Source: Methanomassiliicoccales archaeon
GTDB lineage: Archaea > Thermoplasmatota > Thermoplasmata > Methanomassiliicoccales > JACIVX01
Length of the DNA: 64,000 nt
Reading direction: 5' to 3'
NCBI GenBank assembly: GCA_038850735.1
Contig: JAWCLO010000008.1
Location: forward strand, 10,899-74,898
Shown: piece after piece, positions 1-64,000 of the stretch
Numbering within the stretch: position 1 is the first letter of the stretch
Layout: the number at the start of each line of letters is the position of its first letter
The notes under the pieces: generated by a model
What the model was told of the DNA's origin: nothing
Database searches by the model: none
What the model saw: the letters and a program-made list of their open reading frames with translations, nothing else
Position numbers and translations under genes: made by a program

Positions 1-404
1 TGAACTCGGAAATCGTCATGGAAAGAGTCGATGGAGAGAGGGTGAAGGATGTGCTCTCACGTGTTATTGACCAACATAAAATTGATGAAATCTGTAGAGA
101 AATTGGCGGATTGGCTGCAAAGCTCCATAAAAATGGAATTGTACACGGCGACCTGACGACGTCAAACATGATTCTTAGAAATGGAAAGATATGGCTTATC
201 GACTTTTCTTTGGGAGAAAGAAATGCGAGAATTGAGGAACTTGGTGTCGACCTTCATTTGCTTAAAGAGGCGTTCTTATCAGCGCACTCAGAAATCTTCG
301 ATAAGTTCGAGATAGTTTTAGATGCATACAGGCAGGACTTCGAGGGTGCCGATGAGGTGATTAACCGAATGATAGATATTGAAAAGAGGGGGCGCTATAC
401 CTAA
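1..404 (+). CDS. bud32: Bud32/PRPK-type Kae1-associated kinase, 5'-truncated by the window edge
   Basis: The frame stays open to position 3 upstream of the listed Met (NSEIVMERVDG). Catalytic-loop motif HGDLTTSNMIL and C-terminal RGRY are typical of archaeal Bud32. Confidence 0.8.
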   Translation, partial: NSEIVMERVDGERVKDVLSRVIDQHKIDEICREIGGLAAKLHKNGIVHGDLTTSNMILRNGKIWLIDFSLGERNARIEELGVDLHLLKEAFLSAHSEIFDKFEIVLDAYRQDFEGADEVINRMIDIEKRGRYT

Positions 405-974
405 ATGAGGTTTTCTATCGTAACTTCAAATCAATGGAAAGTTGAAGAATTCAGAAATGCCATGGAACCGTTTGGTATAAAACTAGAAAAAAACAATTTG
501 GACTGTGAAGAGATACAGGCAGATTCGCTTCAGGAAGTTGTGAAACACTGCCTTCTCGATTTGAAAGAAAGAGGTGTCAAGAATGCCCTCCTAGACGACT
601 CGGGTCTTTTCATAAAACGATTGAACGGTTTTCCTGGTGTTTACTCATCGTATATTTACAAAACACTTGGGTGTAAGGGAATATTAAAACTGATGGAAGG
701 CGAGAATGATCGAGAAGCGTATTTCGAATGCTGCATCGGATGTATTTTGAATGAGGAGGAAATTCTCATCAGCGAGAGAACCTACGGAAGGATAGAGTGC
801 GAAATGAGAGGTACCAAGGGATTTGGATTCGATCCAATATTTGTACCCGACGGTGAGCGCAGAACATTCGCTGAGATGCCCATTGAGGAAAAGAATAAGA
901 TATCACACCGAGGCAAGGCAATCGCTTCATTGATAAAAACACTAATGGCTAAACACGTCGTTTCCGCCCGGTGA
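405..974 (+). CDS. Non-canonical purine NTP pyrophosphatase (Ham1/RdgB/ITPase family)
   Basis: Motifs FGFDPIF and SHRGKA. About 190 aa. The start abuts the bud32 stop. Confidence 0.85.
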   Translation: MRFSIVTSNQWKVEEFRNAMEPFGIKLEKNNLDCEEIQADSLQEVVKHCLLDLKERGVKNALLDDSGLFIKRLNGFPGVYSSYIYKTLGCKGILKLMEGENDREAYFECCIGCILNEEEILISERTYGRIECEMRGTKGFGFDPIFVPDGERRTFAEMPIEEKNKISHRGKAIASLIKTLMAKHVVSAR

Positions 975-978
975 TCAG

Positions 979-1944
979 ATGATACTTCAGAATAAAAGAG
1001 TAGTTTTAACAGGTTGCGCTGGGTTCATTGGTAGTCATCTTGCTGAGAGACTCGTTGAGATGAATAACCACGTTATTGGAATCGACAACTTCAGTGCTGG
1101 AAAAATAGAATTCCTGCGATCCCTAGAACATAAAGATGTTTTTGAGCTAATCAGAGGAGACATTTTGGCACTTGAGCTCGAGGATATTATTAAGGATGCT
1201 GATGTGATCTTTCACTTTGCAGCGAATCCCGATGTCAGAAAGGGTGCTCAAGATACTCGTATAGACCTTGATCAAAATGTCCTTGCAACATATCGAGTCC
1301 TGGAAGCAGCTAGAAAGCTGGAAATCCCGAGATTCGTTTTTCCATCAACATCGACAGTTTACGGAGAGCCGAGCATCATTCCGACTTCAGAGAATTATGG
1401 GCCACTTCTTCCCATCTCGCTATACGGCGCATCGAAACTTGCTAGCGAAGCGATGATCGCAGCATACTGCCATATGTTCAGTATGGAAGCCGTGATATAC
1501 CGATTTGCGAACGTTGTCGGTCCGAGGAGTACGCATAATGTCCTGCATGATTTTATATCGAAACTAAGAGAGACACCTAGACGATTGGAGATCCTCGGAT
1601 CCCCACCAGGTACGAAAAAGTCATACATTCACGTCTCTGATTGCATAGATGCAATGATTATGGGAGCTGAGAGAACCTCAACAGATACTGAGATCTTCAA
1701 CATTGGATCGGAAGATAGCATCACGGTGCAACAAATAGCAGACATCGTTGTTGACGAAATGGGCCTTAAAGGTGTCCAATATGTATGGACAGGGGGGGTC
1801 AAAGGGGGCAGGGGATGGGTAGGCGATGTAAAAGAAATGCTTCTCTCGATTGAGAAAATAAAGAAAATCGGATGGAGGCCGAAATTTAACAGTCGGGAGG
1901 CAGTAAGAAAGGCTGTGAGGGAGATGCTAGGTGAGTTGCGATGA
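979..1944 (+). CDS. NAD-dependent sugar epimerase/dehydratase (extended SDR)
   Basis: Rossmann motif TGCAGFIGSHL and catalytic YGASK. 321 aa. Confidence 0.85.
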   Translation: MILQNKRVVLTGCAGFIGSHLAERLVEMNNHVIGIDNFSAGKIEFLRSLEHKDVFELIRGDILALELEDIIKDADVIFHFAANPDVRKGAQDTRIDLDQNVLATYRVLEAARKLEIPRFVFPSTSTVYGEPSIIPTSENYGPLLPISLYGASKLASEAMIAAYCHMFSMEAVIYRFANVVGPRSTHNVLHDFISKLRETPRRLEILGSPPGTKKSYIHVSDCIDAMIMGAERTSTDTEIFNIGSEDSITVQQIADIVVDEMGLKGVQYVWTGGVKGGRGWVGDVKEMLLSIEKIKKIGWRPKFNSREAVRKAVREMLGELR

Positions 1945-2024
1945 AATCTCAAGAAATCCACTTAAAGATCCATTGATCTTAGCTTGAAAAAAAGTAAAAA
2001 TTTCATCGCATGATTTTGATGTCA

Positions 2025-3158
2025 TCATCGATCCTGTAGCGCGTCGATGCTTATCAGCCAGTTTGTTGATACAAACGTCCATAATTCATATTTTGTCAGT
2101 TCCGCCGCGTTCGAATTAGCCCTTATCGGGGATGCATTAGCCGGTAGACCGCCAGCATACATCGAACCTGCCGTATCTATGACTAACCAATAACCCATAT
2201 AATGGATTATGTGCATAGTGACGTTCGTCCCGTAATATGACCACAGGGATTCCTCTACATTCGCAAGTTCAGATTGATACATTGATATGAAAACAGTGGT
2301 AAAGGCATGTCCCTCTATGAAATTGATACGTGCGTTGCCCCCTAACGCAGTTATTATTGATGCTAGCAGAATTGCTTGATCTTCGCAATCTCCCCTTTTT
2401 CTCATAAGTGTCTCTTCTGCGCTTTGCCAAATATCGGTTTCATTTTCCTTTTCATATTCAATATGATCTCGAACCCATTGAAAAGCCCGTGCTATTTGCA
2501 AAGTTGAATAATTACCAGGTTCAGCATTTTTTATTTCTTTTACGACATCGCTAACAGCGGTGCAATTCACCAATGATTTTACTCGATTGAAGTAACTCAT
2601 GAGATTGCTTTTGATAAGATATTCTCGCTCAATTGCCAAAGGTTTAATAGCAACAGCCCTGTCCGCGCTTTCTACTTCACCATAATCGTACCATGCTGAG
2701 AAGGACGGATTTGAAACGCACAACTTCAGCACAATTGTGTACACGCCGACATCTCGATCAGATGGTGCGTAAAATTTGAGCAAGCCGATAGAGGCGTTTT
2801 CAGAGGGAAAAACGTATGCGCTCGTTGTTTTGAAATATTCTTCTGTGTAATTGACCCATTTCAAGCCATAGCCATAAACAAAGATCGCTGTCTGACCTTT
2901 GTTTCTTATCTCAAGAGACATAACCCCTCCATAGTATGCGTACACATCGCTGATTTCCCATCGTAACGAGTAAGTGTATACTTGCGGTTTGGAGGTGAGA
3001 GAGGATGGGAAGTCAATTGGTATCTCATTCTCCTGAACAATGCATGGCGCCTTTAGATCTGAGTCATTGAAGCCCTCAACAGCTGGATCAATCAAACAGC
3101 AAAAAACAAAAGATGCTAGTAGAACAATAGAAGCCGCGATAGCAAATGCCCTTCTCAT
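2025..3158 (-). CDS. Secreted or membrane-anchored transglutaminase-like cysteine protease domain protein
   Basis: N-terminal hydrophobic signal/anchor (AIAASIVLLASFVFCCL). Transglutaminase-core Cys context RGDCEDQAILLASI. Several N-x-S/T sequons. Confidence 0.6.
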   Translation of the reverse strand: MRRAFAIAASIVLLASFVFCCLIDPAVEGFNDSDLKAPCIVQENEIPIDFPSSLTSKPQVYTYSLRWEISDVYAYYGGVMSLEIRNKGQTAIFVYGYGLKWVNYTEEYFKTTSAYVFPSENASIGLLKFYAPSDRDVGVYTIVLKLCVSNPSFSAWYDYGEVESADRAVAIKPLAIEREYLIKSNLMSYFNRVKSLVNCTAVSDVVKEIKNAEPGNYSTLQIARAFQWVRDHIEYEKENETDIWQSAEETLMRKRGDCEDQAILLASIITALGGNARINFIEGHAFTTVFISMYQSELANVEESLWSYYGTNVTMHIIHYMGYWLVIDTAGSMYAGGLPANASPIRANSNAAELTKYELWTFVSTNWLISIDALQDR

Positions 3159-3322
3159 CGATTATCTATCCTCATCCGAGATAAAGACCTCAGGAAAAAT
3201 AAATCTGACCATCTGAAATCATTCATTAACTTAATGATTCGAGGCTCTGCTACATTTTTGTAATTCTCATAGCAACTGTAAGGAAATATTTATTTTAGAC
3301 CGCCTCATTCCCTCAGCATAAT

Positions 3323-3397
3323 GGGGCCGTGGGGTAGCTTGGTCCATCCTTCGGGCTTTGGGAGCCTGAGACCCCGATTCAAATTCGGGCGGCCCCA
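3323..3397 (+). tRNA. tRNA-Pro (anticodon TGG), no encoded CCA
   Basis: Hand-folded cloverleaf. Acceptor GGGGCCG/CGGCCCC. Anticodon stem CGGGC/GCCTG with loop TT-TGG-GA. T arm CCCGA-TTCAAAT-TCGGG. Discriminator A. Confidence 0.9.
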
Positions 3398-3736
3398 TTT
3401 AGTCTCGAATGAATAATCGAGATCGCTGAGACGGTCAAGGTTTCCAATGCGACTTCCCGTTTATTATATGACAATTGCATGGCCGATTTATGCGCATTGA
3501 TCCATTAATTGTCAATTTTCTTGAAAAGAAGGACTAAGAGAAAGTAAAGACCCCAATACACTCATTGAAGGATTGCCCCTAAAAATGGTTTTCCGGTAGA
3601 TCATTCTCGATGAAGATTTAACGTAAATGAATATATGTGTTCCTCTTTTCTGAGGCCATCAGAATAAACAGAATATTGCGGGAAATGAATGCCAACAATC
3701 ATGCCGATCGAGAAAAAAGAAAAGGGAAGAAATGGT

Positions 3737-4117
3737 TTACTCAATTTTCCACTTTGACGCCACTTTCACTATTAGGAAAATCACGAATGCCACTATCAAG
3801 AATGTGATCAGAGCAACGAGAAAGCTTCCGATCCCAAAGTATTGAGTGCCGACTTGGAATGTTAGCGTCGAAAGATTCTCTATACCAGGAAGCACAAGAC
3901 CAATGAGCGGCATCAGAAGATCCTTAACCAGCGATTGAACCAATACACCAAGGTACAAACCCAAAATGAAGGCAACAGCAAGCCCGAGAACCTTATATTT
4001 TGATATAAAATCCTTGAATTCGGCCCGTAGACCCTTCGGAGGCGGCGGTGCAGGTTTCGGTTCAAGAATTTCCCTTATCTTCTTCAGCTCCTGAAGCATT
4101 GCGTCTTCCTTTTCCAT
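3737..4117 (-). CDS. mscL: Large-conductance mechanosensitive channel MscL
   Basis: 126 aa with two TM helices. The TM1 region GLAVAFILGLYLGVLVQSLVKDLLMPLIG resembles MscL. Confidence 0.7.
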   Translation of the reverse strand: MEKEDAMLQELKKIREILEPKPAPPPPKGLRAEFKDFISKYKVLGLAVAFILGLYLGVLVQSLVKDLLMPLIGLVLPGIENLSTLTFQVGTQYFGIGSFLVALITFLIVAFVIFLIVKVASKWKIE

Positions 4118-4560
4118 GAGTTAGTAATTAGCATTAAATTTTATATAAATGCTTTCAGAGCTGGTTACACCATCCATCTGAATACGCTCATAATCGCTTG
4201 AATAAACTGGAAAGAAAGGAAGAACTCCATGGAAATTAATGCCGGAATTTACAAAAAATCTCCAGTTATGTTCTTCTTGATTAGATTCTTTGTTTACCTT
4301 CATTAAAATCTCAAATTGACCAGACTTATGAATTAAACAGCAATGAATTTGATCATATATAAGAAATAATAAATAAATTGGAGCTGGCTAAAATTTATAG
4401 ATAGTGAATAATGAAGCTCCGATTTGTTACCTGCTTATAAATCGTATTTTCCTAGGTTAATTAGCCTGAAGCGAATTCCAATTTGAGAGTCATTCACAAT
4501 CAAAATAAGATATGGAAAAGAGAAAAATAAACAAGGATACAAAAAATCATTCTCAGCGGC

Positions 4561-6024
4561 TCAAACATCATAGTAAAGAACAAACTCGTAGGGATGTGGT
4601 CGTAGCCTGACTTGATCATACTCTTTTCTTAATTTATAATCGATCCAGGTATCAATCAAATCTTTTGTAAATACACCTCCTTTCAATAGGAATTCATGAT
4701 CGTTCGCAAGTGCGTTCAAAGCATCATCGAGAGAACCTGGGACAGTCCTTATCTTTTTCGCTTTTTCCTTTGATAATTCAAATATATCAACATCCAGTGG
4801 TTCGCCAGGATCTATCCGCCTTTCTATTCCATCAATTCCGGCCATTAATATGGCAGCAAAGGCAAGATAAGGATTGCAACTTGGATCAGGAGGTCTGTAC
4901 TCGATGCGTTTCGATTTCGGATTCTGCGATGATACTGGGATTCTTATCGCTGCACTTCTGTTTCTCTGAGAATATACAAGATTCACGGGTGCCTCATAGC
5001 CCGGAACAAGCCTTCTATAGGAATTGGTGGTAGGAGAAGTAAGGGCAAGTAACGCTGGGGAATGGGTAAGTAATCCGCCAATAAAGTACATTGCGATGAG
5101 GCTTAATTGGGCATAGCCTTCTGCGTCATAAAACAGATTCACGTTATTCTTTGATAGGCTTATGTGAACATGCATTCCAGATCCATTATCTTGAAAGAGT
5201 GGCTTTGGCATGAAAGTCACTGTCTTATTTTGCTCCTTTGCGAGATTCTTCAAGATGTACTTATATAACACAAGGTGATCTGCCATTTTTACAAGCGACT
5301 GAAATTTTATGCCGATTTCACATTGACCACCAGTTGCTACTTCGTGATGGTGAACCTCCACATCAATTCCTGCTGCAGTCAATTTCGAGACAGCCTCTGA
5401 TCTGAACTCCATCAAAGAATCTATCGGCGGTGCTGGAAAATAACCCTCCTTGTACCGGGGCCTGTATCCCAGATTTGATCCTTCGCGTCCTGAATTCCAT
5501 GCACCTTCATGTGAATCTATGAAATAATATCCAGAGTTTTGGTTATGATCGAATCTAACGGAATCGAAAACGAAAAACTCTGCTTCTGGACCGAAGAACG
5601 CCGAGTCAGCTATGCCCTTTGATTTCATATAATTCTCTGCCTTCTGTGCAATATACCTTGGATCACGCCAGTATCGTTCCTTTGTGACTGGATCAAATAC
5701 ATTACAGATGAAGGATGCTGTGGGTGTCTTGCAAACTGGATCGATAAAGACAGTATTAATATCTGGAATAAGTATCATGTCGCTCTCATGAATTTCTGCA
5801 AAACCCCTTATGCTGGATCCATCGAAACCTATCCCTTCCTCAAGCAATCCAGTATTTAACCGTTGTGAAGGAATTGTTATATGTTGCAGTGTCCCTGGGA
5901 GATCTGTAAATTTAAAATCTACCATCTTAATTTCGCCCGTTTCGCAGAGAGATAGGATGTGGGATATCTTCGGCTTCTCTGCAGGAGCTTTTTCATCTCT
6001 CAAGTGAAATCGCTTTTCGAGCAA
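4561..6024 (-). CDS. glnA: Glutamine synthetase type I
   Basis: 487 aa. GS beta-grasp N-terminus ([10 protein letters not shown]), [10 protein letters not shown] and [13 protein letters not shown] motifs. Confidence 0.95.
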
Positions 6025-7421
6025 ACTTCATCACTCCGCGTCTTTGATGGATTTGTTGATAATCCCGATGATGCGCCACCTAGCGCAGGCAATTTCTTTA
6101 TCATATCTTCAAGTTTCAAACCAGTCAATGACTCTACTACAACAGGCAATTGGGAAATTATTCTTGTAATGTCATTAGTAAGCTTATTCGCACCTGCTGT
6201 AGTTCCGTCGTTTGAGATAATGATGACTTTATCAGTCTTTGATAGCGGAGCTGCAACCGCCTCTGCGAGTTCGGGCATAATTTGGATGAGCATCGAAGCG
6301 ATGGCGGCTTCGTTGTATTGCCTCCAAGCGTTTGCTTTTTTCTCCATTGTTTCTGCTTCAGATCTTCCCTTCTCCCGGATTACATCGGCCTCGGCGATAC
6401 CCGTGCTCTTTATAAACACGGATTTACCTTCTGCTTCTCTAAGCATCTTGATTTTATCGGCTTCTGCTATCTTTTCAGTCTTTATCCTTTCGGCCTCAGC
6501 AGGTTCAATGATTTCTGCTGCTAGTTCTAGCCTCTTTCTCGCAATTTCTTTTTCTGCGAGCGCTGCCATGAGTTCCTTTTCTACAATTCCCACACGAATC
6601 TCTTCCTCTTTAACAAGTTGTTCTGTTTTGAATTTCTGCAACTCGTATGCCAAATCGGATGCTGCCTTTTTCTGCGCGATTTCCGCATCGAGTTCAGCCT
6701 TTCTCACCTCATAATCTCTCTTTGCCGATTCTATATTAATGTCCGCTTGGTATCGAACTCTCTTAGCTTCCTCTTCAGCTATTGCTTCTCCTATAAGAGC
6801 GTCACGTTTTACTTGAGCGATCTTTGGACGTCCCAAGGAATCCAAATATCCCTGAGAGTCGGTAATGCTTCTTATAGTCAATGATAAGATCTCTAGTCCC
6901 ATTCTGCTTAAATCACAAGTTGAAGCAACTTTGACCTTTTCTGCAAATTCTTTTCTCTTTTGATAGATCTCTTCTGGTACGGAAGCGCTTATCGTCGCCC
7001 TCATATGTCCTTCTATTACATTATAGGCTGTTTTCAAAATATCATCTCTGGACTTTGACAGGAAGTGCTCGGCTGCCATTATTATCGATGGTTCGTCTCC
7101 TCGAATTTTAATTTGTGCTGTGGCTTCCACTGTAATAGGGACACCGTGGATCGAATAAACATCCTGCGTGCGTACTTCGAGATTCATTAGTTCCAGTGAC
7201 ATTTTGCGCACTTGTTCGATAATTGGCCAAACAAATGTTCCTCCTCCCTTAACTATTCTGAAGCCAGTAGTCTTCGTTTCAGCTTTATCGCGTATTCTTC
7301 TCTTTCTACCAGAGATTATAAGTACTTCATTAGGCCCACATTTTGTATATTTCGCAGCCCATACCAGTACTAACACGGCAGATATGGCTAAAATTCCTCC
7401 TATAAACCCATAATCAATCAC
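6000..7421 (-). CDS. Flotillin (SPFH/Band-7 domain plus long EA-rich coiled coil)
   Basis: N-terminal TM helix, an SPFH domain, then an E/A/K-rich flotillin repeat region. 473 aa. The stop lies 25 nt inside the glnA start. Confidence 0.85.
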
Positions 7422-8386
7422 GCTGATTCCCTCCTTATTTGCTCTAATTCAACAGAAGCTGAACCGCTAACAATTCCCAATTCATTGAGAATCCTCGTCA
7501 CATTACTCCGGAGCTTTTCCAAGTCCTCCCCAACGTAGATCCTTGGTCTTTCAGCTCCCAAAAGGATGTTGTCGATCTTATATACGGGGATGATATTGCG
7601 CTTACCCTCGCTGTAGTATCCCAACGAGGCTTCTGTACTCAAAAGAGTTTTTTTCAACTCTTTCCAAAAGAAATCATCCACTCTGTCCGCATAAAGGACC
7701 ATATTGGGAGAAAATGAGTGCTTCTGATTCAAGAATGAATTCACCGCATACCAGAGCTTAGCCAATTCAGAAATTTCAAATCTTTGTGATGGTTTGTTTA
7801 CGACGTCGAATATCAAAGACCTTATACCCACAAAGTCTTTGTGCGAGAATATTGGAAGCCACACTCTCTTTCGTGCGTCTCTAATAACCATCGCTGTAAG
7901 ATACAAAGATAAATCAGCCCAGAGAAAAAGTCCGAGGGTGACTTCAGCCTCGGATGAAATGATCTTTTTCGAAAGTAAATAATTTGTGCATTTTTCGAAT
8001 ACCTCGCCGATATCAGACCCAGTAATAAGCCTTTCATTTATTTCTATTGTTAATTTGTCGCCTTTTAGATATATTGGGAATCTTGTTCCAGTCGGAATGA
8101 TGAGTGAGTAGTATGGAAGAGTGCCCTGTCCCTTGAGCAGCTCGATTGCTTCATTAACGGCCCCAAGCAACATCTGGAGATTTCCTTTTTCGATCTTGTA
8201 TCCCGCAATTTCTACTGAATAAATTTCTTTCAATAAGGGATGTAGACTGTTTGGCTTCCAGTATACAGGAAGACATGCAGAACGACCGGGTACAATATCT
8301 CCAAGATCCACTTTCAAGAAATATCTAGGCGCTATTTCACCGATTTCATAATCAAGATTCTTGCAAACCTCTATTTGGGGGCTCAC
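7418..8386 (-). CDS. Hypothetical protein (322 aa), no recognisable motif
   Basis: Long ORF with 4-nt start/stop overlaps to both the upstream PII gene and the downstream flotillin gene. I recognise no family. Confidence 0.6.
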   Translation of the reverse strand: MSPQIEVCKNLDYEIGEIAPRYFLKVDLGDIVPGRSACLPVYWKPNSLHPLLKEIYSVEIAGYKIEKGNLQMLLGAVNEAIELLKGQGTLPYYSLIIPTGTRFPIYLKGDKLTIEINERLITGSDIGEVFEKCTNYLLSKKIISSEAEVTLGLFLWADLSLYLTAMVIRDARKRVWLPIFSHKDFVGIRSLIFDVVNKPSQRFEISELAKLWYAVNSFLNQKHSFSPNMVLYADRVDDFFWKELKKTLLSTEASLGYYSEGKRNIIPVYKIDNILLGAERPRIYVGEDLEKLRSNVTRILNELGIVSGSASVELEQIRRESA

Positions 8387-8730
8387 AGTACATCCTCTCC
8401 TTCTTCTCCCGTACGTATCCTTATTGCTCTCTCAACGGGTGAGACAAAAATTATGCCGTCACCTACATTCCCTGTCCATGCGTGTTTCATTATCTCGCTA
8501 CAAGCCGCTGAAACGAACTCATCCTTCACAAAGGTCTCAAGTTTCGCCTTGGGTACTCCCGCTTGAGAATATTCATAGGCCCTCCACTGTTGTTTGAAAT
8601 CCTTCTGCTCACCAATTCCTACCACACCAAGAATTGTCATGCCTGATATGCCAATTGATTCCAACGCATTCTTCACATGCCCAAGCCTTTCGGGTCTCAG
8701 TACAGCCTCGATCTTTTTCACAGATTTCAC
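8383..8730 (-). CDS. PII-family signal protein with a divergent T-loop
   Basis: PII core is present (KKIEAVLRPERL ... GDGIIFVSPVERAIRIRTGEEG). The T-loop reads GIGEQKDFKQQWRAYEYSQAGVPK instead of the usual GRGxQKG...Y pattern. Confidence 0.75.
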   Translation of the reverse strand: MKSVKKIEAVLRPERLGHVKNALESIGISGMTILGVVGIGEQKDFKQQWRAYEYSQAGVPKAKLETFVKDEFVSAACSEIMKHAWTGNVGDGIIFVSPVERAIRIRTGEEGEDVL

Positions 8731-9125
8731 CCCCTTGGTACTGATTTTTCTTGTTCTAGACCTGTATAGCTTGAAACGGTTGCGATCGCGATTTCTCCGC
8801 TTTCACCAGTGCGAATTTTCTTGGCATTTTCAACTGGAAGAACGAATATTTTACCATCACCGATTTCACCAGTTCTCGCAGCTCTGCAGATCGACGATAT
8901 TATTCGATCGACATCACTATCAGCTACGACAACTTCGATCTTAATTTTCGGAAGAAGATCAATGCGATAGGTTCCCACTCTATGCGAAAATTCAAGACCT
9001 CTCTGCTGGCCCCTACCTTTTACTTCGTAGGTTGTTAGCCCTGGAATTCCTGTTTTTTCGAGTTCCTCTTTTACTAATGCAAATCTTTCTTTCCTGATTA
9101 TCGCCTCAATTTTCTTCATCACCAA
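8727..9125 (-). CDS. glnK: PII nitrogen regulatory protein (GlnK-like) with a short C-terminal extension
   Basis: Canonical PII sequence: KKIEAIIRKERF, T-loop GRGQQRG, GDGKIFVLPVENAKKIRTGE. It lies directly downstream of amt. Confidence 0.9.
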   Translation of the reverse strand: MVMKKIEAIIRKERFALVKEELEKTGIPGLTTYEVKGRGQQRGLEFSHRVGTYRIDLLPKIKIEVVVADSDVDRIISSICRAARTGEIGDGKIFVLPVENAKKIRTGESGEIAIATVSSYTGLEQEKSVPRG

Positions 9126-9134
9126 CCTCCATTA

Positions 9135-10448
9135 TTACGAATACGCACTTTCCCCATGCTGAATAATATCCGCACCTATTCTCTCCTCATCCTTGGTCAA
9201 TCTAATCTGTGTGAATAGACCAATCATTTTCATCAGAACAAATGTCATAACGAATGAATATACCCAGACGGAAATTATCGCAATCACTTGAGCCATGAAC
9301 AGATCAGTATTACCCGAGATTAGCCCATCATTTCCTGCAGAATTTACCGCAGTGGTCGCGAAGATGCCTGTAGCTAATGCTCCCCAGGTTCCTCCAATAC
9401 CATGTACTCCCCATACATCAAGCGCATCATCCACTGCAATTTTTCGCCTTGCTATTATGCCTAGATAACAAGAAATGCCTGCCCCGATTCCTATGATAAT
9501 AGATCCAGCAACATCGACAAACCCAGCTGCCGGAGTGATTGCGACAAGCCCTGCAACGCCACCGGTGATTAATCCCAACACTCCTGGTCTGCCCATGTGC
9601 AACCAACTAATGAATCCCCATGTAATCGCTCCAGTTGCCGCAGCAACTTGAGTTACAACAAAGGCATTTACAGCAATTTCGTTTGCAGCAAGTGCACTCC
9701 CAGCATTAAATCCAAACCATCCTATCCAAAGGAGCGCACCTCCAAGCACAACCATTGGAATGTTGTGCGGCACTTCGATACCGTGTCCGATAGTGTATCT
9801 CTTTCCAAGTACCAGCGCTGCTGCGAGAGCTGAAACCCCTGATGCAATGTGAACAACCGTACCGCCGGCAAAATCCAAGGCACCTAACTTACCTATCCAT
9901 CCTCCGTTTCCCCACACCCAGTGAGCTATCGGGACATACACGATGAGCGTCCATAAGATAACAAATGCTATTAAGGCCCGTAATCTCATGCGCTCTGCAA
10001 TTGCACCAAGAATCAAATTGACAGTAATAATTGCGAAAACACATTGAAAAATCATGTATGCGAGATGCGGGATGGAAGTCGCGTAGATTCCACTCGGTTG
10101 CAGGCCAACTCCCAACAAAATGACGTGGTCTAAATTGCCTATAACCCCGCTTACGTCCTGTCCAAATGCCAAAGAATAACCGACGACGACCCAAACGATT
10201 GTGACTATGCCTATAACAAGGATGCATTGGGCCAATATTGAGAGTACACTTTCTTTTCGCAACATTCCACCATAAAATAAAGCAACACCCGGTGACATTA
10301 TGAAAACAAGTGCCGTTGACACTAGAATCCATGCGGTGTCCGCTTCATCCACTTGATTTCCTTCGGCCGATACGACTGGACACATTAGGACAAGAAAGGA
10401 GATACCGAGCAGGGCAATCAGCGTATAATTGAGCCAGCCACGTTTCAT
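9135..10448 (-). CDS. amt: Ammonium transporter Amt
   Basis: 437 aa polytopic membrane protein. Amt signatures DFAGGTVVHIASG and WGVHGIGGTWGA. Confidence 0.95.
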   Translation of the reverse strand: MKRGWLNYTLIALLGISFLVLMCPVVSAEGNQVDEADTAWILVSTALVFIMSPGVALFYGGMLRKESVLSILAQCILVIGIVTIVWVVVGYSLAFGQDVSGVIGNLDHVILLGVGLQPSGIYATSIPHLAYMIFQCVFAIITVNLILGAIAERMRLRALIAFVILWTLIVYVPIAHWVWGNGGWIGKLGALDFAGGTVVHIASGVSALAAALVLGKRYTIGHGIEVPHNIPMVVLGGALLWIGWFGFNAGSALAANEIAVNAFVVTQVAAATGAITWGFISWLHMGRPGVLGLITGGVAGLVAITPAAGFVDVAGSIIIGIGAGISCYLGIIARRKIAVDDALDVWGVHGIGGTWGALATGIFATTAVNSAGNDGLISGNTDLFMAQVIAIISVWVYSFVMTFVLMKMIGLFTQIRLTKDEERIGADIIQHGESAYS

Positions 10449-10972
10449 AAAGCTCGCCCCAATACTACTTTTTTGTTCGATTTATTCAGTCGCTGCATTC
10501 CAACTTTCTTGCGATATTTAATTTCATCATGTACAATTAAATTGAACATGTGTAGATGATTATACAAAGTAATATATATCTGCTATCTTAATGAATTATA
10601 TTGCAAATATACGACTAGATAATGTAAAAATGAATAATATATCGGATCAAATTGCAGTTATCATCTATTTAAGAACCTGAGAACTTACTAAAATTTTCAA
10701 ATCGCGATTAACCCGCCTCGAAACGCTTAGGTCGATTGCGGAATAAGATTAGTGACTTTTGAACAAAGCAAGTAGGCAATAATTGTATTAAATCAAGAGG
10801 GAGCTCTGAATTTTAGTATTGTGATTTTGTTGCCCTCATTTTATAGCGCAACCTATCAATAGTCAATTTATAAACGGTAATTCGATTAAATCATGAATTC
10901 TGAAATATTCGGAAAAAATTCCATGAATTTTGACAAATAAAATTTATGTTATTTTTTAATGATTAATTATGC

Positions 10973-12157
10973 TTACTCTTGAGCTATAATCTTCCGACTT
11001 AGATTTTCCGCAAGCTGGACGACACTTTCATGGTCATTTTCAGTTGGAGGCCCATTTATCTCGATTGCACCTACCAACTCAATCTTTGTTGGTTCAAATA
11101 TCTCCATAGCTTGCTTAGCCGCACCGCCTCCCCAACCGTATGAACTCAAAACGGCTACAAATTTTGCAGGTGGCTTTAGAGCCTTAGTAAGCATCGCAAT
11201 ATAAAGTGCCACTGGATGAAGTCCGCCAAGAACCGTAGGTGCCCCGAGTACGATAGCTCTAGAATCGACCAAATCCTCTGCAATATTCCCTATGTCAGAA
11301 TTCGCAATGTTGTAGAGTCTTACATTGATGCCGTTTGATTGTAACACTTCTACCATCGTATCGATCATTGCTGCAGTTGAATTCCACATTGAGGCATACA
11401 CAACGAGTACCTTTTTCTCTGTGTCTCCAGCCGTCCATTTCTTATAATATTCAAGTATTCTCTTTGGATTCCTGTGAATCGGCCCGTGACTGGGAGCTAT
11501 TAAGTCCACCTCAATCTTTTCGATTTTTTCGAGTGCTTTCTGCCCCATTTTCCTGAACGGCATCATGATTTCTCCAAAATAACGCTTGGCAATGGATGGA
11601 AGCTGATCTACCTCATCGTCGTAGAAGCCAAAAGCAGTATGCATTCCCAGGAAGTCGCAGGGAAAGAGCACTTTGTTTTCTTCAAGATATGTAAACATGG
11701 TTTCAGGCCAGTGAAGCCACGGAGCATCAATGAATCTGAGCGTCTTGCCACCTAGATCAATCTGGTCACCCTCTTTCACAACAATCGTCCTGTCTGGTGG
11801 AACACCATAGTAAATTCCTGCGGCTTTGGCACCTTTTTCAGTCGCAATGAGTTTAGCCTTCTTCGCTGCCTGCATGATGAATGGAATACCGCCGGCGTGA
11901 TCTGGTTCCGCATGATTCATGACGACATAATCGATTGACGAGATGTCGACGAGACTCCCTATTTTTGCAGCCCAGTGTTCTTCAAAACCAGGATTCACGG
12001 TGTCAATAAGCGCGATTTTTTCCTCTCCCCTGACGAGGTACGCGTTATATGAAGTGCCATGTGGTAAGGGTATTAATGCATCAAATAATCGTCGCCACCA
12101 ATCTTTAATACCAACCCAATAAACGGAGTCTGAAATTTCTCTTACATCATACTTCAT
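10973..12157 (-). CDS. fprA: Flavodiiron protein (FprA-type O2/NO reductase)
   Basis: N-terminal MBL-like di-iron domain (NHAEPDHAGG) plus a C-terminal flavodoxin-like domain. 394 aa. Confidence 0.85.
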   Translation of the reverse strand: MKYDVREISDSVYWVGIKDWWRRLFDALIPLPHGTSYNAYLVRGEEKIALIDTVNPGFEEHWAAKIGSLVDISSIDYVVMNHAEPDHAGGIPFIMQAAKKAKLIATEKGAKAAGIYYGVPPDRTIVVKEGDQIDLGGKTLRFIDAPWLHWPETMFTYLEENKVLFPCDFLGMHTAFGFYDDEVDQLPSIAKRYFGEIMMPFRKMGQKALEKIEKIEVDLIAPSHGPIHRNPKRILEYYKKWTAGDTEKKVLVVYASMWNSTAAMIDTMVEVLQSNGINVRLYNIANSDIGNIAEDLVDSRAIVLGAPTVLGGLHPVALYIAMLTKALKPPAKFVAVLSSYGWGGGAAKQAMEIFEPTKIELVGAIEINGPPTENDHESVVQLAENLSRKIIAQE

Positions 12158-12400
12158 GATTCTATCACCCGCTAAGCAAAACTCGCAGTGCCCAAATTAT
12201 GAATGAGCGAGTTTAGAAAAAAAATGGGTGCACATCGCATATTAAACTATCGCTAGGAAAAATCAATAACAGAAATTTTATCAAATCTAACTACTGGATG
12301 AGGATTATTCATAGCGAAAGCTACCTTCAACACATCAACCGATAATACAAGCCAAAAGTCATTTCAATAAGAAAGAAGATCATGCAAGCCTGAATGATCT

Positions 12401-12889
12401 ATGGCCAATGAACAAGTAAGAGTCGGTATGAGCGCCCCCAGATTCGAACTACCCTCGACTATAGAGGAAAAAATAAAGCTTGAAAGCATACTGGGTAGCG
12501 GTCCAGTTGTGCTCATGTTCTACGTCTCGGACTGGGGAATGATGTGTAATGTGGTAATTCGAACTTTTCGCGATATGTATGATAAATTCCTCGAGCATAA
12601 CGCGAGAATCCTTGCAATCAGCACAAACAGCATCTTCAGCCATCGTGCGTGGGCAGCTCATTTGAAAATTCCATTTCCTCTGCTAAGCGATTTTGATGGG
12701 AGTATCTCAAAAAAATACGGTGTCCTGTGCGGAGAAGAAGGATACCTCAAGGGCTATTCTAATCGAGCGATTTTCATTATCGACTCCAAAGGCATCATAA
12801 GATACGTTTGGATTGCAGAAGATCCATCCTTTGAGCCCGATTACGACAAAATTCTTTTTGAAGTCGCAAAGTTAGCTGATGGTTCTTGA
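12401..12889 (+). CDS. Peroxiredoxin (AhpC/TSA family)
   Basis: Thioredoxin-fold peroxiredoxin layout. The putative peroxidatic Cys context is FYVSDWGMMCN. 162 aa. Confidence 0.7.
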   Translation: MANEQVRVGMSAPRFELPSTIEEKIKLESILGSGPVVLMFYVSDWGMMCNVVIRTFRDMYDKFLEHNARILAISTNSIFSHRAWAAHLKIPFPLLSDFDGSISKKYGVLCGEEGYLKGYSNRAIFIIDSKGIIRYVWIAEDPSFEPDYDKILFEVAKLADGS

Positions 12890-12896
12890 GAACTAC

Positions 12897-13457
12897 CTAG
12901 TACTTTGAAAATTCCAACTGATAGAATTCATCAAAAATAAATCGGGCTTTTAATGAGAACCTAGAGAATAGATTTAGCATCTCTTCGAAAGAAAGCCTTT
13001 CGTGCAGGGGCGGACCAAAAGATGCAGGTTTCTTTTGAAAATCAACAACGCTAACTCTTCCACCAGATTTCAGAACCCGAGCGATTTCGTTAACCAACAA
13101 CTCTTTAGCATCGACTTCATGGACAACATTGACCGCTACTACATGATCGACTACAGCTGATTTCAATGGCAGGAGGGGGAGTTTACACAAGAGGGGAATT
13201 ATCCTATCTCTCAACATTGAGGGGGTTTTCTTCAAGAGGGTATCAAGCATGATCCTCTCGATATCCAAGGCGATTACATTCGCGCCGCGGGCTGCGAGCG
13301 GGATCGAAATGTATCCAATTCCGCATCCCAAGTCTAAACATGTTTCAGATCCATTTATTGCAGCCCTATCTATAATCTCTTGAGCAGGCTGGATGCGCCA
13401 GCGCCAACTTTCATCAAGCTTATTTCTATCCTTTACATTGAATCTATGTGGAGTCAT
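12897..13457 (-). CDS. Class I SAM-dependent methyltransferase
   Basis: Motif I LDLGCGIGY. 186 aa. Confidence 0.75.
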   Translation of the reverse strand: MTPHRFNVKDRNKLDESWRWRIQPAQEIIDRAAINGSETCLDLGCGIGYISIPLAARGANVIALDIERIMLDTLLKKTPSMLRDRIIPLLCKLPLLPLKSAVVDHVVAVNVVHEVDAKELLVNEIARVLKSGGRVSVVDFQKKPASFGPPLHERLSFEEMLNLFSRFSLKARFIFDEFYQLEFSKY

Positions 13458-14128
13458 TTCGCTTCTCCCAGGACGGCTTCTTTTACGATTAGACGGCCAT
13501 GATCGCGACCAATTTCCTCAGAGATTTCAAGCAATTGCAATGGTGCCTTATGAAGTGGTGAATCAAGCACGAGACTTTCATATTCTCCACCCTCTCCTGC
13601 AATATGAACGCCAAAGCGGTCGTGAATCATTTTGAGAAATGCCAAGAAAGAATCATCGATTTCTATTCCAAGATGGGAACTGTCAAGACCCTCCGACGAT
13701 ACACTTACCACGATCGACTTAATACCAGCTTCGATTTCCTCCTTAACAATCATATATTCGTCTTTCCGCCAGAGGGGTGATAACATTGGAATTTCGAGTT
13801 CTTCGCATACACTATTGATTCTTTCCCACTGAAATTCCGATGCAATAGCACCGGTCACAATTCCGTCCACTTCTACGCTTTGGAGGGCTGATTTGAGCGC
13901 AAGCAAGTCTTCCTCTTCAGTTTTGCCACCCTTCACCATGATAAGAGGTTTCTCCATTGCACGTGATTGGAGCGGCAAGAGCTGGAGATTTGGCGTGTGG
14001 AATAACCACGAATGTGGATCCGTAGGCACAACGCCAATAAGATACTCAACAACATGCCCCTGCTGTTCGATGAGGTAGGTGGCGAACGTAGAATCTTTTC
14101 CACCCGAAAATAACGATGCAAATTTCAT
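13454..14128 (-). CDS. Diphthine-ammonia ligase-like ATP pyrophosphatase (Dph6/MJ0570 family)
   Basis: PP-loop FSGGKDS at the N-terminus. 224 aa. Confidence 0.7.
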   Translation of the reverse strand: MKFASLFSGGKDSTFATYLIEQQGHVVEYLIGVVPTDPHSWLFHTPNLQLLPLQSRAMEKPLIMVKGGKTEEEDLLALKSALQSVEVDGIVTGAIASEFQWERINSVCEELEIPMLSPLWRKDEYMIVKEEIEAGIKSIVVSVSSEGLDSSHLGIEIDDSFLAFLKMIHDRFGVHIAGEGGEYESLVLDSPLHKAPLQLLEISEEIGRDHGRLIVKEAVLGEAK

Positions 14129-14261
14129 TATTGATTACCATTAATTCTCCTCAATTTCAACATTTCTTCTATTCGCACCTTAGCACTTTCTCCCTACAAT
14201 CGGAAATCGACCAGAGCTGATTGCAATCCCACAGGCAGAATTTTAATTACTATCATTTCTG

Positions 14262-14447
14262 ATGCCTCTAATAATGTACTATTGTCCGCGCTGCGAGAAA
14301 TCGATAAAGAAAGAAAAAATCGATGAAATCGATCGAAAATTGAAAGAAAGATTCGACATAGATTCTCTGTCAAAGAAGATATGTCCTGTCTGCGGCTGTC
14401 CATTGATTGATCTTGATTCCAAGAAAGGTGAGAAACGTGCGAATTGA
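14262..14447 (+). CDS. Small zinc-ribbon protein (hypothetical)
   Basis: Two CxxC knuckles (CPRCEK, CPVCGC). It ends 4 nt before the best ATG of the next gene. Confidence 0.4.
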   Translation: MPLIMYYCPRCEKSIKKEKIDEIDRKLKERFDIDSLSKKICPVCGCPLIDLDSKKGEKRAN

Positions 14448-14451
14448 GGAC

Positions 14452-15147
14452 ATGACCAGTTGTGAATTCAGAGAGATCATAAAAAGGGATCCGATAGTTT
14501 TTCTTCCTATCGGGGCAACAGAGGCGCATGGAGCACATCTACCACTTTCCACAGATTCGCTTCAGCCAGAGGCAATTTCAGAAATGCTAGCAATCAGATT
14601 GAACGGACTGGTTGCTCCGTCGATAAAATACGGGTATCATAGTTCGACCAAGAACATGGCGGGAACGATCGGATTAGAGTTTGAAACGCTCCGTAATCTC
14701 GTCTTTGACGTTATTTCATCGCTTGCAAAGAATGGGATAAATAAAATTGTCGTTATAAGCGGGCACGCTGGTGTATTGCATATGGCAGCTCTCAGACTTG
14801 CTTGCCAACAAGCGGTCGAATCATTTGATCTTAAACTAATGCTCGTCGCTGATTACGAATTTGCCAAAGAAATAACTTGCGAGCTTGGATGCAACAACAA
14901 GGATGGACACGGCGGTTTTGTCGAAACAGCTAGAGTTCTCGCAATAAGACCTGAATTAGTAAAAGAAACACACGTCAAGGGGACATTCATCGATAAGAAT
15001 TTCATGATTGTTAGAAACCCAGAAACCTGCTATCCCCAGGGTATTGTTGGTAATCCCAGTGAAGCATCCGTCGAAGTGGGCAAGCGCATCAATGAATATA
15101 TCGCACAAAGAATTGAGAAGTTGGTTCGCTTGAATTTTGGGGACTGA
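14452..15147 (+). CDS. Creatininase-family amidohydrolase
   Basis: Motif LPIGATEAHGAHLPL. The start is moved to the internal ATG (MTSCEF...) that follows the upstream small ORF. Confidence 0.75.
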   Translation: MTSCEFREIIKRDPIVFLPIGATEAHGAHLPLSTDSLQPEAISEMLAIRLNGLVAPSIKYGYHSSTKNMAGTIGLEFETLRNLVFDVISSLAKNGINKIVVISGHAGVLHMAALRLACQQAVESFDLKLMLVADYEFAKEITCELGCNNKDGHGGFVETARVLAIRPELVKETHVKGTFIDKNFMIVRNPETCYPQGIVGNPSEASVEVGKRINEYIAQRIEKLVRLNFGD

Positions 15148-15151
15148 TATC

Positions 15152-15817
15152 ATGAACAAGAAGGAGATAGCCGCGTTGAAGGCTGTTGAGGAGATTAAAG
15201 ACGGTATGATAGTTGGTTTAGGAACTGGGAGTACCACATATTATGCGCTGCAAAGAATCGGTGAGCTCTGCAAGCGCGGGCTCAATATTGTAGGTGTACC
15301 AACATCTATCGAAACGGAAAAAATCGCACAGTGCTTAGGCATTCCGTTGATGTCGATCGACGACGTAGATCACATTGATGTCACTATCGATGGAGCCGAT
15401 GAAGTTGATCCTGATTTTAGACTAATAAAAGGTCTCGGCGGTGCTTTGCTCCGTGAGAAAATTGTAGCGCATTTATCGCGGCAGGAGGTTATAATCGTTG
15501 ATGATACGAAACTCGTTTCTGCATTAGGAACGAAGTCTCCGTTGCCAGTTGAGGTCATTCCTTTTGGCCACAAGCATACAAAAAAGAGGCTGGAAGAGCT
15601 CGGATGCATTGCATATTTAAGGGGAGGGGAGAAACCCTTCGTTACGGACAATGGACATTACATATATGATTGCAAATTCGGAAGAATAGAAACTCCAGGA
15701 GATTTAGAAAAACGGTTGAAATCCATTCCAGGAGTTGTAGAAACGGGACTTTTCATAGACATTGTGACAAAAATAATAATTGGAACTGAGCAAGGTGTCC
15801 TCGTAAGATTCCGTTGA
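15152..15817 (+). CDS. rpiA: Ribose-5-phosphate isomerase A
   Basis: Motifs GLGTGST, DGADEVD and KGLGGALLREK. The ATG at 15152 lies just after the upstream stop. Confidence 0.9.
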   Translation: MNKKEIAALKAVEEIKDGMIVGLGTGSTTYYALQRIGELCKRGLNIVGVPTSIETEKIAQCLGIPLMSIDDVDHIDVTIDGADEVDPDFRLIKGLGGALLREKIVAHLSRQEVIIVDDTKLVSALGTKSPLPVEVIPFGHKHTKKRLEELGCIAYLRGGEKPFVTDNGHYIYDCKFGRIETPGDLEKRLKSIPGVVETGLFIDIVTKIIIGTEQGVLVRFR

Positions 15818-15843
15818 TCGGAGCAGTTGACTAAAGTCGATTT

Positions 15844-16257
15844 TTAAGAAGTTTCGGAGCCCTTTATTATCCCTTCAGGGGCTGCAATGACGAGCTGCTT
15901 CAATTGATTGACATTCTGTTCAATTTTCTCAATCCGTTTTTTCTCTTCCCTTTCAATCATCTCAACAATCTTTTCGAAGGGTACTGCTAAGCGGTACGCA
16001 TGAATAGGTCTGCCCTTACCCTCCTTCTTAATATCCCTTTTTGTCACCCATTTTCTTCGACGAAGCTCCTGCATAGCAATCGAGACTTCGGGCTGTCGTA
16101 GGGCTGTCGACATTTCAATCTCAACAGACGTAGTTTCAGTTTTCTTTCTAAGAAAAGCGAGTGTTTTCGCAACATTTTTCGGCATACCAGTATTCGTCAG
16201 AAGCTCAACAAGCATCTCATCTTCCTTACTGAAGCCTCTTTCCACCATAATCTTCAT
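15844..16257 (-). CDS. Winged-helix transcriptional regulator (ArsR/TrmB-like)
   Basis: wHTH-like core (TSVEIEMSTALRQPEVSIAMQELRRRKWV) followed by a coiled-coil tail. Confidence 0.55.
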   Translation of the reverse strand: MKIMVERGFSKEDEMLVELLTNTGMPKNVAKTLAFLRKKTETTSVEIEMSTALRQPEVSIAMQELRRRKWVTKRDIKKEGKGRPIHAYRLAVPFEKIVEMIEREEKKRIEKIEQNVNQLKQLVIAAPEGIIKGSETS

Positions 16258-16426
16258 TTTTTAATTATTCGAATCATATATATTCTTTTCTATTTCTAAA
16301 TTTGATTCAAATTTACTCTCCTTTCGAGTCTTCAATTCACAAACTGGAAAAATTTATATGGATCAGAATTTCATTGGTACATGCATTGAAAGCCAGATGA
16401 TCATTCCTTCTTGTCTTCTAATAAGA

Positions 16427-16438
16427 TTTTATATATAT
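16427..16438 (+). promoter_or_regulatory. Candidate TATA box for the L44e-S27e-aIF2alpha operon
   Basis: TTTTATATATAT lies about 40 nt upstream of the ATG at 16477. A GGTGA Shine-Dalgarno-like motif sits at 16466-16470. Confidence 0.4.
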
Positions 16439-16476
16439 GTTGAGTATTAGGGCACTTGCGCCCAAGGTGAATACTC

Positions 16477-16755
16477 ATGAAAATGCCCAGAATCATCAGG
16501 ACTTACTGTCCTCATTGTAAGACCCATACAGATCACGAGGTTGAAAGAGTTAAGAAAAGGAAGGCAAGCGAACTTAAATGGGGGCAGAGAAGATTTAGGA
16601 AGGCAACATCTGGATATGGGGGTTTTCCAAGACCGAAACCCGAAGGTCGTGAAAAACCTACGAAGCGCATCGCATTAAGGTACCGATGCAAGACTTGTAA
16701 AAAGGCACATCAGAGGCCATGCTTTAGAGCCAAAAAGTTTGAGCTGGCGGAGTGA
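16477..16755 (+). CDS. rpl44e: Ribosomal protein L44e (eL42)
   Basis: CPHCKTHT ... CKTCKK zinc knuckles in a highly basic 92-aa protein. Confidence 0.9.
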
Positions 16756-16940
16756 TACCTATGGCTGACGTCAGGACGGGTAAATTTATAAAAATCAAGT
16801 GCCCTGATTGCGGTAACGAGCAGATCGCCTTCAAGAAGCCATCTACCAACGTTGTCTGCCTCGTCTGTGGATCAGTATTGATCAGACCCACTGGAGGTAA
16901 GGGCGATATCAGAGGCGAGCTGCTCGGGGTGGTTGATTAA
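16752..16940 (+). CDS. rps27e: Ribosomal protein S27e (eS27)
   Basis: CPDCGNEQ ... CLVCG zinc ribbon. 62 aa. 4-nt overlap with L44e. Confidence 0.9.
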
Positions 16941-17722
16941 TGGTTAGGATAAGCGAGTACCCTGAGGAAGGCGAGCTTGTCGTCTGCACAGTTCAGAATG
17001 TAAAGAATTTTGGTGCATTTGTAACACTCGATGAGTATGACAATAAGGAAGGGTTTATCCACGTAAGAGATGTGGCAACCGGGTGGATCAAGTATATACG
17101 CGATTACGTTCGGGAGGGGCAGAAAGTCGTGTGCAAGGTTCTCGGCGTGGATCCTTCAAAGGGGCATATCGATCTTTCATTGAAATCCGTCAATGAGCAT
17201 CAAAGAAGGGAGAAGATCCAGCAATGGAAAAATGAGAAGAAAGCGGAGAAACTCATGGAAATCGTTGCTGAGCGTTTGGGTAAAAATGTCCAAGAGTGTT
17301 ATGAGGAATTCGGATACAAGCTCATTGAGAAATTTGGGAGTCTCTATGGTGCCTTTGAACAATGTGCAATTAATCCCAAGTCACTAGCTGAGAATGGGTT
17401 CGAAGGATCTTGGACTTCCACATTCATCGAAATCGCTAAGGAGAATATTGTGCCACCATTCGTTCAAATTGATGGGCAAATTGAGTTGACTTGTCCGCTA
17501 CCAGATGGAGTCGACAAAATCAGGGGTGCACTTCTCGCAGGTCTCGATCTGGCAAAAGAAAACGTTAAAATTCAATATATTGGTGCGCCACGGTATAGAA
17601 TTGTAATTACCGCACCTGACTATAGGAGTGCCGAAGAAGAAATGAAAAGGATCAGTGAAAAAATAGTTACCACGATAAAACAGTCAGGTGGACAAGGAGT
17701 ATTCCATCGGGAAACGAAATAA
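16940..17722 (+). CDS. eif2a: Translation initiation factor aIF2 alpha subunit
   Basis: N-terminal S1 domain (GELVVCTVQNVKNFGAFVTLDEY). 260 aa. Conserved position after S27e. Confidence 0.9.
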   Translation: MVRISEYPEEGELVVCTVQNVKNFGAFVTLDEYDNKEGFIHVRDVATGWIKYIRDYVREGQKVVCKVLGVDPSKGHIDLSLKSVNEHQRREKIQQWKNEKKAEKLMEIVAERLGKNVQECYEEFGYKLIEKFGSLYGAFEQCAINPKSLAENGFEGSWTSTFIEIAKENIVPPFVQIDGQIELTCPLPDGVDKIRGALLAGLDLAKENVKIQYIGAPRYRIVITAPDYRSAEEEMKRISEKIVTTIKQSGGQGVFHRETK

Positions 17723-17802
17723 TTAGCTTTTGTTCGTTAAATTAATACGAACGAAGATATGAATGTGAAACTAAGGAGAATGATTAAGGGGAAAAATTAA
17801 TA

Positions 17803-17982
17803 ATGAAAACTTCGCTTAGAAAGTGTCTAAAGTGTCAGGAATATACTCTCGAAGAATCATGTCCGCGATGTGGATCAATGAGTGTTATTGCGACACCACC
17901 CAAATTCTCTCCCGAGGACAAATATGGGAACTATAGGAGACGACTGAGAAAGGAAAGAGGTGATGGTTACGGAGTACATTGA
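17803..17982 (+). CDS. nop10: H/ACA RNP protein Nop10 (59 aa, below the ORF-track cutoff)
   Basis: Hand translation: MKTSLRKCLKCQEYTLEESCPRCGSMSVIATPPKFSPEDKYGNYRRRLRKERG. It has the zinc ribbon plus the PxKFSPEDKYxxYRR signature. Confidence 0.85.
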   Translation: MKTSLRKCLKCQEYTLEESCPRCGSMSVIATPPKFSPEDKYGNYRRRLRKERGDGYGVH

Positions 17983-18727
17983 AACAATATTCTACGAGGA
18001 TCCGGTCCTCGAAAACCCAATACTAGTCGAAGGACTGCCAGGAGTTGGCAATGTGGGAAAACTCGCAGCAGAACATCTGTTGGAACAGCTGGGGGCCGTG
18101 AAATTTGCAGAAATTTACTCGAAATTCTTCCCGCCGCAAGTTCTCGTAGATGACGAGGGTTTGATCAGATTAGTCGGTAATGAGTTGTACTACAGCAAGG
18201 GCAATAGTGCGCGACCTGATTTGATCATTCTTGTTGGCGATTACCAAGGTCTCACCCCAGAAGGTCAATACGAGCTTTCCGATCACATTCTAAGAATAGC
18301 CAAAAAGTATGGTGTGAAGAAAATCTTCACACTTGGCGGGTATGGAGTTGGAAAGATGGTTGAAAAGCCTCGTGTTCTCGGTGCTGCGACGGACAAGGAG
18401 CTAGTTGAAGAGATGAAAAAATACGGCGTTGTATTCGCCAAAGGAGAGCCAGGAAGCGGCATAGTCGGGGCTAGTGGCCTGTTGCTCGGTCTAGGGAAGA
18501 TTCACGGTATAAGAGCGGTCTGTCTCATGGGTGAAACGTCTGGTTACTTTGTTGATCCAAAGGGTGCTGAAGTAGTACTGCGGGTTCTTGCGAAAGTACT
18601 TAACGTCGATATCGATTTCAGCGCGCTTGAGGATAAAGCCGAACAAATCGATCTTATAACCTCAAAGATACGGGAAATAGAGTCGCCACCCGAACCAAAA
18701 CGCGAAGACCTCGGATACATAGGGTAA
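17963..18727 (+). CDS. Proteasome assembly chaperone family protein (PAC2/PbaA-like)
   Basis: Motif LVEGLPGVGNVGK near the N-terminus. About 254 aa. It overlaps the nop10 3' end. Confidence 0.7.
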   Translation: MVTEYIETIFYEDPVLENPILVEGLPGVGNVGKLAAEHLLEQLGAVKFAEIYSKFFPPQVLVDDEGLIRLVGNELYYSKGNSARPDLIILVGDYQGLTPEGQYELSDHILRIAKKYGVKKIFTLGGYGVGKMVEKPRVLGAATDKELVEEMKKYGVVFAKGEPGSGIVGASGLLLGLGKIHGIRAVCLMGETSGYFVDPKGAEVVLRVLAKVLNVDIDFSALEDKAEQIDLITSKIREIESPPEPKREDLGYIG

Positions 18728-18940
18728 ACCAAGGATTCCTTAAACTAAGAAATACCCGCGTCGGCAACGATATCATTAAGTGATTCGATTAAAATAAATG
18801 CCAAAGGCGTGCCGTGTCTGGGTTTTCAGACATTATTATGCATGAATTAAATTATTCGTCTCCACGTTAAAAAAATAAAAAGGGGGGAGGTAATAGTGAC
18901 CTCTTATCTGAGAATGTGCATCCCATCCCATTCTCACAGG

Positions 18941-19180
18941 CTATTTGTTGAGGTATCGTTCCTCGAAGATCTCCATAGCGGCGAGAGTCTTTTCGGCCTC
19001 TTCCATTTTCTTGATTTTATCCATTACTAGGTCAACGCGCCCGTAAATGAAGTCCCTAATTGCAGCTCGTATCGCTTCTGAGCGCGAGGGGAAATCATCG
19101 ACTTTTACGAGGAAATCGAGTGCTCTGATGTATCTAGCAGGAAGCCGAATTGTTATTTTTTCAAGATCTTGCTCAACCAT
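18941..19180 (-). CDS. Ribbon-helix-helix (CopG/NikR-N-like) DNA-binding protein
   Basis: RHH pattern ITIRLPARYIRALDFLV ... SRSEAIRAAIRDFI. 79 aa. Confidence 0.65.
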   Translation of the reverse strand: MVEQDLEKITIRLPARYIRALDFLVKVDDFPSRSEAIRAAIRDFIYGRVDLVMDKIKKMEEAEKTLAAMEIFEERYLNK

Positions 19181-19363
19181 CCTCGCACCGGAGATCCAGA
19201 GAGGTACAAACGACCTCCTTTGTCTGACAAAAAGATATCACGACCATTGTATTTAAATATTATCATCCTTTGCTCTTGATAATAACTAGACTCCCAGCCT
19301 TAAGGATCGAGCTTTAAGCAGAACAAAATTCTAAATAGGAAACCGATAATTAGGTTGAAACAT

Positions 19364-19473
19364 CCCGACTTAGCTCAGTCTGGCTAGAGCGGCTGACTGT
19401 AGTGGGTTACCGGCTTGCCGGTTGCAAAGCCGCTGAGATCAGCAGGCCCCCGGTTCAAATCCGGGAGTCGGGA
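19364..19473 (+). tRNA. tRNA-Tyr (anticodon GTA) with a 35-nt intron at 37/38 (19403-19437)
   Basis: Acceptor CCCGACT/AGTCGGG with a C1-G72 pair and A73. D arm GCTC...GAGC. Anticodon stem GCTGA/TCAGC with loop CT-GTA-G[intron]A. T arm CCCGG-TTCAAAT-CCGGG. Confidence 0.85.
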
Positions 19474-19501
19474 CTTTTTACTTCAATCATCGATTTACTA
19501 C

Positions 19502-20788
19502 CTAACCTAATAACTTCTCTGCAACATATGATGCTTGCTTGGTGATATGAGCTTCGTCAGCTACGTTAATTACAAAATCCTTCATAAGAATATGTCCATC
19601 GCAAATTAGTGTCTTTACATTTGCTGGTGAAGAAGAATATATCAAATTAGGAATAAGAGTTGATAATCGAACAGGCTGAAGATTAGGAGCAGCGCCGTCA
19701 ATTATTACGATATCGGCGCTCTTACCCGGTTCAATCGATCCTATCTTGTCTCCAAGACCAATTGCCCGAGCTGCATTGATCGTTGCGCAGTCTAAAATCT
19801 GTTGCGCTTTCAGAATAGCGGGATCCCATCGACTAGACTTTTGAAGAAGTGAAAGAACTTTCATTTCACCAAACATATCAAGAGAATTGTTTGTAGTTGC
19901 GCTGTCGGTTCCTATCGACACATTCACTCTTTCAGCAATCATCTCTGGAACTGGGGCTACGCCACCTGTAGCAAGCTTCATATTTGATACTGGACAAGTT
20001 GAAACACTAACGCCGTGCCTTGCTAAGATCTTTATTTCATTTCTTGTGAGCCAACAACAGTGAGCTGCTAGACAGCGCGAGTCAAAGAAATGAATAGACT
20101 CCAAAAATTCTGCTGGACGCATGCCAGTTTTCTTTTTGTGATCATTGACCTCTTTACGAGTCTCTGATAGGTGAAAGTGTAGAAGAAGTTCGTTTTCTCT
20201 CGCAAATTCTCCCGCTTCAGTAAACGTGTTTTCTGAACAAACATAAACGCCCTGCAACCCGACTCCAGGAGTAATTCTCGAAGAAATGCTTCGGAAACTC
20301 TCATAAAAATGTCTACAATTATCCATCGGACGCCCTTTTTGAGTTGTAAATTCTTCATCCAGCACGGCCCAGCAAAGAACTGCTCTCAATCCCATTTCTT
20401 GCACTGCTTTTGCTATTACATCTTCTGAATAGTACAAATCTACAAAGGTTGTCGTACCGCTGCGGATCATTTCAAGACATCCGAGTTTGGTTCCTAGATA
20501 AATGTCCTCAGAGGTACGACGGCTATCTATTTCGAAGACTTTAGACAGAAATTCCTCGAAAGTCATATCATCAGCAATACCTCTCATGATCGACATCGAA
20601 ACGTGTGTATGCGTGTTAATCAAGCCCGGAATCACAATGTCGCCATGAGCATTAATCTCCTCGTCGGCGCAACAATCAACCGTTCCAAGTTGCTTGATGA
20701 TACCATCTTCAATGAGAATATCTCCTCTCAGGATTTCTCGCCTTGCATTCTGAGTTACAATCCAGGCGTCCCTTATCACCGTTTTCAT
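19502..20788 (-). CDS. Amidohydrolase, MTA/SAH deaminase-like (MtaD family)
   Basis: Metal motif INTHTHVSMS. About 428 aa counted from the internal ATG (MKTVIRDAWIV). The ORF track extends to 20830. Confidence 0.75.
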   Translation of the reverse strand: MKTVIRDAWIVTQNARREILRGDILIEDGIIKQLGTVDCCADEEINAHGDIVIPGLINTHTHVSMSIMRGIADDMTFEEFLSKVFEIDSRRTSEDIYLGTKLGCLEMIRSGTTTFVDLYYSEDVIAKAVQEMGLRAVLCWAVLDEEFTTQKGRPMDNCRHFYESFRSISSRITPGVGLQGVYVCSENTFTEAGEFARENELLLHFHLSETRKEVNDHKKKTGMRPAEFLESIHFFDSRCLAAHCCWLTRNEIKILARHGVSVSTCPVSNMKLATGGVAPVPEMIAERVNVSIGTDSATTNNSLDMFGEMKVLSLLQKSSRWDPAILKAQQILDCATINAARAIGLGDKIGSIEPGKSADIVIIDGAAPNLQPVRLSTLIPNLIYSSSPANVKTLICDGHILMKDFVINVADEAHITKQASYVAEKLLG

Positions 20789-20933
20789 CAACCTTAGATC
20801 GAGACCTGGCGTATTAAAATTTGGTATCATCTTAAAACTCGAAATTTGTACGGCGTTTTATTCAGATGACTCAGAAAAACATATTTCAAAGAGTTTCATT
20901 CATACGTCAAAAACCAGAAAAAGAGGTATAAGG

Positions 20934-21719
20934 GTGACATTTATAACTTTTCTAGGTACTGGCGGGGGACGCTTTGCAACGATCTATCAGGCACGGAGTA
21001 CAGGAGGAATTTACATAGATGATGGTGCAAGATTCCATGTAGATCCAGGACCAGGCGCAATAGTCGCGATGAAAAGATTGTCTATTGATCCCGCAAAAAC
21101 AGATGCCATACTTGTTTCACACTGTCATTTAGATCACTACAGCGACGCAGAAATACTTATCGAGGGCATGACTTGCGGCGGATTTGGTCGCCGTGGATAC
21201 CTTCTTGCTAGCAAGAGCGTAATTGAGGGCGAGGGGCGATTCGGTCCCGCGATCTCAAGATATCATCTCTCAATGGTCAAGAACGTTAAGACCGTTAAAC
21301 CTCGAGATGAGATTCCCGTAGGAGATGTCACCGTGGAAGTCACACCAACAAAACATAGCGATCCAACTACTGTGGGGTTTCGCTTTCACACGTCGTCTGG
21401 GATTATTTCGTATGTTAGCGATACAGAAATTGACAAGAAGGTAATAGAATTCCATCGCGGCTGTCGGATCCTTGTACTTTGTGTTACGAGACCGCTTGGT
21501 TCTAGAATCACTTATCACTTAAATACAGAAGATGCTGCAGAATTTGTGAAATTGATACGGCCAGAAATCGCGATTCTCACTCATTTTGGTATGAAGGTGC
21601 TAGATGATGGGCCAGAAAAGCAAGCAGAATACATTGAAAGAGAGTCCGGAGTTTTAACACGCGCAATGAGTGATTATGCTTCGATCGATGTCCAAAGAGA
21701 GATAGAAGTTCGTTATTAA
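20934..21719 (+). CDS. Metallo-beta-lactamase fold hydrolase
   Basis: Motif SHCHLDHYSD. 261 aa. GTG start. Confidence 0.7.
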   Translation: MTFITFLGTGGGRFATIYQARSTGGIYIDDGARFHVDPGPGAIVAMKRLSIDPAKTDAILVSHCHLDHYSDAEILIEGMTCGGFGRRGYLLASKSVIEGEGRFGPAISRYHLSMVKNVKTVKPRDEIPVGDVTVEVTPTKHSDPTTVGFRFHTSSGIISYVSDTEIDKKVIEFHRGCRILVLCVTRPLGSRITYHLNTEDAAEFVKLIRPEIAILTHFGMKVLDDGPEKQAEYIERESGVLTRAMSDYASIDVQREIEVRY

Positions 21720-21887
21720 ATGCGCTATGAAAAACATCATTCTGTTTACTGAGTAATTACAGACTTTGGGTTTCGCCAAAATATCGGAATACCGAGCGAT
21801 TTTCGATAAAATATGCGGCTTATCGTATTCTTATTCGGGGAAGTAAATAGTTAATTATTTATAGCAGTGCATGCTATGGCAAAATTA

Positions 21888-21960
21888 GGCGCTTGGGGTC
21901 GGTGGCTCAACTTTCCTCCTAAGCTTTTTTGTTATCCCCACCACGCCGATCCTGGGCGCC
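21888..21960 (+). ncRNA. Candidate small structured RNA (unknown class)
   Basis: GC-rich 73-nt segment in an AT-rich spacer. 21888-21904 pairs with 21944-21960 (17 bp including G-U pairs) around a roughly 39-nt loop. TTATTTATA lies about 25-30 nt upstream and a T-run follows at 21975-21979. Confidence 0.3.
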
Positions 21961-22060
21961 AAACCCCCCTCATATTTTTCTCAGAATGATTTTATTGATA
22001 TAACTGTTTCATACTGTAAAACAAAAGCATTTTTCAATTCAAGTGATATAGAGTCGTTGT

Positions 22061-23386
22061 ATGGAACTCGAAAAGGAAATCGCTTGGAAAATTACCCCAG
22101 ATGAAAAACATAGACAAATGGTTGAGAAGGTCGTCTCTGATTTGATGAAAAGAATCAGAACAACGATTACGGATTATGAAATTCCTCTTGAGCCGCGATT
22201 AGTCGGATCTGTTGCAAAGGATACGTATCTACCATATCCCGATATCGATATATTCATCATGTTTCCACCCTTCATAGAGCGGAAAGACCTTGAGAAGATC
22301 GGACTCGACATAGGAAAAAAAGTCCTAAACGGTGAGCAAAGATATGCCGAACATCCGTACATACACGGACAAATAGGTGGTTTTGAGGTCGATCTTGTTC
22401 CATGTTATAAGGTTCTTGATCCTTGTAACATAAAAAGCGCGGTTGACAGAACGCCCTTTCACACGGAATTCATCAAGAAACATTTGAAGGAAGAACAAAA
22501 GGTGGAAGTCCGTCTCCTTAAGCAGTTCATGAAAGGTATAGGCGTGTATGGAGCCGAAGCCAAAATTCAAGGATTCTCTGGCTATCTCGTAGAACTTCTA
22601 ATTTTGAAGTATTCCACATTTATTTCCACCATCCACGCAGCATCAAGCTGGAAATTTGGAGAAACTCTGTGGTTAGAAAATCGAAGCGAATCTCAATTCA
22701 AAGATCCATTAATATTCTACGATCCAGTTGATCCCTTTAGAAATGTTGCCTCACCAGTTTCAGTAGATTCTTTTGCCAGATTTATTTACGCTTCAAGAGA
22801 ATACATTGCTAGAAAAAGTGAGCGCTTCTTCTTCCCCAGAAAAAGAAAGCAATGGAAGATAAAAGAAATAAGGAAATGTATCGAAAAAAGGGGGACTTCG
22901 ATTCTTGTTGTTGCTTTTAATCGTCCTGAGATTGTTGATGATGATTTATATCCGCAGATTAGAAAGACCGAAGAGGGCATCGCAAACCTTCTGAGGGAAC
23001 ACGATTTTGTAATAATTGACAAGAATTCCTGCGCAAATAAAAGGATCCTGATTGCATTTGAACTCGAGAGCATCAATCTTCCCTTTGCCAAAAGACACAG
23101 TGGCCCGCCAATGTGGATAGATCATTCTAAGCGATTTCTGGAAAGATGGAGGGGGGGCAGGGGTTTCAGCGAACCCTTCATTGATGGAGGTAGGCTTGTT
23201 GTCATTGCAAAACGCGAATACTGCCACGCACTTTCGCTGATCGAGGAGAAGATTAAGTGCACCTCATTGGGAAAGGACTTCAGAGAGTTGCCTTTCAGGA
23301 CATACTCTGGCAAGATGGTATTTAGGAGAGAATTCAAAGGAATATTGACGATGCTTCTAGACAAAAGAATGCCCTGGGAGATATGA
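22061..23386 (+). CDS. cca: CCA-adding enzyme (archaeal class I tRNA nucleotidyltransferase)
   Basis: GSVAKDTYLPYPDIDIF nucleotidyltransferase motif. 441 aa. Confidence 0.9.
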   Translation: MELEKEIAWKITPDEKHRQMVEKVVSDLMKRIRTTITDYEIPLEPRLVGSVAKDTYLPYPDIDIFIMFPPFIERKDLEKIGLDIGKKVLNGEQRYAEHPYIHGQIGGFEVDLVPCYKVLDPCNIKSAVDRTPFHTEFIKKHLKEEQKVEVRLLKQFMKGIGVYGAEAKIQGFSGYLVELLILKYSTFISTIHAASSWKFGETLWLENRSESQFKDPLIFYDPVDPFRNVASPVSVDSFARFIYASREYIARKSERFFFPRKRKQWKIKEIRKCIEKRGTSILVVAFNRPEIVDDDLYPQIRKTEEGIANLLREHDFVIIDKNSCANKRILIAFELESINLPFAKRHSGPPMWIDHSKRFLERWRGGRGFSEPFIDGGRLVVIAKREYCHALSLIEEKIKCTSLGKDFRELPFRTYSGKMVFRREFKGILTMLLDKRMPWEI

Positions 23387-23397
23387 AATCATATCGA

Positions 23398-24090
23398 TTA
23401 CCCAATTACATATATATTGTAGGAATTAGACACCAATTGATTATCGGATTCATCAATTGCAACGATGTGAAAAACAAAGGGACCCGATCCAGTAAACTTG
23501 GATAGATCCTTTTCAAGCTGATAAATGTTTCCTGAGGCTAGAGACATATTCTCTGCAGGTTGCCCAGAGAACTCCAATTTGACCGATTTTAAACCGCCGT
23601 TATCCACAATTGTGGCAGTTATATTTATCACGGCATTCCTGGGGATGCCTGAAAAAGAGAAATCGGTCGGTTGTTTTCTCACCCAATCGGGGCCGTCTTG
23701 ATACCAAATGGCGACCTCTGTCACATGCGGGCTCGTATGATCGCTGAAGGGTGGATTCATAAGGAGAATCCAGATGCCGAGGAAAAGAAAGAAAAAAAGC
23801 ACACCATTTCCTAAAAGAGTTTTCTTGTCAAGTTCTTCTGGCTTTATTTTTATTAAGATGGGCAAATACCTTAATAAAAATATTCCTGCGAATAGCACTA
23901 CGAGGCCGAGTAGTACATTAAATTCTCCAAGTAAAAATGCAATGATGCCACACAGAACAGCAAATAGAGTCGTCAATAGCAGCGTTTTCGTTGATCTAAT
24001 ATCATTTTCCAAGAACGCCTTCTCGTCAAATTCAGGAGGAATAAATTCATATTCCTCTTCAACGACCTCTTTTTTCTTCTTGCGAGCCAT
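23398..24090 (-). CDS. Membrane protein, hypothetical
   Basis: Start taken at MARKKKKEVVEEE. Charged N-terminus, three predicted TM helices and a C-terminal beta-rich ectodomain. Confidence 0.5.
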   Translation of the reverse strand: MARKKKKEVVEEEYEFIPPEFDEKAFLENDIRSTKTLLLTTLFAVLCGIIAFLLGEFNVLLGLVVLFAGIFLLRYLPILIKIKPEELDKKTLLGNGVLFFFLFLGIWILLMNPPFSDHTSPHVTEVAIWYQDGPDWVRKQPTDFSFSGIPRNAVINITATIVDNGGLKSVKLEFSGQPAENMSLASGNIYQLEKDLSKFTGSGPFVFHIVAIDESDNQLVSNSYNIYVIG

Positions 24091-24395
24091 CTTGCACCCC
24101 CTAACACGGGGAAGATTAAAAATCCTTCGTATAATGCAATCCTGAGAAATAAGATACAAGTTCATCCCTAAAGGGTAATAAAACGATTGAAGTGTGACAT
24201 TAACGATGATAGAATGCAAATGATGTATGCTGAATGCCGATTCATATTCATGACAGAATTATTCGTAAATTACTAGTAATAAAGCTTTTTTGATATAACT
24301 GGTCCTTAGTGCACCATTATGATATACCCACTTTCATTCATCTCCCGCAGTATATCTTATAAAGGTGGGTGAGATTAGTTTTAGTAGGTGCATCA

Positions 24396-25862
24396 ATGCC
24401 CGAGAAGAAATTAGAGGAGTTGCCGGGTGTTGGCCCTGCAACAGCTGAAAAACTCCGTGACGCAGGATATACAGATCTCATGAGCATAGCTGTGGAATCT
24501 CCGAAAACTCTCGCTGAAATAGCGGAAATCGGGGAGAGCACAGCAGCAAAGATCATTGCCGCAGCTAAGCAGGCCGCGGACATCGGAGGTTTTGAGACAG
24601 GTGATCAAATCCTTGAGAGAAGAAAAAACATCCACAAGCTGACTTCATGTTCAAAAGCCCTTGATGATCTTATGGGCGGAGGTTTTGAAACACAGTCAAT
24701 AGTCGAATTCTATGGGGAGTTTGGCAGTGGCAAATGCGTTTCCGCTGACACACCAGTTATTTATGAACTTGACGGTTCTCCTGAAATCGCATCAATCGAG
24801 GATCTGTTTGCTCGTCGTGAAGAAGAATCTGGCAAAATTAACAACGAGGGTGGCGGCGAAATTGTGAGCGCCGACGATTTCAGAGTTTTGGGTCTCGTCG
24901 ACGGAATGATAATTCCCGTTGAGGCTTCTTATTTATACAGGGAAAAAGCCAGCGAGCTAATCGAGATCAAAACCCTTCGCGGACGAGATATAGCCCTGAG
25001 CGCGATTCATAAACTTCCCGTGGAAATAAATGGAGAGGTAACCTGGATTTGTGCCGGAAAAATCTTGCCTGGACAGAAGATTCGAGTGATTGATTCGCCG
25101 TACAAAGATCTTTTGGAGAATTTTAATAAACCCCATAAAATCTCATCCGATACGGTCACATCCGTTAATAGAATTCCTTATGATGACTACATTTATGACT
25201 TCGTCGTTCCAAATGGCCATTCTTTTGTTGGCGGATCTATTCCAATGATTCTTCATAACACACAACTTTGTTTTCAGCTCGCGGTGAATGCAACGATGCC
25301 CGTCGACAGAGGAGGTCTTGAGGGAGAGGTCATCCTGATCGACACAGAGAATACTTTTAGGCCAGAAAGAATTGTCCAGATGGCAACAGCACTTGATCTT
25401 GATCCTATAGAGACTTTGCAGAAGATCCATGTGGCAAGGGCATATAATTCGCATCATCAGATGCTACTCGTAGACAAGGCTTCCGAACTTGCACGTGAGC
25501 GACCGATCAGACTTATGATCGTTGATTCATTAACGGCACATTTCAGAGCGGAGTATATCGGACGTGGTGCACTTGCTGAAAGGCAACAATCACTCAATAA
25601 ACATATGCATGACCTCATGAGATTCGCCGACGTAAACAACGCAGTTATCGCGGTGACAAATCAGGTGGCAGCAAAACCAGATGCATTTTTTGGCGATCCG
25701 ACAAGGCCCATTGGCGGTCACATTGTCGGGCATACTGCTACATTTAGAATCTACCTCAGGAAGAGCAAGGGTGGGAAAAGAATCGCGAGGTTGATCGATT
25801 CTCCGAATCTGCCGGAGGCAGAGGTGGTGATCTCAATCTCAGGAGAAGGCGTTCGTGACTGA
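24396..25862 (+). CDS. radA: DNA repair/recombination protein RadA, interrupted by an in-frame intein
   Basis: HhH N-domain ([15 protein letters not shown]). Walker A is split as GEFGSGK|C...HN|TQL. Walker B LMIVDS. Without the insert the protein is a normal RadA length. Confidence 0.95.
24735..25259 (+). mobile_element. Mini-intein (175 aa) inserted in the RadA P-loop
   Basis: Starts with Cys (CVSADTPV) straight after GSGK. Ends in HN followed by Thr (+1) of the TQL extein. Internal SAIH block-B-like motif. Confidence 0.85.
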
Positions 25863-26862
25863 GTTGCCATTCTTTTTTGAATTATCAGGTGAACATCCAA
25901 CGCTTCCAGAATCAGAGGCAATAGCTTGTGTGCGAGCCGAATGCGATCGATACACAATCGGAGCGCGTGGACCTGGCTACTTGATTTGTAATTTTCCAAG
26001 AGGAAGAGCTGATCGTATTGCGAATCGCATTGCTCTTTCACATCGCATCGGTAGATACCTCGGCTCCTGCCTCCCAGATAATTTCCAAGAATTCATAAAT
26101 AGTATAGAGTTGCCATCAGGAACAATAAGCATCCGCGCAAGAAAATTTCAGAATTGCACGCCCGAAGTAGATACGAATCAGCTTGTAAGAAAGGCTGCAG
26201 CTGTGTTGACAAAAGATAGAAAAGTCGATCTCGTGGCGCCCGACGTCGAAGTCCGCATCTTGATTTCTGATTATCTGCATTTCTTCATTTCAGACTATGT
26301 GATTGATAGAAAGCAATACGATATGCGCAAGGTCGCTTTCAGGCCTTTTTTTTCGCCAATTTCTTTGCACCCCAGATACGCAAGGGCGATGATCAATCTC
26401 GCAGAGTTGCATGAAGGGGAATCCATTCTTGATCCCTTCTGTGGCACTGGCGGGGTTTTGATCGAGGCAGGGCTCATCGGTGCAAAAATTTTCGGATCGG
26501 ACATTTCCCCAGAAATGATAGAAGGATGCAAAGAAAACCTCCAATACTTTGGAATTAACTGGGAAAGATTAGAAGCAATCGACGTCGGTAGATTACATCA
26601 ATATTTTGACAAAATAGATGCAGTCGTAACGGATCCTCCGTATGGTCGGTCAGCTTCAACGAGAAAGGAAGATCTAAAAACACTTTACAATAGGACCCTG
26701 GATTCGATCTGTGAAGTTCTGAACACAGGAGGGAGACTATGTATTATTTACCCTTCGCCTCACAATTGCACCTCTGAGAGGTTGAAACTGCTGGAAGTCC
26801 ATAAGCAGAAGGTCCATAGATCGCTTTCGAGAAACTACTGTGTATTCATCAAGACACATTGA
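25855..26862 (+). CDS. THUMP-domain tRNA (guanine-N2) methyltransferase (archaeal Trm11/Trm-G10-like)
   Basis: N-terminus [20 protein letters not shown] motif DPFCGTGG. Catalytic DPPYG. 335 aa. Confidence 0.75.
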
Positions 26863-28312
26863 TTTCGAAACTCAATCTTTGTGATTTGCTCTGAGACGAA
26901 GTGTCAAGAACTATCGTTCTCTTGCCTGGAGTTGCGCCTTCCCAAACGTAGATTTCCATCGTCACATTAGCAGACATCCCATAGGGGACTCTAAATTCCA
27001 GCATATTTGTTGCATTAGCCTTGGATTGATTGCTCAGGTAGATTATTGCGCTCCAATTCATGGGAATCTGAGTCACGGAGAATTTGAGATCCAAATATGT
27101 ATTACCAGTGTTGTTCACAAACATGGTGAATCCGACAACCTCTCCTTGCGTGACATTGACGACCGGTGATTCTGGATCAACAAGAATGATCTCGTACGAA
27201 TGATCTGGTGGGATTTCTACAACTGGAATCGGAACAAACGTGAGTAGAAGAATCGCAATGGCTGCAATGCCGATAAATCTGCGTTTATTATCAACCTTCG
27301 ATATGTCATTTAGCGGTGCTGGATGCCTCAATCCCAGCATGAATATCAAAACCGCAAAAATAAACCAACCTACATAGAAAAATGACATGATGAATAGAAC
27401 TGCAAGTGTTACATAACTCAAATATCTGGAATTCTCACCCAGGAGACCTCTCGCAATGTGACCACCGTCTAATTGTCCTGCAGGGAGCAAATTGATTGCA
27501 GTCACAAGCAGTCCTACCCACGCTGCAAAAGCAGTAGGATGAAGTGCTACATTGTCAGGTATTGGGACAAAAAGCATGAAGAACTGGTATAGCGGCTGAA
27601 GAACTATTGCCATACCCCCGGCCGTTCCTATTTCGCCTGTTTGAATCTCGCCCTGGGCTGTGAGATAAAGACCTATAATGACAAGGGGAATCGCGACAAC
27701 TAGTCCGCCAAGAGGTCCAGCAACTCCAATGTCAATGAGAGCTTTTCTGTTCGGCACGGGATCTCTCATCGATATGAACGCTCCAAAAGTTCCAAGAGGC
27801 GGAATAGATGGGATAAAAAAAGGAAGTGATGCTTCAACACCATGCTTCTTTGAGGCGATATAGTGGCAGAGTTCATGCATGCCCAACATTGTCATCAGTG
27901 GTACAGCAAAGAAGATGGCACCCCAGAGGAAATTATCAGCTAAAAATAGGGTTTCCGCATTCTTGTAACCTGCCCATAAATAGGCACCTGCGAACGTAGT
28001 AGTTAGAAAGGTGATAATCAACAAAATCAAATTCAGCCACGGACCGCGAGACTTAACCTCTGGCTTTCTTGCTATAGCGATGAGATACTCACCAGCTTGG
28101 AGACGAAGAAAAGGAATATAGCCTTTAGAGCCCAGTTCTCGGCGCATTGCCTCAAAATTCTCTTCAAGTGTTGACGGATCTGGCGATATAAAAATCGAAA
28201 GAGAGTCGTGAGTTACGCGAACATCATAGATTGGAAAATACCGTCCAATAATCGATCTGATCGATTCGATTTCGCCAGCCACATCGACATGAGCCATCAG
28301 GCACGCTATCAT
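26849..28312 (-). CDS. Site-2 protease family (M50) membrane metalloprotease with a C-terminal ectodomain
   Basis: HELCHY (HExxH) and NLLPAGQLDGGH motifs. Multiple TM helices. Sequon-rich C-terminal domain. Confidence 0.85.
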   Translation of the reverse strand: MIACLMAHVDVAGEIESIRSIIGRYFPIYDVRVTHDSLSIFISPDPSTLEENFEAMRRELGSKGYIPFLRLQAGEYLIAIARKPEVKSRGPWLNLILLIITFLTTTFAGAYLWAGYKNAETLFLADNFLWGAIFFAVPLMTMLGMHELCHYIASKKHGVEASLPFFIPSIPPLGTFGAFISMRDPVPNRKALIDIGVAGPLGGLVVAIPLVIIGLYLTAQGEIQTGEIGTAGGMAIVLQPLYQFFMLFVPIPDNVALHPTAFAAWVGLLVTAINLLPAGQLDGGHIARGLLGENSRYLSYVTLAVLFIMSFFYVGWFIFAVLIFMLGLRHPAPLNDISKVDNKRRFIGIAAIAILLLTFVPIPVVEIPPDHSYEIILVDPESPVVNVTQGEVVGFTMFVNNTGNTYLDLKFSVTQIPMNWSAIIYLSNQSKANATNMLEFRVPYGMSANVTMEIYVWEGATPGKRTIVLDTSSQSKSQRLSFEINVS

Positions 28313-28403
28313 GCTCTTATTATTAACTTTTTGCCCAATGTTTTTTTGGCATTCGATTGCGATAGAAAAAAAAGTAATTACAGGGGAATGAAATTCACAT
28401 AAA

Positions 28404-29219
28404 GTGAGGCATTTCGTTCAACTAGTAAGATTGGGCAATTGTTTGATGGGAGTACTAGGCGTAGTACTCGCCGCGCTCGTAGGTGTAGGCATCTCCATTA
28501 CCGAATATGCGCTGGAAATACTCATCGCTTCGATAATTGTATTTACGTTTATTGCTGCGGGTAATTCCCTCAATGACTTCATGGATCGTGAAATAGACAG
28601 AAAAGCGCATCCTGAAAGACCAATACCATCAGGAAAAATTAGGCCAGTAACGGCGCTTTGGGTTTCTATTATTTGCTTCCTGATTTCAATAGTCTTTGCC
28701 GTATTCCTCGATGTGATTTCGATACTCATTGTCCTGATTGCCATCATTCTAATGATACTATATGAGATTAAATTGAAGAAATTGGGATTGGGCGGGAACT
28801 TTTTGATCGCACTTTTGACCTGCTTTCTATTTCTGCTCGGCGGTTCCGTTGTCAGACATATTGAACAAACCGCGGCACTTGCATCAATGGCGTTCCTTGC
28901 AACGCTAGGGCGTGAGATAATCAAAGATATTGAGGACATGGAAGCAGATTTCGACAGACTAACGCTACCAAAAACTATGGGAATTAGAAAAGCCGGCAGC
29001 GTCGCCGCGCTATCAATATTTGCAGCCGTTGCTTTGAGCTTTCAGCCATTTATTTCTGGGATCTTTAGTTTTGAGTACTTGTACATTGTTCTTATTGCTG
29101 ATGCAATCTTTATATACTGCTCATATGTTCAATTTCAAAATCCAAGAAGAGGACAAAAACTGATGAAACTAGGTATGTTACTAGCGCTTCTTGCATTTCT
29201 CGTAGGTGGACTCCTATGA
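28404..29219 (+). CDS. UbiA-family prenyltransferase, probable digeranylgeranylglyceryl phosphate (DGGGP) synthase
   Basis: NSLNDFMDREIDR Asp-rich motif. About 8 TM helices. Coupled to the GGGP synthase gene by a 4-nt overlap. Confidence 0.8.
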   Translation: MRHFVQLVRLGNCLMGVLGVVLAALVGVGISITEYALEILIASIIVFTFIAAGNSLNDFMDREIDRKAHPERPIPSGKIRPVTALWVSIICFLISIVFAVFLDVISILIVLIAIILMILYEIKLKKLGLGGNFLIALLTCFLFLLGGSVVRHIEQTAALASMAFLATLGREIIKDIEDMEADFDRLTLPKTMGIRKAGSVAALSIFAAVALSFQPFISGIFSFEYLYIVLIADAIFIYCSYVQFQNPRRGQKLMKLGMLLALLAFLVGGLL

Positions 29220-29950
29220 AGGTCAGAGAGTATCTTATGTCTCGAATGAAAAATGCAACCGTGCATATGACTTTGATCGATCCTGCTAAGCAGGATCCAG
29301 GAGTAAGTGCAAATATCGCTTTCAAGGCTGAACAACTTGGTACAGATGCAATTATGGTCGGCGGTTCCACAGACGTTACTCAGAAAAATCTCGACGAGAC
29401 TGTTCTTGAGATTAAGAAAATGTGTAAAATTCCGGTGATCTATTTCCCCTCCGGAGCACATGCCATTTCGAGATATTGCGATGCAATATACTTCATGAGC
29501 ATGTTGAACAGCAGGAATCTCAGAAATGTCATCGGCGAGCAGGTGAGGGGAGCTCCGATCATTGAGAAATTGGGACTTGAGACAATCGCAATGGGCTATG
29601 TCATTGTTGAACCAGGAATGAAGGTCGGAGAGGTAGGTCAGGCTGAGTTGGTTCGAAGGGACGACGTGGAACTGGCGATCGCGTATGCTCTTGCTGCCCA
29701 ATACATGGGTATGGAGCTTTTCTACCTTGAAGCAGGAAGCGGTGCACCAGAACCCGTGCCTGTATCAATGATCAGAGAGGTCAAGAAACATATTTCGATA
29801 CCTCTTATTGTTGGAGGCGGAATTAGGACACCCGAAGATGCTTTCGCTGCAAAAAACGCCGGTGCTAATGCAATTGTCACAGGGACTGTCGTGGAAAATG
29901 GAGATTTCGAGACTCGACTCGGAAAAATAATCGAAGCAATTAAGAAATGA
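29216..29950 (+). CDS. Geranylgeranylglyceryl phosphate (GGGP) synthase (PcrB family)
   Basis: Motifs LIDP, YLEAGSGA and GGGIRT. 244 aa. Confidence 0.85.
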   Translation: MKVREYLMSRMKNATVHMTLIDPAKQDPGVSANIAFKAEQLGTDAIMVGGSTDVTQKNLDETVLEIKKMCKIPVIYFPSGAHAISRYCDAIYFMSMLNSRNLRNVIGEQVRGAPIIEKLGLETIAMGYVIVEPGMKVGEVGQAELVRRDDVELAIAYALAAQYMGMELFYLEAGSGAPEPVPVSMIREVKKHISIPLIVGGGIRTPEDAFAAKNAGANAIVTGTVVENGDFETRLGKIIEAIKK

Positions 29951-30144
29951 AAAATAAGGAAGATGGAGTGAATAGCATTCTTCCAGTCATTTTATTGAAT
30001 ACTTTGCCAACAAAATCACACTAACGCGGTTAAATATCATTAGGAGATCTATTGATAATTGATCACATGCAAGAGCCCGATGCCTTGGGATTTGCTCGTG
30101 GAAATGAGTGAGTAGTCAATTCGCCTAAAGATGCGTGAGGCTCA

Positions 30145-30735
30145 TCAAATCATCTTTATGAGCATTTCATGTATTCTTGTGTCTCCCGATAACTCGGGAT
30201 GAAATGTTAATCCAAGCAAATTATCTTGTCTTGCCATTATGATTATCCGCTGAAACTCAGAAAGGATTTCGCAGTTTCCCCACACTCTTTTTATCGCAGG
30301 AGCCCTGATAAATACCGCTGGAAATGGACTGTTGAATCCTTTAATAGCTATGCTTGCTTCAAATGATTCGCGTTGCCTTCCGAAAGCGTTCCTATCAACC
30401 TCCATCTGCATAAGTCCTAGCAGAGATGTATCAGTTCTTGCAACTTCATCGTCGCCAATTTGAGCCAATAAAATACACCCAGCACATGTACCCATAATCG
30501 GCATGCCGCTCTGGCCCAATTCAACAATCCTGTCGAAAAGGTTGAGTCGCTTCAACAGTCTCGAGATCGTCGTGCTTTCTCCGCCTGGGATAATGAGACA
30601 ATCTATATCATCAAGATCCTTTCGATTCCTAACCCTGACGGCATTACCCTTGATTCCTAAACGTTGGAATGCCACATTTGTCATTTCCACGTGCTCTTGT
30701 ACCGCACCTTGCACCGCGATTATTCCCACTTTCAT
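30145..30735 (-). CDS. pdxT: PLP synthase glutaminase subunit PdxT
   Basis: Motifs GGESTT, GTCAGCILL and FHPE. 196 aa. Confidence 0.9.
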   Translation of the reverse strand: MKVGIIAVQGAVQEHVEMTNVAFQRLGIKGNAVRVRNRKDLDDIDCLIIPGGESTTISRLLKRLNLFDRIVELGQSGMPIMGTCAGCILLAQIGDDEVARTDTSLLGLMQMEVDRNAFGRQRESFEASIAIKGFNSPFPAVFIRAPAIKRVWGNCEILSEFQRIIIMARQDNLLGLTFHPELSGDTRIHEMLIKMI

Positions 30736-30804
30736 AATTCCTGCGTGACAATAGCAACCTTACTATCAATCTTGCTATGAAACCGTCGAAAGACTTCGCT
30801 CCCG

Positions 30805-32382
30805 TCAACTATACTGCTGTCTAAGATCAACAATTGACATCATCTTTGGTACAAAACTAAGAGTTCCACTTTCCACAATTTCAACGATTGGTTCCTCAAG
30901 GAGGTCATTTTCGATTCCTGATTTTATCTCTGGTATCTGAACGACTGCGTCCCTGATGTTCTTTTTCCCTTGCTCCTTATCTCCAATGAGCTCCACTTTA
31001 AATCGCAGTCGATCACGGTATCCAGACTTCTCGATATAGACCACATAATTCACCACATTTGGGACGCTAAGAATTGCCTCGTCGAACATGAGTGGAAAGA
31101 TCTTCTCACCCATACCAATCTTCCTCATCATATCAAGTCTGCCCTTAATCTTTCCGATTTTTCCTATGGTTTTCAAACCACAAGAGCAAGGCGGTTCGAT
31201 CACACTTGAAAGGTCGTAGGTCCTGTACCTGATCAAAGGGGTACCCTGATAAGTTAGACTTGTGATGATCAATTCTCCCGGCTTTCGTGAATCTACGTGT
31301 TCAAGACTTTGAGAATCAACAGCTTCCACTAAAAAATCAGCATCATTAACATGAAGTCCATCTTGTGCAAAACACTCCACAGTCGTCGCAAGGCCCATCT
31401 CTGTAAGTCCATACTGACTGAGGACCTTGCAACCCCAGGATGATTCGATTTCTCGGCGCATCGCCTCAGGCAACGGTTCTGCTGACAGGATTATAGCTTT
31501 GATGCCAAGCGATCTCAAATCGTATTTTTCCCTAGCTAGCACAGTCACTCTATAAATAAAGGAGGTCAGTCCAATCATCATTGTCGTCCTCGCTTCCTGC
31601 ATGATCTTGATCTGCTCGTCCACATCGAGCATGTCTGCGATAACCGAGTGGAGACCCGCGATCTTGCAGGCACCATCTAGCATATAACCTGGATCCCAAC
31701 TCGCAATGGTCGGAAACATTATCTGGAGCACGTCATTTTCTCGCATGCCCACCGTCTTGAGGGCAGCAGAGATAGAATCAATGATTCTGAGGATATCATC
31801 TCTGGTGAAGAATATCCTTTTTATCTGGCCTGAAGTGCCCGAGGTGGTGAAGGCACGCATCACCTTGCCTTGAGATACACAAAGGAAATGATTGGGCTCC
31901 TTGGCAACTTCCGCCGGTTCTGTAATAGGTACTTTTGTGAGGTCCTCATAACTCTTGATTTTCTTAGGCTCTATGTTCAATTTATTCAAGACACTTTTAT
32001 AATAGACGCTATTCGCCATGACATACTCTAACTGCTTTCTGAAGCGATAAATCTGGTATGTTCGAACATCATCCCTTGAGACCTCATCGAGACGGTTTTT
32101 ACCAAGGATTTCCTTAAACTCAGAGCTGTGCTTCAATTCCTTTTTTATCTGATTGTGAATCCATTCCTCGAGAGGGTACTTTGATTCTGAGGAAATATTT
32201 CTTGAGGAAAGATGCCGCCGAGCAATGGCGATTTTCCACTTATTCAGCACATTCACGTGGCCATGATATAAAGTCGCAAATATTAATGCTTTTGAGAACG
32301 CACCAGAGGAAAAGTTACCTCTCTTGTGCAATATCAATAATGCCCAATTTCTTTTAAAGATTGTCAAATTGATCATCGACAA
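30805..32382 (-). CDS. Adenylate-forming enzyme, phenylacetate-CoA ligase / coenzyme F390 synthetase family (N-terminus uncertain)
   Basis: TSGTSGQ AMP-binding motif and PaaK-like overall layout. The listed start gives an unusually long N-terminal extension of about 100 aa. Confidence 0.7.
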   Translation of the reverse strand: MSMINLTIFKRNWALLILHKRGNFSSGAFSKALIFATLYHGHVNVLNKWKIAIARRHLSSRNISSESKYPLEEWIHNQIKKELKHSSEFKEILGKNRLDEVSRDDVRTYQIYRFRKQLEYVMANSVYYKSVLNKLNIEPKKIKSYEDLTKVPITEPAEVAKEPNHFLCVSQGKVMRAFTTSGTSGQIKRIFFTRDDILRIIDSISAALKTVGMRENDVLQIMFPTIASWDPGYMLDGACKIAGLHSVIADMLDVDEQIKIMQEARTTMMIGLTSFIYRVTVLAREKYDLRSLGIKAIILSAEPLPEAMRREIESSWGCKVLSQYGLTEMGLATTVECFAQDGLHVNDADFLVEAVDSQSLEHVDSRKPGELIITSLTYQGTPLIRYRTYDLSSVIEPPCSCGLKTIGKIGKIKGRLDMMRKIGMGEKIFPLMFDEAILSVPNVVNYVVYIEKSGYRDRLRFKVELIGDKEQGKKNIRDAVVQIPEIKSGIENDLLEEPIVEIVESGTLSFVPKMMSIVDLRQQYS

Positions 32383-32412
32383 TTCTAAAACTTCATTGAT
32401 GAATTGTCAAAT

Positions 32413-33189
32413 ATGCCAAACGAAAAGAAGTGGACATCCATCTGCTCGGAGCTTAAAAAAGTCCTCATTCTTAATAGTTCACCGATAGGCATCAAGATGT
32501 TGCGAGAAGCACGGGACTTGCTGATGTTCCAGGGTATTAAGATCATGACAAGAACAGCTCCATGCCATATGGCCGCAATCGCCAGATATTATGGGGAAAA
32601 TGGAGTCATTGGCGCATCATCTGAAGGTATTAGATGTGTACTTGGGGCAGCTTGTATTGGTCTGATAAAAGCACCAGATCGCGTTTCAAGCGGCATACTT
32701 AATATTCCATTCGTTAGAGATGCATTAGCAGCAGAAAACTTGCAGAAATCGATTAAGATGCTCGGTCTTGATTCGAAGAAATACAGTGCCTTGATGATGG
32801 CTCCCCTCGACATCATCTCGACTGACCCAGATGTCATTGTAATTTATGGGACGCCTGCTCAGATGCTGAGGCTGATCATAGGCTCAGCCTACTTGAATGG
32901 CGAAGCTATCTTGGCAAATATGACGGGACAGGGCACACTATGCTCATCGATCGCTAAGGTCCTCACTGGCCAGAAAATTGTCATCGACATTCCCTGCATG
33001 GGAGATCGCACATACGGACTTGTCAAGGATGAGGAGATGGTAGCTGCGATTTCAAGCAGTTTTGTCAGCGACCTTATCGAAGGACTGAGAATGACAGAGA
33101 AATCGGCTTCACTCCCATTTAAGCCATTTTTGAGCTGGCCGGTTGTGCTAACTCCCGATTTTGATATCAGATCAAATGAATTAGGATGA
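32413..33189 (+). CDS. DUF169-family protein
   Basis: About 258 aa. The N-terminal pattern (SPIGIKML) and length resemble DUF169. ATG at 32413 is preferred over TTG at 32404. Confidence 0.5.
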   Translation: MPNEKKWTSICSELKKVLILNSSPIGIKMLREARDLLMFQGIKIMTRTAPCHMAAIARYYGENGVIGASSEGIRCVLGAACIGLIKAPDRVSSGILNIPFVRDALAAENLQKSIKMLGLDSKKYSALMMAPLDIISTDPDVIVIYGTPAQMLRLIIGSAYLNGEAILANMTGQGTLCSSIAKVLTGQKIVIDIPCMGDRTYGLVKDEEMVAAISSSFVSDLIEGLRMTEKSASLPFKPFLSWPVVLTPDFDIRSNELG

Positions 33190-33350
33190 ACGATAAACCA
33201 ACATCTAAGAAAAATGCGAAGCAGAACCGTTTGAATTCGAAGGAAGGTGACCTTAATTCACAGATCTGGTCTAAAATGAGTATCATTCGTCGTTCCCTGC
33301 CGAGAATTTAAATACGAGCATGGTTCTCAGCAGAAAAGGAGGATGAGGAG

Positions 33351-33656
33351 ATGGTATTGACTCCGCATATGAGGCAACTCGGTGTTACTCCAGATCTCTT
33401 GAAGACAACAAAGAGGGTAACTTGTCCTCGGTGTGGTCGTGAATTCAGCCTCTTTCAATCCAGAGCTATCGCCTGTAGAGGGTGCAGAAGGGCAGCGACG
33501 ACGTGCGAGCTGGCACGATGCCCATTTTGTGATTTCGAATTTCCACTGCAACAGCTCATTGTTTCGAATCAGCAAAGGCAGCGAGAAATCTCAGCCTACA
33601 TGAACAAAATCGTTAGTGATTATCATCATAGCGTTGGAAAGAAAACCTCGCGTTAA
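33351..33656 (+). CDS. Small cysteine-rich zinc-ribbon protein (hypothetical)
   Basis: CPRCG, CRGC and CPFC knuckles. It converges on, and overlaps by 4 nt, the radical SAM gene. Confidence 0.35.
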   Translation: MVLTPHMRQLGVTPDLLKTTKRVTCPRCGREFSLFQSRAIACRGCRRAATTCELARCPFCDFEFPLQQLIVSNQQRQREISAYMNKIVSDYHHSVGKKTSR

Positions 33657-35020
33657 CCTTTTCCATATTTTGAGAATATCTCATGCCGATAGAGCGTCTT
33701 TCCCGTGATGCTGTTTATGTTGAAAAGACAGAAGGGGATCAACCGACCATCCGGCGTGACCGTGTGGATACAACAATTTTTCAATCGCTCCGTTTCGACA
33801 TTCCATACATCCTGAAATGGCATCGTTGAGACTGTGAGATAGTGAGTTTTCGCACGCTGAATGAAACCCATCCATGTACCATCAAGATCTTCTTCGCTGC
33901 TGCTGGCCAAGGAATCTTCGATGTATCGCCATAAATCACATATTTCCTGCCTCGTTTTTCTTGCAATTTCGCTCGTTTCTCTTGGAGGGCCGAGTGCTCT
34001 TTGAGTTAATGGGAAGAGTGTACCATCCTCAAGCAGTACAGACATCGACTTTGCGTCGCAGTGAACATTCGCGCAGGATGTTGGAATGAAGTTGTCGGCT
34101 CTCAACTCCCCCTTCGTTTGTTCCTCTATTGCCCTCAATAAGTCCGGCAAAACAACATGGTCTTCTTCGCCGGGAGCTGAGGGATACCTTCCAAAATAAC
34201 TAAGAGGTTGGAAATGCACACCCTTTACAGTGGGTATCCATTTCTTTGCAAATTGAATCACATCGCCGATCTGATGAAAATTAATATCGCGCGATACAAC
34301 TGTTACAAGAGTAACTCCCATTCCCACTTCTTTGCAATTCTCGAGCGCTTTAACTTTTGTGACAAGAAGGTCCCTGCCACAGGTTTTCACAAACACGTCG
34401 CCGGTCACTCCATCGAATGAGAAATAAAGCGAATCAACCCCTGCCTCTTTTATAGCTCGAAGATAACTGATGTCTTCCGCAAGACGTATACCATTCGTAT
34501 TGATCTCTATGTAATCCACTCCCATTTTCTTACCAATCTTGACAATCTCAGGTAAATCGTCTCTAATAGTAGGTTCTCCCCCACTTATTTGGACTGCAAT
34601 AGGATGTTTCACATACTCTATAATGTATCTGAACATTTTCTCTATTTCATCCAGCGATGGATGAAAGCGATAACGCTCGTTTGCACTGGCAAAGCATATT
34701 GGACACCTGAGATTGCACCCATTGGTAACCTCGAGAACCACTAAACAGGTATGCTGAACATGATCAGGACATAATCCGCACACCTCTGGACACATGCCTT
34801 TGTTTTGAATCGCAATTCTCTCTGGTTTTGATTTAACGCATGAGTAACGTTCCAGATCTTTGTAATCAGTTACGCCACGCCAAATGAGAACTTTGTATGT
34901 CCCATGCTCTGGACAAGTCTTCACAAGATACACCTTATCAGACTCTGCAATTTTTTCAGCTGGAATTGTTTTCAGACATACTGGGCAAAGGCTTTCTGTT
35001 TTCCCGATGAGCTCACTCAT
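33653..35020 (-). CDS. Radical SAM protein with an N-terminal zinc-ribbon/rubredoxin-like knuckle (Tes / MJ0619-like family, tentative)
   Basis: CNLRCPIC (CxxxCxxC) radical SAM motif. N-terminal CPVC...CPEHG. 455 aa. Confidence 0.6.
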   Translation of the reverse strand: MSELIGKTESLCPVCLKTIPAEKIAESDKVYLVKTCPEHGTYKVLIWRGVTDYKDLERYSCVKSKPERIAIQNKGMCPEVCGLCPDHVQHTCLVVLEVTNGCNLRCPICFASANERYRFHPSLDEIEKMFRYIIEYVKHPIAVQISGGEPTIRDDLPEIVKIGKKMGVDYIEINTNGIRLAEDISYLRAIKEAGVDSLYFSFDGVTGDVFVKTCGRDLLVTKVKALENCKEVGMGVTLVTVVSRDINFHQIGDVIQFAKKWIPTVKGVHFQPLSYFGRYPSAPGEEDHVVLPDLLRAIEEQTKGELRADNFIPTSCANVHCDAKSMSVLLEDGTLFPLTQRALGPPRETSEIARKTRQEICDLWRYIEDSLASSSEEDLDGTWMGFIQRAKTHYLTVSTMPFQDVWNVETERLKNCCIHTVTPDGRLIPFCLFNINSITGKTLYRHEIFSKYGKG

Positions 35021-35212
35021 ATATACACCGACGGAGGTGCTGTATGGTATAGTTGAATTTCTAATTTTCCAATAAAGAAATTATACTCTATCGATTACGT
35101 AAGATGAAGAACACAAGTATCCGAGATGCATCTAAAATACAATGAAAGATTTACGGACCTTAGATTTCTTTATATGAAAATAGGAGAGGCCGCATACGCG
35201 GCCAAAAAAAAC

Positions 35213-35671
35213 TTAGGCGCGTTTCTTCTCGAAGAGACCCTCAACAGCTGCAAGGGTTTTTGTTGCCAAATACTCTTCAACCCAAGAATCATTGCACTTA
35301 GGACAGACTACGGCGGGACCGTTTCTCGTCACCTGCATATAGGTCATTTCTACATGGCCATACATCGCAGGAGCATTGCAGTGAGCACATACCCAGTCAC
35401 TCTTATCGGTTGCGTTCACGATCTTGCCCAAGGCAAGTCTGTGAGAGTAAGCCGACTTAACAGTTGCATGCTTTCTGATGAGTCCCTTTTCTAGATCATA
35501 ATCCACGTAGATTGTAGCTTCGCCTATTCTTTTCTTTGCAATGTTTCGACCGTTCGCGACTATTTTCTTGTTTGAAGACTCCGCCGTCTCAATGACATCC
35601 TTTACGTCGGCCTCTTTTATACCTCTCTTTGCAATCAATTCCATGACTTCATTTGGTATTGTGATTTCCAT
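35213..35671 (-). CDS. Hypothetical zinc-ribbon protein coupled to the MtaA-like methyltransferase
   Basis: Start at MEITIPN, preceded by GGTGAGGTGA. C-terminal CAHC...CPKC. I recognise no family. Confidence 0.55.
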   Translation of the reverse strand: MEITIPNEVMELIAKRGIKEADVKDVIETAESSNKKIVANGRNIAKKRIGEATIYVDYDLEKGLIRKHATVKSAYSHRLALGKIVNATDKSDWVCAHCNAPAMYGHVEMTYMQVTRNGPAVVCPKCNDSWVEEYLATKTLAAVEGLFEKKRA

Positions 35672-35681
35672 TTCTCTCACC

Positions 35682-36875
35682 TCACCATGTCCCATAAGTA
35701 CCATAGTCCCTGGCCGCTTTAACCAGAGCTAGGAGATTACCGGGAATCGTATACGGCGGCGTCTCACAAGAAGTACCGAGAATGTAGCCCTTCGGGCTAT
35801 CACGACCTGCAAGTATCTGCGCCTTAGCTTGCTCATAGACTACCTTTGGATTGGGATTGATCATGAGCTTGGTATCAACCGATCCCATAATTGTTGTGCG
35901 GTTTCCAAATTCCTCTTTCAGCAGTTGTGACGGGAACGGCTCTTTTCCATAGTACCCTATATGCAGCACATTGAATGGAGACCAGAATAGCGTATCTTTG
36001 AACACCTTGTAATCTGTTTGATGGTTACCGCAGAAGTGATAGAACAGTTGTGGTCCAGCTCCGCCTCTGAATGCTTTGTCGACATAGTACTTCATATAAT
36101 TCGCTGAGTACTCTTTCACTGCTTCATCTGAGAATATATCGTTGTTAGCGAGTACAGACCCTACAATCAGCATGGCCATCCCAAATTCCTGGGCTAACCC
36201 TATCGCACCGTTTACCGAAGTGTCCGTGTACTTCTTAACTAATTTGTGCGCTGCTTCTGGCTCCGTAAATGTCCACATAATAAAGTTTTCTACACCGCAA
36301 AGCTCAGCAGCTGCCCCTACCAAATCAAACCCGTAAGATATAGGTACGAGCGTCATTGGAAGATTCTTCTGCACATATTTGTAAATTCTGATGAACTCAG
36401 GTAGTGTATAACCCTTCTTAAGTTCATCTACGTCTGGCACATGTATACTGTCCACCTGTCCCGGTTCTGAGATAATGGGTCCCGTTGAAACTGGCGGTAG
36501 TGTTTCTTTGTATTCAAGCTTCAATCCCAGTTCACGCACCCACGGCAACGAATAGAACCAGTGCGTCACAGGCAAGAGGTCGTATAAATGCGAAATATAC
36601 CCGACGCAGTGAATTCCTAGTTCTGGCTTCTCGTAAAAGTCCCTGATTGTAAACCCGCATGCCACCGCTGCATGCGATAGTATGATCGGGTCTACGTCAA
36701 TTCTGTCGTGTGGTACGTCAACGAACGGGGAAGCAAATCTCTTCGTGGCATTTGCATGCCATTTCATATCCATTCCTGGAAATAGATCTTCGTAGCCCAT
36801 TGAATACCCCCTGAAAAGATTAGTGCCTTCACGATATTTAAGGATTACTTTATCCGTGATGAAACATTTTTTCAA
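35682..36875 (-). CDS. Uroporphyrinogen-decarboxylase-fold (MtaA/CmuA-like) zinc methyltransferase
   Basis: URO-D-like length (397 aa). HFCGN (H-x-C) and a late GTSCE Cys fit the MtaA-type zinc site. Confidence 0.65.
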   Translation of the reverse strand: MKKCFITDKVILKYREGTNLFRGYSMGYEDLFPGMDMKWHANATKRFASPFVDVPHDRIDVDPIILSHAAVACGFTIRDFYEKPELGIHCVGYISHLYDLLPVTHWFYSLPWVRELGLKLEYKETLPPVSTGPIISEPGQVDSIHVPDVDELKKGYTLPEFIRIYKYVQKNLPMTLVPISYGFDLVGAAAELCGVENFIMWTFTEPEAAHKLVKKYTDTSVNGAIGLAQEFGMAMLIVGSVLANNDIFSDEAVKEYSANYMKYYVDKAFRGGAGPQLFYHFCGNHQTDYKVFKDTLFWSPFNVLHIGYYGKEPFPSQLLKEEFGNRTTIMGSVDTKLMINPNPKVVYEQAKAQILAGRDSPKGYILGTSCETPPYTIPGNLLALVKAARDYGTYGTW

Positions 36876-37314
36876 AAAGGATTGTTAAGATATGTTAATA
36901 TGCAATATTTTTTCAACAATTTCAAAATAAAGCAACAAAGTTGCATATAATTGCTCAACTTCTATTCCTGAGTATTTGTAAGTCCTGCACCTATCCTTTA
37001 TATAATTGGAAACAGCTTGATAAAGAAATAATGTGTAGAAACCACACAGTAAACGAAAGGCATCTTATGCAAATCAATTTGCACCGAGATTGAAAACAGT
37101 GTCTAGTCAATAATAATCCCTGTCAGTATGATGCACAAGAAATCCCTGATAATTCGTACGATGTTTTGGATGCATGTCAGTAATTCACCAAATGACTTTC
37201 ATTATTTAATTTGATAATAAATCAAAAGAAACTGAAAACAAAGAATTGTAAGAACAATTCATCAAATTCTATTGAACAAGGATCTAGATTAATTTAAACA
37301 GGGAAGCATCGAAA

Positions 37315-37764
37315 TCATTCTTCTTTTCTGAAGAGATATCGCCTTGCGAGCTCATCAAAATTCTCAAGTTCACCAGCGCTCAAATCGAAGGAAATACTTC
37401 TCTCTGGAAGAAGATCGTATAATCTGCGTGCTTCTGCTCGCTTCGCCGAATATTTTATCAAAAGCCGTCCTACCCTGTCGAAATCTGCGTACGCATCGAA
37501 GCGCTCTACTGCAATTCTCGCATTGATATCCATCAGTTCCCTGTTTTTGGATCTGATCTCCAAGTTTAATTGCCTAAGCAGTAATTCCATATTTTTCTCG
37601 GAAATGGCACGAGTCCAATTCTCGACAGCTCTTTCCGCTACCTGCAAGCCAACAGTGAAGCACATATTTATACTTTCGATTTTAGATAACTTGCATTTTC
37701 TAGAAACTTGTTTGATAAGATCCTGCAATTCGTCATCAATTGGAATATCGACGGATGCCATCAT
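37315..37764 (-). CDS. Hypothetical protein, N-terminal RHH-like segment plus coiled coil (last gene of the DLP operon)
   Basis: VDIPIDDELQDLIKQVSRKCKLSKIESINMCF resembles a strand-helix-helix. GGGGTG RBS lies 12 nt upstream of the ATG. Confidence 0.5.
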   Translation of the reverse strand: MMASVDIPIDDELQDLIKQVSRKCKLSKIESINMCFTVGLQVAERAVENWTRAISEKNMELLLRQLNLEIRSKNRELMDINARIAVERFDAYADFDRVGRLLIKYSAKRAEARRLYDLLPERSISFDLSAGELENFDELARRYLFRKEE

Positions 37765-37782
37765 CTTATAGACACACCCCTT

Positions 37783-38205
37783 TCAAACGTCGCTGGATTT
37801 GTTTTCCAACACCATTCTCATTCTGTCTACGATCTTCTCAAGCATTTCAAGATGGTATTCTATTATTACTTCGTCGTTCGCATACGTAGCTCTAGCAGAA
37901 CGAATCTCTCGCAATTCATTTAAAGCGATATTAATAGATTTATCAAGTTCGGCTAATCTCATCCTCTTTCCTTCTAGAAATTCTTCTGGTGTAAAACTCG
38001 AAAATAGATTTGATCGATCACCTAAGATTTCTATTGCACCTGCCCTTAAGATAAAGTGTGGCGAAAGATCAAACGGAACGTGCATGCCTAACAAACTGTT
38101 GAACTTAGAAAATGTTTGAACATCCAGGAGAATGCTCACCACATCACCATATGAGCTTTCGCTGACCCTTTCTTTGCGTTTCCCGAAGAAGTTCAATCTC
38201 GCCAC
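37783..38205 (-). CDS. Hypothetical protein (about 136-140 aa), DLP operon
   Basis: ORF with a GGAGGTG motif at its 5' end. The start may be GTG at 38205 or TTG at 38193. No recognisable motif. Confidence 0.45.
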   Translation of the reverse strand: MARLNFFGKRKERVSESSYGDVVSILLDVQTFSKFNSLLGMHVPFDLSPHFILRAGAIEILGDRSNLFSSFTPEEFLEGKRMRLAELDKSINIALNELREIRSARATYANDEVIIEYHLEMLEKIVDRMRMVLENKSSDV

Positions 38206-38257
38206 ACCTCCGTGCTCTTCCCACTTGTGTACTTAAAAAAACGCGTCTGCAGAAACC

Positions 38258-38437
38258 CTACCAAAATAAATTCAAAATCCATCGAAATTCCTTATCCAGA
38301 TCCTCTACTATTTTATTAACACTATCAAGCAATCTATTGAATTCCTCCTCAACATCCTCTCCCGACAGGATTCTCTCCCGTGTCTCCTTGATTTTTCCAA
38401 TAATCAGTTCCCCAGCGGCTTCAACTACAGAGACCAT
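38258..38437 (-). CDS. Hypothetical small acidic helical protein (59 aa), DLP operon
   Basis: The ATG overlaps the upstream stop as TAATG. Confidence 0.4.
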   Translation of the reverse strand: MVSVVEAAGELIIGKIKETRERILSGEDVEEEFNRLLDSVNKIVEDLDKEFRWILNLFW

Positions 38438-38823
38438 TAGGTTCGCCTTGCCCAACCTTTGACGCAGTGAATGAATAATGCAAATGCCTTATCATTATGA
38501 TACGATGCCTGTGAATCATACTTTTTCTCCACATTGTTGGCACTAGCCATCTTTGAAATGCTGTTACAACCATTCTCTAACCCTACTGGACCCACGCATC
38601 GATAAGCCCCATCGTATAATTGATGCATGAGAACCATTCTAGGTGGAAATGGCCACAATCCGATTTCATAGTTCGTTTTCACATTTGACCATTGCTTGCA
38701 AAAGTGCTCATTATGTAAGTGGGAGAAATTTTGATGCATTCTAGACCTTGAAGACCTATTTACTTTTTCCTTGCCTTGATATTTCTCTACTTTCGCTACT
38801 CCAATCTGGAAGATCGATACCAT
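38437..38823 (-). CDS. Hypothetical protein (about 128 aa, His/Cys/Trp-rich), DLP operon
   Basis: The ATG lies 1 nt after the DLP stop (TAAtATG). No recognisable motif. Confidence 0.4.
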   Translation of the reverse strand: MVSIFQIGVAKVEKYQGKEKVNRSSRSRMHQNFSHLHNEHFCKQWSNVKTNYEIGLWPFPPRMVLMHQLYDGAYRCVGPVGLENGCNSISKMASANNVEKKYDSQASYHNDKAFALFIHCVKGWARRT

Positions 38824-38824
38824 A

Positions 38825-40657
38825 TTATCCACCTATGTTGAACTCTGAGTTCATAAAATGGAGCCTTTCGATCGCCTCTTTCACAGCCTCACGAAGTCCC
38901 GTCAATTCTTGAAGCTTCGAATTCTTTTCAGATTCAGCTTTTTGTTTGAACATCTCGACCAGTTCAATTGCTCCTTTCATAACGTCCAATGTCATTTGCA
39001 GCCTGTTGAGAATTTCACTTTTTATAAGCTTTGTGCCTTCACGAAGTCTGTACGCATAATCATAGCGCAATTTACCAGAGTACTTATCCATTTCATTTGT
39101 GACTGCATTGCTCACTCGCTTTCTGAGCGTACGTATGTAAAGCGGCTTCGGGAGAACAAATGGTATTTCCGCTGGAATTATACTTTCATAATCCAATAAT
39201 CTGACTTCGTCGAAGTATAATCTGCTCTTGCGGATTGGAAACCCCGATTTTTGGTAATCAGGTATCTCGATCTGAAAGATTCTTCCAATTTCTCTTCTGA
39301 ACTCGTTGATCACTTTTTCAAGTTCGCTTTCCAGAGAAGATGCGATTTCTTGAACTGTCCTTTGCAAGTCCTCTTCCAAGCAATCTAAAATTGGCCGAAT
39401 TTCATGCTCGATTGACGTTGTGAGAAATTCTTCCATCTTAGATAGTGATTCCTTTTTGCTGCATTTGCAGAATTCATTGTTGAAATAATCATCAATTCGC
39501 TCTAGCAAAACAGATGCTTTCTCGCCAATTTGCTGAGAGATCATTTTTTCCACTCTCCTCTCAGCCCGTTCACATTTAGCTAGAATGACGTGATCAACTT
39601 CGGAAATCTTGTCTTGAATCATTTCGATTTCCTGCTCAAGCCAGGCTATTTTACCTCGCACTTCATCAATCGGCTGCTGGAGCATTTTCAATTGAATTTC
39701 AATTGAAGTCAATAAATCTGAAGAAGTTCTCAGGGCTTTTCTCATAATTGATCTAGCAAATGTGATTCCTTTTTCGTTCAAAAGGAAATCTTTGAGACGA
39801 CCTGCGAAGTCTTTAAATCCGCTTTTTTCTAATTTATATTCGTCACCGTCACGAAAAGCCAAGAGGGCTAATCTTGAAGATACTGGATAAATTTCCAGGT
39901 CATTTCTGTTCAAGCGATCTGCAATCACAGAATTGGAATAAGCTATCGCCTCAGCGATGTCGTTTTCATCGATTAAATCAATTTTATTAATTACAATGAA
40001 GATCTTATCTATAATCCCGAGCATTTTCGAAAGAAAAATGATCTCCTCGTTACCAATTGGCGGTTCAACACCAGTGACAAATATTCCAGCGTCGATATTT
40101 GGTAGAAATCTATAGGTGCTACTAGTGCTACCATCATGGACAGAACCTATTCCTGGTGTGTCGACGAGCACCACACCTTGTTTTAAGAATTCATTGTTGA
40201 CGTAAACATGCACTTCAGTCACCCTCTTTTCATTGTTTGGGTTACCTTTTTCTGTGGTGAAAATTCCAAGATCATCAATAGGAATATCAACCGATTCTCC
40301 ATTTTCAAAAAACACTTTTGCCTGAGTTTCTTTCCCATAGAATAATTTTGTAACAACTGATGTGAGGGGCAATATGCCAGTTACCAAAACCTCAGAACCC
40401 AACAATGCATTAATCAATGTGGACTTGCCTCGTTTGAAACTCCCGAGCACCGCGAGGTGAAATCTCTCATTCTCAATATCTTCAATAATGGAATTGATGG
40501 ATGTTACCAGTGAGTTCCCGCCAATGTGTTCTGAAATCTTTACCATAAGGGAAAGTACATCGACGCAGGAATTCTTCCATTCGTTGAAATCCATAGAGCT
40601 TCTCGCAGAGTCCAAAGTCCAATGAGCTTTGCCGTTGAATGCACCACTTGAATCCAT
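38825..40657 (-). CDS. Dynamin-like GTPase (bacterial-DLP type)
   Basis: G1 GSFKRGKST, G2 LPLTS, G3 DTPGIG, G4 NKID, followed by about 350 aa of helical stalk. 610 aa. Confidence 0.8.
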   Translation of the reverse strand: MDSSGAFNGKAHWTLDSARSSMDFNEWKNSCVDVLSLMVKISEHIGGNSLVTSINSIIEDIENERFHLAVLGSFKRGKSTLINALLGSEVLVTGILPLTSVVTKLFYGKETQAKVFFENGESVDIPIDDLGIFTTEKGNPNNEKRVTEVHVYVNNEFLKQGVVLVDTPGIGSVHDGSTSSTYRFLPNIDAGIFVTGVEPPIGNEEIIFLSKMLGIIDKIFIVINKIDLIDENDIAEAIAYSNSVIADRLNRNDLEIYPVSSRLALLAFRDGDEYKLEKSGFKDFAGRLKDFLLNEKGITFARSIMRKALRTSSDLLTSIEIQLKMLQQPIDEVRGKIAWLEQEIEMIQDKISEVDHVILAKCERAERRVEKMISQQIGEKASVLLERIDDYFNNEFCKCSKKESLSKMEEFLTTSIEHEIRPILDCLEEDLQRTVQEIASSLESELEKVINEFRREIGRIFQIEIPDYQKSGFPIRKSRLYFDEVRLLDYESIIPAEIPFVLPKPLYIRTLRKRVSNAVTNEMDKYSGKLRYDYAYRLREGTKLIKSEILNRLQMTLDVMKGAIELVEMFKQKAESEKNSKLQELTGLREAVKEAIERLHFMNSEFNIGG

Positions 40658-40970
40658 AAGCTCACTCTCACCAGATGGTGCGATTGCAAAAAGTAGAAGC
40701 TATCAGCCCGCACCTAGCGGTTAAAGGTGAGCTTCATCACCTGTTAGGGCATTAGCAAAAGCTGTTATATATTAATTTCCCGAGAACCCCACTAAATCGA
40801 CGAGGCAATTTTGTAACCATCGTGAAAGGTTAGTTTTCGAAATGCAGCCCTCATCGATTTAAAATTTATCAATGCAATTTCTGCGAGGCTATACAATCAT
40901 AGATTCAGTAGCAACTTTACAGTTCACTTTCAAAATTCAATCAATTAACGATGGTAATTTATTCTAATTA

Positions 40971-42530
40971 TCAGAGTTTTTGCTCACAAAGAACGCGATC
41001 CAAATCCACTTCGTTATTCTTAGATGGAATGAGGATCTTCTGTTGTTCTAGTCTCAAAAAGTCATTAGGCCTTTTTGTGTGGACCGGAATGACTATCTCA
41101 GGATCTATTGCTTCAATGATTTTAAAAATATCATGCTGAGATGCATGACCTGATGCATGATAGCCAGGTTCGATTTCAAATACTGGTTGTTGCCCGTGAA
41201 GAGTTTCGCAGACTTTGAACCCTTTGATCTTCATTCTGAACATTTTCAGCCAATTTTTCAGCCTGACGAAATCTATTAGTTGATCCTCTGTATGAGCTTC
41301 ACTGCTCGAATAGATATAGGTCCCTCCATCAGGTCTAATATCGAGCAATCTGTTCATATCCCAGAACGAAAAGCAGACAATGAAACTCCCAGGATTAACC
41401 GCGATCTCCTCTGAATCTATCAAAGCATCTTCATATTTTTCAACGATTTTCTTTTCAAAGCCTTCAATCCTTTTTTTCAGATCTTGATATATGCGTATGC
41501 CTTCCAACTGATCACTTCCATGAACGCATGATAGGGCATCTAGGTAATACGCATCTTTCATTAGGACAACGAGTTCCCTGCCGTATTCGGAGGCAATTTT
41601 CTTAAACGTTTCTAGGCGCTCGAAATTGCGGGGCGAAAAGTCAGCAACAACTAAATCCTTTTCATCAGCAACGGCAGCTGCGCATTTTTCTCTAACGTCA
41701 TCTTCACTTACATCCTCACTTGTTGCATCGATGCGCGTGCCCTCGATTATGAGTGCGATGGGATGAAGCTTTTTAGCTTCGCTAATGAACTCCTTCGTCT
41801 TGTCAGCGAATCGACCATGCATTCTCAAATCTCCCGAATACACGATCCATCCCAGTGGTGTGTGTATAGCAAAGGCAGAGGCTCCGTAAATTGAATGGTC
41901 GACATCAAAATGCCTGAATTCAATGCTAATTTCAGAAGAATCAATGAAATCTGGAGGATATGAGCCTTTTTGCCAGGGGCAAGCAGTCAAGAACTCTTCA
42001 AGTTTTTTCGATATCGGAGCCGTAACAACCAGACTTCTCGTAAGAAACGGTTTTTTTCTTTCACTCACCAAAAGCCTTCCGTTGCAGCAACGTTTTCTCA
42101 TCCCAGAATACATGATCTCATGTTCGATTCGATGGCTGTCACAATCTCTCAGGCATTTCAAGATCGCATATGTCATTGGACTTCCAATTAGTGGAATTTC
42201 CATATTGAGCATGGGAATCATTCCTACGTGATCTAAATGAGCATGGGAGGCAAACACAGCATTTACTCTTAACTTTCGAAAATCAGAAATATCGATGTCC
42301 GCTGGGATAAGATCATCTCTATATACGTTGACTTTTGGCAACTGCCCAGTACAGAGATAATCATAGATACCTCTCCCAGTACGAGGCGCAAGGAATTCCT
42401 CATAATATTTTCCTAGTTTCTCATAATTTATGCCGAAATCTAAGAGTACGCCATAATCATCACATTCAAGAAAGATCTTGTTCCCACCTATCGTATCGCA
42501 TCCATCATAAACAGTTAACTTAACGCTCAA
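40971..42530 (-). CDS. beta-CASP family metallo-beta-lactamase ribonuclease (RNase J-like)
   Basis: SHAHLDH motif 2 and C-terminal HASGHAS ... VIPVHT motifs. 519 aa. Confidence 0.65.
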   Translation of the reverse strand: MSVKLTVYDGCDTIGGNKIFLECDDYGVLLDFGINYEKLGKYYEEFLAPRTGRGIYDYLCTGQLPKVNVYRDDLIPADIDISDFRKLRVNAVFASHAHLDHVGMIPMLNMEIPLIGSPMTYAILKCLRDCDSHRIEHEIMYSGMRKRCCNGRLLVSERKKPFLTRSLVVTAPISKKLEEFLTACPWQKGSYPPDFIDSSEISIEFRHFDVDHSIYGASAFAIHTPLGWIVYSGDLRMHGRFADKTKEFISEAKKLHPIALIIEGTRIDATSEDVSEDDVREKCAAAVADEKDLVVADFSPRNFERLETFKKIASEYGRELVVLMKDAYYLDALSCVHGSDQLEGIRIYQDLKKRIEGFEKKIVEKYEDALIDSEEIAVNPGSFIVCFSFWDMNRLLDIRPDGGTYIYSSSEAHTEDQLIDFVRLKNWLKMFRMKIKGFKVCETLHGQQPVFEIEPGYHASGHASQHDIFKIIEAIDPEIVIPVHTKRPNDFLRLEQQKILIPSKNNEVDLDRVLCEQKL

Positions 42531-42709
42531 GGATCCCTCCCCATATTTTGAATGAGACTTTTTAATTATCAGACTTTCGACTGATATTTATGTTAGATTT
42601 TCTATACAATAAATCTTGCATATGCGACTACATGGTTCAAATGAAAAATATGAACAATTGCCTATTATGGAATGATACTGTTAATCCAAGAAATCGTGTA
42701 AGTCTTATG

Positions 42710-43789
42710 CTACGCCACGATATGACCAGTAATAAGAATTGTTTTTCCGCACTTTGAGCACTTGTGATCTTTTGAAATATTTTTCTTTAATATCCCAAAG
42801 TTAGGAGACCTCTTTATAATAACGCTGCAACATTCCGCGCAATATGTATATTGATACCTTACGTCCGGAACATTCCCGAGATATACATATTCAATTCCAA
42901 CCATTTTGGCGATTTTGTATGCGTTTTCCAGTATTCTCAAATCGGTCGGTGGCTTATCATATTCATATGCCGGGAAATACCCTGTAAAGTACAGTGGAAT
43001 CGAGGTAACTCCAAACTTGATGTGATTATCGATGACTGTTAGGATGGAGCAGTCGTCGTCTTTTATACCAGTAACAAGAAGATTGTCAACTTCAACATGC
43101 AGAACAAGCTTTATTGATCGATAGATATTTCTCCACACGTATTCCTCGCTGATGCCACCACAGTATTTCTTATAGACTTCTCTGTCTCCCTTTACATCTA
43201 TCTTCATCGCGGATAACCCTGCATTTATTAGAGCATCAAGGGCTTGTTTGGTGATATAACCGTTCGAAACGTAGCGACAATATAAGTTTCGAGTTTTCGC
43301 CAAATCAAAAGTATCAAGAGTCCATTCTGTGAGTAGTGTTGGTTAATGAATACTCCCGCAAAGACCGTGTTCCCCTCTCAAAATAGTTGAATTAATAATG
43401 TCTTCTGGCGAAGTATATCTGTCGATCTCAGGGATAGGAGCTCTCCCTGAGACATAGTTTTGACACTTGGGGCATGCAAAATTACAAAACCGTGTTGAAA
43501 ACGTGAAAGCACTTGAATCAGGATAATAATGGTAAAAGGGTTTAATCTCAATCGGTCTACCTTCAACCGCGCTCAAATTTCCGTAATCCAAACTGAATAA
43601 CTTGCCATCAATATTCAATCTTGTCTGGCAGAATCCTTTCTCATTCAACTTGATTTTACACCGACGTTCGCATAACTCGCACCTAAGACTTTTTCTCCTG
43701 CCATTGTTGAAAAAATTAGATTCTTTTATGACGTCGCTATGGTGCTTACTTTGGCAGGGATCGGTGCTACGAGATTTCTCACATTTCAC
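42710..43789 (-). pseudogene. AmmeMemoRadiSam-type radical SAM enzyme interrupted by one in-frame TAA (43343-43345)
   Basis: N-terminal part carries CNFACPKC. The two ORFs share one frame: ...GSIH*PTLLTEWTLDTFDLAKTRNLY.... C-terminal CAEC...CSKCG zinc ribbon. Confidence 0.7.
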
Positions 43790-44125
43790 ATTATGTCTTC
43801 TTTCACTTCATCTCGGTAAATAAATTCTGGCCTTCGTAGTCGTCTTAACTTGTACTACTTTCTTGTAATATATGATAATATTTATTAAATTTGCAACATT
43901 TTACAATGTTCTTCTGTTGCTGTCTGAAAATCGACCTTTAACAATATCATCTGAAGAATGATTCTGTTCTTGATTTACCAACATGAAGTTCAAAAATAGA
44001 GATCGAAAAACTATCGATCAATATTCATCTATATTTTTCAACGCGAAATTTTCGAAAATGCAGGTCTAGGCCGACAACGATGGCAATAGCCATTTATTTG
44101 TGATGGAGATGCCACGTATGTTGAG

Positions 44126-44236
44126 TGCGGGGGGAGGGATTTGAACCCTCGGACCCCTTCGGGACAGAATGTCTTCCGATAGCGATGCGCATTCGACTTA
44201 AGTCCTGCGCTTTTGGCCAAGCTTAGCTACCCCCGC
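44126..44236 (-). tRNA. tRNA-Leu (anticodon TAA) with a 26-nt intron at 37/38 (44171-44196)
   Basis: Acceptor GCGGGGG/CCCCCGC plus A73. 3-bp D stem. Anticodon stem CAGGA/TTCTG with loop CT-TAA-G[intron]A. Long variable arm. T arm GAGGG-TTCAAAT-CCCTC. Confidence 0.85.
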
Positions 44237-44356
44237 TATTCCATATTTATGAAATTAGCCCTTGGTCAGGCGATATTTAGAGAAGTATTTCATCCTTTTG
44301 AGAATATTCGAGCAGCCCATTATTCCAACATTCGGTCAAAATCATGAATCAGACCG

Positions 44357-45691
44357 TCAAACCAACTTCAGCGTAGGACCGAGTTTCGCCACTATCAATT
44401 CTTCGATCGTTGGCCGCCCGATTTCACAAAGTTCATACTTCACCCTTACAAGGGGTTTGTTTACATTCATCACTCTTTCTAGATTCACTGGTGTACCTGA
44501 AACAACCACGTCACAATCTGCTTGATTGATCGTTTCCTCTAATTCTTTAATCTGATTTTTGCCATAACCCATCGCCGGCAAGAAATTCCCGATATGTGAA
44601 TAATCCCTGAAAGTCTGTCTTATTGAGCCAACTGCATATGGACGAGGATCAATAATTTCCCGAGCACCAAAGTCCTCCGCAGCAATCATTCCGGCACCGT
44701 ATTTCATTCCACCGTGTGTAACTGTCGGACCGTCCTCAACGACCAAGACACGTTTCCCGCGAATTAGACCAGGATCCTCGACGGAAATAGGTGATGCAGC
44801 CTCAATTATGATGACGTCTGGATTAAGTATTTTGACATTTTCGCGTACTTTTAGAATATCCTGACGATCTGCTGTTTGGACTTTATTTATTATGACGATG
44901 TCAGCCAGTCTCACATTTGTCTCACCTGGATGAAAGGTAAGTTCGTGACCAGCCCTGTGGGGATCCGCAACAACAATATGAAGGTCGGATTTGAAAAAAG
45001 GGAGATCGTTATTGCCACCATCCCACACTATGACGTCAGCATCCTGGCTTGCTTGCTGCAATATGCGAGCATAATCCACCCCAGCATATACAATAATACC
45101 CATGTCAATAAGAGGTTCGTATTCCTCCCTTTCTTCTATCGTGCACTCTTGTAAATCAAGATCGTCATAACTTGCGAATCTTTGTACGATTTGTTTCTTT
45201 AAATCACCATAGGGCATTGGATGTCTCACTGCTACGACCTTAAGTCCTTTAGACTTCAAAATCGTACAGATTTTTCGTGTCGTCTGGCTCTTACCTGAAC
45301 CAGTTCGAACAGCGCAGACACTAATCACAGGGACTTTCGATTTCAAGACTATTTTTGAGTTTCCCATCAATCGAAAATCTGCTCCTGCGGCTAATACCAG
45401 GGAAGCTTTATGCATTAGGTCTATGTGTGAAATATCGCTATATGCAAAAATTACTTGCTCGACGGCGAATTCCTTTATAAGTTTGGGTAATAAATCCTCA
45501 GGATAAATTGGAATTCCATTTGGATATAGATTTCCTGTTACCTCACCAGGATATACTCTTTCATCTATATTTGGTATTTGAGCCGCTGTAAAGGCTACAA
45601 CATCATAAGCTGGATTATCTCTGAAGTAGGTATTGAAATTATGAAAGTCACGACCTGCTGCCCCCATGATAATAACTCTTGTTCGTTCCAT
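44357..45691 (-). CDS. Cyclic 2,3-diphosphoglycerate synthetase-family P-loop protein (COG2403-like)
   Basis: N-terminus VIIMGAAGRDFHNFN and Walker A VRTGSGKSQT. 444 aa. Confidence 0.55.
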   Translation of the reverse strand: MERTRVIIMGAAGRDFHNFNTYFRDNPAYDVVAFTAAQIPNIDERVYPGEVTGNLYPNGIPIYPEDLLPKLIKEFAVEQVIFAYSDISHIDLMHKASLVLAAGADFRLMGNSKIVLKSKVPVISVCAVRTGSGKSQTTRKICTILKSKGLKVVAVRHPMPYGDLKKQIVQRFASYDDLDLQECTIEEREEYEPLIDMGIIVYAGVDYARILQQASQDADVIVWDGGNNDLPFFKSDLHIVVADPHRAGHELTFHPGETNVRLADIVIINKVQTADRQDILKVRENVKILNPDVIIIEAASPISVEDPGLIRGKRVLVVEDGPTVTHGGMKYGAGMIAAEDFGAREIIDPRPYAVGSIRQTFRDYSHIGNFLPAMGYGKNQIKELEETINQADCDVVVSGTPVNLERVMNVNKPLVRVKYELCEIGRPTIEELIVAKLGPTLKLV

Positions 45692-45902
45692 TCTAACACT
45701 CCCTCATCCATAGCACTAATCCAAAGAAATGCCCTCCGAGTAGATGATTCTAATAGGTAAGAACTGAAATAATCATATATGATTCTTCCATAAAAGCTGT
45801 CATCGATAATCAGATACGCGATGATGGGGGCCCGTATTCTTACTGTTGGACCCATTCCGGAGTTGGAAAGGTATGTGTATGATTAAATTCATCTGGTAAT
45901 CG

Positions 45903-46295
45903 ATGAATTATCGTATACCCCCTGAAGAAATCCTCTCAGAGGTTATAAAGGGAATTCTTAATGATCGGTCAGTAATCAATTCGCAAAAAGCTCTGTCAAA
46001 ATATGTAAATGATGTCCTGAAGAGTATAAATCCAGAATATACCGCTACTGAAGGAAGAATTAGAAGGACACTTATCAATAATGCTCTTGGAAAGATCGAG
46101 ATTCATGCGAGGGAAAGTGACGAAAGAAGTAAAGCGGGTCGTTGCCCCGTTTGTAGTTCTAAGATGATTAGAATCAGGAATCAAACGATATTCGGGGGGA
46201 CAGTAACCCTAGGGTACAAATGCCTGAAATGTCCTTACTGGACCGGAATTAGAAAAAGGGTCCCAATTCGCTACATTTTCTTTGGAAAAATGTAA
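45903..46295 (+). CDS. Hypothetical protein with a C-terminal zinc ribbon
   Basis: CPVCSS ... CLKCPYW. 130 aa. Confidence 0.4.
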   Translation: MNYRIPPEEILSEVIKGILNDRSVINSQKALSKYVNDVLKSINPEYTATEGRIRRTLINNALGKIEIHARESDERSKAGRCPVCSSKMIRIRNQTIFGGTVTLGYKCLKCPYWTGIRKRVPIRYIFFGKM

Positions 46296-46538
46296 GAAAG
46301 AGAGACATGAGGATTTAAGGGGGTTTTTCCGTTGTTTTGCAGAGCTATTATGAAGAATAACCTTTGGTCCACAAAATTACAATACATCTGACAAGTGTTT
46401 AATTGACACAGCTCCCATTATCGCCGCTTCAATTATATTCCGAAGGCCAGAATGAAACTGGATCCGTATTCTTTACGGCAATATCTTTTTTCTGCCATGC
46501 AATAAAAAGTAAATATCCTGCAATCTGATCACGCATAT

Positions 46539-46730
46539 ATGTGTGAATCATCAGTATTTTTGGAAGAGAGGGGTGAAGTAAAGGAAGTCATGAAAGATGT
46601 TACGAGAATTGTGATGGATGGTCAGACTGTTGTTTGTATTAATATCATTGGAGAAAGACTGACTTTGGAAGGTGTGGTCCTCAAAGAGGCAAATCTCTTG
46701 AGTCATGGAGTCGTGTTTAAGAGGGTCTAG
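46539..46730 (+). CDS. cooT: CooT-family nickel chaperone
   Basis: 63 aa starting with MCE (Cys2), beta-rich. It sits immediately upstream of cooC, with the ATG abutting the stop. Confidence 0.65.
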   Translation: MCESSVFLEERGEVKEVMKDVTRIVMDGQTVVCINIIGERLTLEGVVLKEANLLSHGVVFKRV

Positions 46731-47540
46731 ATGGCATTGAAAATTGCGGTTTCTGGCAAGGGGGGAGTGGGTAAGACCACGGTAGCGGGAATATTGGCGA
46801 GACTTTACGGAAGAGAAGGTAAGGAGGTATTGGTTTTGGATGCGGATCCGGCGTCGAACCTTGCCAGTGTCGTAGGCGTGGATAAAGAGGTGCAAAAGAA
46901 AATAACGCCACTCTCTCAGATGCTTGATCTTATAGAAGAAAGAACAGGCGTACGACCTGGTTCAAGTTATGGTGGCGTTTTTTCTATTAATCCAAAGGTG
47001 GATGACATTGCATCCAGGTATGCCGTTGAAGGAAAAGATGGGGTACGACTTCTTGTTCTAGGAACTATAAGCACAGGCGGTAGCGGATGTTTTTGCCCTG
47101 AAAGTGCGCTGTTGAAAAATCTAGTAAGATACCTCGTCTTGGAAAGAAATCAGTATCTTATTATGGACATGGAGGCAGGATTGGAACATCTCGGCAGGGC
47201 AAGTTCGAAAAATATGGATGTCATGCTTGTGGTGGTCGAACCGGGAATGAGATCGGTAGAAACAGCTGGAAGGATCAAAACGCTGGCATCTCAAATTGGA
47301 ATAAAAAGAATGATGGCAGTTTTGAACAAAATTTCATCTGAAACGGAAAAGCAAAAACTACAGCAGGAAATGGAAAATCTTGAACTCTCTGTAGCTACGA
47401 CTATTCCATTTAATAGAATGTTAATCGAAGCTGATCTTATGGGCGTATCGCCACTTGATATAAAAGGGACGGACGATGTTGCGATCGCCGTAAGAAAACT
47501 CAAAAAGATATTGGACGAGGTAGAAGCTACTTCCCAGTGA
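46731..47540 (+). CDS. cooC: CooC-type nickel-insertion ATPase (copy 1)
   Basis: Deviant Walker A GKGGVGKTT and the CxC metal motif GCFCPE. 269 aa. Confidence 0.85.
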   Translation: MALKIAVSGKGGVGKTTVAGILARLYGREGKEVLVLDADPASNLASVVGVDKEVQKKITPLSQMLDLIEERTGVRPGSSYGGVFSINPKVDDIASRYAVEGKDGVRLLVLGTISTGGSGCFCPESALLKNLVRYLVLERNQYLIMDMEAGLEHLGRASSKNMDVMLVVVEPGMRSVETAGRIKTLASQIGIKRMMAVLNKISSETEKQKLQQEMENLELSVATTIPFNRMLIEADLMGVSPLDIKGTDDVAIAVRKLKKILDEVEATSQ

Positions 47541-48309
47541 ATTTAGCTTCTCGTTTTTCGAGAAATGCCTTCATTCCTTCTTTCTGATCCCCAGTCGAGA
47601 AGCACAACGCAAAGCCTTTTGCTTCAAGTGTAAGACCGCTGTCTAAATCAATATTAATTCCTTCATTAATGAGCTGCTTCGCCATTCTAACTGCAATCTG
47701 GCCTCTTGAAGCAATCAGTTTTGCAATATTCTTTGCTTCCTCTATCAATTTTTCTGCTGGAACCACTCTATTCACGAGACCAATTCTGTATGCTTCCTGT
47801 GCATCGATCATCTCCCCTGTAAAAATCAATTCCTTTGCCTTCATTTTACCGATAAGCCGAGACATCCTCTGGGTTCCACCGAAACCCGGCGGAATTCCTA
47901 GCTTCACCTCTGGTTGACCGATTTTAGCCCTTTCAGAAGCAATAACGATGTCGCACGCCATCAACAATTCGCAACCGCCTCCAAGGGCATAGCCATTTAT
48001 AGCAGCTATTACGGGTTTCGACATTTTTTCGATATAACGAAAAACACTATTTCCATATTCCGAAAAGCTCTTTGCATCTAAAGGACCGAGAGAGCTCATT
48101 TCTGCAATATCAGCCCCTGCCACAAAAGCTTTTTCACCTGCTCCCGTGAGTATCACCACTTTGACTTTCTCATCTTTCTCGCATTTTTCCAAAGCTTCCC
48201 TGAGTTCTCGAAGTACAGTTGTACTCAGGGCATTCAAAGCTTTTGGCCTATTGATTGTTATTGTTGCAAACGGCTCTTCTATATCTAAAAGGATACATTC
48301 ATATGCCAT
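47527..48309 (-). CDS. Enoyl-CoA hydratase (crotonase family)
   Basis: Crotonase motifs FVAGADI and INGYALGGGCELLMACD. 260 aa. Confidence 0.9.
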   Translation of the reverse strand: MAYECILLDIEEPFATITINRPKALNALSTTVLRELREALEKCEKDEKVKVVILTGAGEKAFVAGADIAEMSSLGPLDAKSFSEYGNSVFRYIEKMSKPVIAAINGYALGGGCELLMACDIVIASERAKIGQPEVKLGIPPGFGGTQRMSRLIGKMKAKELIFTGEMIDAQEAYRIGLVNRVVPAEKLIEEAKNIAKLIASRGQIAVRMAKQLINEGINIDLDSGLTLEAKGFALCFSTGDQKEGMKAFLEKREAKFTGK

Positions 48310-48663
48310 CGCAGATCCTCCAATTAGGCAATACTTTGAGAACCATAAAGCCTTTTAGATCGTATTCGAAATTTTGTATCCTGTGAGTACTTCCAGATTA
48401 TAAAAAGGAAAACATTAGGAGATGGTATTTTGAGACATTGAATAATTTATCATTGAATAATCTATCAAAAGGGCCAACACAATTGCGAGTTTTTCTCCAT
48501 TATTAAATTGACTGTTTTTTGTAAATATATCAGAATCTTACAATTTCGCAATTATATGCGGGTACTGGGGATGTAAGCTTCTTATAGTTGTGCCCTATTA
48601 AGTTCCGCAAAACTTAATGAAAATCAGAATTCAAAACTTTGCAGCCGACATGCAACTTATCAA

Positions 48664-49233
48664 ATGGATTGCACCTGGAAAGAGGTGGCAAGAACGATGA
48701 TTGGAAAAACGTATTATTATAAAGATAAGAAAATAAGCCCCTTGCAACTCGTCATGCTGATTGCACTACGGGAGAAGCCTATGTACGGGTACGAAATTCT
48801 AAAAAGAATAAGAGAAGATTTCAAAAATCTATGGAATCCCCAGACAGGATCGATTTATCCAGCACTCAAAAGACTTGAAAATCATGGGCTAATCGAGTCG
48901 GAGGTTGCAGGAGAGACGGAATATTATAGACTGACACCTGAAGGAGAGTCCTTTATAAGCCAAACCCTTTCGAAAATTCCCTCTGATATCGAAGTCACTA
49001 TTTGTTATTTGAACATCCTTGCAAAGGCAGCCGCATCCATTAGAAATGAAACATCCAATGGAAGAATCCTTTCTTTACTCTCTGGATTTGACTTAGAGTC
49101 TGAAGATCTTATAGAAAAATTTGAAAAGCTAACTGCAATAAGAGAGGCCCTGCTCTCAAAGCTCATCAACGTCCAGGAAGAATTGGAAAACACTCGGAAA
49201 ATTCTCAAACAAACAGGGGGCGACCTTAGTTGA
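48664..49233 (+). CDS. PadR-family transcriptional regulator
   Basis: PMYGYEILKRI ... GSIYPALKRLENHGLI. Confidence 0.8.
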   Translation: MDCTWKEVARTMIGKTYYYKDKKISPLQLVMLIALREKPMYGYEILKRIREDFKNLWNPQTGSIYPALKRLENHGLIESEVAGETEYYRLTPEGESFISQTLSKIPSDIEVTICYLNILAKAAASIRNETSNGRILSLLSGFDLESEDLIEKFEKLTAIREALLSKLINVQEELENTRKILKQTGGDLS

Positions 49234-50237
49234 CATCCGTTATTGAAGTCGAAAACCTCGTTAAGATCTTCAATGGATCAGTGCGCGCAGTCGATGGTAT
49301 TAGTTTCAGTGTGGAGGAAAGTGAAATCTTTGGATTCCTCGGTCCGAACGGAGCCGGTAAAACAACTACAATTTCAATCCTCACAACACTGTTGAAACCT
49401 ACGAGTGGAAGTGCTCGCATTCTTGGCCATGATGTCTTGAAAGAGGCTTATGAAGTTAGGAAACTCATTGGTCTTGTTCCGCAGGAATTAACGGTCGATG
49501 ATGACCTAACTGGTCGCGAAAATATGTTGCTCCAGGCAGATTTATATGGCGTTCCGAAGAAGGAGGCTATCGAAAGAGTGGAAGAACTCCTTTCACTTGT
49601 GAAGCTTAAGGAAGCGGCAGACAGGCTTGTTAAGACTTATTCTGGTGGAATGAGAAAACGACTAGAACTCGCTGAAGGGTTAATTCACAGACCGTCGATT
49701 CTTTTCTTGGACGAGCCTACGCTCGGACTCGACGTTCAAACAAGAGCAGTCATATGGGATTACATCAAAGAACTCAAGAGAAATTACAATATGACGATTT
49801 TCATGACAACGCACTATCTTGAAGAGGCAGATGCATTGTGTGATCGCATTGCAATTATCGATCATGGCCGTATTATGGCGCTCGATTCTCCTGAGACCCT
49901 CAAGCGATCGATCGGTGGCGATGTTATTGAGATTAGCATAGATGGTGATCCGGAGATCAGCAATTTAATAAAGGAAGTTGATGGGGTTGTGGAGGTTAAA
50001 AAGGACGGAGAAGGTTATAGAATTAAGGCCATAAATGGAGAAAAAGTCATCCCATTACTTCTCAAATCGATAGTTGAAAGAGGATACAGCGTCGGCAAAG
50101 TGCACCTAGAACGGCCGAACCTAGACCAAGTGTTCCTTGAATACACTGGTAAGTCTCTCAGAGACTCAGAGCACTCAAGTCCTGTTGGAAGGTTCCAGCG
50201 TAGGGCTGCTGCTCTTCAAGCGAGGAGGAGAAGATAG
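49230..50237 (+). CDS. ABC transporter ATP-binding protein (DrrA/ABC-2 type)
   Basis: Walker A GPNGAGKTT, signature YSGGMRKR, Walker B ILFLDEP. Confidence 0.9.
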   Translation: MTSVIEVENLVKIFNGSVRAVDGISFSVEESEIFGFLGPNGAGKTTTISILTTLLKPTSGSARILGHDVLKEAYEVRKLIGLVPQELTVDDDLTGRENMLLQADLYGVPKKEAIERVEELLSLVKLKEAADRLVKTYSGGMRKRLELAEGLIHRPSILFLDEPTLGLDVQTRAVIWDYIKELKRNYNMTIFMTTHYLEEADALCDRIAIIDHGRIMALDSPETLKRSIGGDVIEISIDGDPEISNLIKEVDGVVEVKKDGEGYRIKAINGEKVIPLLLKSIVERGYSVGKVHLERPNLDQVFLEYTGKSLRDSEHSSPVGRFQRRAAALQARRRR

Positions 50238-51101
50238 ATGATTAACGCAAGCTTTCTCAAACAAACCTGGGCACTTACCGTAAGAGAGTTGAAACATTGG
50301 TATCGGGTGAAGATTCAGATATTTATGGCTCTACTTCAGCCAATTGTATGGCTCGGACTTTTCGGGCAGGCGTTTCAATTGAACAAGCTCTTCATGCCAA
50401 CTGATTTGCCACCAGGATCATTCCCTCAACCAGATTTATCGATCATATTTGCCGGAGCACCAGATTATTTCTCATATATGGCTGTGGGAATGTTTGCCGT
50501 GATAGTACTGTTCACATGCATGTTCGGTGGAACGTCGATAGTCTGGGATAGAAGATTCGGATTCTTAGATAAGCTTCGCGCATCGCCAATTCCAAGAGGC
50601 GTTATTCCTGTGTCGAGAATCGGCTCAACAGTTATAAGGGCAATGATCCAAATGCTCATTGTATTTCTAATTGCGCTTCTCTTCGCATACGTCCCCGGCT
50701 TGACAGGATTATCCCTTTCTCCAGATTTCATGGCTATAGACTTTGTAGGGTTGATCGTTGTAATGCTCTTGCTTGCTGTTGCTTTCGCATCGCTTTTCAT
50801 AACGATTGCCCTTGCGGTCGAAAATCAAGACACACTTTTTGCTGTGATAAATCTATTAAATTTACCTATTATGTTTGCCTCAGCAGCACTGTTCCCGACG
50901 ACACTCATGCCCGATTGGCTCAAAACTGTTGCGAACTACAATCCACTCACGCTAGCGGTTGATGCGGCAAGAATCTTTGTATTCCACAATCCAAATCCAA
51001 TATATGGCATCTGGACAGATATCGGTGGGCTGTCGGTCTTCGCTCTTGTTCTTTTGTGTATTAGTATCATAGCGTCGAGGAAGCTGCTTGGTGCTCGCTA
51101 A
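50238..51101 (+). CDS. ABC-2 type transporter permease
   Basis: Six predicted TM helices. The start abuts the ATPase stop. Confidence 0.8.
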   Translation: MINASFLKQTWALTVRELKHWYRVKIQIFMALLQPIVWLGLFGQAFQLNKLFMPTDLPPGSFPQPDLSIIFAGAPDYFSYMAVGMFAVIVLFTCMFGGTSIVWDRRFGFLDKLRASPIPRGVIPVSRIGSTVIRAMIQMLIVFLIALLFAYVPGLTGLSLSPDFMAIDFVGLIVVMLLLAVAFASLFITIALAVENQDTLFAVINLLNLPIMFASAALFPTTLMPDWLKTVANYNPLTLAVDAARIFVFHNPNPIYGIWTDIGGLSVFALVLLCISIIASRKLLGAR

Positions 51102-51244
51102 GCTTTTTCCTCTTTCTGCATTTCCAAGGATAAATCTTTGATAAGGACAGAGATTTGTGAATGTCAAGATGTACCGGCAGGCTACAAAAAATTCCAGACT
51201 TATTGTTTAAAGGACAATAGATAAGAAACGTCATTCCCAACTCT

Positions 51245-52249
51245 TTGGATCATATCAAGAGTGGAATGACAAATTTTATCAACGATAATCATATTGGAGG
51301 CTCGGGCTTTAGAATGAGACTGTGGGACTTTGGACGACTAAAAGGATCAAAAATAAAGATTAGTGAAAAAATAGGTCAACCATTAGGACTTGTTAATGGG
51401 AGCCAGGTTTTCAGCTCAATGTTCAGGTATGATTATAATGGCAGAACTAGCTACGAAATTGTCCTTTCAACATTTGGACCAGAGAATTACCGCGAGATAT
51501 GTGATGCAACATTCTATATGCTAGACGTCCCAGGCGCTTGTGCTCAGATTGCAAAATTCTTGGGAGATCGCAACATCGATATTCTAAACTCAGTTTCACT
51601 TAGCGTAATTTCAAATGTATGTATGATGTGGAAAATGCTAGTCGATCTTAGCTATTACGGAAGCTATGAAACGCTCCTGGAAGAATTCTCAAGGTTGAAA
51701 CAAGAAGGGTCGCCACTCATAGACAAAGTTGAGGCAATGGAGATCAAACCATCCCATATAAGCGATCGATATACAAAAGGTGTCGTTCCATCGAACACAT
51801 CGGTTAGGACGCGAACAATGAGAAAAATCCACAGGACACCTTCAATCATCCGCAATGGGGAATTTGAAATTCCATCAGAATATTTGAGAATGATTGAAGG
51901 CATATCCGATGGTCAAGTCGTGATGATGGTGGGAGATACGGATGCTTGGGTTCTTTCGATCACATTTCTCAACCCTGAAACAACTCTTGCTGAAATCGAT
52001 TTCATAATACCAGATAAGCCTGGGGCTATATATGAAGTCACTAGTATACTAGCAAAATACAATATAAATTTGGTTTCAGTTTATACCAAGGTCCTCGTTT
52101 ACTACGATACAATGACGCTTGAACTTGTGGGGGACATGACAAAATCAGGCACAGATTTAGAGGATCTAAGAAAAGTTCTAGTTGAAAGGATCTCAGCACT
52201 CAAGGGAAAGTATGAATTAGTAAAAATAAAAAAAATCGAGATACCATAA
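51245..52249 (+). CDS. Hypothetical protein with two ACT-like domains
   Basis: YMLDVPGACAQIAKFLGDRNIDIL and IIPDKPGAIYEVTSILAKYNINLV resemble ACT beta-alpha starts. The true start is uncertain. Confidence 0.45.
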   Translation: MDHIKSGMTNFINDNHIGGSGFRMRLWDFGRLKGSKIKISEKIGQPLGLVNGSQVFSSMFRYDYNGRTSYEIVLSTFGPENYREICDATFYMLDVPGACAQIAKFLGDRNIDILNSVSLSVISNVCMMWKMLVDLSYYGSYETLLEEFSRLKQEGSPLIDKVEAMEIKPSHISDRYTKGVVPSNTSVRTRTMRKIHRTPSIIRNGEFEIPSEYLRMIEGISDGQVVMMVGDTDAWVLSITFLNPETTLAEIDFIIPDKPGAIYEVTSILAKYNINLVSVYTKVLVYYDTMTLELVGDMTKSGTDLEDLRKVLVERISALKGKYELVKIKKIEIP

Positions 52250-52999
52250 CATCTGTTTAGTTCTTAACCATCCTCGGATGCTGGACATGATTGCCGAAAT
52301 GCAAATCAGGTATGAATTCCTTGGTAGCGATCGAGATTGCAAAAGCAACTGCAGCATCGTGATACCATTGAGATTTGGACATGACTTAAAGCTAATTTTT
52401 TCAGGAATACCTTGAGACGATGATCGAAGATTATATTCGTTAATCAACGATTTTCATTCTTAATGGTATAAAACTATATACCAGTAAGTATTTTCCGAGT
52501 TAAATTTGAACTAGACAAGGGGTATTGGATTTGACCAGCATCTCAGTCTCTTTGCGCGATAAGGACTACAACTTTCCAATTTCAAATCGGATGAGTTCAC
52601 CACAAACTGCTGCGGAGCGCGTGCTAGAATGCGGCCTGAGATTGGTCATATTTCGACACACGTCGAGAAAGAAGCGAGAAGAGAATCCCAAAAGATGCAG
52701 TAATTCCACAGTATGAAAAACTCAAGAGTGAAGCGCATGGTTCAAATAGAAAGTAAAAAGAAATACCCGCATTTGCGCCGGACTGGTTTATTTTCTTATT
52801 TTAAATACTTCATCCTAAATATGGCATATTGTATGCGTAATTCCCGCAAACCATGGCTCATTTCTAAACGACTTTTTCAAAGAATCAATGGTGATGCGTT
52901 TCCATGTTACAAGATCAAGCATCTGACAGTTTCGATGCTTGAAGAGGGATTGAAATTCAATCCCTTAATGAAAAATCAAATAATTTACGAGGGAGGATA

Positions 53000-53005
53000 G
53001 GAGGG
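53000..53005 (+). promoter_or_regulatory. Shine-Dalgarno-like site for the CODH-ACS fusion gene
   Basis: GGAGGG lies 7 nt upstream of the ATG at 53013. A second GGAGG is at 52992-52996. Confidence 0.5.
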
Positions 53006-53012
53006 TAAAAAT

Positions 53013-56000
53013 ATGGAATCAAATGTGAGAACCTGCCCAACAAAAACGTACGACACGACTGCGCAACAGATAATATCCATCGCATCTGAAGTGAAAATTG
53101 AAACGATTTGGGATCGCTACGAAACACAGCTACCCCAGTGTGGCTTTGGAGAATTGGGTATATGCTGTCGCAACTGCTTACAAGGACCGTGTAGAATCGA
53201 TCCATTTGGGGGAGAGCCGAACAAAGGGATTTGTGGAGCAAGAGATTATACCATTGTCGCGAGAAACATTATTAGAAACATTGCAGGCGGTGCTGCCGCG
53301 CATTCCGGTCACGGGAGACACATAGCGGAAACGATGCTGAAAGCGCTTGAGGGGAAGGCGCCAGCCTATAGAATAAAGGATCACGATAAGCTTAGACGTG
53401 TGGCTAGGAGACTTGGCCTTGACGCCGATACGCCTGATGTAAATGGGCTGGCGAAAAGAGTCGTAATTGAAGCGTTAGAAGATTATTCAAGATATGAGAG
53501 AAAACCACTTACGTTTACGACAACAACCATCACTAAAGCCAGGACGAAACTATTCGAAGAAAAAGGTGTCATGCCCGATAACATTGACCATGCCATTTCA
53601 GACGTAATGCATCGCACCACGCTTGGTTGCGATGCCGATCCTGTGCCGATACTCTTTGGCGGCATAAAATGTGCGATAGCTGACTACAATGGTATGCAGA
53701 TATCAACAGATTTATCTGACATACTTTTTGGGACGCCGAGATTAGTTCGCACATACGCTAACCTTGGAGCATTGAAACCGGATGCTGTAAACATCGCAGT
53801 ACACGGACACAACCCAGTGCTGAGTGATATTATTGTTGACATTGCAAGGGAAATGGAGAATGAGGCGAGAGCGGCCGGCGCAACTGGCATAAATATTGTC
53901 GGTATATGTTGCACGGGAAATGAAACTCTGATGAGAAAAGGAGTTGCAATGGCTTCGAATTTTGCATCGCAGGAGCTTGTGCTGGCAACAGGTGTCGTCG
54001 ACCTTATGGTAGTTGACTATCAATGCGTCATGCCATCCGTGGCAGAGATTTGTTCGTGCCTGCACACCGAGATGATCACGACAATGCCTAATGTCCATAT
54101 ACCTTACGCAACTCATGTTCAATTCCGAGAAGAGGACGCTGAAAAGAGCGCAAAAACGATTATTCAGATGGCAATCGAAGCATTTAAGAAGAGGGATAAA
54201 ACAAAAGCTCATGTTCCAGAGGTCAAATTTGAAGTGATTGCGGGATTCAGTCTCGAGCAAATTGAAGAGTTATGCGCTAAATTCTATCCTGATGATCCAC
54301 TGATGTATATTGTCGAGAGTATTAGGAGTGGAATTATCAGAGGCATAGCTCTTATGGCTGGATGCAATAACCAGAAGGCTATACAAGATTACAACCATAT
54401 TACAATCGCAAAGACCCTAATCAAGAACAATGTGCTTGTTCTTGCAACTGGATGCTCCGCCGGCGCTTTCGCTAAGCAGGGACTTCTCTCATCCGAGGCT
54501 ACAGAGAAGTATGCTGGTGAAGGTCTGAGAAAATTCCTTAAGGAACTTGGCGAAAAGAATGGCGTGCAATTGCCCCCTATATGGCACATGGGTTCGTGTG
54601 TTGACAACACTAGATCTGCGAATTTCGCTACAGCACTAGCTGAGAGGTTTGGCGTAGATGTTCACCAGATTCCATTTGTTGCAAGTGCACCAGAAGCCAA
54701 TCACGAGAAAGCTGTCTCGATAGGAACTTGGGCAGTGGCCCTTGGTCTTCCAGTACACGTCGGAACCATAAATTACATTTATGGATCCTCTCTCGTCACG
54801 GAAGTCCTAGAAAACACAGCTAGAGATGTGTACGGGGGTTACTTTATCTTTGAAAGAGATCCGTTCAAGGCCGCTAAGAAACTTCTTAATACAATCGAAT
54901 ATAGGCGATGGATACTTGATCTCGATCACAATTATGTTGTTGAGAGCGGGAACCCCATAAGCCAGAAGAGACTTTATGAAATGGCCATAGAGGGTGCGAT
55001 TATTGCAACAGGATACGCAGACCAGCTCCTTAGCGTTGCAATCGAGAAGTATGGATACGATCAGAAAATAGAATATCCTGACACGGGATATGAGTTGCCA
55101 TCTATTTACGCTTGGGATGGAAGAGAGGTCAAGAAGTTGGGTGATATCCCACCAATTCTTGGAAAAGTTCGAAGCAAGATCAGAGAGGAGCCAACATTAG
55201 AAAACGCGCTGATTGCTGGTGAGGCTACAATGATTGCAGCCGAGATCGTTGAGGCCTTGAAATATATAGACACTGATAAGCCATACGAAGGAACACTCTA
55301 TTGTGGCTTCGTGCCCGACAGGACGTTAAGGGAATTGGGTATCGCATTCGTAGATGATACCATTCCTGGTTGTGCCGTGCTCGTCGGATGTGCAAAGGAT
55401 TCGAAAGAGCTTGCTAAGATCGTAAGAGATTGCCAAAGTAAGGGGATGTTGATCATTGCAACTTTTGATACTATAAGACAGTTGAAAGACGAGAACATTA
55501 AGATGGGGCTCGACCGAATGCTATACCCAGTGGGAGAGTTTACCCAAGCGATACACGGACTTAATTTTGCCATAAGGGCAGCGCTTTCGTTTGGTGGAAT
55601 AAAAAGAGGAGACAGGGAAAATCTTTACAAATATTTGTCAAAGAGACCAAAGGTCTTCGTTCTGCAAATGGGGCCAATTGACCACATCAAGGCAGCTGCA
55701 GAATTTGCGGTGCTATTTAATGGATCGCCAACAATCACAGATCAAGAAATAGAACAAATCCCGGACAAATATGTTGTCCAGAAAGACTACAACAAGATGA
55801 TCCAGACAGCAATTGAAATTAGAGGAATTAAGGTAAAGCTTGCACCTGTGAACATTCCGGTTGCCTATGGGCCAGCCTTTGAAGGCGAAACCGTAAGACG
55901 GCCAGATACATACATCGAAGCTGGTGGCGCAGCGAAGACACTTGCCTTTGAATTGCTGAAAATGCGCAATGAAGACGAAGTTGAAGATGGCAAAATTACA

Positions 56001-57089
56001 GTTATTGGAAAAGATGTTGATGAGATGGAGGAAGGGGGCAAAACACCTCTTGCAATCATTGTTGAGGTCTACGGTAAGAAGATGCAAGAGGATTTCGAGG
56101 CCGTGCTCGAGAGGCGAATACATCAGTTCATTAACTTTGCTGAAGGAGCGTGGCATACGGGACAGAGAAATATCCTTTGGATCCGATTGAGCAAGAGTGC
56201 AGTTAAGGCGGGTCTAAGATTCAAACACTTTGGGGATATTCTTATTACAAAGATGAAGGAAGAATTCGGTAGCATCATAAGTCGCGTACAAGTGACGATA
56301 ATCACAGATGAGCAAGAAATTAGAAAACGACTTCCAGAGGCCCTCGAAACTTATGCAAAGAGAGATGCGAGAATGGCAGGACTTACTGACGAAACCGTTG
56401 ATACCTTCTACAGTTGCACGCTATGCCAATCTTTTGCACCGGATCATGTATGTGTAATTACACCTGAGCGACTTGGTCTCTGCGGTGCAATAAACTGGCT
56501 CGATGCCAAAGCAAGTAATGAAATAGCTCCGACTGGACCAAATCAGCCGATTCCCAAGGGTCAAACGATTGATTCCGTCAAAGGTTCATGGGTTGGTGTA
56601 AATAGTGCGGTATTTGAATTTAGTCATCACAAGATTGAAAGATTCAACGCGTACACGATGATGGAAGACCCGATGACCAGCTGCGGATGCTTCGAATGTA
56701 TAGTTGCAATGACTGCTGATATGCAAGCAGTTATTGTGGTGAACAGAGAATACCCAGGCATGACGCCCATCGGAATGAAGTTTTCTACGTTAGCAGGGTC
56801 CGTTGGCGGAGGTAAGCAGACGCCAGGATTTATCGGAGTGGGCAGAAAATACCTAGTGAGTAAGAAGTTTATTTCTGCAGATGGGGGGTTCTTTAGAATA
56901 GCATGGATGCCAAAAGATCTGAAAGAGGCAATGAGAGACGATCTCAAGAGAAGAAGCGAAGAACTTGGAATGCCAGATTTTGTAGAAAAAATCGCTGACG
57001 AGACTGTTTGCACTGACGCTGAGGGACTGATGGAATGGATGGTTAAGGTAGATCACCCAGCATTGAAGATGCCACCATTGTTGCAATAA
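53013..57089 (+). CDS. acsAB: Fused Ni-CO dehydrogenase (CooS/AcsA-like, aa 1 to about 635) and bacterial-type acetyl-CoA synthase (AcsB-like, aa about 650-1358)
   Basis: CODH half: B/D-cluster Cys (CGFGELGICCRNCLQGPC, GICGA) and C-cluster ligand contexts (VHGHNP, GICCTG, DYQCVM, MAGCNN, ATGCSAG, MGSCVDN). ACS half: YPDTGYELP, CQSFAPDHVC, PERLGLCG, SCGCFE. One uninterrupted ORF. Confidence 0.85.
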   Translation: MESNVRTCPTKTYDTTAQQIISIASEVKIETIWDRYETQLPQCGFGELGICCRNCLQGPCRIDPFGGEPNKGICGARDYTIVARNIIRNIAGGAAAHSGHGRHIAETMLKALEGKAPAYRIKDHDKLRRVARRLGLDADTPDVNGLAKRVVIEALEDYSRYERKPLTFTTTTITKARTKLFEEKGVMPDNIDHAISDVMHRTTLGCDADPVPILFGGIKCAIADYNGMQISTDLSDILFGTPRLVRTYANLGALKPDAVNIAVHGHNPVLSDIIVDIAREMENEARAAGATGINIVGICCTGNETLMRKGVAMASNFASQELVLATGVVDLMVVDYQCVMPSVAEICSCLHTEMITTMPNVHIPYATHVQFREEDAEKSAKTIIQMAIEAFKKRDKTKAHVPEVKFEVIAGFSLEQIEELCAKFYPDDPLMYIVESIRSGIIRGIALMAGCNNQKAIQDYNHITIAKTLIKNNVLVLATGCSAGAFAKQGLLSSEATEKYAGEGLRKFLKELGEKNGVQLPPIWHMGSCVDNTRSANFATALAERFGVDVHQIPFVASAPEANHEKAVSIGTWAVALGLPVHVGTINYIYGSSLVTEVLENTARDVYGGYFIFERDPFKAAKKLLNTIEYRRWILDLDHNYVVESGNPISQKRLYEMAIEGAIIATGYADQLLSVAIEKYGYDQKIEYPDTGYELPSIYAWDGREVKKLGDIPPILGKVRSKIREEPTLENALIAGEATMIAAEIVEALKYIDTDKPYEGTLYCGFVPDRTLRELGIAFVDDTIPGCAVLVGCAKDSKELAKIVRDCQSKGMLIIATFDTIRQLKDENIKMGLDRMLYPVGEFTQAIHGLNFAIRAALSFGGIKRGDRENLYKYLSKRPKVFVLQMGPIDHIKAAAEFAVLFNGSPTITDQEIEQIPDKYVVQKDYNKMIQTAIEIRGIKVKLAPVNIPVAYGPAFEGETVRRPDTYIEAGGAAKTLAFELLKMRNEDEVEDGKITVIGKDVDEMEEGGKTPLAIIVEVYGKKMQEDFEAVLERRIHQFINFAEGAWHTGQRNILWIRLSKSAVKAGLRFKHFGDILITKMKEEFGSIISRVQVTIITDEQEIRKRLPEALETYAKRDARMAGLTDETVDTFYSCTLCQSFAPDHVCVITPERLGLCGAINWLDAKASNEIAPTGPNQPIPKGQTIDSVKGSWVGVNSAVFEFSHHKIERFNAYTMMEDPMTSCGCFECIVAMTADMQAVIVVNREYPGMTPIGMKFSTLAGSVGGGKQTPGFIGVGRKYLVSKKFISADGGFFRIAWMPKDLKEAMRDDLKRRSEELGMPDFVEKIADETVCTDAEGLMEWMVKVDHPALKMPPLLQ

Positions 57090-57104
57090 ATAGGAGGAAC
57101 GAAT

Positions 57105-58061
57105 ATGGTTGAAGTACCAATTCCAAAGGAAAAATGGACTGGAAAAATTGGAACTACTGTGATAGGGGCTGTAGCAGAAGAGGGGGGCACGAGGGCAAAG
57201 AAAGTGGTTATCGGGGGGCAATCCTGCATGCCTTTTCTCTCCTTTGAGGCGCCGATCCTTAATAGACCAGCAATTGCTGGTGAGGTTGTCGACACATTAA
57301 GAGACTACCCACCACTGGCAAGAAAAGCATTTGGCGATGTAGTCGAAGACCCAGTTCAATGGGCAAAAGCCTGGGTTGAGAAATACGGAGTTGATCTAAT
57401 CTGCCTGAAACTCTATTCGACAAATCCTGAAGAAGAAAACAAGTCTCCACAGGAGGCAGCTGATCTCGTCCGAAAGATCTTAGCCGCAGTGCCTGTACCC
57501 CTCGTTGTATATGGATGTGGGCACGAAGAGAAGGATGCAAAGGTTATGGAAGCAGTTAGTAACGCTGGTTCCAAAGAAAGACTTCTGCTCGGCCATGCAG
57601 AAGAGAGTGCATACAAGTCGATAGCTGCTGCATCCATGGCGAACAACCACGCATTGATAGCGTTCTCCAATCTAGATATCAACCTTGCCAAGCAAATAAA
57701 CATACTCCTTACAGACTTTGGCGTCAGGAAAGAGAACATTGTAGCAGATCCACTAATGGCTAGTTTAGGAATGGGGCTTGAATATTCATATTCCGTGAAC
57801 GAGCGTATAAGGCTGGCAGCTTTGATGGGGGACAGCATGCTTCAAGTGCCGATGGTCTGCGATACTACAATCGCTTGGAAGGCAAGGGAAGCGACGGAAG
57901 AGAACGAGTCACTCGGGGATATAGAGGTGAGGGCTGCGTGGTGGGAAGCAACAACTGGTCTCGCTGCACTAATATCAGGTGCAGATATGCTTATTATGAG
58001 AAGTCCAAAGGCTGTCCAGATCATTAAGAAAGCGATCAACGAGCTATTAGGAGGTGCATAA
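57105..58061 (+). CDS. acsD: Corrinoid iron-sulfur protein small subunit (AcsD-type)
   Basis: 318 aa, TIM-barrel-type CFeSP small subunit. The N-terminus (IPKEKWTGKI ... VIGG) resembles AcsD. AGGAGG RBS. Confidence 0.8.
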   Translation: MVEVPIPKEKWTGKIGTTVIGAVAEEGGTRAKKVVIGGQSCMPFLSFEAPILNRPAIAGEVVDTLRDYPPLARKAFGDVVEDPVQWAKAWVEKYGVDLICLKLYSTNPEEENKSPQEAADLVRKILAAVPVPLVVYGCGHEEKDAKVMEAVSNAGSKERLLLGHAEESAYKSIAAASMANNHALIAFSNLDINLAKQINILLTDFGVRKENIVADPLMASLGMGLEYSYSVNERIRLAALMGDSMLQVPMVCDTTIAWKAREATEENESLGDIEVRAAWWEATTGLAALISGADMLIMRSPKAVQIIKKAINELLGGA

Positions 58062-58062
58062 A

Positions 58063-59391
58063 ATGCCCACAGCAATGGAAATATTCAAACTCCTGCCAAA
58101 AAAGAATTGCGGCGAATGCAAATTCCCGACATGCCTAGCATTTGCCATGCAGCTTGCAAACCAGAAGGCGAAATTAGAAGACTGTCCGTATGTTTCCGAG
58201 CAAGCGAAGGCGACACTCGCTGCATCTGCTGCTCCACCGATTAGATTGGTAAAGGTGGGTACGGGAGCAAATGCAATCGAAATTGGAGACGAAACAGAAA
58301 TGTACAGGCACGAAAAGAAGTTCTTTCACCCTACTGCCTACGCTTTCATCATTTCAGATACATCGAATGACAGTGAAGTAAAAGCTAGAGTTGAAAAGGC
58401 TCATTCTCTTAAATTTGAGAGGGTAGGCCAATTGATGAAAATGGATATGATCGGGGTACGTTGCGACTCAGGAGACCTCAAAAGGTTCACTAAGGTAGTG
58501 AGCGATGTCGCAGCACTCACAGAACTTCCGCTCGTTCTCATTTGCAACGATCCTGTCAAAATGAAAGCAGCTGCCTCTAACATTGCAGCGAAGGTGCCAT
58601 TATTACATTGCGCAACGTCGTCGAATGCTACTGAAATGGCTGCCGTGGCCAAGGAGTTGAAATGTCCTTTAGTTGTCTACGAGGACAGGGGACTCAACGA
58701 GTTAGCCGATTTGGTTGCAAAGGTAAAAGCAGCTGGCGTTGAAGATATCGTACTTGATTTTGGAGCGAGGAACTTAAAAGAATTGCTTGAAAGAAGCACA
58801 ATTATCAGAAAGATCTCTGTTAAGAAGATCTTTAGGGGTCTGGGTTATCCAATCTATGTGCATGCAGGTTCAGGTGAGGAGGCGGTTCTGCGAGGGCTCA
58901 TATCTACGATGAAATATGGGAGCGTCGTCGCATTCGACGATATTGATCCAGCAACAGCTCTTCCGCTATATGTCCTAAGGCAGAACATTTACACAGATCC
59001 TCAGGTGCCGATTCAGGTCAAACCAGATCTTTACGCAATAAACAATCCCAATGAGAAATCTCCTCTTCTCTTCACGACAAACTTTTCCCTAACCTATTTC
59101 ACTGTCTTGGCAGATATTGAGAAGAGCAAGATACCAGTGTGGCTGCAAGTCATCGATACAGAAGGGCTATCGGTGATGACTGCGTTTGCGGCTGGTAAAC
59201 TAACACCTGAGATGGTTGCGAAGGCAATTGATGCATCTGGAGCAAAGGAGAAATCAAGGCGCGGTGAAATCATCATACCGGGAATGGTAGCAAGAATGAG
59301 CAGCAAACTCCAAGAACTTACTGGTCTAAAGGTCATTGTTGGTCCAAAGGAATCAAGCGGCTTGCCAAAACTTCTAAAATCTCTGGATTGA
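58063..59391 (+). CDS. acsC: Corrinoid iron-sulfur protein large subunit (AcsC-type)
   Basis: N-terminal [4Fe-4S] motif CGECKFPTCLAF ... CPY. About 442 aa. ATG lies 1 nt after the acsD stop, with a GGAGGTG RBS. Confidence 0.85.
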   Translation: MPTAMEIFKLLPKKNCGECKFPTCLAFAMQLANQKAKLEDCPYVSEQAKATLAASAAPPIRLVKVGTGANAIEIGDETEMYRHEKKFFHPTAYAFIISDTSNDSEVKARVEKAHSLKFERVGQLMKMDMIGVRCDSGDLKRFTKVVSDVAALTELPLVLICNDPVKMKAAASNIAAKVPLLHCATSSNATEMAAVAKELKCPLVVYEDRGLNELADLVAKVKAAGVEDIVLDFGARNLKELLERSTIIRKISVKKIFRGLGYPIYVHAGSGEEAVLRGLISTMKYGSVVAFDDIDPATALPLYVLRQNIYTDPQVPIQVKPDLYAINNPNEKSPLLFTTNFSLTYFTVLADIEKSKIPVWLQVIDTEGLSVMTAFAAGKLTPEMVAKAIDASGAKEKSRRGEIIIPGMVARMSSKLQELTGLKVIVGPKESSGLPKLLKSLD

Positions 59392-59519
59392 AGCTACAAC
59401 TGCTTCAATCATTACTAATTTCCTTTCTTCCATTTTTACATTTCATCGGATATTTTGATTGAATTTGAATGATTTTAATTATTATCAACGATTCGAAATT
59501 AATTGTACGATCTTTTCCA

Positions 59520-60272
59520 TCATTTCAAATCCTTGGCAATCTCCATCACGGCCCTGAACGCACGATTTGTTTTTTCGATGTGAATTAAAGGTTCTCCGTT
59601 CACAGCCATTTCTTCAATTCTTTTGTCATGAGGAACTTTTCTCACCTCAGAAAACTCGCTGGCTATTGCCATTTCTTGAATGATAGGAGGAAGTTCGTGC
59701 GGACATCTATTTATGATGAGCATGCTTGACTTCACATCAATGTTCATATTCATCGCAAGCTTTCTTATCCGGATTGCAGTTTCTATCCCTAATTTCGTCG
59801 GATCAGACACAACGATAAGCTTATCCATTTTCCTGGTCGTCCGCCGAGAGAGGTGTTCCATTCCCGCTTCATTATCAATCACTATGTAAGCATAATCATC
59901 CATCAACTCGTCGAGAAAAGTTCGCAAAACATTGTTGATGTAGCAATAACAGCCTGGTCCTTCGGATCTGCCCATAGTAATGAGATCGAACCGATCCCCT
60001 TCTACCATGGCGAGTTGTATTTGATACCTCACATATTCATGCTTGCTTGTACTAGATGAGATCTGCTCAGCATTTTTAATGAGGTCTTCCCGAAGATCAC
60101 CGATGGTCTTCTCCACCCTCACACCAAGCTTGTCTCCAAGATTGGAATTTGGGTCCGCATCAACTGCTAACACCACGTCACCAGATTTCTCGGCAAGTGC
60201 TTTGATCAAAAGTGCCGCGATTGTTGATTTGCCGACTCCTCCTTTTCCAGCTATTGCTGCCGTGTAAGCCAT
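59520..60272 (-). CDS. cooC: CooC/AcsF-type nickel-insertion ATPase (copy 2)
   Basis: GKGGVGKST and the CxC motif GCYCYIN. 250 aa. Confidence 0.85.
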   Translation of the reverse strand: MAYTAAIAGKGGVGKSTIAALLIKALAEKSGDVVLAVDADPNSNLGDKLGVRVEKTIGDLREDLIKNAEQISSSTSKHEYVRYQIQLAMVEGDRFDLITMGRSEGPGCYCYINNVLRTFLDELMDDYAYIVIDNEAGMEHLSRRTTRKMDKLIVVSDPTKLGIETAIRIRKLAMNMNIDVKSSMLIINRCPHELPPIIQEMAIASEFSEVRKVPHDKRIEEMAVNGEPLIHIEKTNRAFRAVMEIAKDLK

Positions 60273-61306
60273 GCATCATCTCCCAGGTAAAATCTTTCTT
60301 TAAGTCTTCGTGAAAGACTCAAGAGAATCTCTATGGCACTTTCTGCATTTTCTTCAGACATCCCACCAAGTCCGCATTGAGGTGTCAGCAAAGAATTCCT
60401 AATCAATAATTCTTGATCAACACCTTTTGATACTAATTTTCTTATCAATGAGAGCATTTTCTCTTCGAGCGATCCTATAGTCACACTGGAAATCGATTCA
60501 TCGTTATTCGGCACTATTCCCCATGCAAGTACACCACCTCGATCGAGAAACCGCGAAATTTCTTCTGGAAATAGTGTTACCGTGTGCCCGAATTCATATG
60601 CATCAAAGGATAGAATGTCTATGCTAGCATTGACAACTTGAGACCAATCAGTATTGCCACAACAATGGATGCCTTTCACACAATCTATGCCATTAAAGAC
60701 ATCATTAATCCAATCTATAGCATCTTCCCACCTAATGCTTGCATATGGTGTGCCAAGAAGAGCTAGTGAAGGTTCGTCAAGAAATATGATGACCTCTTTG
60801 TATTTTGACCTTAGCACTCTTACTTGCCACTTTGTCATCATATTGAGATTCTTCCTAATGATCTCGCAATAGCTCTCATCATAGATAACGGGCCGATTCC
60901 TCGTATCGAATATCTGAAGACCTTCACTGATCGGGCCCGTTGTCTGCCCTTTTACAATTTTACCCAGATTCCTCGGTTCGCGGCTGATCATTTCGAAGAA
61001 CCCAGTAAATCTATCATTCGAAAAACAAAAATAATCTAAATCATGACTGATCACTTTTTCGTAAAATGTAGCGGGATCATAATTATCAAGATCGACCATT
61101 ATTCTTTTTCTATCTACATCAATAGAAACGCCAGGCAGATGCATTGCATATTGAACATACATATTTTCCAAGAATCCTTTTTTTGGAAGCTGTGGCCAGA
61201 ATGGGATAAGCTCTTTCTTACTTAGAACAAGATCGAGGGCCTTAACTTGATCCTGATGCGGCAATGAACCTATACATGTTGCCGAAAAATTCCAAGTCAC
61301 ATTCAT
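60251..61306 (-). CDS. MetE-C-terminal-like (core-MetE type) zinc methyltransferase
   Basis: 351 aa. IHCCGN (His/Cys) and TPQCGLG match the MetE-type zinc site (HxC ... CGL). 22-nt overlap with cooC. Confidence 0.55.
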   Translation of the reverse strand: MNVTWNFSATCIGSLPHQDQVKALDLVLSKKELIPFWPQLPKKGFLENMYVQYAMHLPGVSIDVDRKRIMVDLDNYDPATFYEKVISHDLDYFCFSNDRFTGFFEMISREPRNLGKIVKGQTTGPISEGLQIFDTRNRPVIYDESYCEIIRKNLNMMTKWQVRVLRSKYKEVIIFLDEPSLALLGTPYASIRWEDAIDWINDVFNGIDCVKGIHCCGNTDWSQVVNASIDILSFDAYEFGHTVTLFPEEISRFLDRGGVLAWGIVPNNDESISSVTIGSLEEKMLSLIRKLVSKGVDQELLIRNSLLTPQCGLGGMSEENAESAIEILLSLSRRLKERFYLGDDAWLTRQQ

Positions 61307-61449
61307 AGAAATTTAGACTTTATATAATAAGTCTTTCATGAAACTGATTTCAATCCGCTCCAGAAATATTCGTTAGGTGTCGTGTAAATTCGACAGTTGT
61401 CTAGCACTAATTATATATAATGACGAATAGACTAATTTGCCTGGTTGTT

Positions 61450-61596
61450 ATGGTTAGATGTCCTTTCTGCGGCGCGAAAATCGAAATCATAAGCGATCAG
61501 ATTATATGTGAATGCGGTGAGCAGCTCCCGCGAGACATCCATAAGTTCGAAAGAGAACGATGCTTATGTGGTAAAACCATAGGCTTTCCCGATTAG
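61450..61596 (+). CDS. Small zinc-ribbon ORF (48 aa, hypothetical)
   Basis: Hand translation MVRCPFCGAKIEIISDQIICECGEQ...CLCGK. It is below the ORF-track cutoff and converges on the RACo stop. Confidence 0.25.
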   Translation: MVRCPFCGAKIEIISDQIICECGEQLPRDIHKFERERCLCGKTIGFPD

Positions 61597-63542
61597 ACTT
61601 TCCTAAGTAGCTCGGCAACCCTTGGGAATTTACCAATATCTGTGTGGGGAAGGAAGATTGCAGAAGAAAACTCGTCGAAAAATGCCTGGATTGTGCTCAA
61701 CTCCAGATATGTCATCATTTCGTAGACCGCCTTTGCCTCCTTTCTCTTTTCTTCAGAAATAAGTGTTAAATGCGCCCCTGCAAGAGCGCCATTACCCAAG
61801 AAAACGAAACGCTCTGCTTGAAGATCTGGCAGCAATCCAATCGTAATTGCTCTTTCCATATCTATGAAGTTGCCAAATCCGCCAGCTATGTATATCTTTG
61901 ATACATCATTAAAATCCATATTGGCTTTTTTTAGTAGCACGCTACATGCTGCGTAAATGGCTGCCTTCGTTCTAATTATATTTGCTATATCGTCATCACT
62001 GATAACTATATCCCGGCCCTTTTCCTCTTCCACTATCAATTTGCGTTCTTCGTCAAACCTTCTTATTTTGTCTCTACCTATTGAAGTCTCTTCCTTCCAC
62101 GCGACCACAAATTCCATACCGCTTTCGCTCATTCTTACACGGGGAGTACTTACTTGCTGAATACGCCCCTTTTTATCTATGATTCCTCTCAAAAACATTT
62201 CTGCGACGAGGTCGATAAGACCAGAACCGCAGATGCCTCTTGGCTTCACACCACCTATGGTTGAGTACTTTACCTCATAATCATTGAGAATTCGGATTCT
62301 CTCAATTGCACCAGTCATAGCTCTCATGCCAAATCTGACTTCTCCGCCTTCGAATGCCGGTCCAGCCGAGCAGGAACACGCCATCAACCACTCGTTATTT
62401 CCTAGTACAACTTCTCCATTTGTTCCAACATCAATCAACAATGCGATTTCTGACTTTAGATGCATCCCCGAGGCTAGGACATCAGCAATGATATCTCCGC
62501 CGACATAGCTCGCCCTTCCTGGGACGCAGTACACCGGAGCGTCTTCATTTATGTTTATTCCAAGGTCACTGGCACGATATACAGGAGGAGCGTTGACGGT
62601 TGGAATATATGGGTCATAGCGAATATATTTCGGATTTAATCCAAGAAAAAGGTGAATCATTGTCGTATTGCCGGCTACGGACATACAAGAAATCTCATCG
62701 ACACAAATCGATTCGCCGATTTTTCCGCAATTCTCGGGGTTCCCACACAATTCTGAAATAAGGTAATTTATCGTTTCGAGGACGAGATTATTTAGCCTCT
62801 CTAATCCACCCTCTTCTGCATATGATATTCGGGATAATACATCCTCTCCGCACATAATCTGCTTGTTGTAGCTTGACGCTTGGCGAATGATTTCGCCATT
62901 GAAGAGATCTATAATACTTGCAACGACGGTCGTTGTTCCTATATCTACAGCCACTCCAAAATTTCTATGAGTTTTATCTCCTTCTCTAACATCTATGAGA
63001 ACTTTCGAATCTTTACTTTCATCCAGCACAGCAGTTATTCTCCAATCACTATCCCTTAATACCCTAGCCAAAATCCTTAGCACCCGAAGCGTTGCCTTGA
63101 GAGACTTATCGGAAGACAAAAGATGACGAGCAATTCGTTCCAGATCACCGATATTGTCGTCCAGACTTGGCGGCTTCAACTTAAGGTATCTAGTCGAGGT
63201 CAATGGGGAGAGTCTGCCCAGCTTCTCAATGGTATATGACATAAGTATTTGATGTTGTGCAATCTTAATTTCCTCCGGGACAAACACTTCAAGATTCCCT
63301 TGAACACGAGTCTGGCAAGCGAGACGATATCCTGCTAGCCATTCATCATCCGAAAAAAATTCTTTTCCTTTTTCCATCTCATGGAGACCTTGCACTATCA
63401 CCTTGCATTTTCCACAGGTTCCTTTTCCGCCACATATGCTATTGAGTATTACGCCTCCTCGAAAGGCTCCTTCTAGTATTTTTTCGCCTTCGTTAACTTC
63501 CACCGTAATGTCCTGCGGAAGAAACCTTATCTTGTGTGACAT
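61593..63542 (-). CDS. Reductive activator of corrinoid Fe-S protein (RACo; [2Fe-2S] ferredoxin plus ASKHA ATPase)
   Basis: N-terminal plant-type ferredoxin motif CGGKGTCGKCKV ... LACQT. Large actin-fold ATPase region (DIGTTT, DVGTNGE). 649 aa. Confidence 0.8.
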   Translation of the reverse strand: MSHKIRFLPQDITVEVNEGEKILEGAFRGGVILNSICGGKGTCGKCKVIVQGLHEMEKGKEFFSDDEWLAGYRLACQTRVQGNLEVFVPEEIKIAQHQILMSYTIEKLGRLSPLTSTRYLKLKPPSLDDNIGDLERIARHLLSSDKSLKATLRVLRILARVLRDSDWRITAVLDESKDSKVLIDVREGDKTHRNFGVAVDIGTTTVVASIIDLFNGEIIRQASSYNKQIMCGEDVLSRISYAEEGGLERLNNLVLETINYLISELCGNPENCGKIGESICVDEISCMSVAGNTTMIHLFLGLNPKYIRYDPYIPTVNAPPVYRASDLGININEDAPVYCVPGRASYVGGDIIADVLASGMHLKSEIALLIDVGTNGEVVLGNNEWLMACSCSAGPAFEGGEVRFGMRAMTGAIERIRILNDYEVKYSTIGGVKPRGICGSGLIDLVAEMFLRGIIDKKGRIQQVSTPRVRMSESGMEFVVAWKEETSIGRDKIRRFDEERKLIVEEEKGRDIVISDDDIANIIRTKAAIYAACSVLLKKANMDFNDVSKIYIAGGFGNFIDMERAITIGLLPDLQAERFVFLGNGALAGAHLTLISEEKRKEAKAVYEMMTYLELSTIQAFFDEFSSAIFLPHTDIGKFPRVAELLRKV

Positions 63543-64000
63543 GGCATCAAGTAAATCAGATATGGGTTATTTAACAGTCTTCCATCGAATGAATCAATCA
63601 ATTCCGAATCTGGTGGTCATCAAGAACTTGAGCCCTTTAGCATGCGACGATTTCTGATTTGCCGCCTTGATTTTGATCTAGAACAACCTGGACGCATTGA
63701 AAATTCCTCCTAGTCAGCCAAAAAATGCAATCCATCATTCCAAAGAGGCCAGAGAATTGCGACCAAGGCGCCTTTATTCATTGTGAAGCAGTGCAGTATT
63801 CTGGCCATCTGATTGATTCCGACAATAAGAACTGTTATGCCCGAGCGTGATCTGCTCTTTGGTAGAATTGACGTCAGGGGAAAAAATTGGTGAAAGGGTG
63901 TTCCCTTCGATGCTAAAGAGACTTTTCATCGTCTCGAAGCGATTGTCGATCAGAGACTACTCATTAATTATCGCTAACCGCATCATATTTAACCCATAGA

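Follow-up and report, generated by a model that had tools for sequence, protein, structure and literature searches.

In the 64,000-nt stretch of Methanomassiliicoccales DNA analysed here (the window), a flotillin gene lies among the genes of ammonium uptake and assimilation, directly downstream of a gene for a protein of an uncharacterised family, orfX (orf322). Conserved gene neighbourhoods suggest that orfX may replace NfeD as the operon partner of flotillin and may couple the ammonium transporter Amt, together with GlnK, and glutamine synthetase (GS) to a flotillin-delimited membrane patch, a reading to which we give a probability of about 0.45. The presence of the same gene combination in distant bacteria points to an undescribed form of membrane-organised ammonium handling, and no paper describing a coupling of orfX-flotillin to Amt, GlnK or GS was found in the literature.

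The genes amt, PII, PII, orf322, flotillin and glnA all lie on the minus strand between positions 4561 and 10448, and neighbouring genes overlap or are separated by no more than 15 nt. A preliminary description of this DNA had reported six tightly spaced genes on one strand, and both this layout and the coordinates of the six open reading frames are confirmed. So are the 4-nt overlap of the second PII gene (PIIb) with orf322 (common GTGA at 8386-8383), that of orf322 with the flotillin gene (common GTGA at 7421-7418), and the overlap of the flotillin gene (stop at 6002-6000) with glnA, whose TTG start at 6024, with a GGAG read from the sequence 9 nt upstream, falls 25 nt inside it. The other two junctions are indeed close, but their distances needed correction. 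The most likely start of the first PII gene (PIIa) is the ATG at 9119, preceded at 6 nt by a GGAGG (9130-9126), and its homologues start with MKKIEAI; the gap to amt is thus 15 nt rather than 9. For PIIb, whose homologues are 112 aa long and start with MKK[IV]EA, the most likely start is the GTG at 8721, which turns the reported 4-nt overlap with PIIa into a 5-nt gap.

Upstream of amt, an AT-rich spacer of 524 nt (10449-10972, minus strand) is the presumed promoter or regulatory region, as read from the sequence; it has no match to an Rfam family and lacks the motif GGAA-N6-TTCC, and a T6 run follows the upstream flavodiiron gene at 10918-10913. On the sense strand, no run of six or more T is found inside the six-gene block, and the first one downstream (T6, 4546-4541, minus strand), 15 nt past the glnA stop codon, is likely to be an archaeal-type terminator that ends the operon. 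The overlaps and the lack of internal T-runs suggest that the six genes are co-transcribed. The block is flanked by genes for a flavodiiron protein and MscL, and none of amt, PII, orf322, flotillin and glnA has a paralogue elsewhere in the window.

Profile matches in Pfam and NCBIfam (TIGR) uphold the identities first proposed for the five known gene products. Amt (437 aa; 9135-10448, minus strand) is a member of the Amt/Mep/Rh family, with a full-length match above the curated cutoff (PF00909, E 6.2e-126, residues 39-436; TIGR00836, 446 bits for a cutoff of 343). PIIa (8727-9125, minus strand; PF00543, E 5.5e-30, 104 bits for a cutoff of 25) appears to be a canonical GlnK-like PII protein with a C-terminal extension of about 20 aa, and by approximate comparison with an E. 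coli reference it is near-canonical at the T- and B-loop residues (R38, Q39, K58, GDGKIF with K90, R101/R103). PIIb (8383-8730, minus strand; PF00543, E 1.9e-24, 86 bits for the same cutoff) belongs to a divergent subclade, which is also found directly upstream of orfX in L004, L007 and L013-L016. In the homologue alignment its T-loop reads G-I-G-E-Q-K-D-F-K-Q-Q-W-R-A and its B-loop has GDGIIF in place of GDGKIF; against the same approximate reference, it has E at 38 and I at 90 and keeps Q39, K58, R101 and R103. The flotillin (473 aa; 6000-7421, minus strand) matches Band_7 (E 2e-25, 90.3 bits for a cutoff of 23.6) and Flot (34.2 bits for a cutoff of 27), and consists of a hydrophobic N-terminal stretch (residues ~5-23, located by eye in the translation), an SPFH domain and an EA-rich coiled-coil flotillin region. 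It is FloT-like only, since it scores 355 bits against the cutoff of 700 for the B. subtilis-type FloT equivalog (NF058507). The product of glnA (487 aa; 4561-6024, minus strand) is a type I GS (TIGR00653, 652 bits for a cutoff of 429) with Gln-synt_N (PF03951) and Gln-synt_C (PF00120) domains.

OrfX (7418-8386, minus strand) is taken here as the founding member of a small family of 94 cluster representatives. That it is uncharacterised, as had been stated, is borne out by the lack of matches in Pfam, NCBIfam, PADLOC and PDB sequences; neither Pfam nor NCBIfam gives a match even at E<=10, and four homologues searched with it gave none in Pfam at this threshold either. The protein contains four internal repeats (hhalign probability 90-95%), each made of strands plus a helix, and its AF2 model is confident (pLDDT 82 at full length, 89 for the N-terminal half). 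A Foldseek search, which the preliminary description had recommended, yielded no significant match that would place orfX among known folds. A DNA sliding-clamp-like or tandem PH-like fold, suggested by weak Foldseek matches, was considered and rejected, as the best match of the full-length model had an E value of 0.095 and TM values of at most 0.15, and with the N-terminal half the best E value was 0.12, TM values were at most 0.23 and clamps were no longer listed. OrfX does not match NfeD either: it bears the signature of neither NfeD (PF01957) nor a ClpP-type protease, a comparison of 52 family members gave no NfeD match, and no NfeD structure is among the top Foldseek matches of the full-length or N-terminal-half model. 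The earlier remark that the flotillin lacks an NfeD partner also holds for the whole block and the two genes that flank it.

With orfX as the sole query, the synteny search recovered 27 loci. OrfX is followed immediately, on the same strand, by a flotillin gene in the window and in 12 other groups of loci, the two genes overlapping by 4 nt at the closest and standing 51 nt apart at the widest. These groups are archaeal (L001/L004/L012, L005/L013, L006/L015, L014, L007, L016) and bacterial (L008, Solirubrobacteraceae; L021/L022 and L023, Armatimonadota; L024; L025, Thermodesulfobacteriota; L026; L027, Thermoflexus hugenholtzii), and orfX identity between lineages does not exceed 62%, except for two related archaeal groups at 77%. 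Every sufficiently long related locus in Methanomassiliicoccales/Thermoplasmata has orf322-flotillin between PII and glnA, apart from those of one flotillin-less clade. The arrangement is therefore not unique to one genome, and the pair recurs in archaea and four bacterial phyla: in Actinomycetota (Solirubrobacteraceae), Armatimonadota, Thermodesulfobacteriota and Chloroflexota (Thermoflexus hugenholtzii), it stands beside amt and/or glnA in rearranged orders. With PII upstream, the orders are amt-PII-PII-orfX-flot-glnA and amt-PII-orfX-flot-glnA; the others are amt-orfX-flot-glnA, orfX-flot-glnA, amt-orfX-flot-PII-glnA, glnA-amt-orfX-flot and glnA-x-amt-orfX-flot. Some archaeal loci (L002, L018, L019) lack flotillin and retain amt-PII-orfX-glnA; they form one clade nested among flotillin-bearing lineages, which indicates that flotillin was lost once, from an orfX-flotillin pair present in their ancestor. 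In a distant orfX clade (L009-L011), neither flotillin nor glnA is found nearby. Recurrent synteny thus supports the earlier view of a flotillin wired into the Amt/PII/GS array, but shifts its emphasis, in that the conserved pivot is orfX rather than flotillin.

Another explanation is a mobile orfX-flotillin cassette that entered nitrogen operons and is carried along in their horizontal transfer, with no functional link. The high cross-domain identity of the whole block (56% for glnA, 45% for flotillin and 31% for orfX between the window and Solirubrobacteraceae) fits en bloc transfer, and one clade has lost flotillin with the rest undisrupted. Such transfer does not predict, however, that different phyla retain the same genes in different orders. 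The start/stop overlaps at the junctions and the existence of Amt::orfX fusion proteins also speak against it, and in the window the pair has neither transposase or integrase genes nor repeats on its flanks and shows nothing unusual in local composition. We regard this explanation as highly improbable.

Where orfX acts is suggested by its anchored and fused forms. In nine of the 94 family representatives, an N-terminal transmembrane helix leads into basic residues and a long linker. In P0059 (748 aa), Amt (residues 14-416) is fused to orfX (467-682), and P0048 is a second, truncated Amt::orfX fusion. Taken together, the anchored forms and the fusions to the C-terminus of Amt indicate that the orfX domain operates on the cytoplasmic side of the membrane. 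No PII gene was seen in the four loci with tethered orfX (L020, L021, L023, L027), and in all PII-bearing loci orfX is helix-less; L026 and L011 are exceptions to this tethering rule, as their orfX has no transmembrane helix and no PII gene is visible.

OrfX would accordingly be a soluble cytoplasmic domain of four repeats, kept at the inner membrane face in every case: in some bacterial members by their own helix and a Pro/Ala-rich linker, in others by fusion to Amt, and in the helix-less archaeal form of the window most likely by the co-encoded PII protein docking on Amt. The six genes of the window may then form one nitrogen-limitation operon, in which the set for ammonium uptake and assimilation (Amt, GlnK-type PII, GS) is joined by a membrane-organising orfX/flotillin pair. 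As partner or adaptor of flotillin, orfX would link Amt(-GlnK) and GS to the flotillin patch, so that ammonium entering via Amt could be captured by GS beside the pore under the control of PII. Earlier work has dealt with how AmtB is coupled metabolically to GS and with what futile cycling of NH3 costs (Javelle 2005 and Boogerd 2011, as listed in PMC10433425). The GS proteins of the loci differ in size (~445-448 aa in L026 and L027, ~480-500 aa elsewhere), and this variation in type speaks against a specific GS docking surface shaped by co-evolution. We infer both the physical contacts among orfX, flotillin, Amt, PII and GS and their functional outcome.

It is also possible, if rather doubtful, that orfX acts chiefly as a sensor for, or regulator of, Amt and/or GS, either a new PII target or a PII-like, metabolite-binding effector that switches transport or assimilation, with flotillin merely concentrating it at the membrane. 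In favour of this, conservation in orfX is highest in repeat 1, in a polar block (W43, N46, H49, K53, E54, Y56, E66, K67, N69), and a Thermodesulfobacteriota subfamily (L025) has orfX fused to a ligand-binding domain of the PDC/dCache type, a hint of sensing rather than scaffolding. The same view would account for the persistence of orfX between PII and glnA after the loss of flotillin, for its position after amt-glnK, where actinobacterial operons have glnD, and for the special PII subclade next to it, with its altered T- and B-loops. Yet profile and structure searches recognised no known ligand-binding or enzymatic fold in orfX, the anchored and Amt-fused forms fit a structural tether equally well, and nearly all lineages retain flotillin next to orfX, for which a pure regulator of Amt/PII would have no use. 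They do so even without PII or amt, as in L021/L022, where orfX-flot-glnA has no PII gene and no amt within 7 kb.

An unlikely alternative is that orfX-flotillin stabilises Amt or controls its quality, in the manner of HflK/C-FtsH or of protection by FloA, and that GS is nearby only through co-regulation of amt and glnA. In most loci amt lies directly upstream of orfX or PII-orfX, and it can even be fused to orfX; SPFH assemblies enclose and regulate membrane clients (PMC11260169, PMC12407830), and bacterial flotillin is reported to keep unfolded membrane proteins confined and stable (PMC11222466). A dedicated service to Amt is nevertheless hard to reconcile with the amt-less L021/L022 and with L007 (PII-orfX-flot-glnA), which has no amt within 6 kb upstream, with the glnA genes that overlap or abut the flotillin gene in several phyla, or with a cluster that contains no protease or chaperone gene.

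The proposed coupling of Amt and GS to a flotillin patch has a stronger form, which we consider improbable, in which a flotillin dome on the cytoplasmic side would cover Amt trimers and orfX, tethered beneath the channel, would recruit GS into this dome or onto it, yielding a membrane-bound ammonium-assimilation nanocompartment that traps incoming NH3/NH4+ and prevents back-leak. Were the nanocompartment real, it would represent an ancient design common to archaea and several bacterial phyla, and a prokaryotic flotillin would for the first time have a defined set of physiological clients.

In actinobacterial amtB-glnK-glnD operons (Corynebacterium, Streptomyces, Mycobacterium), glnD is the third gene after amtB-glnK. 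In the Solirubrobacteraceae locus L008, orfX occupies this slot, but unlike the glnD product it has no nucleotidyltransferase, HD or ACT domains, and flotillin and glnA then follow. The AmtB-GlnK-TnrA complex of B. subtilis is a precedent for a further nitrogen factor parked at the membrane via Amt-GlnK. The operon of the window shares with AmtB-GlnK systems the PII genes that follow amt; it differs from them in having orfX and flotillin between PII and glnA and in the atypical PII next to orfX, and several bacterial orfX modules have no PII gene at all. The docking of PII on Amt at the membrane (PMC3831643, PMC4274968) and the regulation of GS by GlnK in archaea (PMC11957540) are documented.

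In NfeD-SPFH pairs (YuaF-FloT and YqeZ-FloA of B. subtilis, PH1510-PH1511 of Pyrococcus), the partner gene is directly upstream and often translationally coupled, as is orfX, and short NfeD proteins and bacterial orfX have a similar layout of a membrane anchor and a β-rich soluble domain. The C-terminal domain of PH1510 has been reported to act as a scaffold and to assemble with stomatin (PMC4208085). Unlike NfeD, orfX is built of four homologous strands-plus-helix repeats and is associated with amt, PII and glnA.

SPFH proteins form domes around specific membrane clients, as in HflK/C-FtsH and flotillin cages (PMC11260169), and stomatin surrounds AQP1 as well as UT-B, a trimeric urea channel (PMC12407830); in overhydrated stomatocytosis, stomatin has been linked to RhAG, a protein of the Amt/Rh family (PMC12407830). 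In HflK/C-FtsH, stomatin-AQP1/UT-B and flotillin-1/2, the oligomer delimits a patch around its client, and UT-B is, like Amt, a trimeric channel for a small nitrogenous solute. The present system, if it encloses its client, would differ from known cages in the choice of client through a novel adaptor, and its conserved gene set includes a soluble enzyme, GS. In another cluster, a flotillin gene is consistently found beside, and co-transcribed with, the gene for one dedicated membrane protein across taxa (PMC10308929); the client there is a rhodopsin paralogue, with neither an orfX-like partner nor nitrogen genes, compared with Amt/GS here.

Six consecutive minus-strand ORFs of the window encode the ammonium channel Amt (9135-10448), two PII proteins (PIIa, 8727-9125; PIIb, 8383-8730), orf322 (7418-8386), which has no Pfam or NCBIfam match and is called orfX together with its homologues, a flotillin (6000-7421) and the glutamine synthetase GS (glnA, 4561-6024), at exactly the coordinates of a preliminary description of this DNA. 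Apart from orfX, the encoded proteins are ordinary representatives of their respective families (Amt, PF00909 at E 6e-126 and TIGR00836 above cutoff; both PII proteins, PF00543; GlnA, TIGR00653 at 652 bits vs a 429-bit cutoff); the flotillin matches Band_7 and Flot above cutoff and is FloT-like, with a score under the cutoff of the FloT equivalog model. The preliminary description had regarded the genes as a translationally coupled array, and the compactness of the junctions holds, but not the PIIa and PIIb starts, both of which probably lie slightly more 3' than assumed. The likely start of PIIa is ATG 9119, 6 nt after GGAGG, and that of PIIb is GTG 8721, which would fit its 112-aa homologues with the N-terminus MKK[IV]EA; these revisions give gaps of 15 and 5 nt, and the block is still a compact unit. 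A GTGA is common to the PIIb/orfX junction and another to the orfX/flotillin junction, and glnA, whose TTG start at 6024 has a GGAG 9 nt upstream, overlaps the flotillin gene by 25 nt. On the sense strand, no run of six or more T interrupts the block; such runs occur at 4546-4541, 15 nt past the glnA stop, and after the upstream flavodiiron gene.

Base composition at the block is unremarkable, and the window holds no paralogues of amt, PII, orfX, flotillin or glnA elsewhere. Downstream, beyond the T-run and a 443-nt gap, lies a gene for the mechanosensitive channel MscL (3737-4117, minus strand), and upstream one for a flavodiiron protein (ODP metallo-beta-lactamase plus flavodoxin; 10973-12157, minus strand). 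Neither is NfeD-like, in agreement with the earlier remark that the usual flotillin partner is missing, and neither recurs beside the module in the related loci examined. The spacer 5' of amt (10449-10972) is unusually long (524 nt) and AT-rich. The NrpR-type operator of methanogens, GGAA-N6-TTCC, is absent upstream of amt, and no Rfam family matches within 4200-11100. The GS carries an N-terminal extension of about 19-22 aa (5965-6024), a possible docking element, the GlnA model match beginning at residue 23; in tblastn comparisons with homologues from archaea and with the GS of Solirubrobacteraceae, the aligned region starts at query residues 1-8, a few residues from the GS N-terminus, and the length of GS differs in loci L026 and L027 (445-448 aa).

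The search for related loci started from orfX alone. Among 5.8 billion proteins, a word-indexed search yielded only five relatives, and one with a 52-sequence orfX profile at least seven proteins; exhaustive profile searching of 1.84 billion cluster representatives yielded 94, 55 of them with E<=1e-10. Genomic contexts came from exact look-ups, a GTDB scan and a metagenome scan queried with a nine-sequence orfX alignment; tblastn served for a uniform annotation of every locus, and taxonomy was checked for Thermoflexus and Solirubrobacteraceae. The order amt-PII-PII-orfX-flotillin-glnA is found, to the limit of each contig, in Methanomassiliicoccales/Thermoplasmata MAGs and metagenome contigs (L001, L004-L006, L012-L015); other archaeal loci read PII-orfX-flot(-glnA) (L007, L016) or amt-PII-orfX-glnA without flotillin (L002, L018, L019). 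In Solirubrobacteraceae (Actinomycetota; L008) and a related metagenome contig (L024) the order is amt-PII-orfX-flot-glnA, in Armatimonadota amt-orfX-flot-glnA (L023) or orfX-flot-glnA (L021/L022), and in Thermodesulfobacteriota amt-orfX-flot-PII-glnA (L025). Regulator-glnA-amt-orfX-flot occurs on a metagenome contig (L026), and regulator-glnA-Na/H exchanger-amt-orfX-flot in Thermoflexus hugenholtzii (Chloroflexota; L027, at about 1.391-1.410 Mb of the 3.3-Mb record CP076326.1). A glutamine-dependent NAD synthetase gene (CN_hydrolase plus NAD_synthase) sits beside the module in three loci (L001 3-1712, minus strand; L023 3634-5406; L024 12346-14055), and in Thermoflexus (L027 11773-19227) the glutamine-consuming purine biosynthesis genes purL and purF come after it.

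The gene linkage of orf322 and flotillin recurs across genomes: in roughly twelve lineages flotillin is the next gene 3' of orfX, and orfX identity among them is at most 62%, except between two related archaeal groups (77%). Genomes hold one or two flotillin genes as a general estimate, and such recurrence cannot be chance. Nor is plain inheritance of synteny or en bloc hitchhiking likely, given that the gene set is kept in shuffled orders; a hitchhiking orfX-flotillin cassette, against which the start/stop overlaps and the fusion proteins described below also speak, is highly improbable. That orfX and flotillin form a quality-control or stabilisation module for Amt is unlikely too, since orfX-flot-glnA is kept without amt in L021/L022 and L007. 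In a neighbour-joining tree of orfX, the flotillin-less loci form one clade nested within the flotillin-bearing lineages, indicating an ancestral orfX-flotillin pair that was broken by one loss. A distant clade with 17-25% identity (L009 3114-4115, L010 219-1253, L011 494-1528; proteins P0055, P0099) follows an amt gene in L011 and stands alone in L009; none of these three loci has flotillin, PII or glnA in its vicinity, and the role of this clade may differ or be reduced.

At the level of sequence, orfX is without detectable relatives beyond its own family. Pfam matched nothing in 52 members apart from fused domains, and nothing in orfX even at E<=10; NCBIfam gave nothing, PADLOC no credible or meaningful match, and a profile comparison with PDB sequences no relative (best E 0.59). 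The AlphaFold2 full-length model is confident (pLDDT 82, pTM 0.74; pLDDT 89 when residues 1-145 were modelled from an 18-sequence alignment) and predicts four units, each of several β-strands followed by one helix. These units are homologous repeats, with hhalign probabilities of 90-95% in five of six unit pairs tested, and the most conserved block, PV[YF]WRPN..HPLLKEIY..E[IV]AG..[LI]EKGNL, lies in repeat 1. Foldseek searches with the full model against PDB and BFVD, and with the N-terminal half against PDB, returned nothing with E<0.02 or TM>0.23. Sliding clamps made up about 20 of the top 50 PDB matches of the full-length model; a clamp-like fold was rejected because these matches disappeared with the N-terminal half as query.

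Three independent lines place the orfX domain at the cytoplasmic membrane face. The 748-aa protein P0059 (L020 813-3059) consists of a complete Amt (residues 14-416), a Pro/Ala-rich linker of about 45 residues and an orfX domain (467-682), and P0048 is a second, truncated Amt::orfX fusion. Nine of the 94 orfX representatives, including Armatimonadota and Thermoflexus proteins, carry their own anchor, an N-terminal hydrophobic helix, after which come basic residues and then a long linker of low complexity. No PII gene was seen in the four loci with tethered orfX (L020, L021, L023, L027), and in PII-bearing loci orfX lacks the helix in every case. Docking of PII on Amt is established (PMC3831643, PMC4274968), and the pattern suggests that in the archaeal version PII might act as a conditional tether of orfX. 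Because L026 and L011 show no orfX helix and no visible PII, a strict rule was rejected in favour of a tendency. One group of orfX proteins (P0041-P0043, P0065, P0081, P0083, P0089, P0091), which includes that of L024 (P0041), has a Trp-rich N-terminal motif, LWxWxRxVIxD, perhaps an amphipathic peptide for membrane contact or docking.

In L025 (1700-3097; P0105/P0021 cluster), a PDC/dCache-like sensor domain is fused at the orfX C-terminus, in a protein without a transmembrane segment; the PII gene of this locus comes after flotillin, not before orfX. This fusion, a conserved polar motif of orfX and the retention of orfX after flotillin loss would fit a sensor or regulator of Amt/GS, a reading that we consider doubtful.

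The PII encoded directly 5' of orfX in flotillin-bearing archaeal loci belongs to a distinct subclade (PIIb of the window, 8383-8730; L004 6316-6651; L007 6197-6532; L013 6654-6989; L014 2308-2643; L015 5651-5986; L016 82-417). The T-loop sequence is G-x-G-E-Q-K-[ED]-F-K-Q-Q-W-R-A, and in the B-loop GDGKIF is replaced by GDG[IVM][IV]F, so that the canonical Lys90 and Arg38 are absent; the binding of nucleotides or 2-oxoglutarate might differ as well. PIIa is near-canonical, with a C-terminal tail of about 20 aa. The PII proteins of L008 and L024 share a conserved C-terminal extension ending in GWGY (PII and orfX genes at L008 9543-9878 and 9914-10999; L024 5656-6039 and 6059-7288).

Gene content, coupling, conservation of the neighbourhood and membrane tethering of orfX are direct results, whereas the functional role is an inference. 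We put the probability that orfX and flotillin work with Amt/GS in nitrogen assimilation at roughly three in four. A specific adaptor or scaffold mechanism is more tentative, at somewhat short of even odds: as operon partner of flotillin, orfX would tie both Amt(-GlnK) and GS to a patch of membrane bounded by flotillin, which would put the assimilating enzyme beside the channel and limit NH3 back-diffusion while PII keeps control. To our knowledge, years of study have given prokaryotic flotillins no clear conserved client; gene context here names one, the ammonium channel with PII and GS, and adds a previously unannotated family of putative adaptors, sometimes physically fused to the channel. 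We likewise know of no settled answer to how futile NH3 cycling is avoided and Amt coupled to GS at very low ammonium, a problem that a scaffold co-localising the two would, if real, directly answer. If SPFH proteins and Amt do associate in prokaryotes, the so far unexplained link of stomatin to RhAG in human red cells could also be viewed in evolutionary terms. The presence of the module in T. hugenholtzii, which is cultured and has a complete genome record, makes these proposals testable.

Operons that combine SPFH genes with a specific client are known already, as are amt-glnK-X operons. SPFH domes enclose particular clients (PMC11260169), stomatin surrounds AQP1 and trimeric UT-B (PMC12407830), and one flotillin gene is transcribed together with the gene of its dedicated membrane protein (PMC10308929). 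Our literature search found no report linking flotillin/SPFH with GS, Amt, GlnK or GlnA, and no paper on the orfX family or Amt::orfX fusions; the conserved flotillin/ammonium-assimilation gene linkage, the family and the fusions therefore appear to be new. A close parallel is NfeD: orfX holds the gene position that NfeD has in canonical SPFH operons, and bacterial orfX shares its overall layout of an anchor plus a β-rich soluble domain, although it lacks the NfeD signature.

Follow-up and report, generated by a model that had tools for sequence, protein, structure and literature searches.

Inspection of a 64,000-nt stretch of DNA from a Methanomassiliicoccales MAG (the window) revealed on its minus strand a dynamin-like GTPase (DLP) gene followed by four small ORFs, A to D, and ahead of them a leader with a predicted fluoride riboswitch (Table 1). 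All five ORFs were present with the spacings and signals described in the initial annotation: a single nucleotide separates the DLP stop from the start of ORF A (TAAtATG), ORF A and B overlap at TAATG, a 52-nt gap with GGAGGTG precedes the GTG start of C, and D follows C after 18 nt with GGGGTG ahead of it. For C, the TTG start has better SD spacing than the GTG and agrees with the homologues. The gaps flanking the operon, described earlier as AT-rich, have the reported lengths (439 nt downstream and 313 nt upstream), but the upstream one holds a TATA-like box and the riboswitch and is not an empty spacer. A disrupted gene and a tRNA nearby were likewise found; the former is a radical-SAM gene in two pieces (43343-43789 and 42710-43303) that is unbroken (355 aa) in the related locus L004, and the latter lies at 44126-44236 by Rfam match, ARAGORN detecting no tRNA there. 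The operon is flanked by URO-D, DUF7479, radical SAM, MBL/beta-CASP and GATase genes whose synteny is kept. The earlier view of these surroundings as a place where defence modules accumulate was not borne out, as the neighbours are conserved housekeeping genes and PADLOC found no defence system around the operon; its pVip matches were confined to the radical-SAM protein, which is 88-89% conserved between lineages, and we read them as generic radical-SAM similarity.

Table 1. Features of the DLP operon and its leader, in window coordinates.
Feature	Position	Strand	Basis or remark
Conserved TATA/BRE-like box GAAATTAATATATA	40766..40779	-	presumed archaeal promoter, by inference
Fluoride riboswitch aptamer (crcB motif, Rfam RF01734)	40687..40750	-	covariance-model match
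Expression platform: UUUUUG, anti-P3 segment (CGCACC), SD-like GGUGAG / GUGAGCU before AUG	40658..40686	-	
Dynamin-like GTPase (DLP), 610 aa, BDLP/IniA class	38825..40657	-	Pfam and profile searches
ORF A, 128 codons from ATG, open frame with unconserved sequence	38437..38823	-	
Protein B, 59 aa	38258..38437	-	homologues and dN/dS
Protein C, 137 aa (TTG start 38196) or 140 aa (GTG start 38205)	37783..38196	-	
Protein D, 149 aa	37315..37764	-	HMMER family and dN/dS

The G-domain motifs of the DLP, GSFKRGKST, DTPG and NKID, conform to the G1 (GxxxxGKS/T), G3 (DxxG) and G4 (N/TKxD) patterns, and Pfam Dynamin_N (PF00350) matched it with E = 1.5e-25 (90.6 bits; cut-off 27). Searching the PDB with the family profile retrieved Nostoc BDLP (E = 8.9e-44, aligned over BDLP residues 50-507), IniA (1.1e-31) and also Cj-DLP1/2, while PF21808 stayed at 22.7 bits, under its 28.3 cut-off. 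An NCBI 'dynamin family protein' of a Methanomassiliicoccales archaeon is 100% identical to the DLP. These matches uphold the assignment of a single dynamin-like GTPase and place it, by similarity, in the BDLP/IniA class. Searches with Pfam and PADLOC profiles found just one G domain and one DLP in the operon, A to D being without a GTPase domain, and two DLP matches occurred in just 4 of 80 related loci. A tandem or fused DLP pair (DynA, DynA/DynB, IniA/IniC, Cj-DLP1/2) was rejected, given the single G domain and the lack of a second DLP in the operon. What defines Eleos is a pair of consecutive DLP genes (LeoA and LeoBC, or LeoB and LeoC), and the system is enriched in defence islands (bioRxiv 10.1101/2022.05.11.491447). 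The PADLOC profiles of LeoBC and LeoA scored the DLP at 70 bits (5.5e-20) and 66.8 bits (4.8e-19), respectively, and NCBIfam LeoA/HP0731 at 24.8 bits (cut-off 325); the PADLOC scores probably reflect generic dynamin similarity. Eleos identity was rejected, the operon having one Dynamin_N protein in place of two consecutive DLPs and lying outside a defence island, so that the initial annotation was right in seeing neither a DLP pair nor Eleos in this layout of one DLP with non-DLP partners. Transmembrane or strongly hydrophobic segments are absent from all five operon proteins, and no hydrophobic paddle is evident from the DLP sequence; a conserved segment, SRxYFD...P.ELP..LPK..[FY]RR, could be a candidate membrane tip.

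Analysis of the leader showed an RF01734 match of 43.9 bits (gathering score 34) over model positions 1-64 of 64, with E values of 5.5e-11 (region searched) and 7e-9 (whole window); the window contains no other RF01734 match. The aptamer ends 30 nt from the DLP start on the coding strand. Over 14 DLP-locus instances, P1, P3 and the pseudoknot were 98.9% paired, as against 31-65% in slid controls, and compensatory changes were seen at 6 of 13 aptamer pairs; the pseudoknot, formed by the P1 loop with the 3' tail, was 100% paired and 4 of its 6 pairs had changed on both sides. By covariance, a predicted fluoride riboswitch lies ahead of the DLP operon. This element of the 5' leader had gone unnoticed in the initial annotation. 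The TATA-like box precedes the start of the riboswitch model by 16-29 nt and has hardly changed between three lineages whose DNA around it is ~66-70% identical, and the leader is near-invariant across three lineages whose synonymous sites are saturated, the expression platform being conserved to the same degree as the aptamer. In the MFE fold, the aptamer P1 3' strand (AAGCUCACC) pairs with GGUGAG..GUGAGCUU and P3 pairs with CGCACC. Alternative SD-sequestering folds occur also in other archaeal leaders, and the anti-P3 helix covaries. The predicted platform can thus sequester the Shine-Dalgarno region, and we infer an ON-switch mechanism; given that the z-score of the single-sequence fold is just -1.4, the OFF structure stands on the comparative evidence.

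The association of riboswitch and DLP extends well beyond this locus. Gathering-level Rfam riboswitches lie directly upstream of the DLP gene or operon in L003, L091, L093, L100, L057, L062 and L066, and among DLPs of ~30% identity a fluoride riboswitch was found upstream in 55-68 of 78 testable loci. A survey of 80 distant loci with a purpose-built covariance model detected it on the same strand, no more than 450 nt upstream, in 64 loci, farther upstream in 4 more, and not at all in 8; the curated model upheld 5 of the 11 weakest matches. As judged by these models, most of this DLP family, bacterial and archaeal, thus shares the riboswitch. Genes neighbouring related DLP loci encode CrcB, Na_H_Exchanger, MFS, MutS_V, enolase and Usp, and at some of these loci enolase and PPDK adjoin the DLP, each with its own riboswitch. 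Na+/H+ antiporters were reportedly named as fluoride regulon members by Baker in 2012. The genes crcB, enolase, Usp and mutS are published fluoride-riboswitch-controlled genes (PMC5533749, PMC2864571); MFS transporters were absent from the published lists of riboswitch-controlled genes that we examined. Our literature search found no paper linking dynamins with fluoride riboswitches.

Next to the DLP, the operon encodes small proteins of no known family. B is acidic and apparently helical, with a conserved N-terminus (MVS[VI][VI]EAAG) and an aromatic C-terminus (EFRWILNLFW); it is 63-69% identical in L001 and L004, and a homologue is found also in L100. C varies at its N-terminus, conserves a P-x-D-[LI]-S...G-A segment and ends in a helical hairpin; it is 41-49% identical in L001 and L004, has homologues in L100 (E = 2e-68) and L092-94 (E = 1.6e-9), and gave an AF2 model of low confidence (pLDDT 53). 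The N-terminus of D is RHH-like; the protein has in addition a long helix and, C-terminally, a conserved D[LI]SxGE...RYLF[RK] motif, and its AF2 model has a pLDDT of 70.6. An exhaustive HMMER search yielded a family of 20 representatives, and homologues adjoin a DLP in L100, L092-94 and L017. The dN/dS values of 0.12 for B (vs L099), 0.38 for C and 0.25 for D indicate that these are genuine genes under purifying selection. The initial annotation had counted four unrecognised partners and had left room for the small ORFs to be non-coding; B, C and D hold up as partners, while ORF A, which shows no similarity and is not a conserved protein, drops out and leaves three. The co-occurrence with a DLP that it proposed to look for was found for C and D, which adjoin the DLP also where synteny is not kept and where the gene order is permuted (DLP-B-C-D; C-D-DLP) and which, at every locus with readable context, lie beside this DLP only. 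This exclusivity suggests a dedicated partnership, and gene context argues that the DLP with C and D is a functional module beyond inherited synteny. B, C and D are missing from L003 and L091, both of which carry the riboswitch-DLP unit, and from the 80 distant loci, suggesting that the partners are dispensable for the core function.

ORF A behaves differently. Its frame is open in three lineages, with P(open) of ~1e-4 to 1e-3 per lineage, the other frames across the region have 6-12 stops, and the TAAnATG junction at the DLP stop and ORF A start is conserved. Yet no sequence similarity between lineages was detectable, though their DLPs are 52-62% identical; the amino-acid composition is random-like with a codon score at the bottom of the genic range, the frame is down to 38 codons in L100 and is missing from loci in which the DLP follows C-D, and the NCBI annotation lacks it. 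These patterns argue that ORF A is kept open by selection without being a conserved protein, and it is probably a translational-coupling frame from DLP to B, which would make it a clean natural case of a frame kept open without sequence constraint. A real, extremely fast-evolving small protein, such as a lineage-specific modulator, is a possibility to which we give clearly less weight: the frame open in all lineages, an SD-like GGTGGA upstream and a dN/dS of 0.45 in a close pair without indels would suit it, but similarity lost at this level of DLP identity, the random-like composition and poor codon score, and the shortening and loss of the frame speak against it.

Together, the data make it likely that the locus is a fluoride-inducible DLP operon, a module of the fluoride-toxicity response; it is the family-wide riboswitch that points to this response and away from virus defence. 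According to this model, transcription would begin just downstream of the TATA-like box and produce a leader carrying the crcB-motif aptamer. Without fluoride, the P1 3' strand would pair with the GGUGAG/GUGAGCU SD and start region and P3 with CGCACC, blocking DLP initiation, whereas fluoride (with Mg2+) would lock P1, P3 and the pseudoknot, free the ribosome-binding site and turn DLP on. The downstream cistrons would follow by close coupling, ORF A most likely carrying ribosomes from DLP to B, and C and D would be translated from their own SD sequences. B, C and D are predicted to be soluble and helical and to be confined to this DLP lineage, C and D having RHH-like N-termini and coiled coils, and they probably form a complex with the GTPase or regulate it. 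IniA and DynA are implicated in upkeep of the membrane under stress. For DynA, such an implication is also found in the literature examined (bioRxiv 10.1101/2022.05.11.491447). By analogy with the two, the effector role would most likely be protection or repair of the cytoplasmic membrane under fluoride/HF stress; as the five proteins lack transmembrane or strongly hydrophobic segments, membrane action is proposed by analogy only.

A different role for C and D, namely that of RHH transcription factors under the riboswitch that relay the fluoride signal or auto-regulate the operon and are not physical partners of the DLP, is possible but in our view unlikely. The N-terminal 45 residues of D gave weak Foldseek top matches to the RHH proteins CopG, Arc, VapB and TacA (E = 2-10), the best Pfam RHH_1 E value was 0.0097, in 2 of 21 D members, with PSK_trans_fac matching some members, the D profile hit PutA-RHH and VapB26 in the PDB at E = 0.24-0.75, and C shows by inspection the same strand-helix-helix pattern. 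The RHH-like N-terminus that the initial annotation saw in D thus recurs consistently among the matches, but none of them is significant. The AF2 monomer model of D is unable to form the dimeric RHH sheet. Moreover, the outward-facing residues of the putative strand, where DNA would be contacted, are by inspection variable and often acidic, atypical of DNA-binding RHH proteins, and the exclusive placement of C and D beside this DLP does not favour this role. Such regulators would be compatible with the fluoride-operon explanation.

Improbable, to our judgement, is compensatory expression, in which the DLP is itself fluoride-sensitive through GDP-MgFx trapping and is over-produced under fluoride like enolase and pyrophosphatase. 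Riboswitch-driven extra copies of fluoride-inhibited enzymes are an established precedent (PMC5533749, PMC11777429), and the enolase and PPDK that adjoin the DLP under their own riboswitches would fit; but no constitutive DLP paralogue was seen in the window or related loci, no housekeeping need for a DLP is known in these organisms, and the idea would not account for the presence of dedicated partners (B, C and D). An anti-virus module akin to Eleos/'Dynamins', sensing infection and remodelling or protecting the membrane, is very hard to credit: despite the weak LeoBC and LeoA matches, a DLP block (41-66% protein identity) that diverges faster than most flanking genes (65-97%), and the phage protection conferred by DynA and the LeoA/LeoBC operon (bioRxiv 10.1101/2022.05.11.491447), the single DLP, the housekeeping neighbours with no PADLOC system, and the fluoride riboswitch at this gene and across the family all argue against it.

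Returning to the fluoride-inducible operon, a ligand-specific, sequence-defined switch before a whole DLP family would give a concrete inducing condition, fluoride. To our knowledge, the physiological roles of prokaryotic DLPs are largely unresolved and archaeal DLPs are essentially unstudied. More speculatively, the family of ~585-650-aa DLPs might constitute an effector arm, dedicated to the fluoride response and so far overlooked, that bacteria and archaea share; fluoride would modulate the GTPase cycle or assembly directly (GDP-MgFx transition-state trapping of G-domain dimers), and in some lineages a complex with C and D (plus B) would protect the membrane or nucleoid. If so, fluoride would be the first defined physiological inducer of a prokaryotic dynamin. 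The fluoride 'super-regulon' would widen past exporters and fluoride-inhibited enzymes to a mechanochemical GTPase with lineage-specific partners, and a GTPase in this regulon suggests that fluoride damages a structure, membrane or nucleoid, that requires active remodelling. Several cultured bacteria have the riboswitch-DLP unit or a DLP of the same family (Desulfacinum hydrothermale DSM 13146, Hippea, Caldicellulosiruptor, Caldanaerobacter), making the hypothesis directly testable.

Among known systems, the operon shares with crcB/eriC-F units and the Enterobacter cloacae FRM ppaC-uspA-eno-gpmA-crcB operon the aptamer class and its coding-strand position within the 5' leader, and the same ON-switch logic is expected. 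Companions of that regulon, CrcB, enolase, Usp and MutS-like proteins (PMC5533749, PMC2864571), are found also at related DLP loci, as is a Na+/H+ exchanger. It differs in that those operons drive an exporter or a fluoride-inhibited metabolic enzyme whereas this one drives a DLP and three uncharacterised small proteins, and in that the archaeal DLP platform appears SD-sequestering, not terminator-based. With Nostoc BDLP, Mycobacterium IniA and Bacillus DynA, the DLP shares its G-domain motifs and, by profile alignment, probably homologous helical regions, but it is one DLP and neither a tandem nor a fused pair. Stress induces the iniBAC operon, in which IniA has a small non-DLP partner; here the predicted inducer acts through a fluoride-sensing RNA, and neither IniB nor IniC is related to B, C or D. 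Eleos (LeoA and LeoBC) likewise has a dynamin-family GTPase, of weak PADLOC similarity to ours, but the present operon has one DLP with non-DLP partners, housekeeping neighbours and riboswitch control. Finally, as regards ribbon-helix-helix proteins (CopG/Arc/MetJ, and antitoxins such as VapB and ParD), D and, by sequence pattern, C appear to start with an RHH-length strand-helix-helix followed by an extension, as the antitoxins do. The matches are not significant, nothing known resembles the C-terminal domains with their long coiled coil and RYLF[RK] motif, and a toxin partner is absent.

Aligning the 313-nt 'gap' upstream of the DLP (dynamin-like GTPase) operon across lineages, we found a TATA-like box and, 3' of it, a near-invariant element of ~90 nt abutting the DLP start codon. 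In Rfam the element matched the fluoride riboswitch aptamer over its full length (RF01734; 43.9 bits, the gathering score being 34; E = 5.5e-11), and the 64-kb window had no other RF01734 match. Over 14 instances from DLP loci, aptamer helices P1 and P3 and the pseudoknot were 98.9% paired, compared with 31-65% in a slid-partner control, and compensatory changes were seen in 6 of 13 aptamer pairs. A reading of the leader as a C/D-box sRNA, for which GUGAUGA and CUGA are present, was dropped given the Rfam assignment and snoRNA scores far under threshold. The 29 nt between aptamer and AUG are conserved to the same degree as the aptamer. MFE and consensus folds show that the 3' strand of P1 (AAGCUCACC) pairs with GGUGAG...GUGAGCUU beside the AUG and that a downstream CGCACC pairs with the P3 region; this two-helix alternative recurs, covarying, in other archaeal leaders (GGUGCG/CGCACC, GAUGCG/CGCAUC, GGUGCA/UGCACC). 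Bacterial relatives instead carry a classical terminator overlapping the pseudoknot strand. We infer that the archaeal version would act as a translational ON switch.

The riboswitch recurs across the DLP family. Matches at gathering level lay right upstream of the DLP or DLP operon in the relative loci L003, L091, L093, L100, L057, L062 and L066. We built a covariance model from the gathering-level riboswitches of DLP loci and scanned all loci with it, measuring distance from the riboswitch to the tblastn match start. Among 80 distant loci, a same-strand riboswitch lay ≤450 nt upstream (median 118 nt) in 64 and farther upstream in 4; in 2 it occurred only elsewhere in the locus, in 2 upstream sequence was missing, and in 8 no fluoride riboswitch was detected (L088 and L027, Thaumarchaeota / unclassified archaeon, and 6 bacterial loci). 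These riboswitch-less relatives may be a subgroup under different regulation. Of the 11 weakest upstream matches, 5 were confirmed when rescored with the curated model, giving a conservative estimate of ~55/78 (71%) riboswitch-linked loci next to a liberal one of 68/78 (87%). The loci come from Acidobacteriota, Desulfobacterota, Nitrospirota, Bacillota, Actinomycetota, Armatimonadota, Aquificales, Ignavibacteriales and archaea. A genome scan queried with a single DLP returned no relatives; success required an alignment as query.

Recurrent neighbours at DLP loci were Na+/H+ exchangers, MFS transporters, MutS_V, CrcB, Usp, enolase and DUF6062. Na+/H+ antiporters reportedly figure in the fluoride riboswitch regulon of Baker 2012. 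MFS transporters and DUF6062 were absent from the fluoride-regulon gene lists checked; regulon membership is published for CrcB, enolase, Usp and mutS (PMC5533749; PMC2864571; PMC11777429). In L003, from a 2.4-Mb Methanomassiliicoccales-like genome, a compact fluoride island packs four fluoride riboswitches into less than 9 kb; they precede the DLP, a PPDK-like gene, two paired MutS_V genes and a Na+/H+ exchanger-Usp unit, and mttB close by contains a PYLIS element. Several further features of the loci were recorded. Cys-rich DUF6062 proteins (~220-240 aa) are the commonest neighbours of bacterial fluoride-DLPs, with 12 genes in 10 loci (L017, L083 and 8 others). Prenyltransferase-like proteins of ~261 aa recur in L045, L093 and 4 other loci, mostly just 3' of bacterial fluoride-DLPs; the L093 gene (264 aa, weak Pfam match) lies upstream of the operon on the opposite strand. 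The Thermovenabulum loci (L072/L081) carry a MoxR-AAA and DUF58-like pair 3' of the DLP, and in L091 a 4.3-kb stretch lacks called genes because an archaeal 23S rRNA gene lies there, directly 3' of the riboswitch-DLP unit.

Positions of the operon, its leader and other features in the window and in related loci
Feature	Sequence	Position	Strand	Size and remarks	Between-lineage protein identity
D	window	37315-37764	-	149 aa	54-62%
C	window	37783-38196/38205	-	137/140 aa	41-49%
B	window	38258-38437	-	59 aa; TAATG overlap with A	63-69%
ORF A	window	38437-38823	-	128 aa; start 1 nt past DLP stop	
DLP	window	38825-40657	-	610 aa	52-62%
RF01734 aptamer	window	40687-40750	-		
TATA-like box	window	40766-40779			
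RMMBL gene	window	40971-42530	-	519 aa	
Radical-SAM gene, split	window	42710-43303 + 43343-43789	-	197 + 148 aa	
tRNA match	window	44126-44236	-		
tRNA match	window	19364-19473	+		
Fluoride island	L003	7917-16236			
Radical-SAM gene, intact	L004	4006-5073		355 aa	
Packed DLP operon	L017	1690-7752			
23S rRNA gene	L091	3476-7136			
Membrane protein	L092	4238-4873		211 aa	

The five minus-strand ORFs of the initial annotation were all present exactly as described. G1, G3 and G4 motifs are all present in the DLP, Pfam matches it strongly to Dynamin_N (E = 1.5e-25), and an identical protein from a Methanomassiliicoccales MAG is held at NCBI, where B, C and D are annotated as hypothetical proteins and A is uncalled. 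That the small partners are unrecognisable was borne out, as A, B, C and D had no match in Pfam, NCBIfam or PADLOC. The same locus was found in three independent lineages (the window; L001/L002; L004-L008/L010/L095, with L095 assigned to the L004 lineage), and two closer fragments of it were recovered (L099, L009). Synonymous sites are saturated between the three lineages and polymorphism inside them was too low to inform. For B, C and D, dN/dS in close pairs was 0.12, 0.38 and 0.25, respectively, so these three are real genes under purifying selection. ORF A behaves differently, its sequence being unconserved.

As the whole neighbourhood is syntenic in the three lineages, linkage of B, C and D there alone proves little, and word-indexed searches detected no C or D beyond the three. 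With D as the profile, exhaustive searching by HMMER revealed 17 further full-length, more distant homologues, with readable context for one, P0136 (L100/L101); there the flanks differ (enolase, MFS, HxlR) and the order is DLP(652 aa)-38 aa-B-C-D. The order in L092-L094 is Na+/H+ exchanger-Usp-C-D-DLP-membrane protein, with a 33% identical DLP and with stop and start codons that overlap or adjoin, and in bacterial L017 a D homologue, enolase, two DUF6062 genes and a DLP form one packed operon. C and D thus stay linked to this DLP when context and gene order change; B was found only in a subset of the loci with this linkage. Co-occurrence of the partners with DLPs elsewhere, a question raised initially, was found in part: it is absent from the archaeal relatives L003 and L091, which are without B, C and D, and HMMs of the three against the 80 distant loci (~30% identity) gave nothing except one D-like protein in L017. 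No partner is common to all of the distant loci, L003 and L091. The L017 operon also includes a phosphoesterase-like gene. A 125-aa protein of L017 was ruled out as a C homologue (probability 0.2%), as was paralogy of C and D (hhalign probability 2%). In L092, where B is absent, a multi-pass membrane protein without a Pfam family lies 34 nt 3' of the DLP and may be an alternative membrane partner.

ORF A keeps an open frame in each of the three lineages (128, 130 and 120 codons), always starting 1 nt past the DLP stop. By chance this frame would stay open with a probability of 1e-4 to 1e-3 in any one lineage; the remaining frames contain 6-12 stops each. The three products have no mutual similarity in protein or DNA, homology among them being ruled out (BLASTP E = 4; permutation P = 0.06-0.5); their amino-acid composition is random-like, the codon score is at the low end of the genic range, and elsewhere the slot is down to 38 codons or gone. 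Most likely ORF A, whose TAAnATG junction is conserved and which ends on the B start, keeps ribosomes from leaving the mRNA, and B, then C and D, would in this way be made alongside the DLP; such a role would account for selected openness without selected sequence. It is possible that ORF A encodes a small protein evolving very fast.

The best alignments of the DLP family profile were to Nostoc BDLP (8.9e-44), IniA (1.1e-31) and Campylobacter DLP1/2, followed by mitofusins. Hydrophobicity revealed no TM-like segments in the five proteins. The AF2 model of D (pLDDT 70.6) is all-helical beyond an unstructured N-terminal 10 residues, and a D[LI]SxGE...RYLF[RK] motif is conserved at its C-terminus. 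The RHH-like N-terminus proposed for D is weakly favoured by its residues 1-45, for which every weak sequence or fold match is a ribbon-helix-helix protein; a fold search of D against the PDB gave no significant match. C has a strand-helix-helix pattern resembling that of D, then a helical hairpin, in a poor model (pLDDT 53), and B is acidic, with a conserved aromatic C-terminus, its sequence suggesting a helical protein. The best explanation for the operon is a unit induced by fluoride, in which the riboswitch would govern the DLP cistron. B, C and D accompany the fluoride-DLP as lineage-specific accessories and may act in complex with it; C and D may also be RHH regulators, a role compatible with one in a complex. 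By analogy with IniA and DynA, our leading guess is that the DLP would serve membrane maintenance under fluoride stress, compensation for a fluoride-inhibited GTPase being a weaker alternative.

The setting does not support the defence module suggested initially. Defence-island context was ruled out, PADLOC detecting no system in the operon neighbourhood and the neighbours being conserved housekeeping genes; PADLOC LeoA/LeoBC scores of the DLP were generic, and NCBIfam LeoA gave 24.8 bits vs. a cut-off of 325. The DLP block is 41-66% identical vs. 65-97% for the flanks, and its lower conservation is compatible with weak constraint. Upstream of the operon, a metallo-beta-lactamase/beta-CASP (RMMBL) gene, syntenic in all three lineages, is weakly conserved (~65%) like the DLP block, while the downstream URO-D/DUF7479/radical-SAM genes are 88-97% identical. 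A radical-SAM gene at 42710-43303 and 43343-43789 is split into two ORFs in the window, fragmented in L001 too and intact in L004; the window copy may be a pseudogene or reflect misassembly of the MAG. Two ~110-nt tRNA matches by Rfam (45-56 bits), unseen by ARAGORN, are probably intron-containing archaeal tRNAs, the minus-strand one being the tRNA that had been noted near the operon.

Taken singly, both fluoride riboswitches and bacterial DLPs are well known, and archaeal fluoride riboswitches have reportedly been discussed for Thermococcus (PMC4247193). In the literature searched we found no paper that mentions both dynamin and a fluoride riboswitch, co-occurrence of 'GTPase' being incidental only; Baker et al. 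2012 may already have listed a 'GTPase' class among their genes. The anti-phage system Eleos ('Dynamins') has two consecutive DLP genes and is enriched in defence islands (bioRxiv 10.1101/2022.05.11.491447), whereas the window operon has a single DLP, a difference of layout that had been pointed out correctly. The locus is a riboswitch-controlled operon with an unexpected and seemingly undescribed cargo: a DLP together with dedicated partners of RHH-like and coiled-coil type.

Follow-up and report, generated by a model that had tools for sequence, protein, structure and literature searches.

In bacteria, acsA and acsB are normally adjacent genes, and in the alpha2beta2 CODH/ACS of Moorella the two enzymes remain separate subunits. 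In archaea, the CdhC component of the ACDS is without the A1 domain (PMC13370988). MesB, the core methionine synthase, has been linked to CoFeSP by Price et al. 2021 (PMC7857596), with methyl feeding proposed for Dehalococcoides. A fused Ni-CODH/ACS is listed in Supplementary Table 1 of Inoue et al. 2019 (PMC6344411) for two archaeal genomes, "Euryarchaeota archaeon RBG_16_62_10" (OGS41472.1) and "RBG_13_57_23" (OGS44063.1). The literature that we searched contained neither biochemistry nor descriptive text on a fused CODH-ACS beyond that supplementary table, in agreement with the initial annotation of the DNA described here, which was aware of no biochemical characterisation of this architecture.

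The window analysed for the current report is a 64,000-nucleotide stretch of DNA from an archaeon (not a bacterium) close to Methanomassiliicoccales, in which a bacterial-type cluster is carried. Judged by its sequence, one gene of this cluster very probably specifies a genuine single-chain, bifunctional CODH/ACS that is predicted to be expressed in this relative of the Methanomassiliicoccales. The fusion is genuine and is not new, being the form that CODH/ACS usually takes in many archaea that are uncultured.

The fused gene and its catalytic modules

The fused gene (Table 1) begins with ATG, encodes 1358 aa and is broken by neither a stop nor a frameshift across its CODH and ACS portions, so that the uninterrupted reading frame with two enzymes described in the initial annotation is confirmed by the ORF and its translation. 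The annotated start is supported by the strong Shine-Dalgarno sequence AGGGAGGATAGGAGGG located just 5' of it. Four Pfam domains, all of which recur in the 120 listed homologues, follow each other along the chain: Prismane (PF03063) at aa 50-617 with 545 bits, CODH_A_N (PF18537) at aa 671-752, CdhC (PF03598) at aa 948-1103 and ACS_CODH_B_C (PF19436) at aa 1114-1357. Two NCBIfam equivalogs match above their cut-offs, TIGR01702 (CooS) over aa 13-635 with 702 bits (cut-off 478) and NF040764 (CODH_ACS_al_bet) over aa 659-1356 with 991 bits (cut-off 800).

Table 1. Features of the fused CODH-ACS locus, in window coordinates
Feature	Coordinates	Strand	Basis
ACT-domain protein, 334 aa, 5' of the fusion	51245..52249	+	PF01842
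Shine-Dalgarno-like AGGGAGGATAGGAGGG	52990..53005	+	read from sequence; ends 7 nt before ATG
Fused CODH-ACS gene	53013..57089	+	ORF, four Pfam domains, two NCBIfam equivalogs, at least 120 full-length homologues
Ni-CODH module, aa 1-635	53013..54917	+	TIGR01702; alignment to CODH-II chain 2yiv_X; modelled fold
Inter-module linker, aa 636-651, DLDHNYVVESGNPISQ	54918..54965	+	gap between CODH and ACS homology ends
Segment spanning the CODH/ACS join, WILDLDHNYVVESGNPISQK
ACS domain A1 (CODH-docking, CO-tunnel domain), aa 652-941	54966..55835	+	PF18537; aligned to Moorella AcsB 20-312
ACS domain A2, aa 948-1103	55854..56321	+	PF03598 CdhC, 226 bits
ACS domain A3 with A-cluster ligands	56352..57083	+	PF19436, 402 bits
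acsD, corrinoid iron-sulfur protein small subunit, 318 aa	57105..58061	+	PF03599; NF003376, 362 bits (cut-off 280)
acsC, corrinoid iron-sulfur protein large subunit, 445 aa	58054..59391	+	PF04060 FeS and PF03599; synteny
CooC/AcsF-type P-loop ATPase, 250 aa	59520..60272	-	CbiA, AAA_31 and ParA families; position kept in related loci
Candidate core methionine synthase (MesB-like), 351 aa	60251..61306	-	weak NF002119 match, E 3e-5
RACo/AcsV, reductive activase of corrinoid protein, 649 aa	61593..63542	-	Fer2, RACo_linker, Raco_middle, RACo_C_ter; synteny

The CODH half aligns to chain 2yiv_X of Carboxydothermus hydrogenoformans CODH-II with 726 bits and 51-52% identity, and its modelled fold matches that of CODH-II with a TM(target) of 0.97 and an rmsd of 1.8 A. 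By what we take to be the ligand numbering of CODH-II, residue-by-residue alignment places the D-cluster at C43/C51, the B-cluster at C52/C55/C60/C74 and the C-cluster at H266/C300/C338/C451/C481/C529, with H97 and K566 as the catalytic acid-base pair; the ligand contexts of all three clusters, claimed earlier from the letters alone, can thus be assigned individually. These ligands are kept in 113-121 of the 121 fused proteins. The best CODH matches of the window protein are clade F enzymes, and the module is a CooS/AcsA-type Ni,Fe-CODH (clade F in Inoue et al. 2019) that is predicted to be catalytic.

The ACS half (aa ~652-1357) is a complete three-domain ACS of the bacterial type, which aligns end to end with residues 20-729 of Moorella AcsB (852 bits). 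Its A-cluster residues C1135, C1138, C1147, C1157 and C1224-G1225-C1226 correspond to Moorella C506, C509, C518, C528 and C595-G-C597, and are invariant in 121 of 121 fused proteins. All of the motifs named in the initial annotation were found (CQSFAPDHVC at 1138-1147, LCG with C1157 and SCGCFE with C1224-G-C1226), and its proposal of a full-length AcsB that includes the N-terminal CODH-docking domain agrees with the PF18537 and NF040764 matches and with the AcsB alignment. Moorella A110, A222 and A265, presumably residues of the CO tunnel, have counterparts in A743 (121/121), A853 (121/121) and A896 (109/121), the last position being occupied by Ile or Val in 12 of the 121 family members.

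Homology to solved CODHs stops at query aa 635-640 and homology to solved ACSs starts at aa 650-653. The intervening linker of ~12-16 residues stands in place of the last ~14 residues of AcsA and the first ~19 of AcsB, and the junction, LDLDHNYVVESGNPISQ, lies at aa 635-651 (nt 54915-54965), within a few bases of the nt ~54909-54965 originally claimed for it. The ORF, domains and alignments together bear out that a complete CooS/AcsA-type Ni-CODH is truly joined in one covalent chain, through a short linker, to a full-length AcsB. Measured from W633 to A658, linker lengths are clade-specific (24, 30 and 32-35 residues), and the window protein belongs to the shortest class.

An AlphaFold2 monomer run on aa 1-950, comprising the CODH, the linker and ACS domain A1, gave a pTM of 0.90 and a pLDDT of 88, with pLDDT 89-96 over aa 631-660, where the linker is predicted to be ordered. 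Since the CODH module by itself explains only 0.65 of the TM score of the model, the predicted placement of A1 relative to the CODH is confident, and the confident model with its ordered linker indicates that the short tether is compatible with docking within one chain. The monomer prediction is thus compatible with an ACS domain A1 that would dock on the CODH of its own chain. Among the PDB matches (longest matching chain, 734 aa), there was no solved structure with both modules in one chain.

The family of fused proteins and its gene neighbourhood

The rarity implied by the initial annotation did not hold up. Fused homologues form at least 120 full-length clusters with ~1,060 member sequences at 60-92% identity from five independent sources (NCBI, JGI, ENA and Logan among them), and occur in ~75 species-level genomes as well as in the supplementary table already cited. 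Of the best 80 species-representative archaeal loci, ~75 are fused, and the fusion is carried by the chromosome-level records CP070732, CP070748, CP070629, OW818644 and OY970393. NCBI records of the family bear the name of either the CODH or the ACS half. The ACS-only product P0300 proved to be an annotation artefact, as the fused ORF in the underlying DNA (L081) is intact and matches the window protein in a single tblastn HSP over aa 1-1358 at 91.8% identity.

Clustering at 50% yields essentially one full-length fused family. Neighbour-joining trees of the CODH half and of the ACS half each recover the fused proteins as a monophyletic group with the same three sub-clades, with bootstrap values for the fused clade of 100 in the ACS half (with L080) and 97 in the CODH half; the window protein is placed in the short-linker, Methanomassiliicoccales-type sub-clade. 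The agreement between the two half trees most likely points to a single origin of the fusion. The RBG_13_57_23 contig belongs to the same monophyletic family (locus L070) and is 60% identical to the window protein.

The gene order fusion-acsD-acsC-cooC-RACo is conserved among related loci, and acsD lies directly 3' of the fusion in nearly all of them. The acsC product matches NF003195 with 545 bits (cut-off 306), and the RACo/AcsV product matches NF040756 with 636 bits, which is under the 800-bit cut-off. From its context, the CooC/AcsF-type ATPase is probably a Ni-insertion chaperone. The ACT-domain gene, which also precedes the fusion in the closest loci (L001, L002, L003, L045, L080 and L081), possibly has a regulatory role. 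The MesB-like gene was seen only in Methanomassiliicoccales-type loci among the related loci compared, and its H214-x-C216, D235 and C311 coincide in position with the zinc ligands of D. mccartyi MesB as given by Price et al. 2021 (PMC7857596). No AcsE-type methyltransferase or pterin-binding domain was detected among the window ORFs scanned with Pfam and NCBIfam; acsE could be located elsewhere in the genome.

Some relatives have lost parts of the CODH. In the fused proteins of L043, L067 and L053, the D- and B-cluster cysteines are missing, together with H266, C300/C338 and K566, and the ACS of L043 and L053 is intact despite this loss of ligands; L080, P0124 and P0140 are ACS-only. The relatives with a ligand-less or deleted CODH belong to the methanogenic Methanomassiliicoccaceae. 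Since the CODH module is clearly non-catalytic in some relatives, fusion alone is no guarantee of CODH activity.

Alternative readings of the fused chain

The single ORF might be ascribed to an error of sequencing or assembly (a missing stop, a frameshift or a chimera made of acsA and acsB), as the two genes usually adjoin in bacteria and ACS-only products such as P0300 (702 aa) sometimes appear in public annotation. However, the same in-frame junction recurs in 120 of 120 listed, independent homologues (NCBI, JGI, ENA and Logan) and in the chromosome-level records, the linker is almost unchanged in P0001, the homologue closest to the window protein (92% identity), the phylogenies of the two halves are congruent, and the GC content passes smoothly over the join (0.447, 0.433, 0.457). 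By these comparisons an artefact is effectively refuted, and we grant it next to no chance. It is also improbable that the gene is fused and two subunits are nevertheless made, by an internal start near Met657 or by proteolysis of the linker, to give an ordinary alpha2beta2 complex. A gene caller did pick Met657 as the start in a close relative, and some polyproteins are known to be processed, but Met657 is not conserved (many homologues have Lys there, as in ...FKKAIDG... and ...YSKAIDG...) and the upstream sequence, AGCCAGAAGAGACTTTATGAA, holds no GGAGG-type site, whereas a strong one precedes the true start. The linker is, moreover, short and predicted to be ordered, with no cleavage-like motif conserved across the three linker classes, and the long-term maintenance of the reading frame in three clades argues for selection on a single chain.

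Of more weight, though still unlikely, is a functional fusion with swapped domains, in which the A1 of one chain would dock on the CODH of the partner chain in a dimer. Contacts within and between chains cannot be separated by a monomer prediction, and the clades differ in linker length by 6 to 11 residues, which shows some geometric tolerance. Against a swap, the window protein has the shortest class of linker, with only ~12 residues between the ends of CODH and ACS homology, and AlphaFold closes the same-chain arrangement at the pTM and linker pLDDT given above. A very improbable reading is that the CODH module of the window protein serves as a non-catalytic scaffold and the protein acts as an ACS only, for example in acetyl-CoA cleavage that feeds methyl groups to the MesB-like synthase. 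The MesB-like gene in the cluster and the relatives with a ligand-less or absent CODH could be cited in its favour, but the window protein has lost none of the CODH ligands and neither of the acid-base residues, exceeds the CooS equivalog cut-off of 478 with its 702 bits, and is as well conserved in its CODH half as the bulk of the family.

Proposed function and comparison with known systems

In the reading that we prefer, that of a single-chain enzyme with both activities, two chains would dimerise via their CODH modules and a shared D-cluster into a homodimer that would be topologically equivalent to the Moorella alpha2beta2 complex. CO2 would be reduced to CO at the C-cluster, and the CO would travel along the predicted, conserved tunnel of ACS domain A1, docked on the CODH of the same chain, to be combined at the A-cluster with CoA and a methyl group from AcsCD in the reversible formation of acetyl-CoA. 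The fusion would enforce a 1:1 stoichiometry and the co-translational assembly of the tunnel interface. It most likely occurred once, when neighbouring acsA and acsB genes lost the stop and the spacer that separated them, in a bacterial-type cluster that would have been resident in archaea.

We tentatively extend this proposal to a broader one, to which we give somewhat less than an even chance: that the fused protein might be the sole CODH/ACS of a large group of uncultured Thermoplasmatota and their neighbours, with the form (CODH-ACS)2 and each A1 permanently locked on its own CODH, and that it might have undergone stepwise conversion to an ACS-only protein. If so, the short, ordered tether would be a different solution from that of the two-subunit complex of bacteria and from that of the transiently docked ACDS of archaea, and the CODH of the Methanomassiliicoccaceae would have become a ligand-less scaffold and then been deleted, feeding a CoFeSP-MesB methyl shunt. 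No description of such a trajectory of CODH loss was found in the text of the literature searched.

With the CODH/ACS of Moorella thermoacetica (1MJG/1OAO) and C. hydrogenoformans (7ZKJ), the window protein shares both catalytic modules (the CODH half scores 679 bits in its alignment to residues 27-660 of Moorella AcsA), the A-, B-, C- and D-cluster ligands, the three-domain ACS with a docking A1 and the partner genes acsC, acsD, cooC/acsF and RACo. It differs in being one polypeptide with a 16-residue linker, in its archaeal host, and in having a MesB-like gene in the cluster and no acsE among the scanned ORFs. The archaeal ACDS (CdhABCDE) has the overall chemistry and the archaeal setting in common with it, as well as a homologous A2 and A3 core (TIGR00316 cdhC, 451 bits; PDB 9c0s_E). 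Unlike the ACDS, the window has a CODH that is not of the CdhA type (TIGR00314, 52 bits; cut-off 781) and is without CdhB, an A1 domain is present in its ACS, and a covalent tether takes the place of docking that is only transient. The closest solved CODH in both sequence and fold is C. hydrogenoformans CODH-II (1SU6 and other structures), a monofunctional enzyme that stands alone, with no ACS partner and no tunnel exit to an A1 domain. In ACS-only Dehalococcoides mccartyi (PMC7857596), a core methionine synthase of the MesB type occurs together with ACS and CoFeSP, as its candidate counterpart does here, whereas the window adds to this "incomplete Wood-Ljungdahl" set a fully ligated CODH module. 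The RBG_16_62_10 and RBG_13_57_23 entries have the fused Ni-CODH/ACS in common with the window protein; an N-terminal "Cys3 motif" is noted for those entries but is lacking in the window protein, which has only C8 before its D-cluster motif.

Two complete enzyme modules in one reading frame

The initial annotation described a Ni-CODH and an acetyl-CoA synthase (ACS) fused in a single polypeptide, and the window DNA bears this out. The ORF begins with an ATG preceded by a strong Shine-Dalgarno-like sequence, AGGGAGGATAGGAGGG, at 52990-53005, and continues for 1358 codons without interruption. Both halves exceed the equivalog cut-offs of NCBIfam, with 702 bits over aa 13-635 for the CooS model TIGR01702 (cut-off 478 bits) and 991 bits over aa 659-1356 for the CODH_ACS_al_bet model NF040764 (cut-off 800 bits), and every metal ligand can be aligned to its counterpart in solved structures (Table). 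Homology to the solved CODHs stops at aa 635-640 and homology to the solved ACSs starts at aa 650-653, so the connector consists of 12-16 residues (aa 635-651, nt 54915-54965), which is where the initial annotation had placed it. A tryptic peptide predicted from the sequence to span the junction is WILDLDHNYVVESGNPISQK.

Table. Features of the window, of its fused protein and of related loci and proteins
Feature	Position or residues	Strand	Remarks
tRNA gene	19364-19473	+	~110 nt; Rfam; missed by ARAGORN
RadA/Rad51 recombinase with mini-intein	24369-25862	+	Intein_splicing domain at aa 141-297
trs cluster	30805-36875	-	DVU_1553-like AMP-dependent ligase, TrsS, DVU_1557-family redox protein, UroD/MtaA-like methyltransferase
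Dynamin-family GTPase gene	38825-40657	-	
Fluoride riboswitch	40687-40750	-	43.9 bits, above gathering score
tRNA gene	44126-44236	-	~110 nt; Rfam; missed by ARAGORN
Second MinD/CooC-like P-loop ATPase	46731-47540	+	
AT-rich gap before fusion gene	52250-53012		760 nt, GC 0.36-0.41
Fused CODH-ACS ORF	53013-57089	+	
Prismane/CODH domain	aa 50-617		Pfam
Three ACS domains	aa 671-752, 948-1103, 1114-1357		Pfam
D-cluster ligands	C43, C51		in place, alignment to solved structures
B-cluster ligands	C52, C55, C60, C74		in place, same alignment
C-cluster ligands	H266, C300, C338, C451, C481, C529		in place, same alignment
Catalytic residues of CODH module	H97, K566		in place, same alignment
A-cluster ligands	C1135, C1138, C1147, C1157, C1224-G-C1226		in place, same alignment
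acsD	57105-58061	+	downstream of fusion
acsC	58054-59391	+	downstream of fusion
CooC/AcsF-type ATPase	59520-60272	-	
351-aa MesB-like protein	60251-61306	-	between cooC and RACo
RACo/AcsV	61593-63542	-	
Methanomassiliicoccaceae MAG loci with degraded CODH half	L043:5620-9732, L067:5701-9315, L053:2-3166		
Intein carriers	P0023, P0025 (~1895 aa); L063:6001-11688; L052:6001-11201; P0122, P0129		

Both catalytic modules are complete, and the genes of their partners accompany them. When one genome per GTDB species was scanned, 225 loci with a relative emerged; the best 80 of them were inspected, and in nearly all of these 80 the genes follow the order fusion-acsD-acsC-cooC-RACo. The ACT-domain gene, ABC-2 transporter and PadR gene found upstream of the fusion are common only to the closest loci and to the related loci L080 and L081, and the gene for the 351-aa protein is limited, among the same 80, to loci of the Methanomassiliicoccales type. 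This protein has no match in Pfam and a weak methionine-synthase match (E 3e-5). Its residues H214-x-C216, D235 and C311 coincide exactly in position with the residues that bind zinc in Dehalococcoides MesB (PMC7857596), a motif that makes a role as CoFeSP-dependent core methionine synthase probable. Price et al. (PMC7857596) proposed that MesB draws methyl groups from CoFeSP, and they describe the Methanomassiliicoccales as "MesB only". Of the window ORFs scanned with Pfam and NCBIfam, none resembles an AcsE-type pterin methyltransferase.

The window has a second gene for a CooC-like ATPase, 12 kb upstream of its counterpart in the acs cluster; the CODH may be served by one of these proteins and the ACS by the other (CooC versus AcsF). 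The sole ORF in the AT-rich gap before the fusion gene (95 aa, 52713-53000) matches no family and has no homologue in the 80 loci. It is probably not a gene, and the gap is therefore probably a long promoter or leader.

A family selected as one reading frame

Among 5.8 billion protein clusters we found at least 120 full-length fused homologues (1355-1405 aa, 60-92% identical to the window protein), every one of which has the same four domains, in addition to some fragments and two versions with an intein. The homologues come from NCBI, JGI, ENA and Logan assemblies, and the listed cluster sizes add up to ~1,060 member sequences; in the genome scan the fusion is present in ~75 of the best 80 of the 225 loci. 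This very architecture has been recorded before, in the catalogue of fused Ni-CODHs of Inoue et al. 2019 (PMC6344411), in whose supplementary table the contig RBG_13_57_23 corresponds to one of our loci of the fused family (L070). The window gene adds an orthologue to a known family, with at most 92% identity among the listed matches, and, having existing database entries so close to it, is itself no discovery. By the refuting condition that the initial annotation had set for itself, its suggestion of novelty has to be given up, the architecture being common and already flagged in print, and its description of the protein as fused, complete and uncharacterised stands: structure and literature searches found no solved structure or biochemistry of a CODH-ACS fusion, and a literature search outside Adam, Borrel & Gribaldo 2018 (PNAS) found no descriptive text on it other than the Inoue 2019 table.

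The fused proteins form one clade in the neighbour-joining (NJ) tree of each half (bootstrap 100 for ACS, with L080 included, and 97 for CODH), and the same three sub-clades appear in both trees, a congruence which indicates that one fusion event joined the halves and that they have co-evolved from then on. The full-length fusion has a single representative (P0107) in a library clustered at 50% identity, where the nearest unfused relatives are ~53% (ACS) and ~48% (CODH) identical. The linker, measured between the invariant W633 and A658, comes in three length classes, each specific to a clade (24, 30 and 32-35 residues), and the window protein belongs to the shortest. The family has been under long-term selection as one reading frame.

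That the fused ORF might be an artefact of assembly or sequencing can be excluded for practical purposes, given the single fused clade and shared sub-clades of the two trees, the continuity of GC content across the join, a junction that is in frame in all 120 listed homologues, which derive from multiple assembly sources, and the occurrence of the fusion in chromosome-level records of the genome scan (among them CP070732.1, CP070748.1, CP070629.1, OW818644.1 and OY970393.1). It is also unlikely that two separate subunits are made from the fused gene, since the internal Met657 is replaced by Lys in many homologues and, unlike the true start, is not preceded by a GGAGG site, and since no motif in the linker is conserved across clades. 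A CODH module that has ceased to be catalytic does occur in relatives of the window protein; for the window protein itself, to judge by its intact set of CODH ligands, such a loss of function would appear to be excluded.

A member of the closest 90% cluster, P0300 (702 aa, ACS-only), was considered as a true unfused relative and proved to be an annotation artefact: the DNA of L081 (2033-6106; GCA_014361295.1, JACIVX010000001.1) encodes an intact fused ORF of 1358 aa, in which the gene caller of the public annotation began at Met657 and left the 1.9-kb CODH half uncalled. The NCBI names of other family members also cover one half only. The fused gene is an annotation hazard, and marker-gene surveys can miscount cooS and acsB because records are named after one half or, as in L081, the ACS half alone is called.

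Fusions among CODH/ACS components are a recurrent theme. Others that we encountered (P0128, P0134, P0161, P0133) include AcsB-AcsD (~1210-1225 aa), AcsD-CODH (1122 aa) and a pyridine-nucleotide-disulphide (flavin) oxidoreductase joined to AcsB (1024 aa). A large intein containing a LAGLIDADG homing endonuclease also interrupts some fused and unfused homologues, at the point where ACS domain A3 begins and next to the A-cluster cysteine motif.

Degraded CODH halves and archaeal residence

In three loci from Methanomassiliicoccaceae MAGs (L043, L067 and L053) the ACS half is ~71% identical to that of the window and the fused CODH half is down to 41-55% identity. The D- and B-cluster cysteines are lost in all three, together with H266 and C300 of the C-cluster; C338 is also lost in L043, and the catalytic K566 in L043 and L053, the two in which the A-cluster is intact. 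Other representatives are shortened further (P0121, 1141 aa; P0123, 991 aa), and in P0124, P0140 and L080 the ACS stands alone, such genes encoding 713-730 aa. The 713-aa ACS of L080 (5998-8139; Methanomassiliicoccus sp. UBA6) directly follows the same ACT-domain gene, with neighbours as in the window, and the nearest unfused ACS clusters are those of Methanomassiliicoccaceae and Methanomethylophilaceae. The simplest reading of these sequences is that the CODH was inactivated and then deleted in methyl-reducing methanogens, which would leave ACS, CoFeSP and MesB as a unit of the Dehalococcoides kind. In the NJ analysis L080 branches as the sister of the fused clade at a bootstrap of only 63%, so that the tree alone does not settle the polarity between secondary loss and an ancestral ACS-only state; the PadR/ABC/ACT/MesB synteny that L080 has in common with the window favours loss. 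The decay series merits proper phylogenetic treatment.

The initial framing as Moorella-type fits the enzyme and not its host. The window is archaeal DNA. Its genes include those for a RadA/Rad51 recombinase, a class I archaeal CCA-adding enzyme and aIF2-alpha, along with two tRNA genes that probably carry introns, and the named homologues of the fused protein fit this origin. Intron-containing tRNA genes are typical of archaea. Named homologues come from MAGs of Methanomassiliicoccales, Thermoplasmata/Thermoplasmatota, "Methanobacteriota" and Halobacteriota, with a few labelled Bathyarchaeia, and the closest representative genome among the best 80 of 225 loci is that of Methanomassiliicoccales archaeon LCB019-061 (L071; 94% identity over aa 770-1358, where the contig ends). 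A bacterial-type acs cluster is resident in archaea, as had already been reported for AcsB, which is listed in Methanomassiliicoccales, Thermoplasmatota, Bathyarchaeota and others (PMC13370988). Four loci that are ~60-61% identical to the window protein (L039, L068, L031, L052) bear the conflicting labels Candidatus Acidiferrales bacterium, Bathyarchaeia, Methanomicrobia and Halobacteriota, which suggests mis-binning or inconsistent naming of a single archaeal lineage. In peat, soil, aquifer and sediment archaea, namely the relatives of Methanomassiliicoccales, other Thermoplasmatota and Bog-38-like Halobacteriota, the usual CODH/ACS appears to be the fused one, which is for this reason probably relevant to carbon cycling in these habitats.

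Elsewhere in the window, the minus-strand cluster at 30805-36875 is the selenium-associated "trs" gene set, here in an archaeon. Its radical-SAM gene (33.6-35.0 kb) had been taken for a methanopterin-biosynthesis enzyme on a Pfam zinc-ribbon match, and an H4MPT-dependent pathway had been deduced from it; NCBIfam identifies the gene as TrsS (531 bits, cut-off 490), whereby the pathway is withdrawn and the window gives no indication of the C1 carrier. The fluoride riboswitch lies ~30 nt upstream of the dynamin-family GTPase gene, which is not known to be among the usual fluoride-responsive genes.

The single chain and known systems

The window protein would most likely dimerise through its CODH modules to give a (CODH-ACS)2 particle equivalent to the Moorella alpha2beta2 complex, in which CO from the C-cluster would reach the A-cluster through domain A1, the CODH-docking domain of ACS. 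AlphaFold2, run on aa 1-950 (CODH, linker and A1) with 60 fused homologues as input, gave a model with a pTM of 0.90 and a mean pLDDT of 88, with 89-96 in the linker region. Since the CODH module alone accounts for only 0.65 of the TM score, a pTM of 0.90 means that the model also places A1 confidently against CODH. The initial annotation had asked whether a tether of 12-18 residues can bridge the two modules; in the model the tether is ordered, and we infer that A1 would dock within the same chain or across the dimer, at an interface that might be identical with Moorella's. Alanines occupy the positions of Moorella A110, A222 and A265 in 121/121, 121/121 and 109/121 family members, respectively; mutagenesis by Tan et al. 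in 2005 reportedly identified these three residues as tunnel-lining.

At the heart of the Wood-Ljungdahl pathway stands CODH/ACS, which also serves as a model of how gas is channelled from one metal centre to another. A natural CODH-ACS fusion fixes stoichiometry and geometry and would suit single-gene heterologous expression, cryo-EM and the engineering of CO2-to-acetyl-CoA catalysts. The family is well worth the attention of enzymologists, who appear not to have exploited it yet. The window protein differs from the archaeal ACDS in that it scores 52 bits with the CdhA model (cut-off 781) and possesses the A1 domain. Its closest characterised counterparts are the CODH/ACS enzymes of Moorella and Carboxydothermus, which are alike in chemistry, ligands, domains and partners, but are built from separate subunits.

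Follow-up and report, generated by a model that had tools for sequence, protein, structure and literature searches.

A MesB-family gene in the acs cluster of a Methanomassiliicoccales archaeon, predicted to encode a corrinoid-dependent methionine synthase

Core methionine synthases allow anaerobes to make methionine without methyl-folate. The core-MetE (MesB) of Dehalococcoides mccartyi (cbdbA481, DET0516; Deobald et al., 2020; Price et al., 2021) is a single barrel of ~345 aa that methylates homocysteine from methylcobalamin, not from methyl-THF (Deobald et al., 2020; PMC7005905). Transfer of the methyl group from the corrinoid iron-sulfur protein (CFeSP) to homocysteine has already been proposed (Deobald et al., 2020, PMC7005905; Price et al., 2021, PMC7857596), with Deobald et al. 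also allowing for an unidentified intermediary (PMC7005905); in the searchable literature we found no follow-up that tests CFeSP as the MesB donor. Every MesB-containing reference proteome encodes AcsC or AcsD, linkage of mesB to acsCD has been reported for methanogens, and ‘Methanomassiliicoccales have MesB only’ as methionine synthase (Price et al., 2021; PMC7857596). The hallmarks of the family are an Asp in place of Glu665 of MetE and the loss of Glu484 (Price et al., 2021; PMC7857596). MesA (the methanogen MetE, NF002119/PRK00957) and MesD (3rpd) are also folate-independent single-barrel proteins, with the same zinc motif as the protein described below. MtrA has been proposed as the donor for MesA, and MesD needs MesX and O2.

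The window, by which we mean the whole 64-kb stretch of DNA analysed here, carries on its reverse strand an ATG-initiated ORF of 351 aa (60251..61306) in which the original prediction had recognized the motifs IHCCGN and TPQCGLG; these lie at residues 213–218 and 308–314. We take the ORF to be a real gene because it has 5,496 homologues at E ≤ 0.001, one of them 99% identical, and because 54 columns are invariant in an alignment of 29 sequences.

As a D. mccartyi reference we used a 343-aa ORF in locus L083, recovered with the published primers (A481_fw matching at 20 of 20 nt, A481_rev at 19 of 20). Compared with this D. mccartyi-type orthologue, which may not be residue-identical to CAI82680 or Q3Z939, the window protein scored 243.9 bits in phmmer (E 1e-76) and showed 36% identity across 320 aa in BLASTP. 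For the MesB family the line has been drawn at 130 bits in phmmer against D. mccartyi MesB, which corresponds to an identity of ~29% or above (Price et al., 2021; PMC7857596), and the window protein lies well above it. The only other metagenome match to an A481 primer, in locus L082, was a chance match within an unrelated membrane protein. In a neighbour-joining tree the window protein, its archaeal and bacterial relatives and D. mccartyi MesB formed one clade, with E. coli MetE far off, so that the kinship with core-MetE suggested by the original prediction is borne out. We assign the protein to the MesB (core-MetE) family, which has already been described. It falls inside the Methanomassiliicoccales MesB clade (Price et al., 2021), with 44–55% full-length identity to the proteins of Methanomassiliicoccales genome loci. 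One 99% identical fragment aside, its closest database relatives are at most 65% identical, which marks it as a somewhat divergent lineage.

Profile libraries were of little help in this assignment. Pfam recognized no family in the window protein, even at E ≤ 10, and the only NCBIfam match was to the MesA-type model NF002119, at 23.3 bits (E 3e-5), far below the curated cut-off of 258; we therefore do not regard the protein as a MesA. D. mccartyi MesB behaves alike, being missed by Pfam and matching NF002119 weakly. Canonical MetE was set aside as well: it has two barrels in tandem, ~750 aa in all, with a site for methyl-folate, and the 351-aa window protein gave no match to PF01717 or PF08267 at E ≤ 10 and none to TIGR01371. 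Aligning the family profile with the single E. coli MetE sequence in hhalign recovered the central block only, at 20% probability. Among sequence searches of the PDB, the sole relevant match was MesD (3rpd, E 0.22). Designed pentatricopeptide-repeat proteins that surfaced in the phmmer and profile searches are an artefact, in which about 10 repeats each match residues 275–318 weakly, with individual i-Evalues above 10, and their summed scores produce good-looking whole-sequence E-values. With sequence-profile links this weak, the relationship to MetE is one suggested by the predicted fold and a motif-anchored alignment.

The AF2 model of the window protein (pLDDT 91.8, pTM 0.90) is a single domain with alternating strands and helices. 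When it was compared with the PDB by Foldseek, the top 26 matches were all MetE and MesD structures (1xdj, E 4e-10; 3rpd, E 3e-8), so that MesD, barely visible to profiles, is a clear match in fold. The TM-score to MetE was 0.58–0.60 relative to the query and ~0.3 relative to full-length MetE, and alignment by MAFFT --add, supported by motif collinearity, placed the protein against residues 420–753 of E. coli MetE only. We therefore picture one MetE-type (β/α)8 barrel with no folate-binding domain. Canonical MetE (E. coli b3829; T. maritima 1xdj) has in common with it the C-terminal barrel fold, the HxC...E/D...C zinc site and the ‘IGSxP’ and ‘DEP’ homocysteine-binding motifs. In contrast to MetE, the window protein has neither an N-terminal barrel nor folate-binding elements, is only 22% identical in the aligned barrel, has no Pfam Meth_synt_1/2 match, and would be expected to use a corrinoid donor rather than methyl-THF.

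The alignment maps the zinc ligands of E. coli MetE, H641, C643, E665 and C726, onto H214, C216, D235 and C311, all invariant among 29 homologues; these are the predicted zinc ligands, and together with the fold they uphold the description of the gene product as a MetE-like zinc methyltransferase. S433 and D599 of MetE correspond to S14, conserved in at least 90% of the same homologues, and to D177, which is invariant among them; this makes S14 and D177 the putative homocysteine-binding residues. E484 of MetE aligns with Y76, at a position that is not conserved in the family. The protein thus fits the MesB hallmarks, with D235 at the Glu665 position, Y76 at Glu484 and the equivalents of Ser433 and Asp599 kept. 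D. mccartyi MesB has the identical zinc ligand set, including the Asp at Glu665, and has likewise kept the Ser and Asp contacts to homocysteine and lost the Glu484 equivalent.

The surroundings of the gene are those of an acs cluster. Immediately downstream on the same strand lies a gene for a 250-aa P-loop ATPase of the CooC/AcsF type (59520..60272; N-terminus MAYTAAIAGKGGVGKS), whose Pfam matches to AAA_31, CbiA and ParA are typical for such proteins, and which is a predicted Ni-insertion accessory protein for CODH/ACS. As originally described, its start and the 3′ end of mesB share 22 nt (60251–60272), an overlap that suggests translational coupling, and RACo lies upstream of mesB on the same strand. 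This RACo/AcsV gene (61593..63542, reverse strand; 649 aa; Pfam RACo_C_ter, Raco_middle, RACo_linker and Fer2; NCBIfam AcsV, 636 bits) would encode the ATP-dependent reductive activator of CFeSP. A 58-aa Cys-rich ORF in the gap between RACo and mesB has no conserved counterpart among related loci and was rejected. An A/T-rich element, TTATTATATAA, lies 14–24 nt 5′ of the mesB ATG; we set it aside as an archaeal TATA box, its spacing to the ATG being atypical. A scan for sigma-70 promoters and terminators gave numbers at or below shuffle expectation and says little about an archaeon. Beyond cooC, on the opposite strand to mesB, are the structural genes: acsC/cdhE for the large, corrinoid- and FeS-binding CFeSP subunit (58054..59391, forward; Pfam CdhD and FeS; NCBIfam PRK04165, 544.6 bits, over the cut-off), acsD/cdhD for the small subunit (57105..58061, forward; Pfam CdhD; NCBIfam PRK04452.1-2, 362 bits, over the cut-off), and a 1358-aa ORF (53013..57089, forward) in which a CooS-type CODH (AcsA) is fused to a bacterial-type AcsB (Pfam Prismane at 50–617, CODH_A_N, CdhC and ACS_CODH_B_C; NCBIfam CO_DH_cata, 702 bits, and CODH_ACS_al_bet, 991 bits). 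The fused protein is predicted to methylate or demethylate CFeSP. The host thus encodes both AcsC and AcsD in the same cluster as mesB, as expected for a MesB-family host. A MesB is typically, though not by strict definition, the only methionine synthase of its genome. No acsE, metF, metH, two-domain metE, or mesA- or mesC-like gene appeared when the ORFs of 150 aa or longer in the 64-kb window were searched; other methionine synthases, AcsE and MtaC-type corrinoid proteins could lie in the rest of the genome, the last of these being possible donors.

We consider a CFeSP-dependent MesB methionine synthase to be the best explanation of the gene, and a likely one. Our own observations cover the family to which the protein belongs, its predicted fold, the conservation of its catalytic residues and that of its gene neighbourhood. 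Methylcobalamin:homocysteine methyltransferase activity without use of methyl-THF may be carried over from the D. mccartyi orthologue; because that orthologue is only 36% identical, specificity could differ. Zinc held by H214, C216, D235 and C311 would bind homocysteine and activate its thiolate, while S14 and D177 would hold the carboxylate and amino groups. A methyl-Co(III) corrinoid would then pass a methyl cation to the thiolate, giving methionine and Co(I). The methyl group is probably supplied by the corrinoid protein of the acs cluster, and we infer that the physiological donor is the AcsC/AcsD CFeSP, encoded ~860 nt away. The CFeSP could itself receive methyl groups in two ways, from the fused CODH/ACS when acetyl-CoA is cleaved or from the methyl branch when it is synthesized, and RACo, encoded just upstream, would re-reduce the corrinoid after its oxidation to Co(II). 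MesB would then form a branch point at which methyl groups of the acetyl-CoA pathway pass to methionine and SAM without a methyl-pterin intermediate.

We then compared the gene neighbourhood across relatives. All 28 Thermoplasmata/Methanomassiliicoccales loci examined, most of them on short or cut contigs, have one or more acs-cluster genes (RACo, cooC or acsB/C/D) in the flanks of the mesB homologue, as do nine of 52 bacterial loci; in seven bacterial loci acs structural genes are adjacent. RACo lies upstream in most archaeal and seven bacterial loci. In the majority of archaeal loci cooC follows mesB directly, as it does in bacterial loci with acs linkage. Six bacterial loci (L042, L051, L064, L070, L072 and L078) have the colinear order acsB-acsD-acsC-RACo-mesB(-cooC). 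In archaea, and in some bacteria, the gene has therefore stayed together with RACo, cooC and acsBCD, and an arrangement kept in two domains is unusually tight genomic support for CFeSP as the donor. A different context is found in 23 Chloroflexota loci and in D. mccartyi (L083), where ahcY and/or metK follow on the same strand. Here the original prediction was right in part: the D. mccartyi core-MetE does use methylcobalamin and not methyl-folate (Deobald et al., 2020; PMC7005905), but it is not adjacent to acs genes, standing instead in an operon with the genes for SAM synthetase and SAH hydrolase (PMC7005905; L083).

These same Chloroflexota orthologues, which lack acs linkage, are one reason to ask whether the enzyme might be a core methionine synthase with another donor, either a methyl-corrinoid protein of the MtaC, MtmC or MtbC type or a free methyl-cobamide. 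The linkage to acs could then reflect shared regulation, or a common need for RACo, instead of direct protein–protein methyl transfer. The characterized orthologue works in vitro with free methylcobalamin (PMC7005905), the use of different corrinoid proteins by some MesB/MesC paralogues is a speculation of Price et al. (PMC7857596), and the relatives of the host in its order are methyl-reducing methanogens rich in such proteins. We nevertheless think this unlikely, because mesB sits between RACo and cooC, adjoining acsC/acsD, in essentially every archaeal locus, the colinear operon recurs in distant bacteria, the 64-kb window contains no methyltransferase–corrinoid pair of the MtaBC kind, and AcsC or AcsD accompanies MesB in every reference proteome, as noted above.

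The original prediction also offered a reverse reading, in which the protein stands in for AcsE and loads the CFeSP from some other donor. Worked out further, Co(I) CFeSP would receive its methyl group from a methyl-thioether or another compound and feed acetyl-CoA synthesis. Neither the cluster nor the 64-kb window contains an acsE or a pterin-binding gene, and the full CODH–ACS fusion means that acetyl-CoA synthesis is possible. Related zinc methyltransferases, those of the MtsA type, move methyl groups reversibly from thioethers to corrinoids. Against this, the thermodynamics of passing the methyl group of methionine to Co(I) are unfavourable, as the chemistry of MetH and MetE has established. 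The residues predicted to contact the α-amino (D177) and α-carboxyl (S14) groups of homocysteine are invariant or near-invariant, bacterial orthologues are linked to ahcY–metK and hence to the SAM cycle, and methionine is the product of the characterized orthologue (PMC7005905). The fold, too, is MetE-like, whereas AcsE has a DHPS-like pterin barrel: there was no Pfam match to AcsE/MeTr families, PF00809 included, and the DHPS structure 5u0v ranked only 50th (E 6e-3, TM 0.24). We found no positive support for loading of CFeSP in place of AcsE and regard it as very unlikely. Least probable of all is a zinc methylcobamide:thiol methyltransferase of the MtaA/MtbA kind, acting on a thiol other than homocysteine, such as CoM, and tying CFeSP to methanogenic or thiol methyl metabolism: the relatives of the organism are CoM-using methanogens, the substrate contact corresponding to E484 has not been kept, and MtaA-type (4ay7) and URO-D structures are significant fold matches, but these rank 27th and lower, behind MetE and MesD by some four orders of magnitude in E-value, no URO-D match (PF01208) appears even at E ≤ 10, the protein scores 244 bits against a proven homocysteine methyltransferase that has itself lost E484 (PMC7857596), and the same acs-linked gene occurs in non-methanogenic bacteria without CoM.

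Read as a probable CFeSP-dependent MesB synthase, the gene product is a good new example of a published idea and not a new kind of enzyme; the donor hypothesis has been in print since 2020–2021, and the present locus lends it further genomic support and extends it. D. mccartyi and the host of the window both encode AcsB, AcsC and AcsD. The window host differs in being archaeal and Thermoplasmata/Methanomassiliicoccales-like. Its gene is carried as RACo-mesB-cooC beside acsCD, where D. mccartyi has a metK/ahcY operon, and its AcsB is fused to a CODH (AcsA), an enzyme that D. mccartyi lacks. The RACo-mesB-cooC and acsBDC neighbourhood is like that of other Methanomassiliicoccales, from which the window is set apart by its somewhat divergent lineage and by the AcsA–AcsB fusion, of which we saw a single further archaeal case (L014, 1357 aa).

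AcsC, AcsD, RACo and MesB make up a compact gene set for an in vitro test of the published hypothesis. Because neither Pfam nor NCBIfam recognizes the MesB family, the characterized enzyme included, its genes are often annotated as ‘hypothetical’ and methionine synthesis seems to be absent from such genomes. A further reading, which we regard as doubtful, is that methyl groups leave CFeSP through MesB alone in this lineage, which would then have neither AcsE nor a pterin methyltransferase. The main role of the cassette of acsA/B-acsD-acsC and RACo-mesB-cooC would be that of a self-contained shunt from the methyl group of acetyl-CoA to methionine, and neither carbon fixation nor energy conservation. 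Such a shunt has already been proposed for Dehalococcoides. If true here, it would explain why genome-reduced, methyl-reducing Methanomassiliicoccales retain ACS, often without an adjacent CODH, and why the colinear cassette, whose presence in unrelated bacteria suggests that it moves as a unit, is found there.

The ATG-initiated ORF mesB (60251..61306, minus strand) encodes a 351-aa protein with the motifs IHCCGN (residues 213–218) and TPQCGLG (residues 308–314); the ORF listing and residue positions confirm the original prediction on these points. As also proposed, its 3' end overlaps the start of cooC by 22 nt (60251–60272) and RACo lies upstream on the same strand, as borne out by coordinates, Pfam and NCBIfam. 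The cooC/AcsF-type P-loop ATPase (59520..60272, minus strand; 250 aa, N-terminus MAYTAAIAGKGGVGKS) matches Pfam CbiA, ParA and AAA_31, as expected of a maturation ATPase of this type, and the overlap suggests co-translation of the two genes. RACo/AcsV (61593..63542, minus strand; 649 aa) carries three RACo Pfam domains and Fer2, and scores 636 bits to NCBIfam AcsV. On the plus strand, a single 1358-aa ORF (53013–57089) fuses a CooS-type AcsA (CODH; Prismane at residues 50–617) to a bacterial-type AcsB, and is followed by AcsD (57105..58061) and AcsC (58054..59391), both identified by Pfam and NCBIfam. Covalent CODH–ACS fusions are unusual. Because the same fusion recurs as a 1357-aa ORF in Methanomassiliicoccales archaeon PtaU1.Bin124 (L014:16893-20966, minus strand), an assembly artefact can be discounted. 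On the opposite strand, a 58-aa Cys-rich, zinc-ribbon-like ORF (61420–61596, plus strand; CPFC...CEC...CLC) fills the 286 nt that separate RACo from mesB. It is immediately preceded by a TTATATATAA element; a search of related loci gave no conserved counterpart of the ORF, which may therefore be no gene.

Folate-independent 'core' methionine synthases have been divided into four families, one of which, MesB, is typified by D. mccartyi DET0516/cbdbA481 (Price et al., 2021; PMC7857596). Its published hallmarks are an Asp for Glu665, conserved residues at the positions of Ser433 and Asp599, and a lack of conservation around Glu484. The window protein shows exactly these three hallmarks. When the C-terminal barrel of E. 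coli MetE was added to the family alignment, the zinc ligands H641, C643, E665 and C726 aligned to H214, C216, D235 and C311, in keeping with the predicted MetE-type zinc contexts, and the homocysteine-binding residues S433 and D599 to S14 and D177, the latter block being aligned independently by hhalign. The protein differs from E. coli MetE in having D235 in place of the Glu665 ligand and a non-conserved Y76 at the position of the homocysteine-binding E484. Residue numbers 214, 216, 235, 311 and 177 are identical in the published D. mccartyi enzyme (PMC7857596), and D177, H214, C215, C216, D235 and C311 are among the 54 invariant columns of a 29-sequence alignment of the family.

A D. mccartyi-type reference was found by scanning a metagenome collection with the gene-specific part of primer A481_fw (Deobald et al., 2020, supplement; PMC7005905). 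One match, on a 465-kb contig (locus L083), lies in a 343-aa ORF of the length reported for cbdbA481, whose 3' end agrees with 19 of the 20 nt of primer A481_rev. Residues S15 and W69 are present, in agreement with the published description (PMC7857596), and ahcY and metK motifs follow on the same strand, as in CBDB1 (PMC7005905). Against this reference the window protein scored 243.9 bits in phmmer (E 1e-76; the MesB membership threshold is 130 bits, PMC7857596), with 36% BLASTP identity over 320 aa. A neighbour-joining tree of 82 sequences placed all homologues and D. mccartyi MesB in one clade, with a long branch between this clade and E. coli MetE; window MesB fell inside the Methanomassiliicoccales subclade.

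An AlphaFold2 model built on the 29-sequence alignment (pLDDT 91.8, pTM 0.90) had only cobalamin-independent methionine synthases as its best PDB structure matches, including T. maritima MetE (1xdj; E 4e-10, TM 0.60) and the single-barrel MesD (3rpd; E 3e-8). The MtaA-type methyltransferase 4ay7 and URO-D structures gave E-values about four orders of magnitude worse than MetE.

Domain libraries were far less informative. Window MesB had no Pfam match even at E ≤ 10, and only 23 bits to the MesA-type NCBIfam model NF002119 (cut-off 258). The D. mccartyi-type MesB (L083:3352-4380, minus strand) likewise went unmatched in Pfam and reached no more than 39 bits with NF002119, and the failure is therefore a property of the family rather than of the window protein: MesB as a whole is invisible to Pfam and NCBIfam. 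Many of its members carry the database name 'hypothetical protein'. The window protein is nevertheless genuine and widespread, with 5,496 database matches at E ≤ 0.001; those at the top that bear a name come from Methanomassiliicoccales or Euryarchaeota (48–66% identity). PDB sequence searches returned MesD 3rpd at E 0.22 and otherwise only designed pentatricopeptide-repeat proteins (E down to 5e-16). We reject the latter as artefacts of scores summed over about ten repeats; they fall on residues 275–318 (60353–60484), one helix-loop segment near the Cys311 motif, and are a trap for automated annotation.

A homologue scan using one genome per species yielded 597 relatives, of which the best 80 loci were kept and scored for acs linkage by tblastn with the window's own Acs proteins. 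All 28 Thermoplasmata/Methanomassiliicoccales loci among them have at least one acs-cluster gene beside mesB. Where flanks are long enough, most archaeal loci have RACo upstream, cooC directly downstream (gaps of about 10–30 nt, or overlap) and a divergent acsC-acsD-acsB. In most Methanomassiliicoccales loci (L003–L022, L052; e.g. L009:16861-18975, L013:5562-7664) a full-length bacterial-type AcsB adjoins acsD/acsC, and in most no AcsA/CODH match was found within at least 2 kb beyond AcsB, which recalls the CODH-less ACS of Dehalococcoides. Among the 52 bacterial loci of the best 80, nine are acs-linked. Six of them, from Deferrimicrobiaceae, Deltaproteobacteria and an unclassified bacterium, carry colinear acsB-acsD-acsC-RACo-mesB on one strand (L042, L051, L064, L070, L072, L078; e.g. 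L042:3940-11745), followed by cooC in five; the sequence of L078 stops about 200 nt past mesB. The gene set is that of the archaeal cluster but the layout differs, which suggests that the acs-RACo-mesB-cooC cassette may travel as a single block, by inheritance or by transfer.

No Chloroflexota/Dehalococcoidia locus among the best 80 is acs-linked. Instead, 23 have ahcY and/or metK, called from signature motifs only (GYGWCG; GHPDK/GAGDQG), within a few kb downstream of mesB on the same strand (L025, L032–L034, L039, L040, L043, L044, L053, L057, L060, L061, L066, L075, L077, L079 and others). The original prediction was correct that the D. mccartyi enzyme uses methylcobalamin and not methyl-THF (PMC7005905), but not that its gene adjoins acs; it lies with metK/ahcY. 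Tied by lineage either to CFeSP and its activator or to the SAM cycle, the family shows the pattern expected of CFeSP-to-methionine methyl transfer.

The remaining window genes are archaeal, and include aIF2-alpha, an archaeal CCA-adding enzyme, GGGP and DGGGP synthases, and an intein-split RadA/Rad51 recombinase (24369–25862, plus strand; Pfam Intein_splicing at residues 141–297). Within 33653–36875 (minus strand), a 397-aa URO-D-family protein (PF01208, E 5e-29), which may be either an MtaA-like methyltransferase or a genuine decarboxylase, adjoins a DUF7479 protein and a radical-SAM enzyme that carries the HMPTM zinc-ribbon domain; these genes may form a pterin/methanopterin-related or methyl-transfer cluster. 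A second CbiA/ParA-type, CooC/AcsF-like P-loop ATPase (46731–47540, plus strand; 269 aa) is separated from the acs cluster by about 5.5 kb and lies beside an enoyl-CoA hydratase gene. No acsE, metF, metH or two-domain metE is present among the ORFs of at least 150 aa in the 64-kb window.

Drawing on what is established for MetE, on the published MesB assay and on inference, we propose that zinc held by H214, C216, D235 and C311 would convert homocysteine, positioned by S14 and D177, into a thiolate; this would attack a methyl-Co(III) corrinoid at its methyl group, giving methionine and Co(I). The likeliest physiological donor, by inference, is the AcsC/AcsD CFeSP, which would be methylated by the fused CODH–ACS or by the methyl branch and restored by RACo after adventitious oxidation; we found no experiment on this donor in the searchable literature. 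Another corrinoid protein or free cobamide would fit the in vitro data and the Chloroflexota gene context, but we consider it unlikely, as it leaves the tight conservation of acs/RACo linkage unexplained. That MesB instead substitutes for AcsE in loading CFeSP, the alternative raised in the original prediction, has as its sole support the absence of acsE from the window; it is improbable, since the residues that bind the amino acid are conserved and homologues are linked to metK/ahcY, and since thermodynamics and the fold also count against it. Methylation of another thiol, such as CoM, is very improbable indeed: the fold ranking, the lack of a URO-D match and the occurrence of this acs-linked gene in bacteria that are not methanogens all speak against it.

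The CFeSP-donor hypothesis, which the original prediction reached independently, is the already published one, as are the MesB family itself, its lack of a folate domain (PMC7857596, PMC7005905), its status as the sole methionine synthase type of Methanomassiliicoccales and the mesB–acsC/acsD gene clusters of some methanogens (PMC7857596). What is new is the direct membership test for the window protein, the RACo-mesB-cooC order conserved throughout Methanomassiliicoccales-like archaea and recurring in unrelated bacteria as one colinear operon, and the finding that the entire family escapes present domain libraries. More tentatively, and with considerable doubt, MesB might be the only CFeSP methyl outlet in this lineage, and the cassette as a whole chiefly an acetyl-CoA-to-methionine shunt; if so, this would explain why methyl-reducing Methanomassiliicoccales retain ACS, with AcsB mostly lacking AcsA within at least 2 kb.
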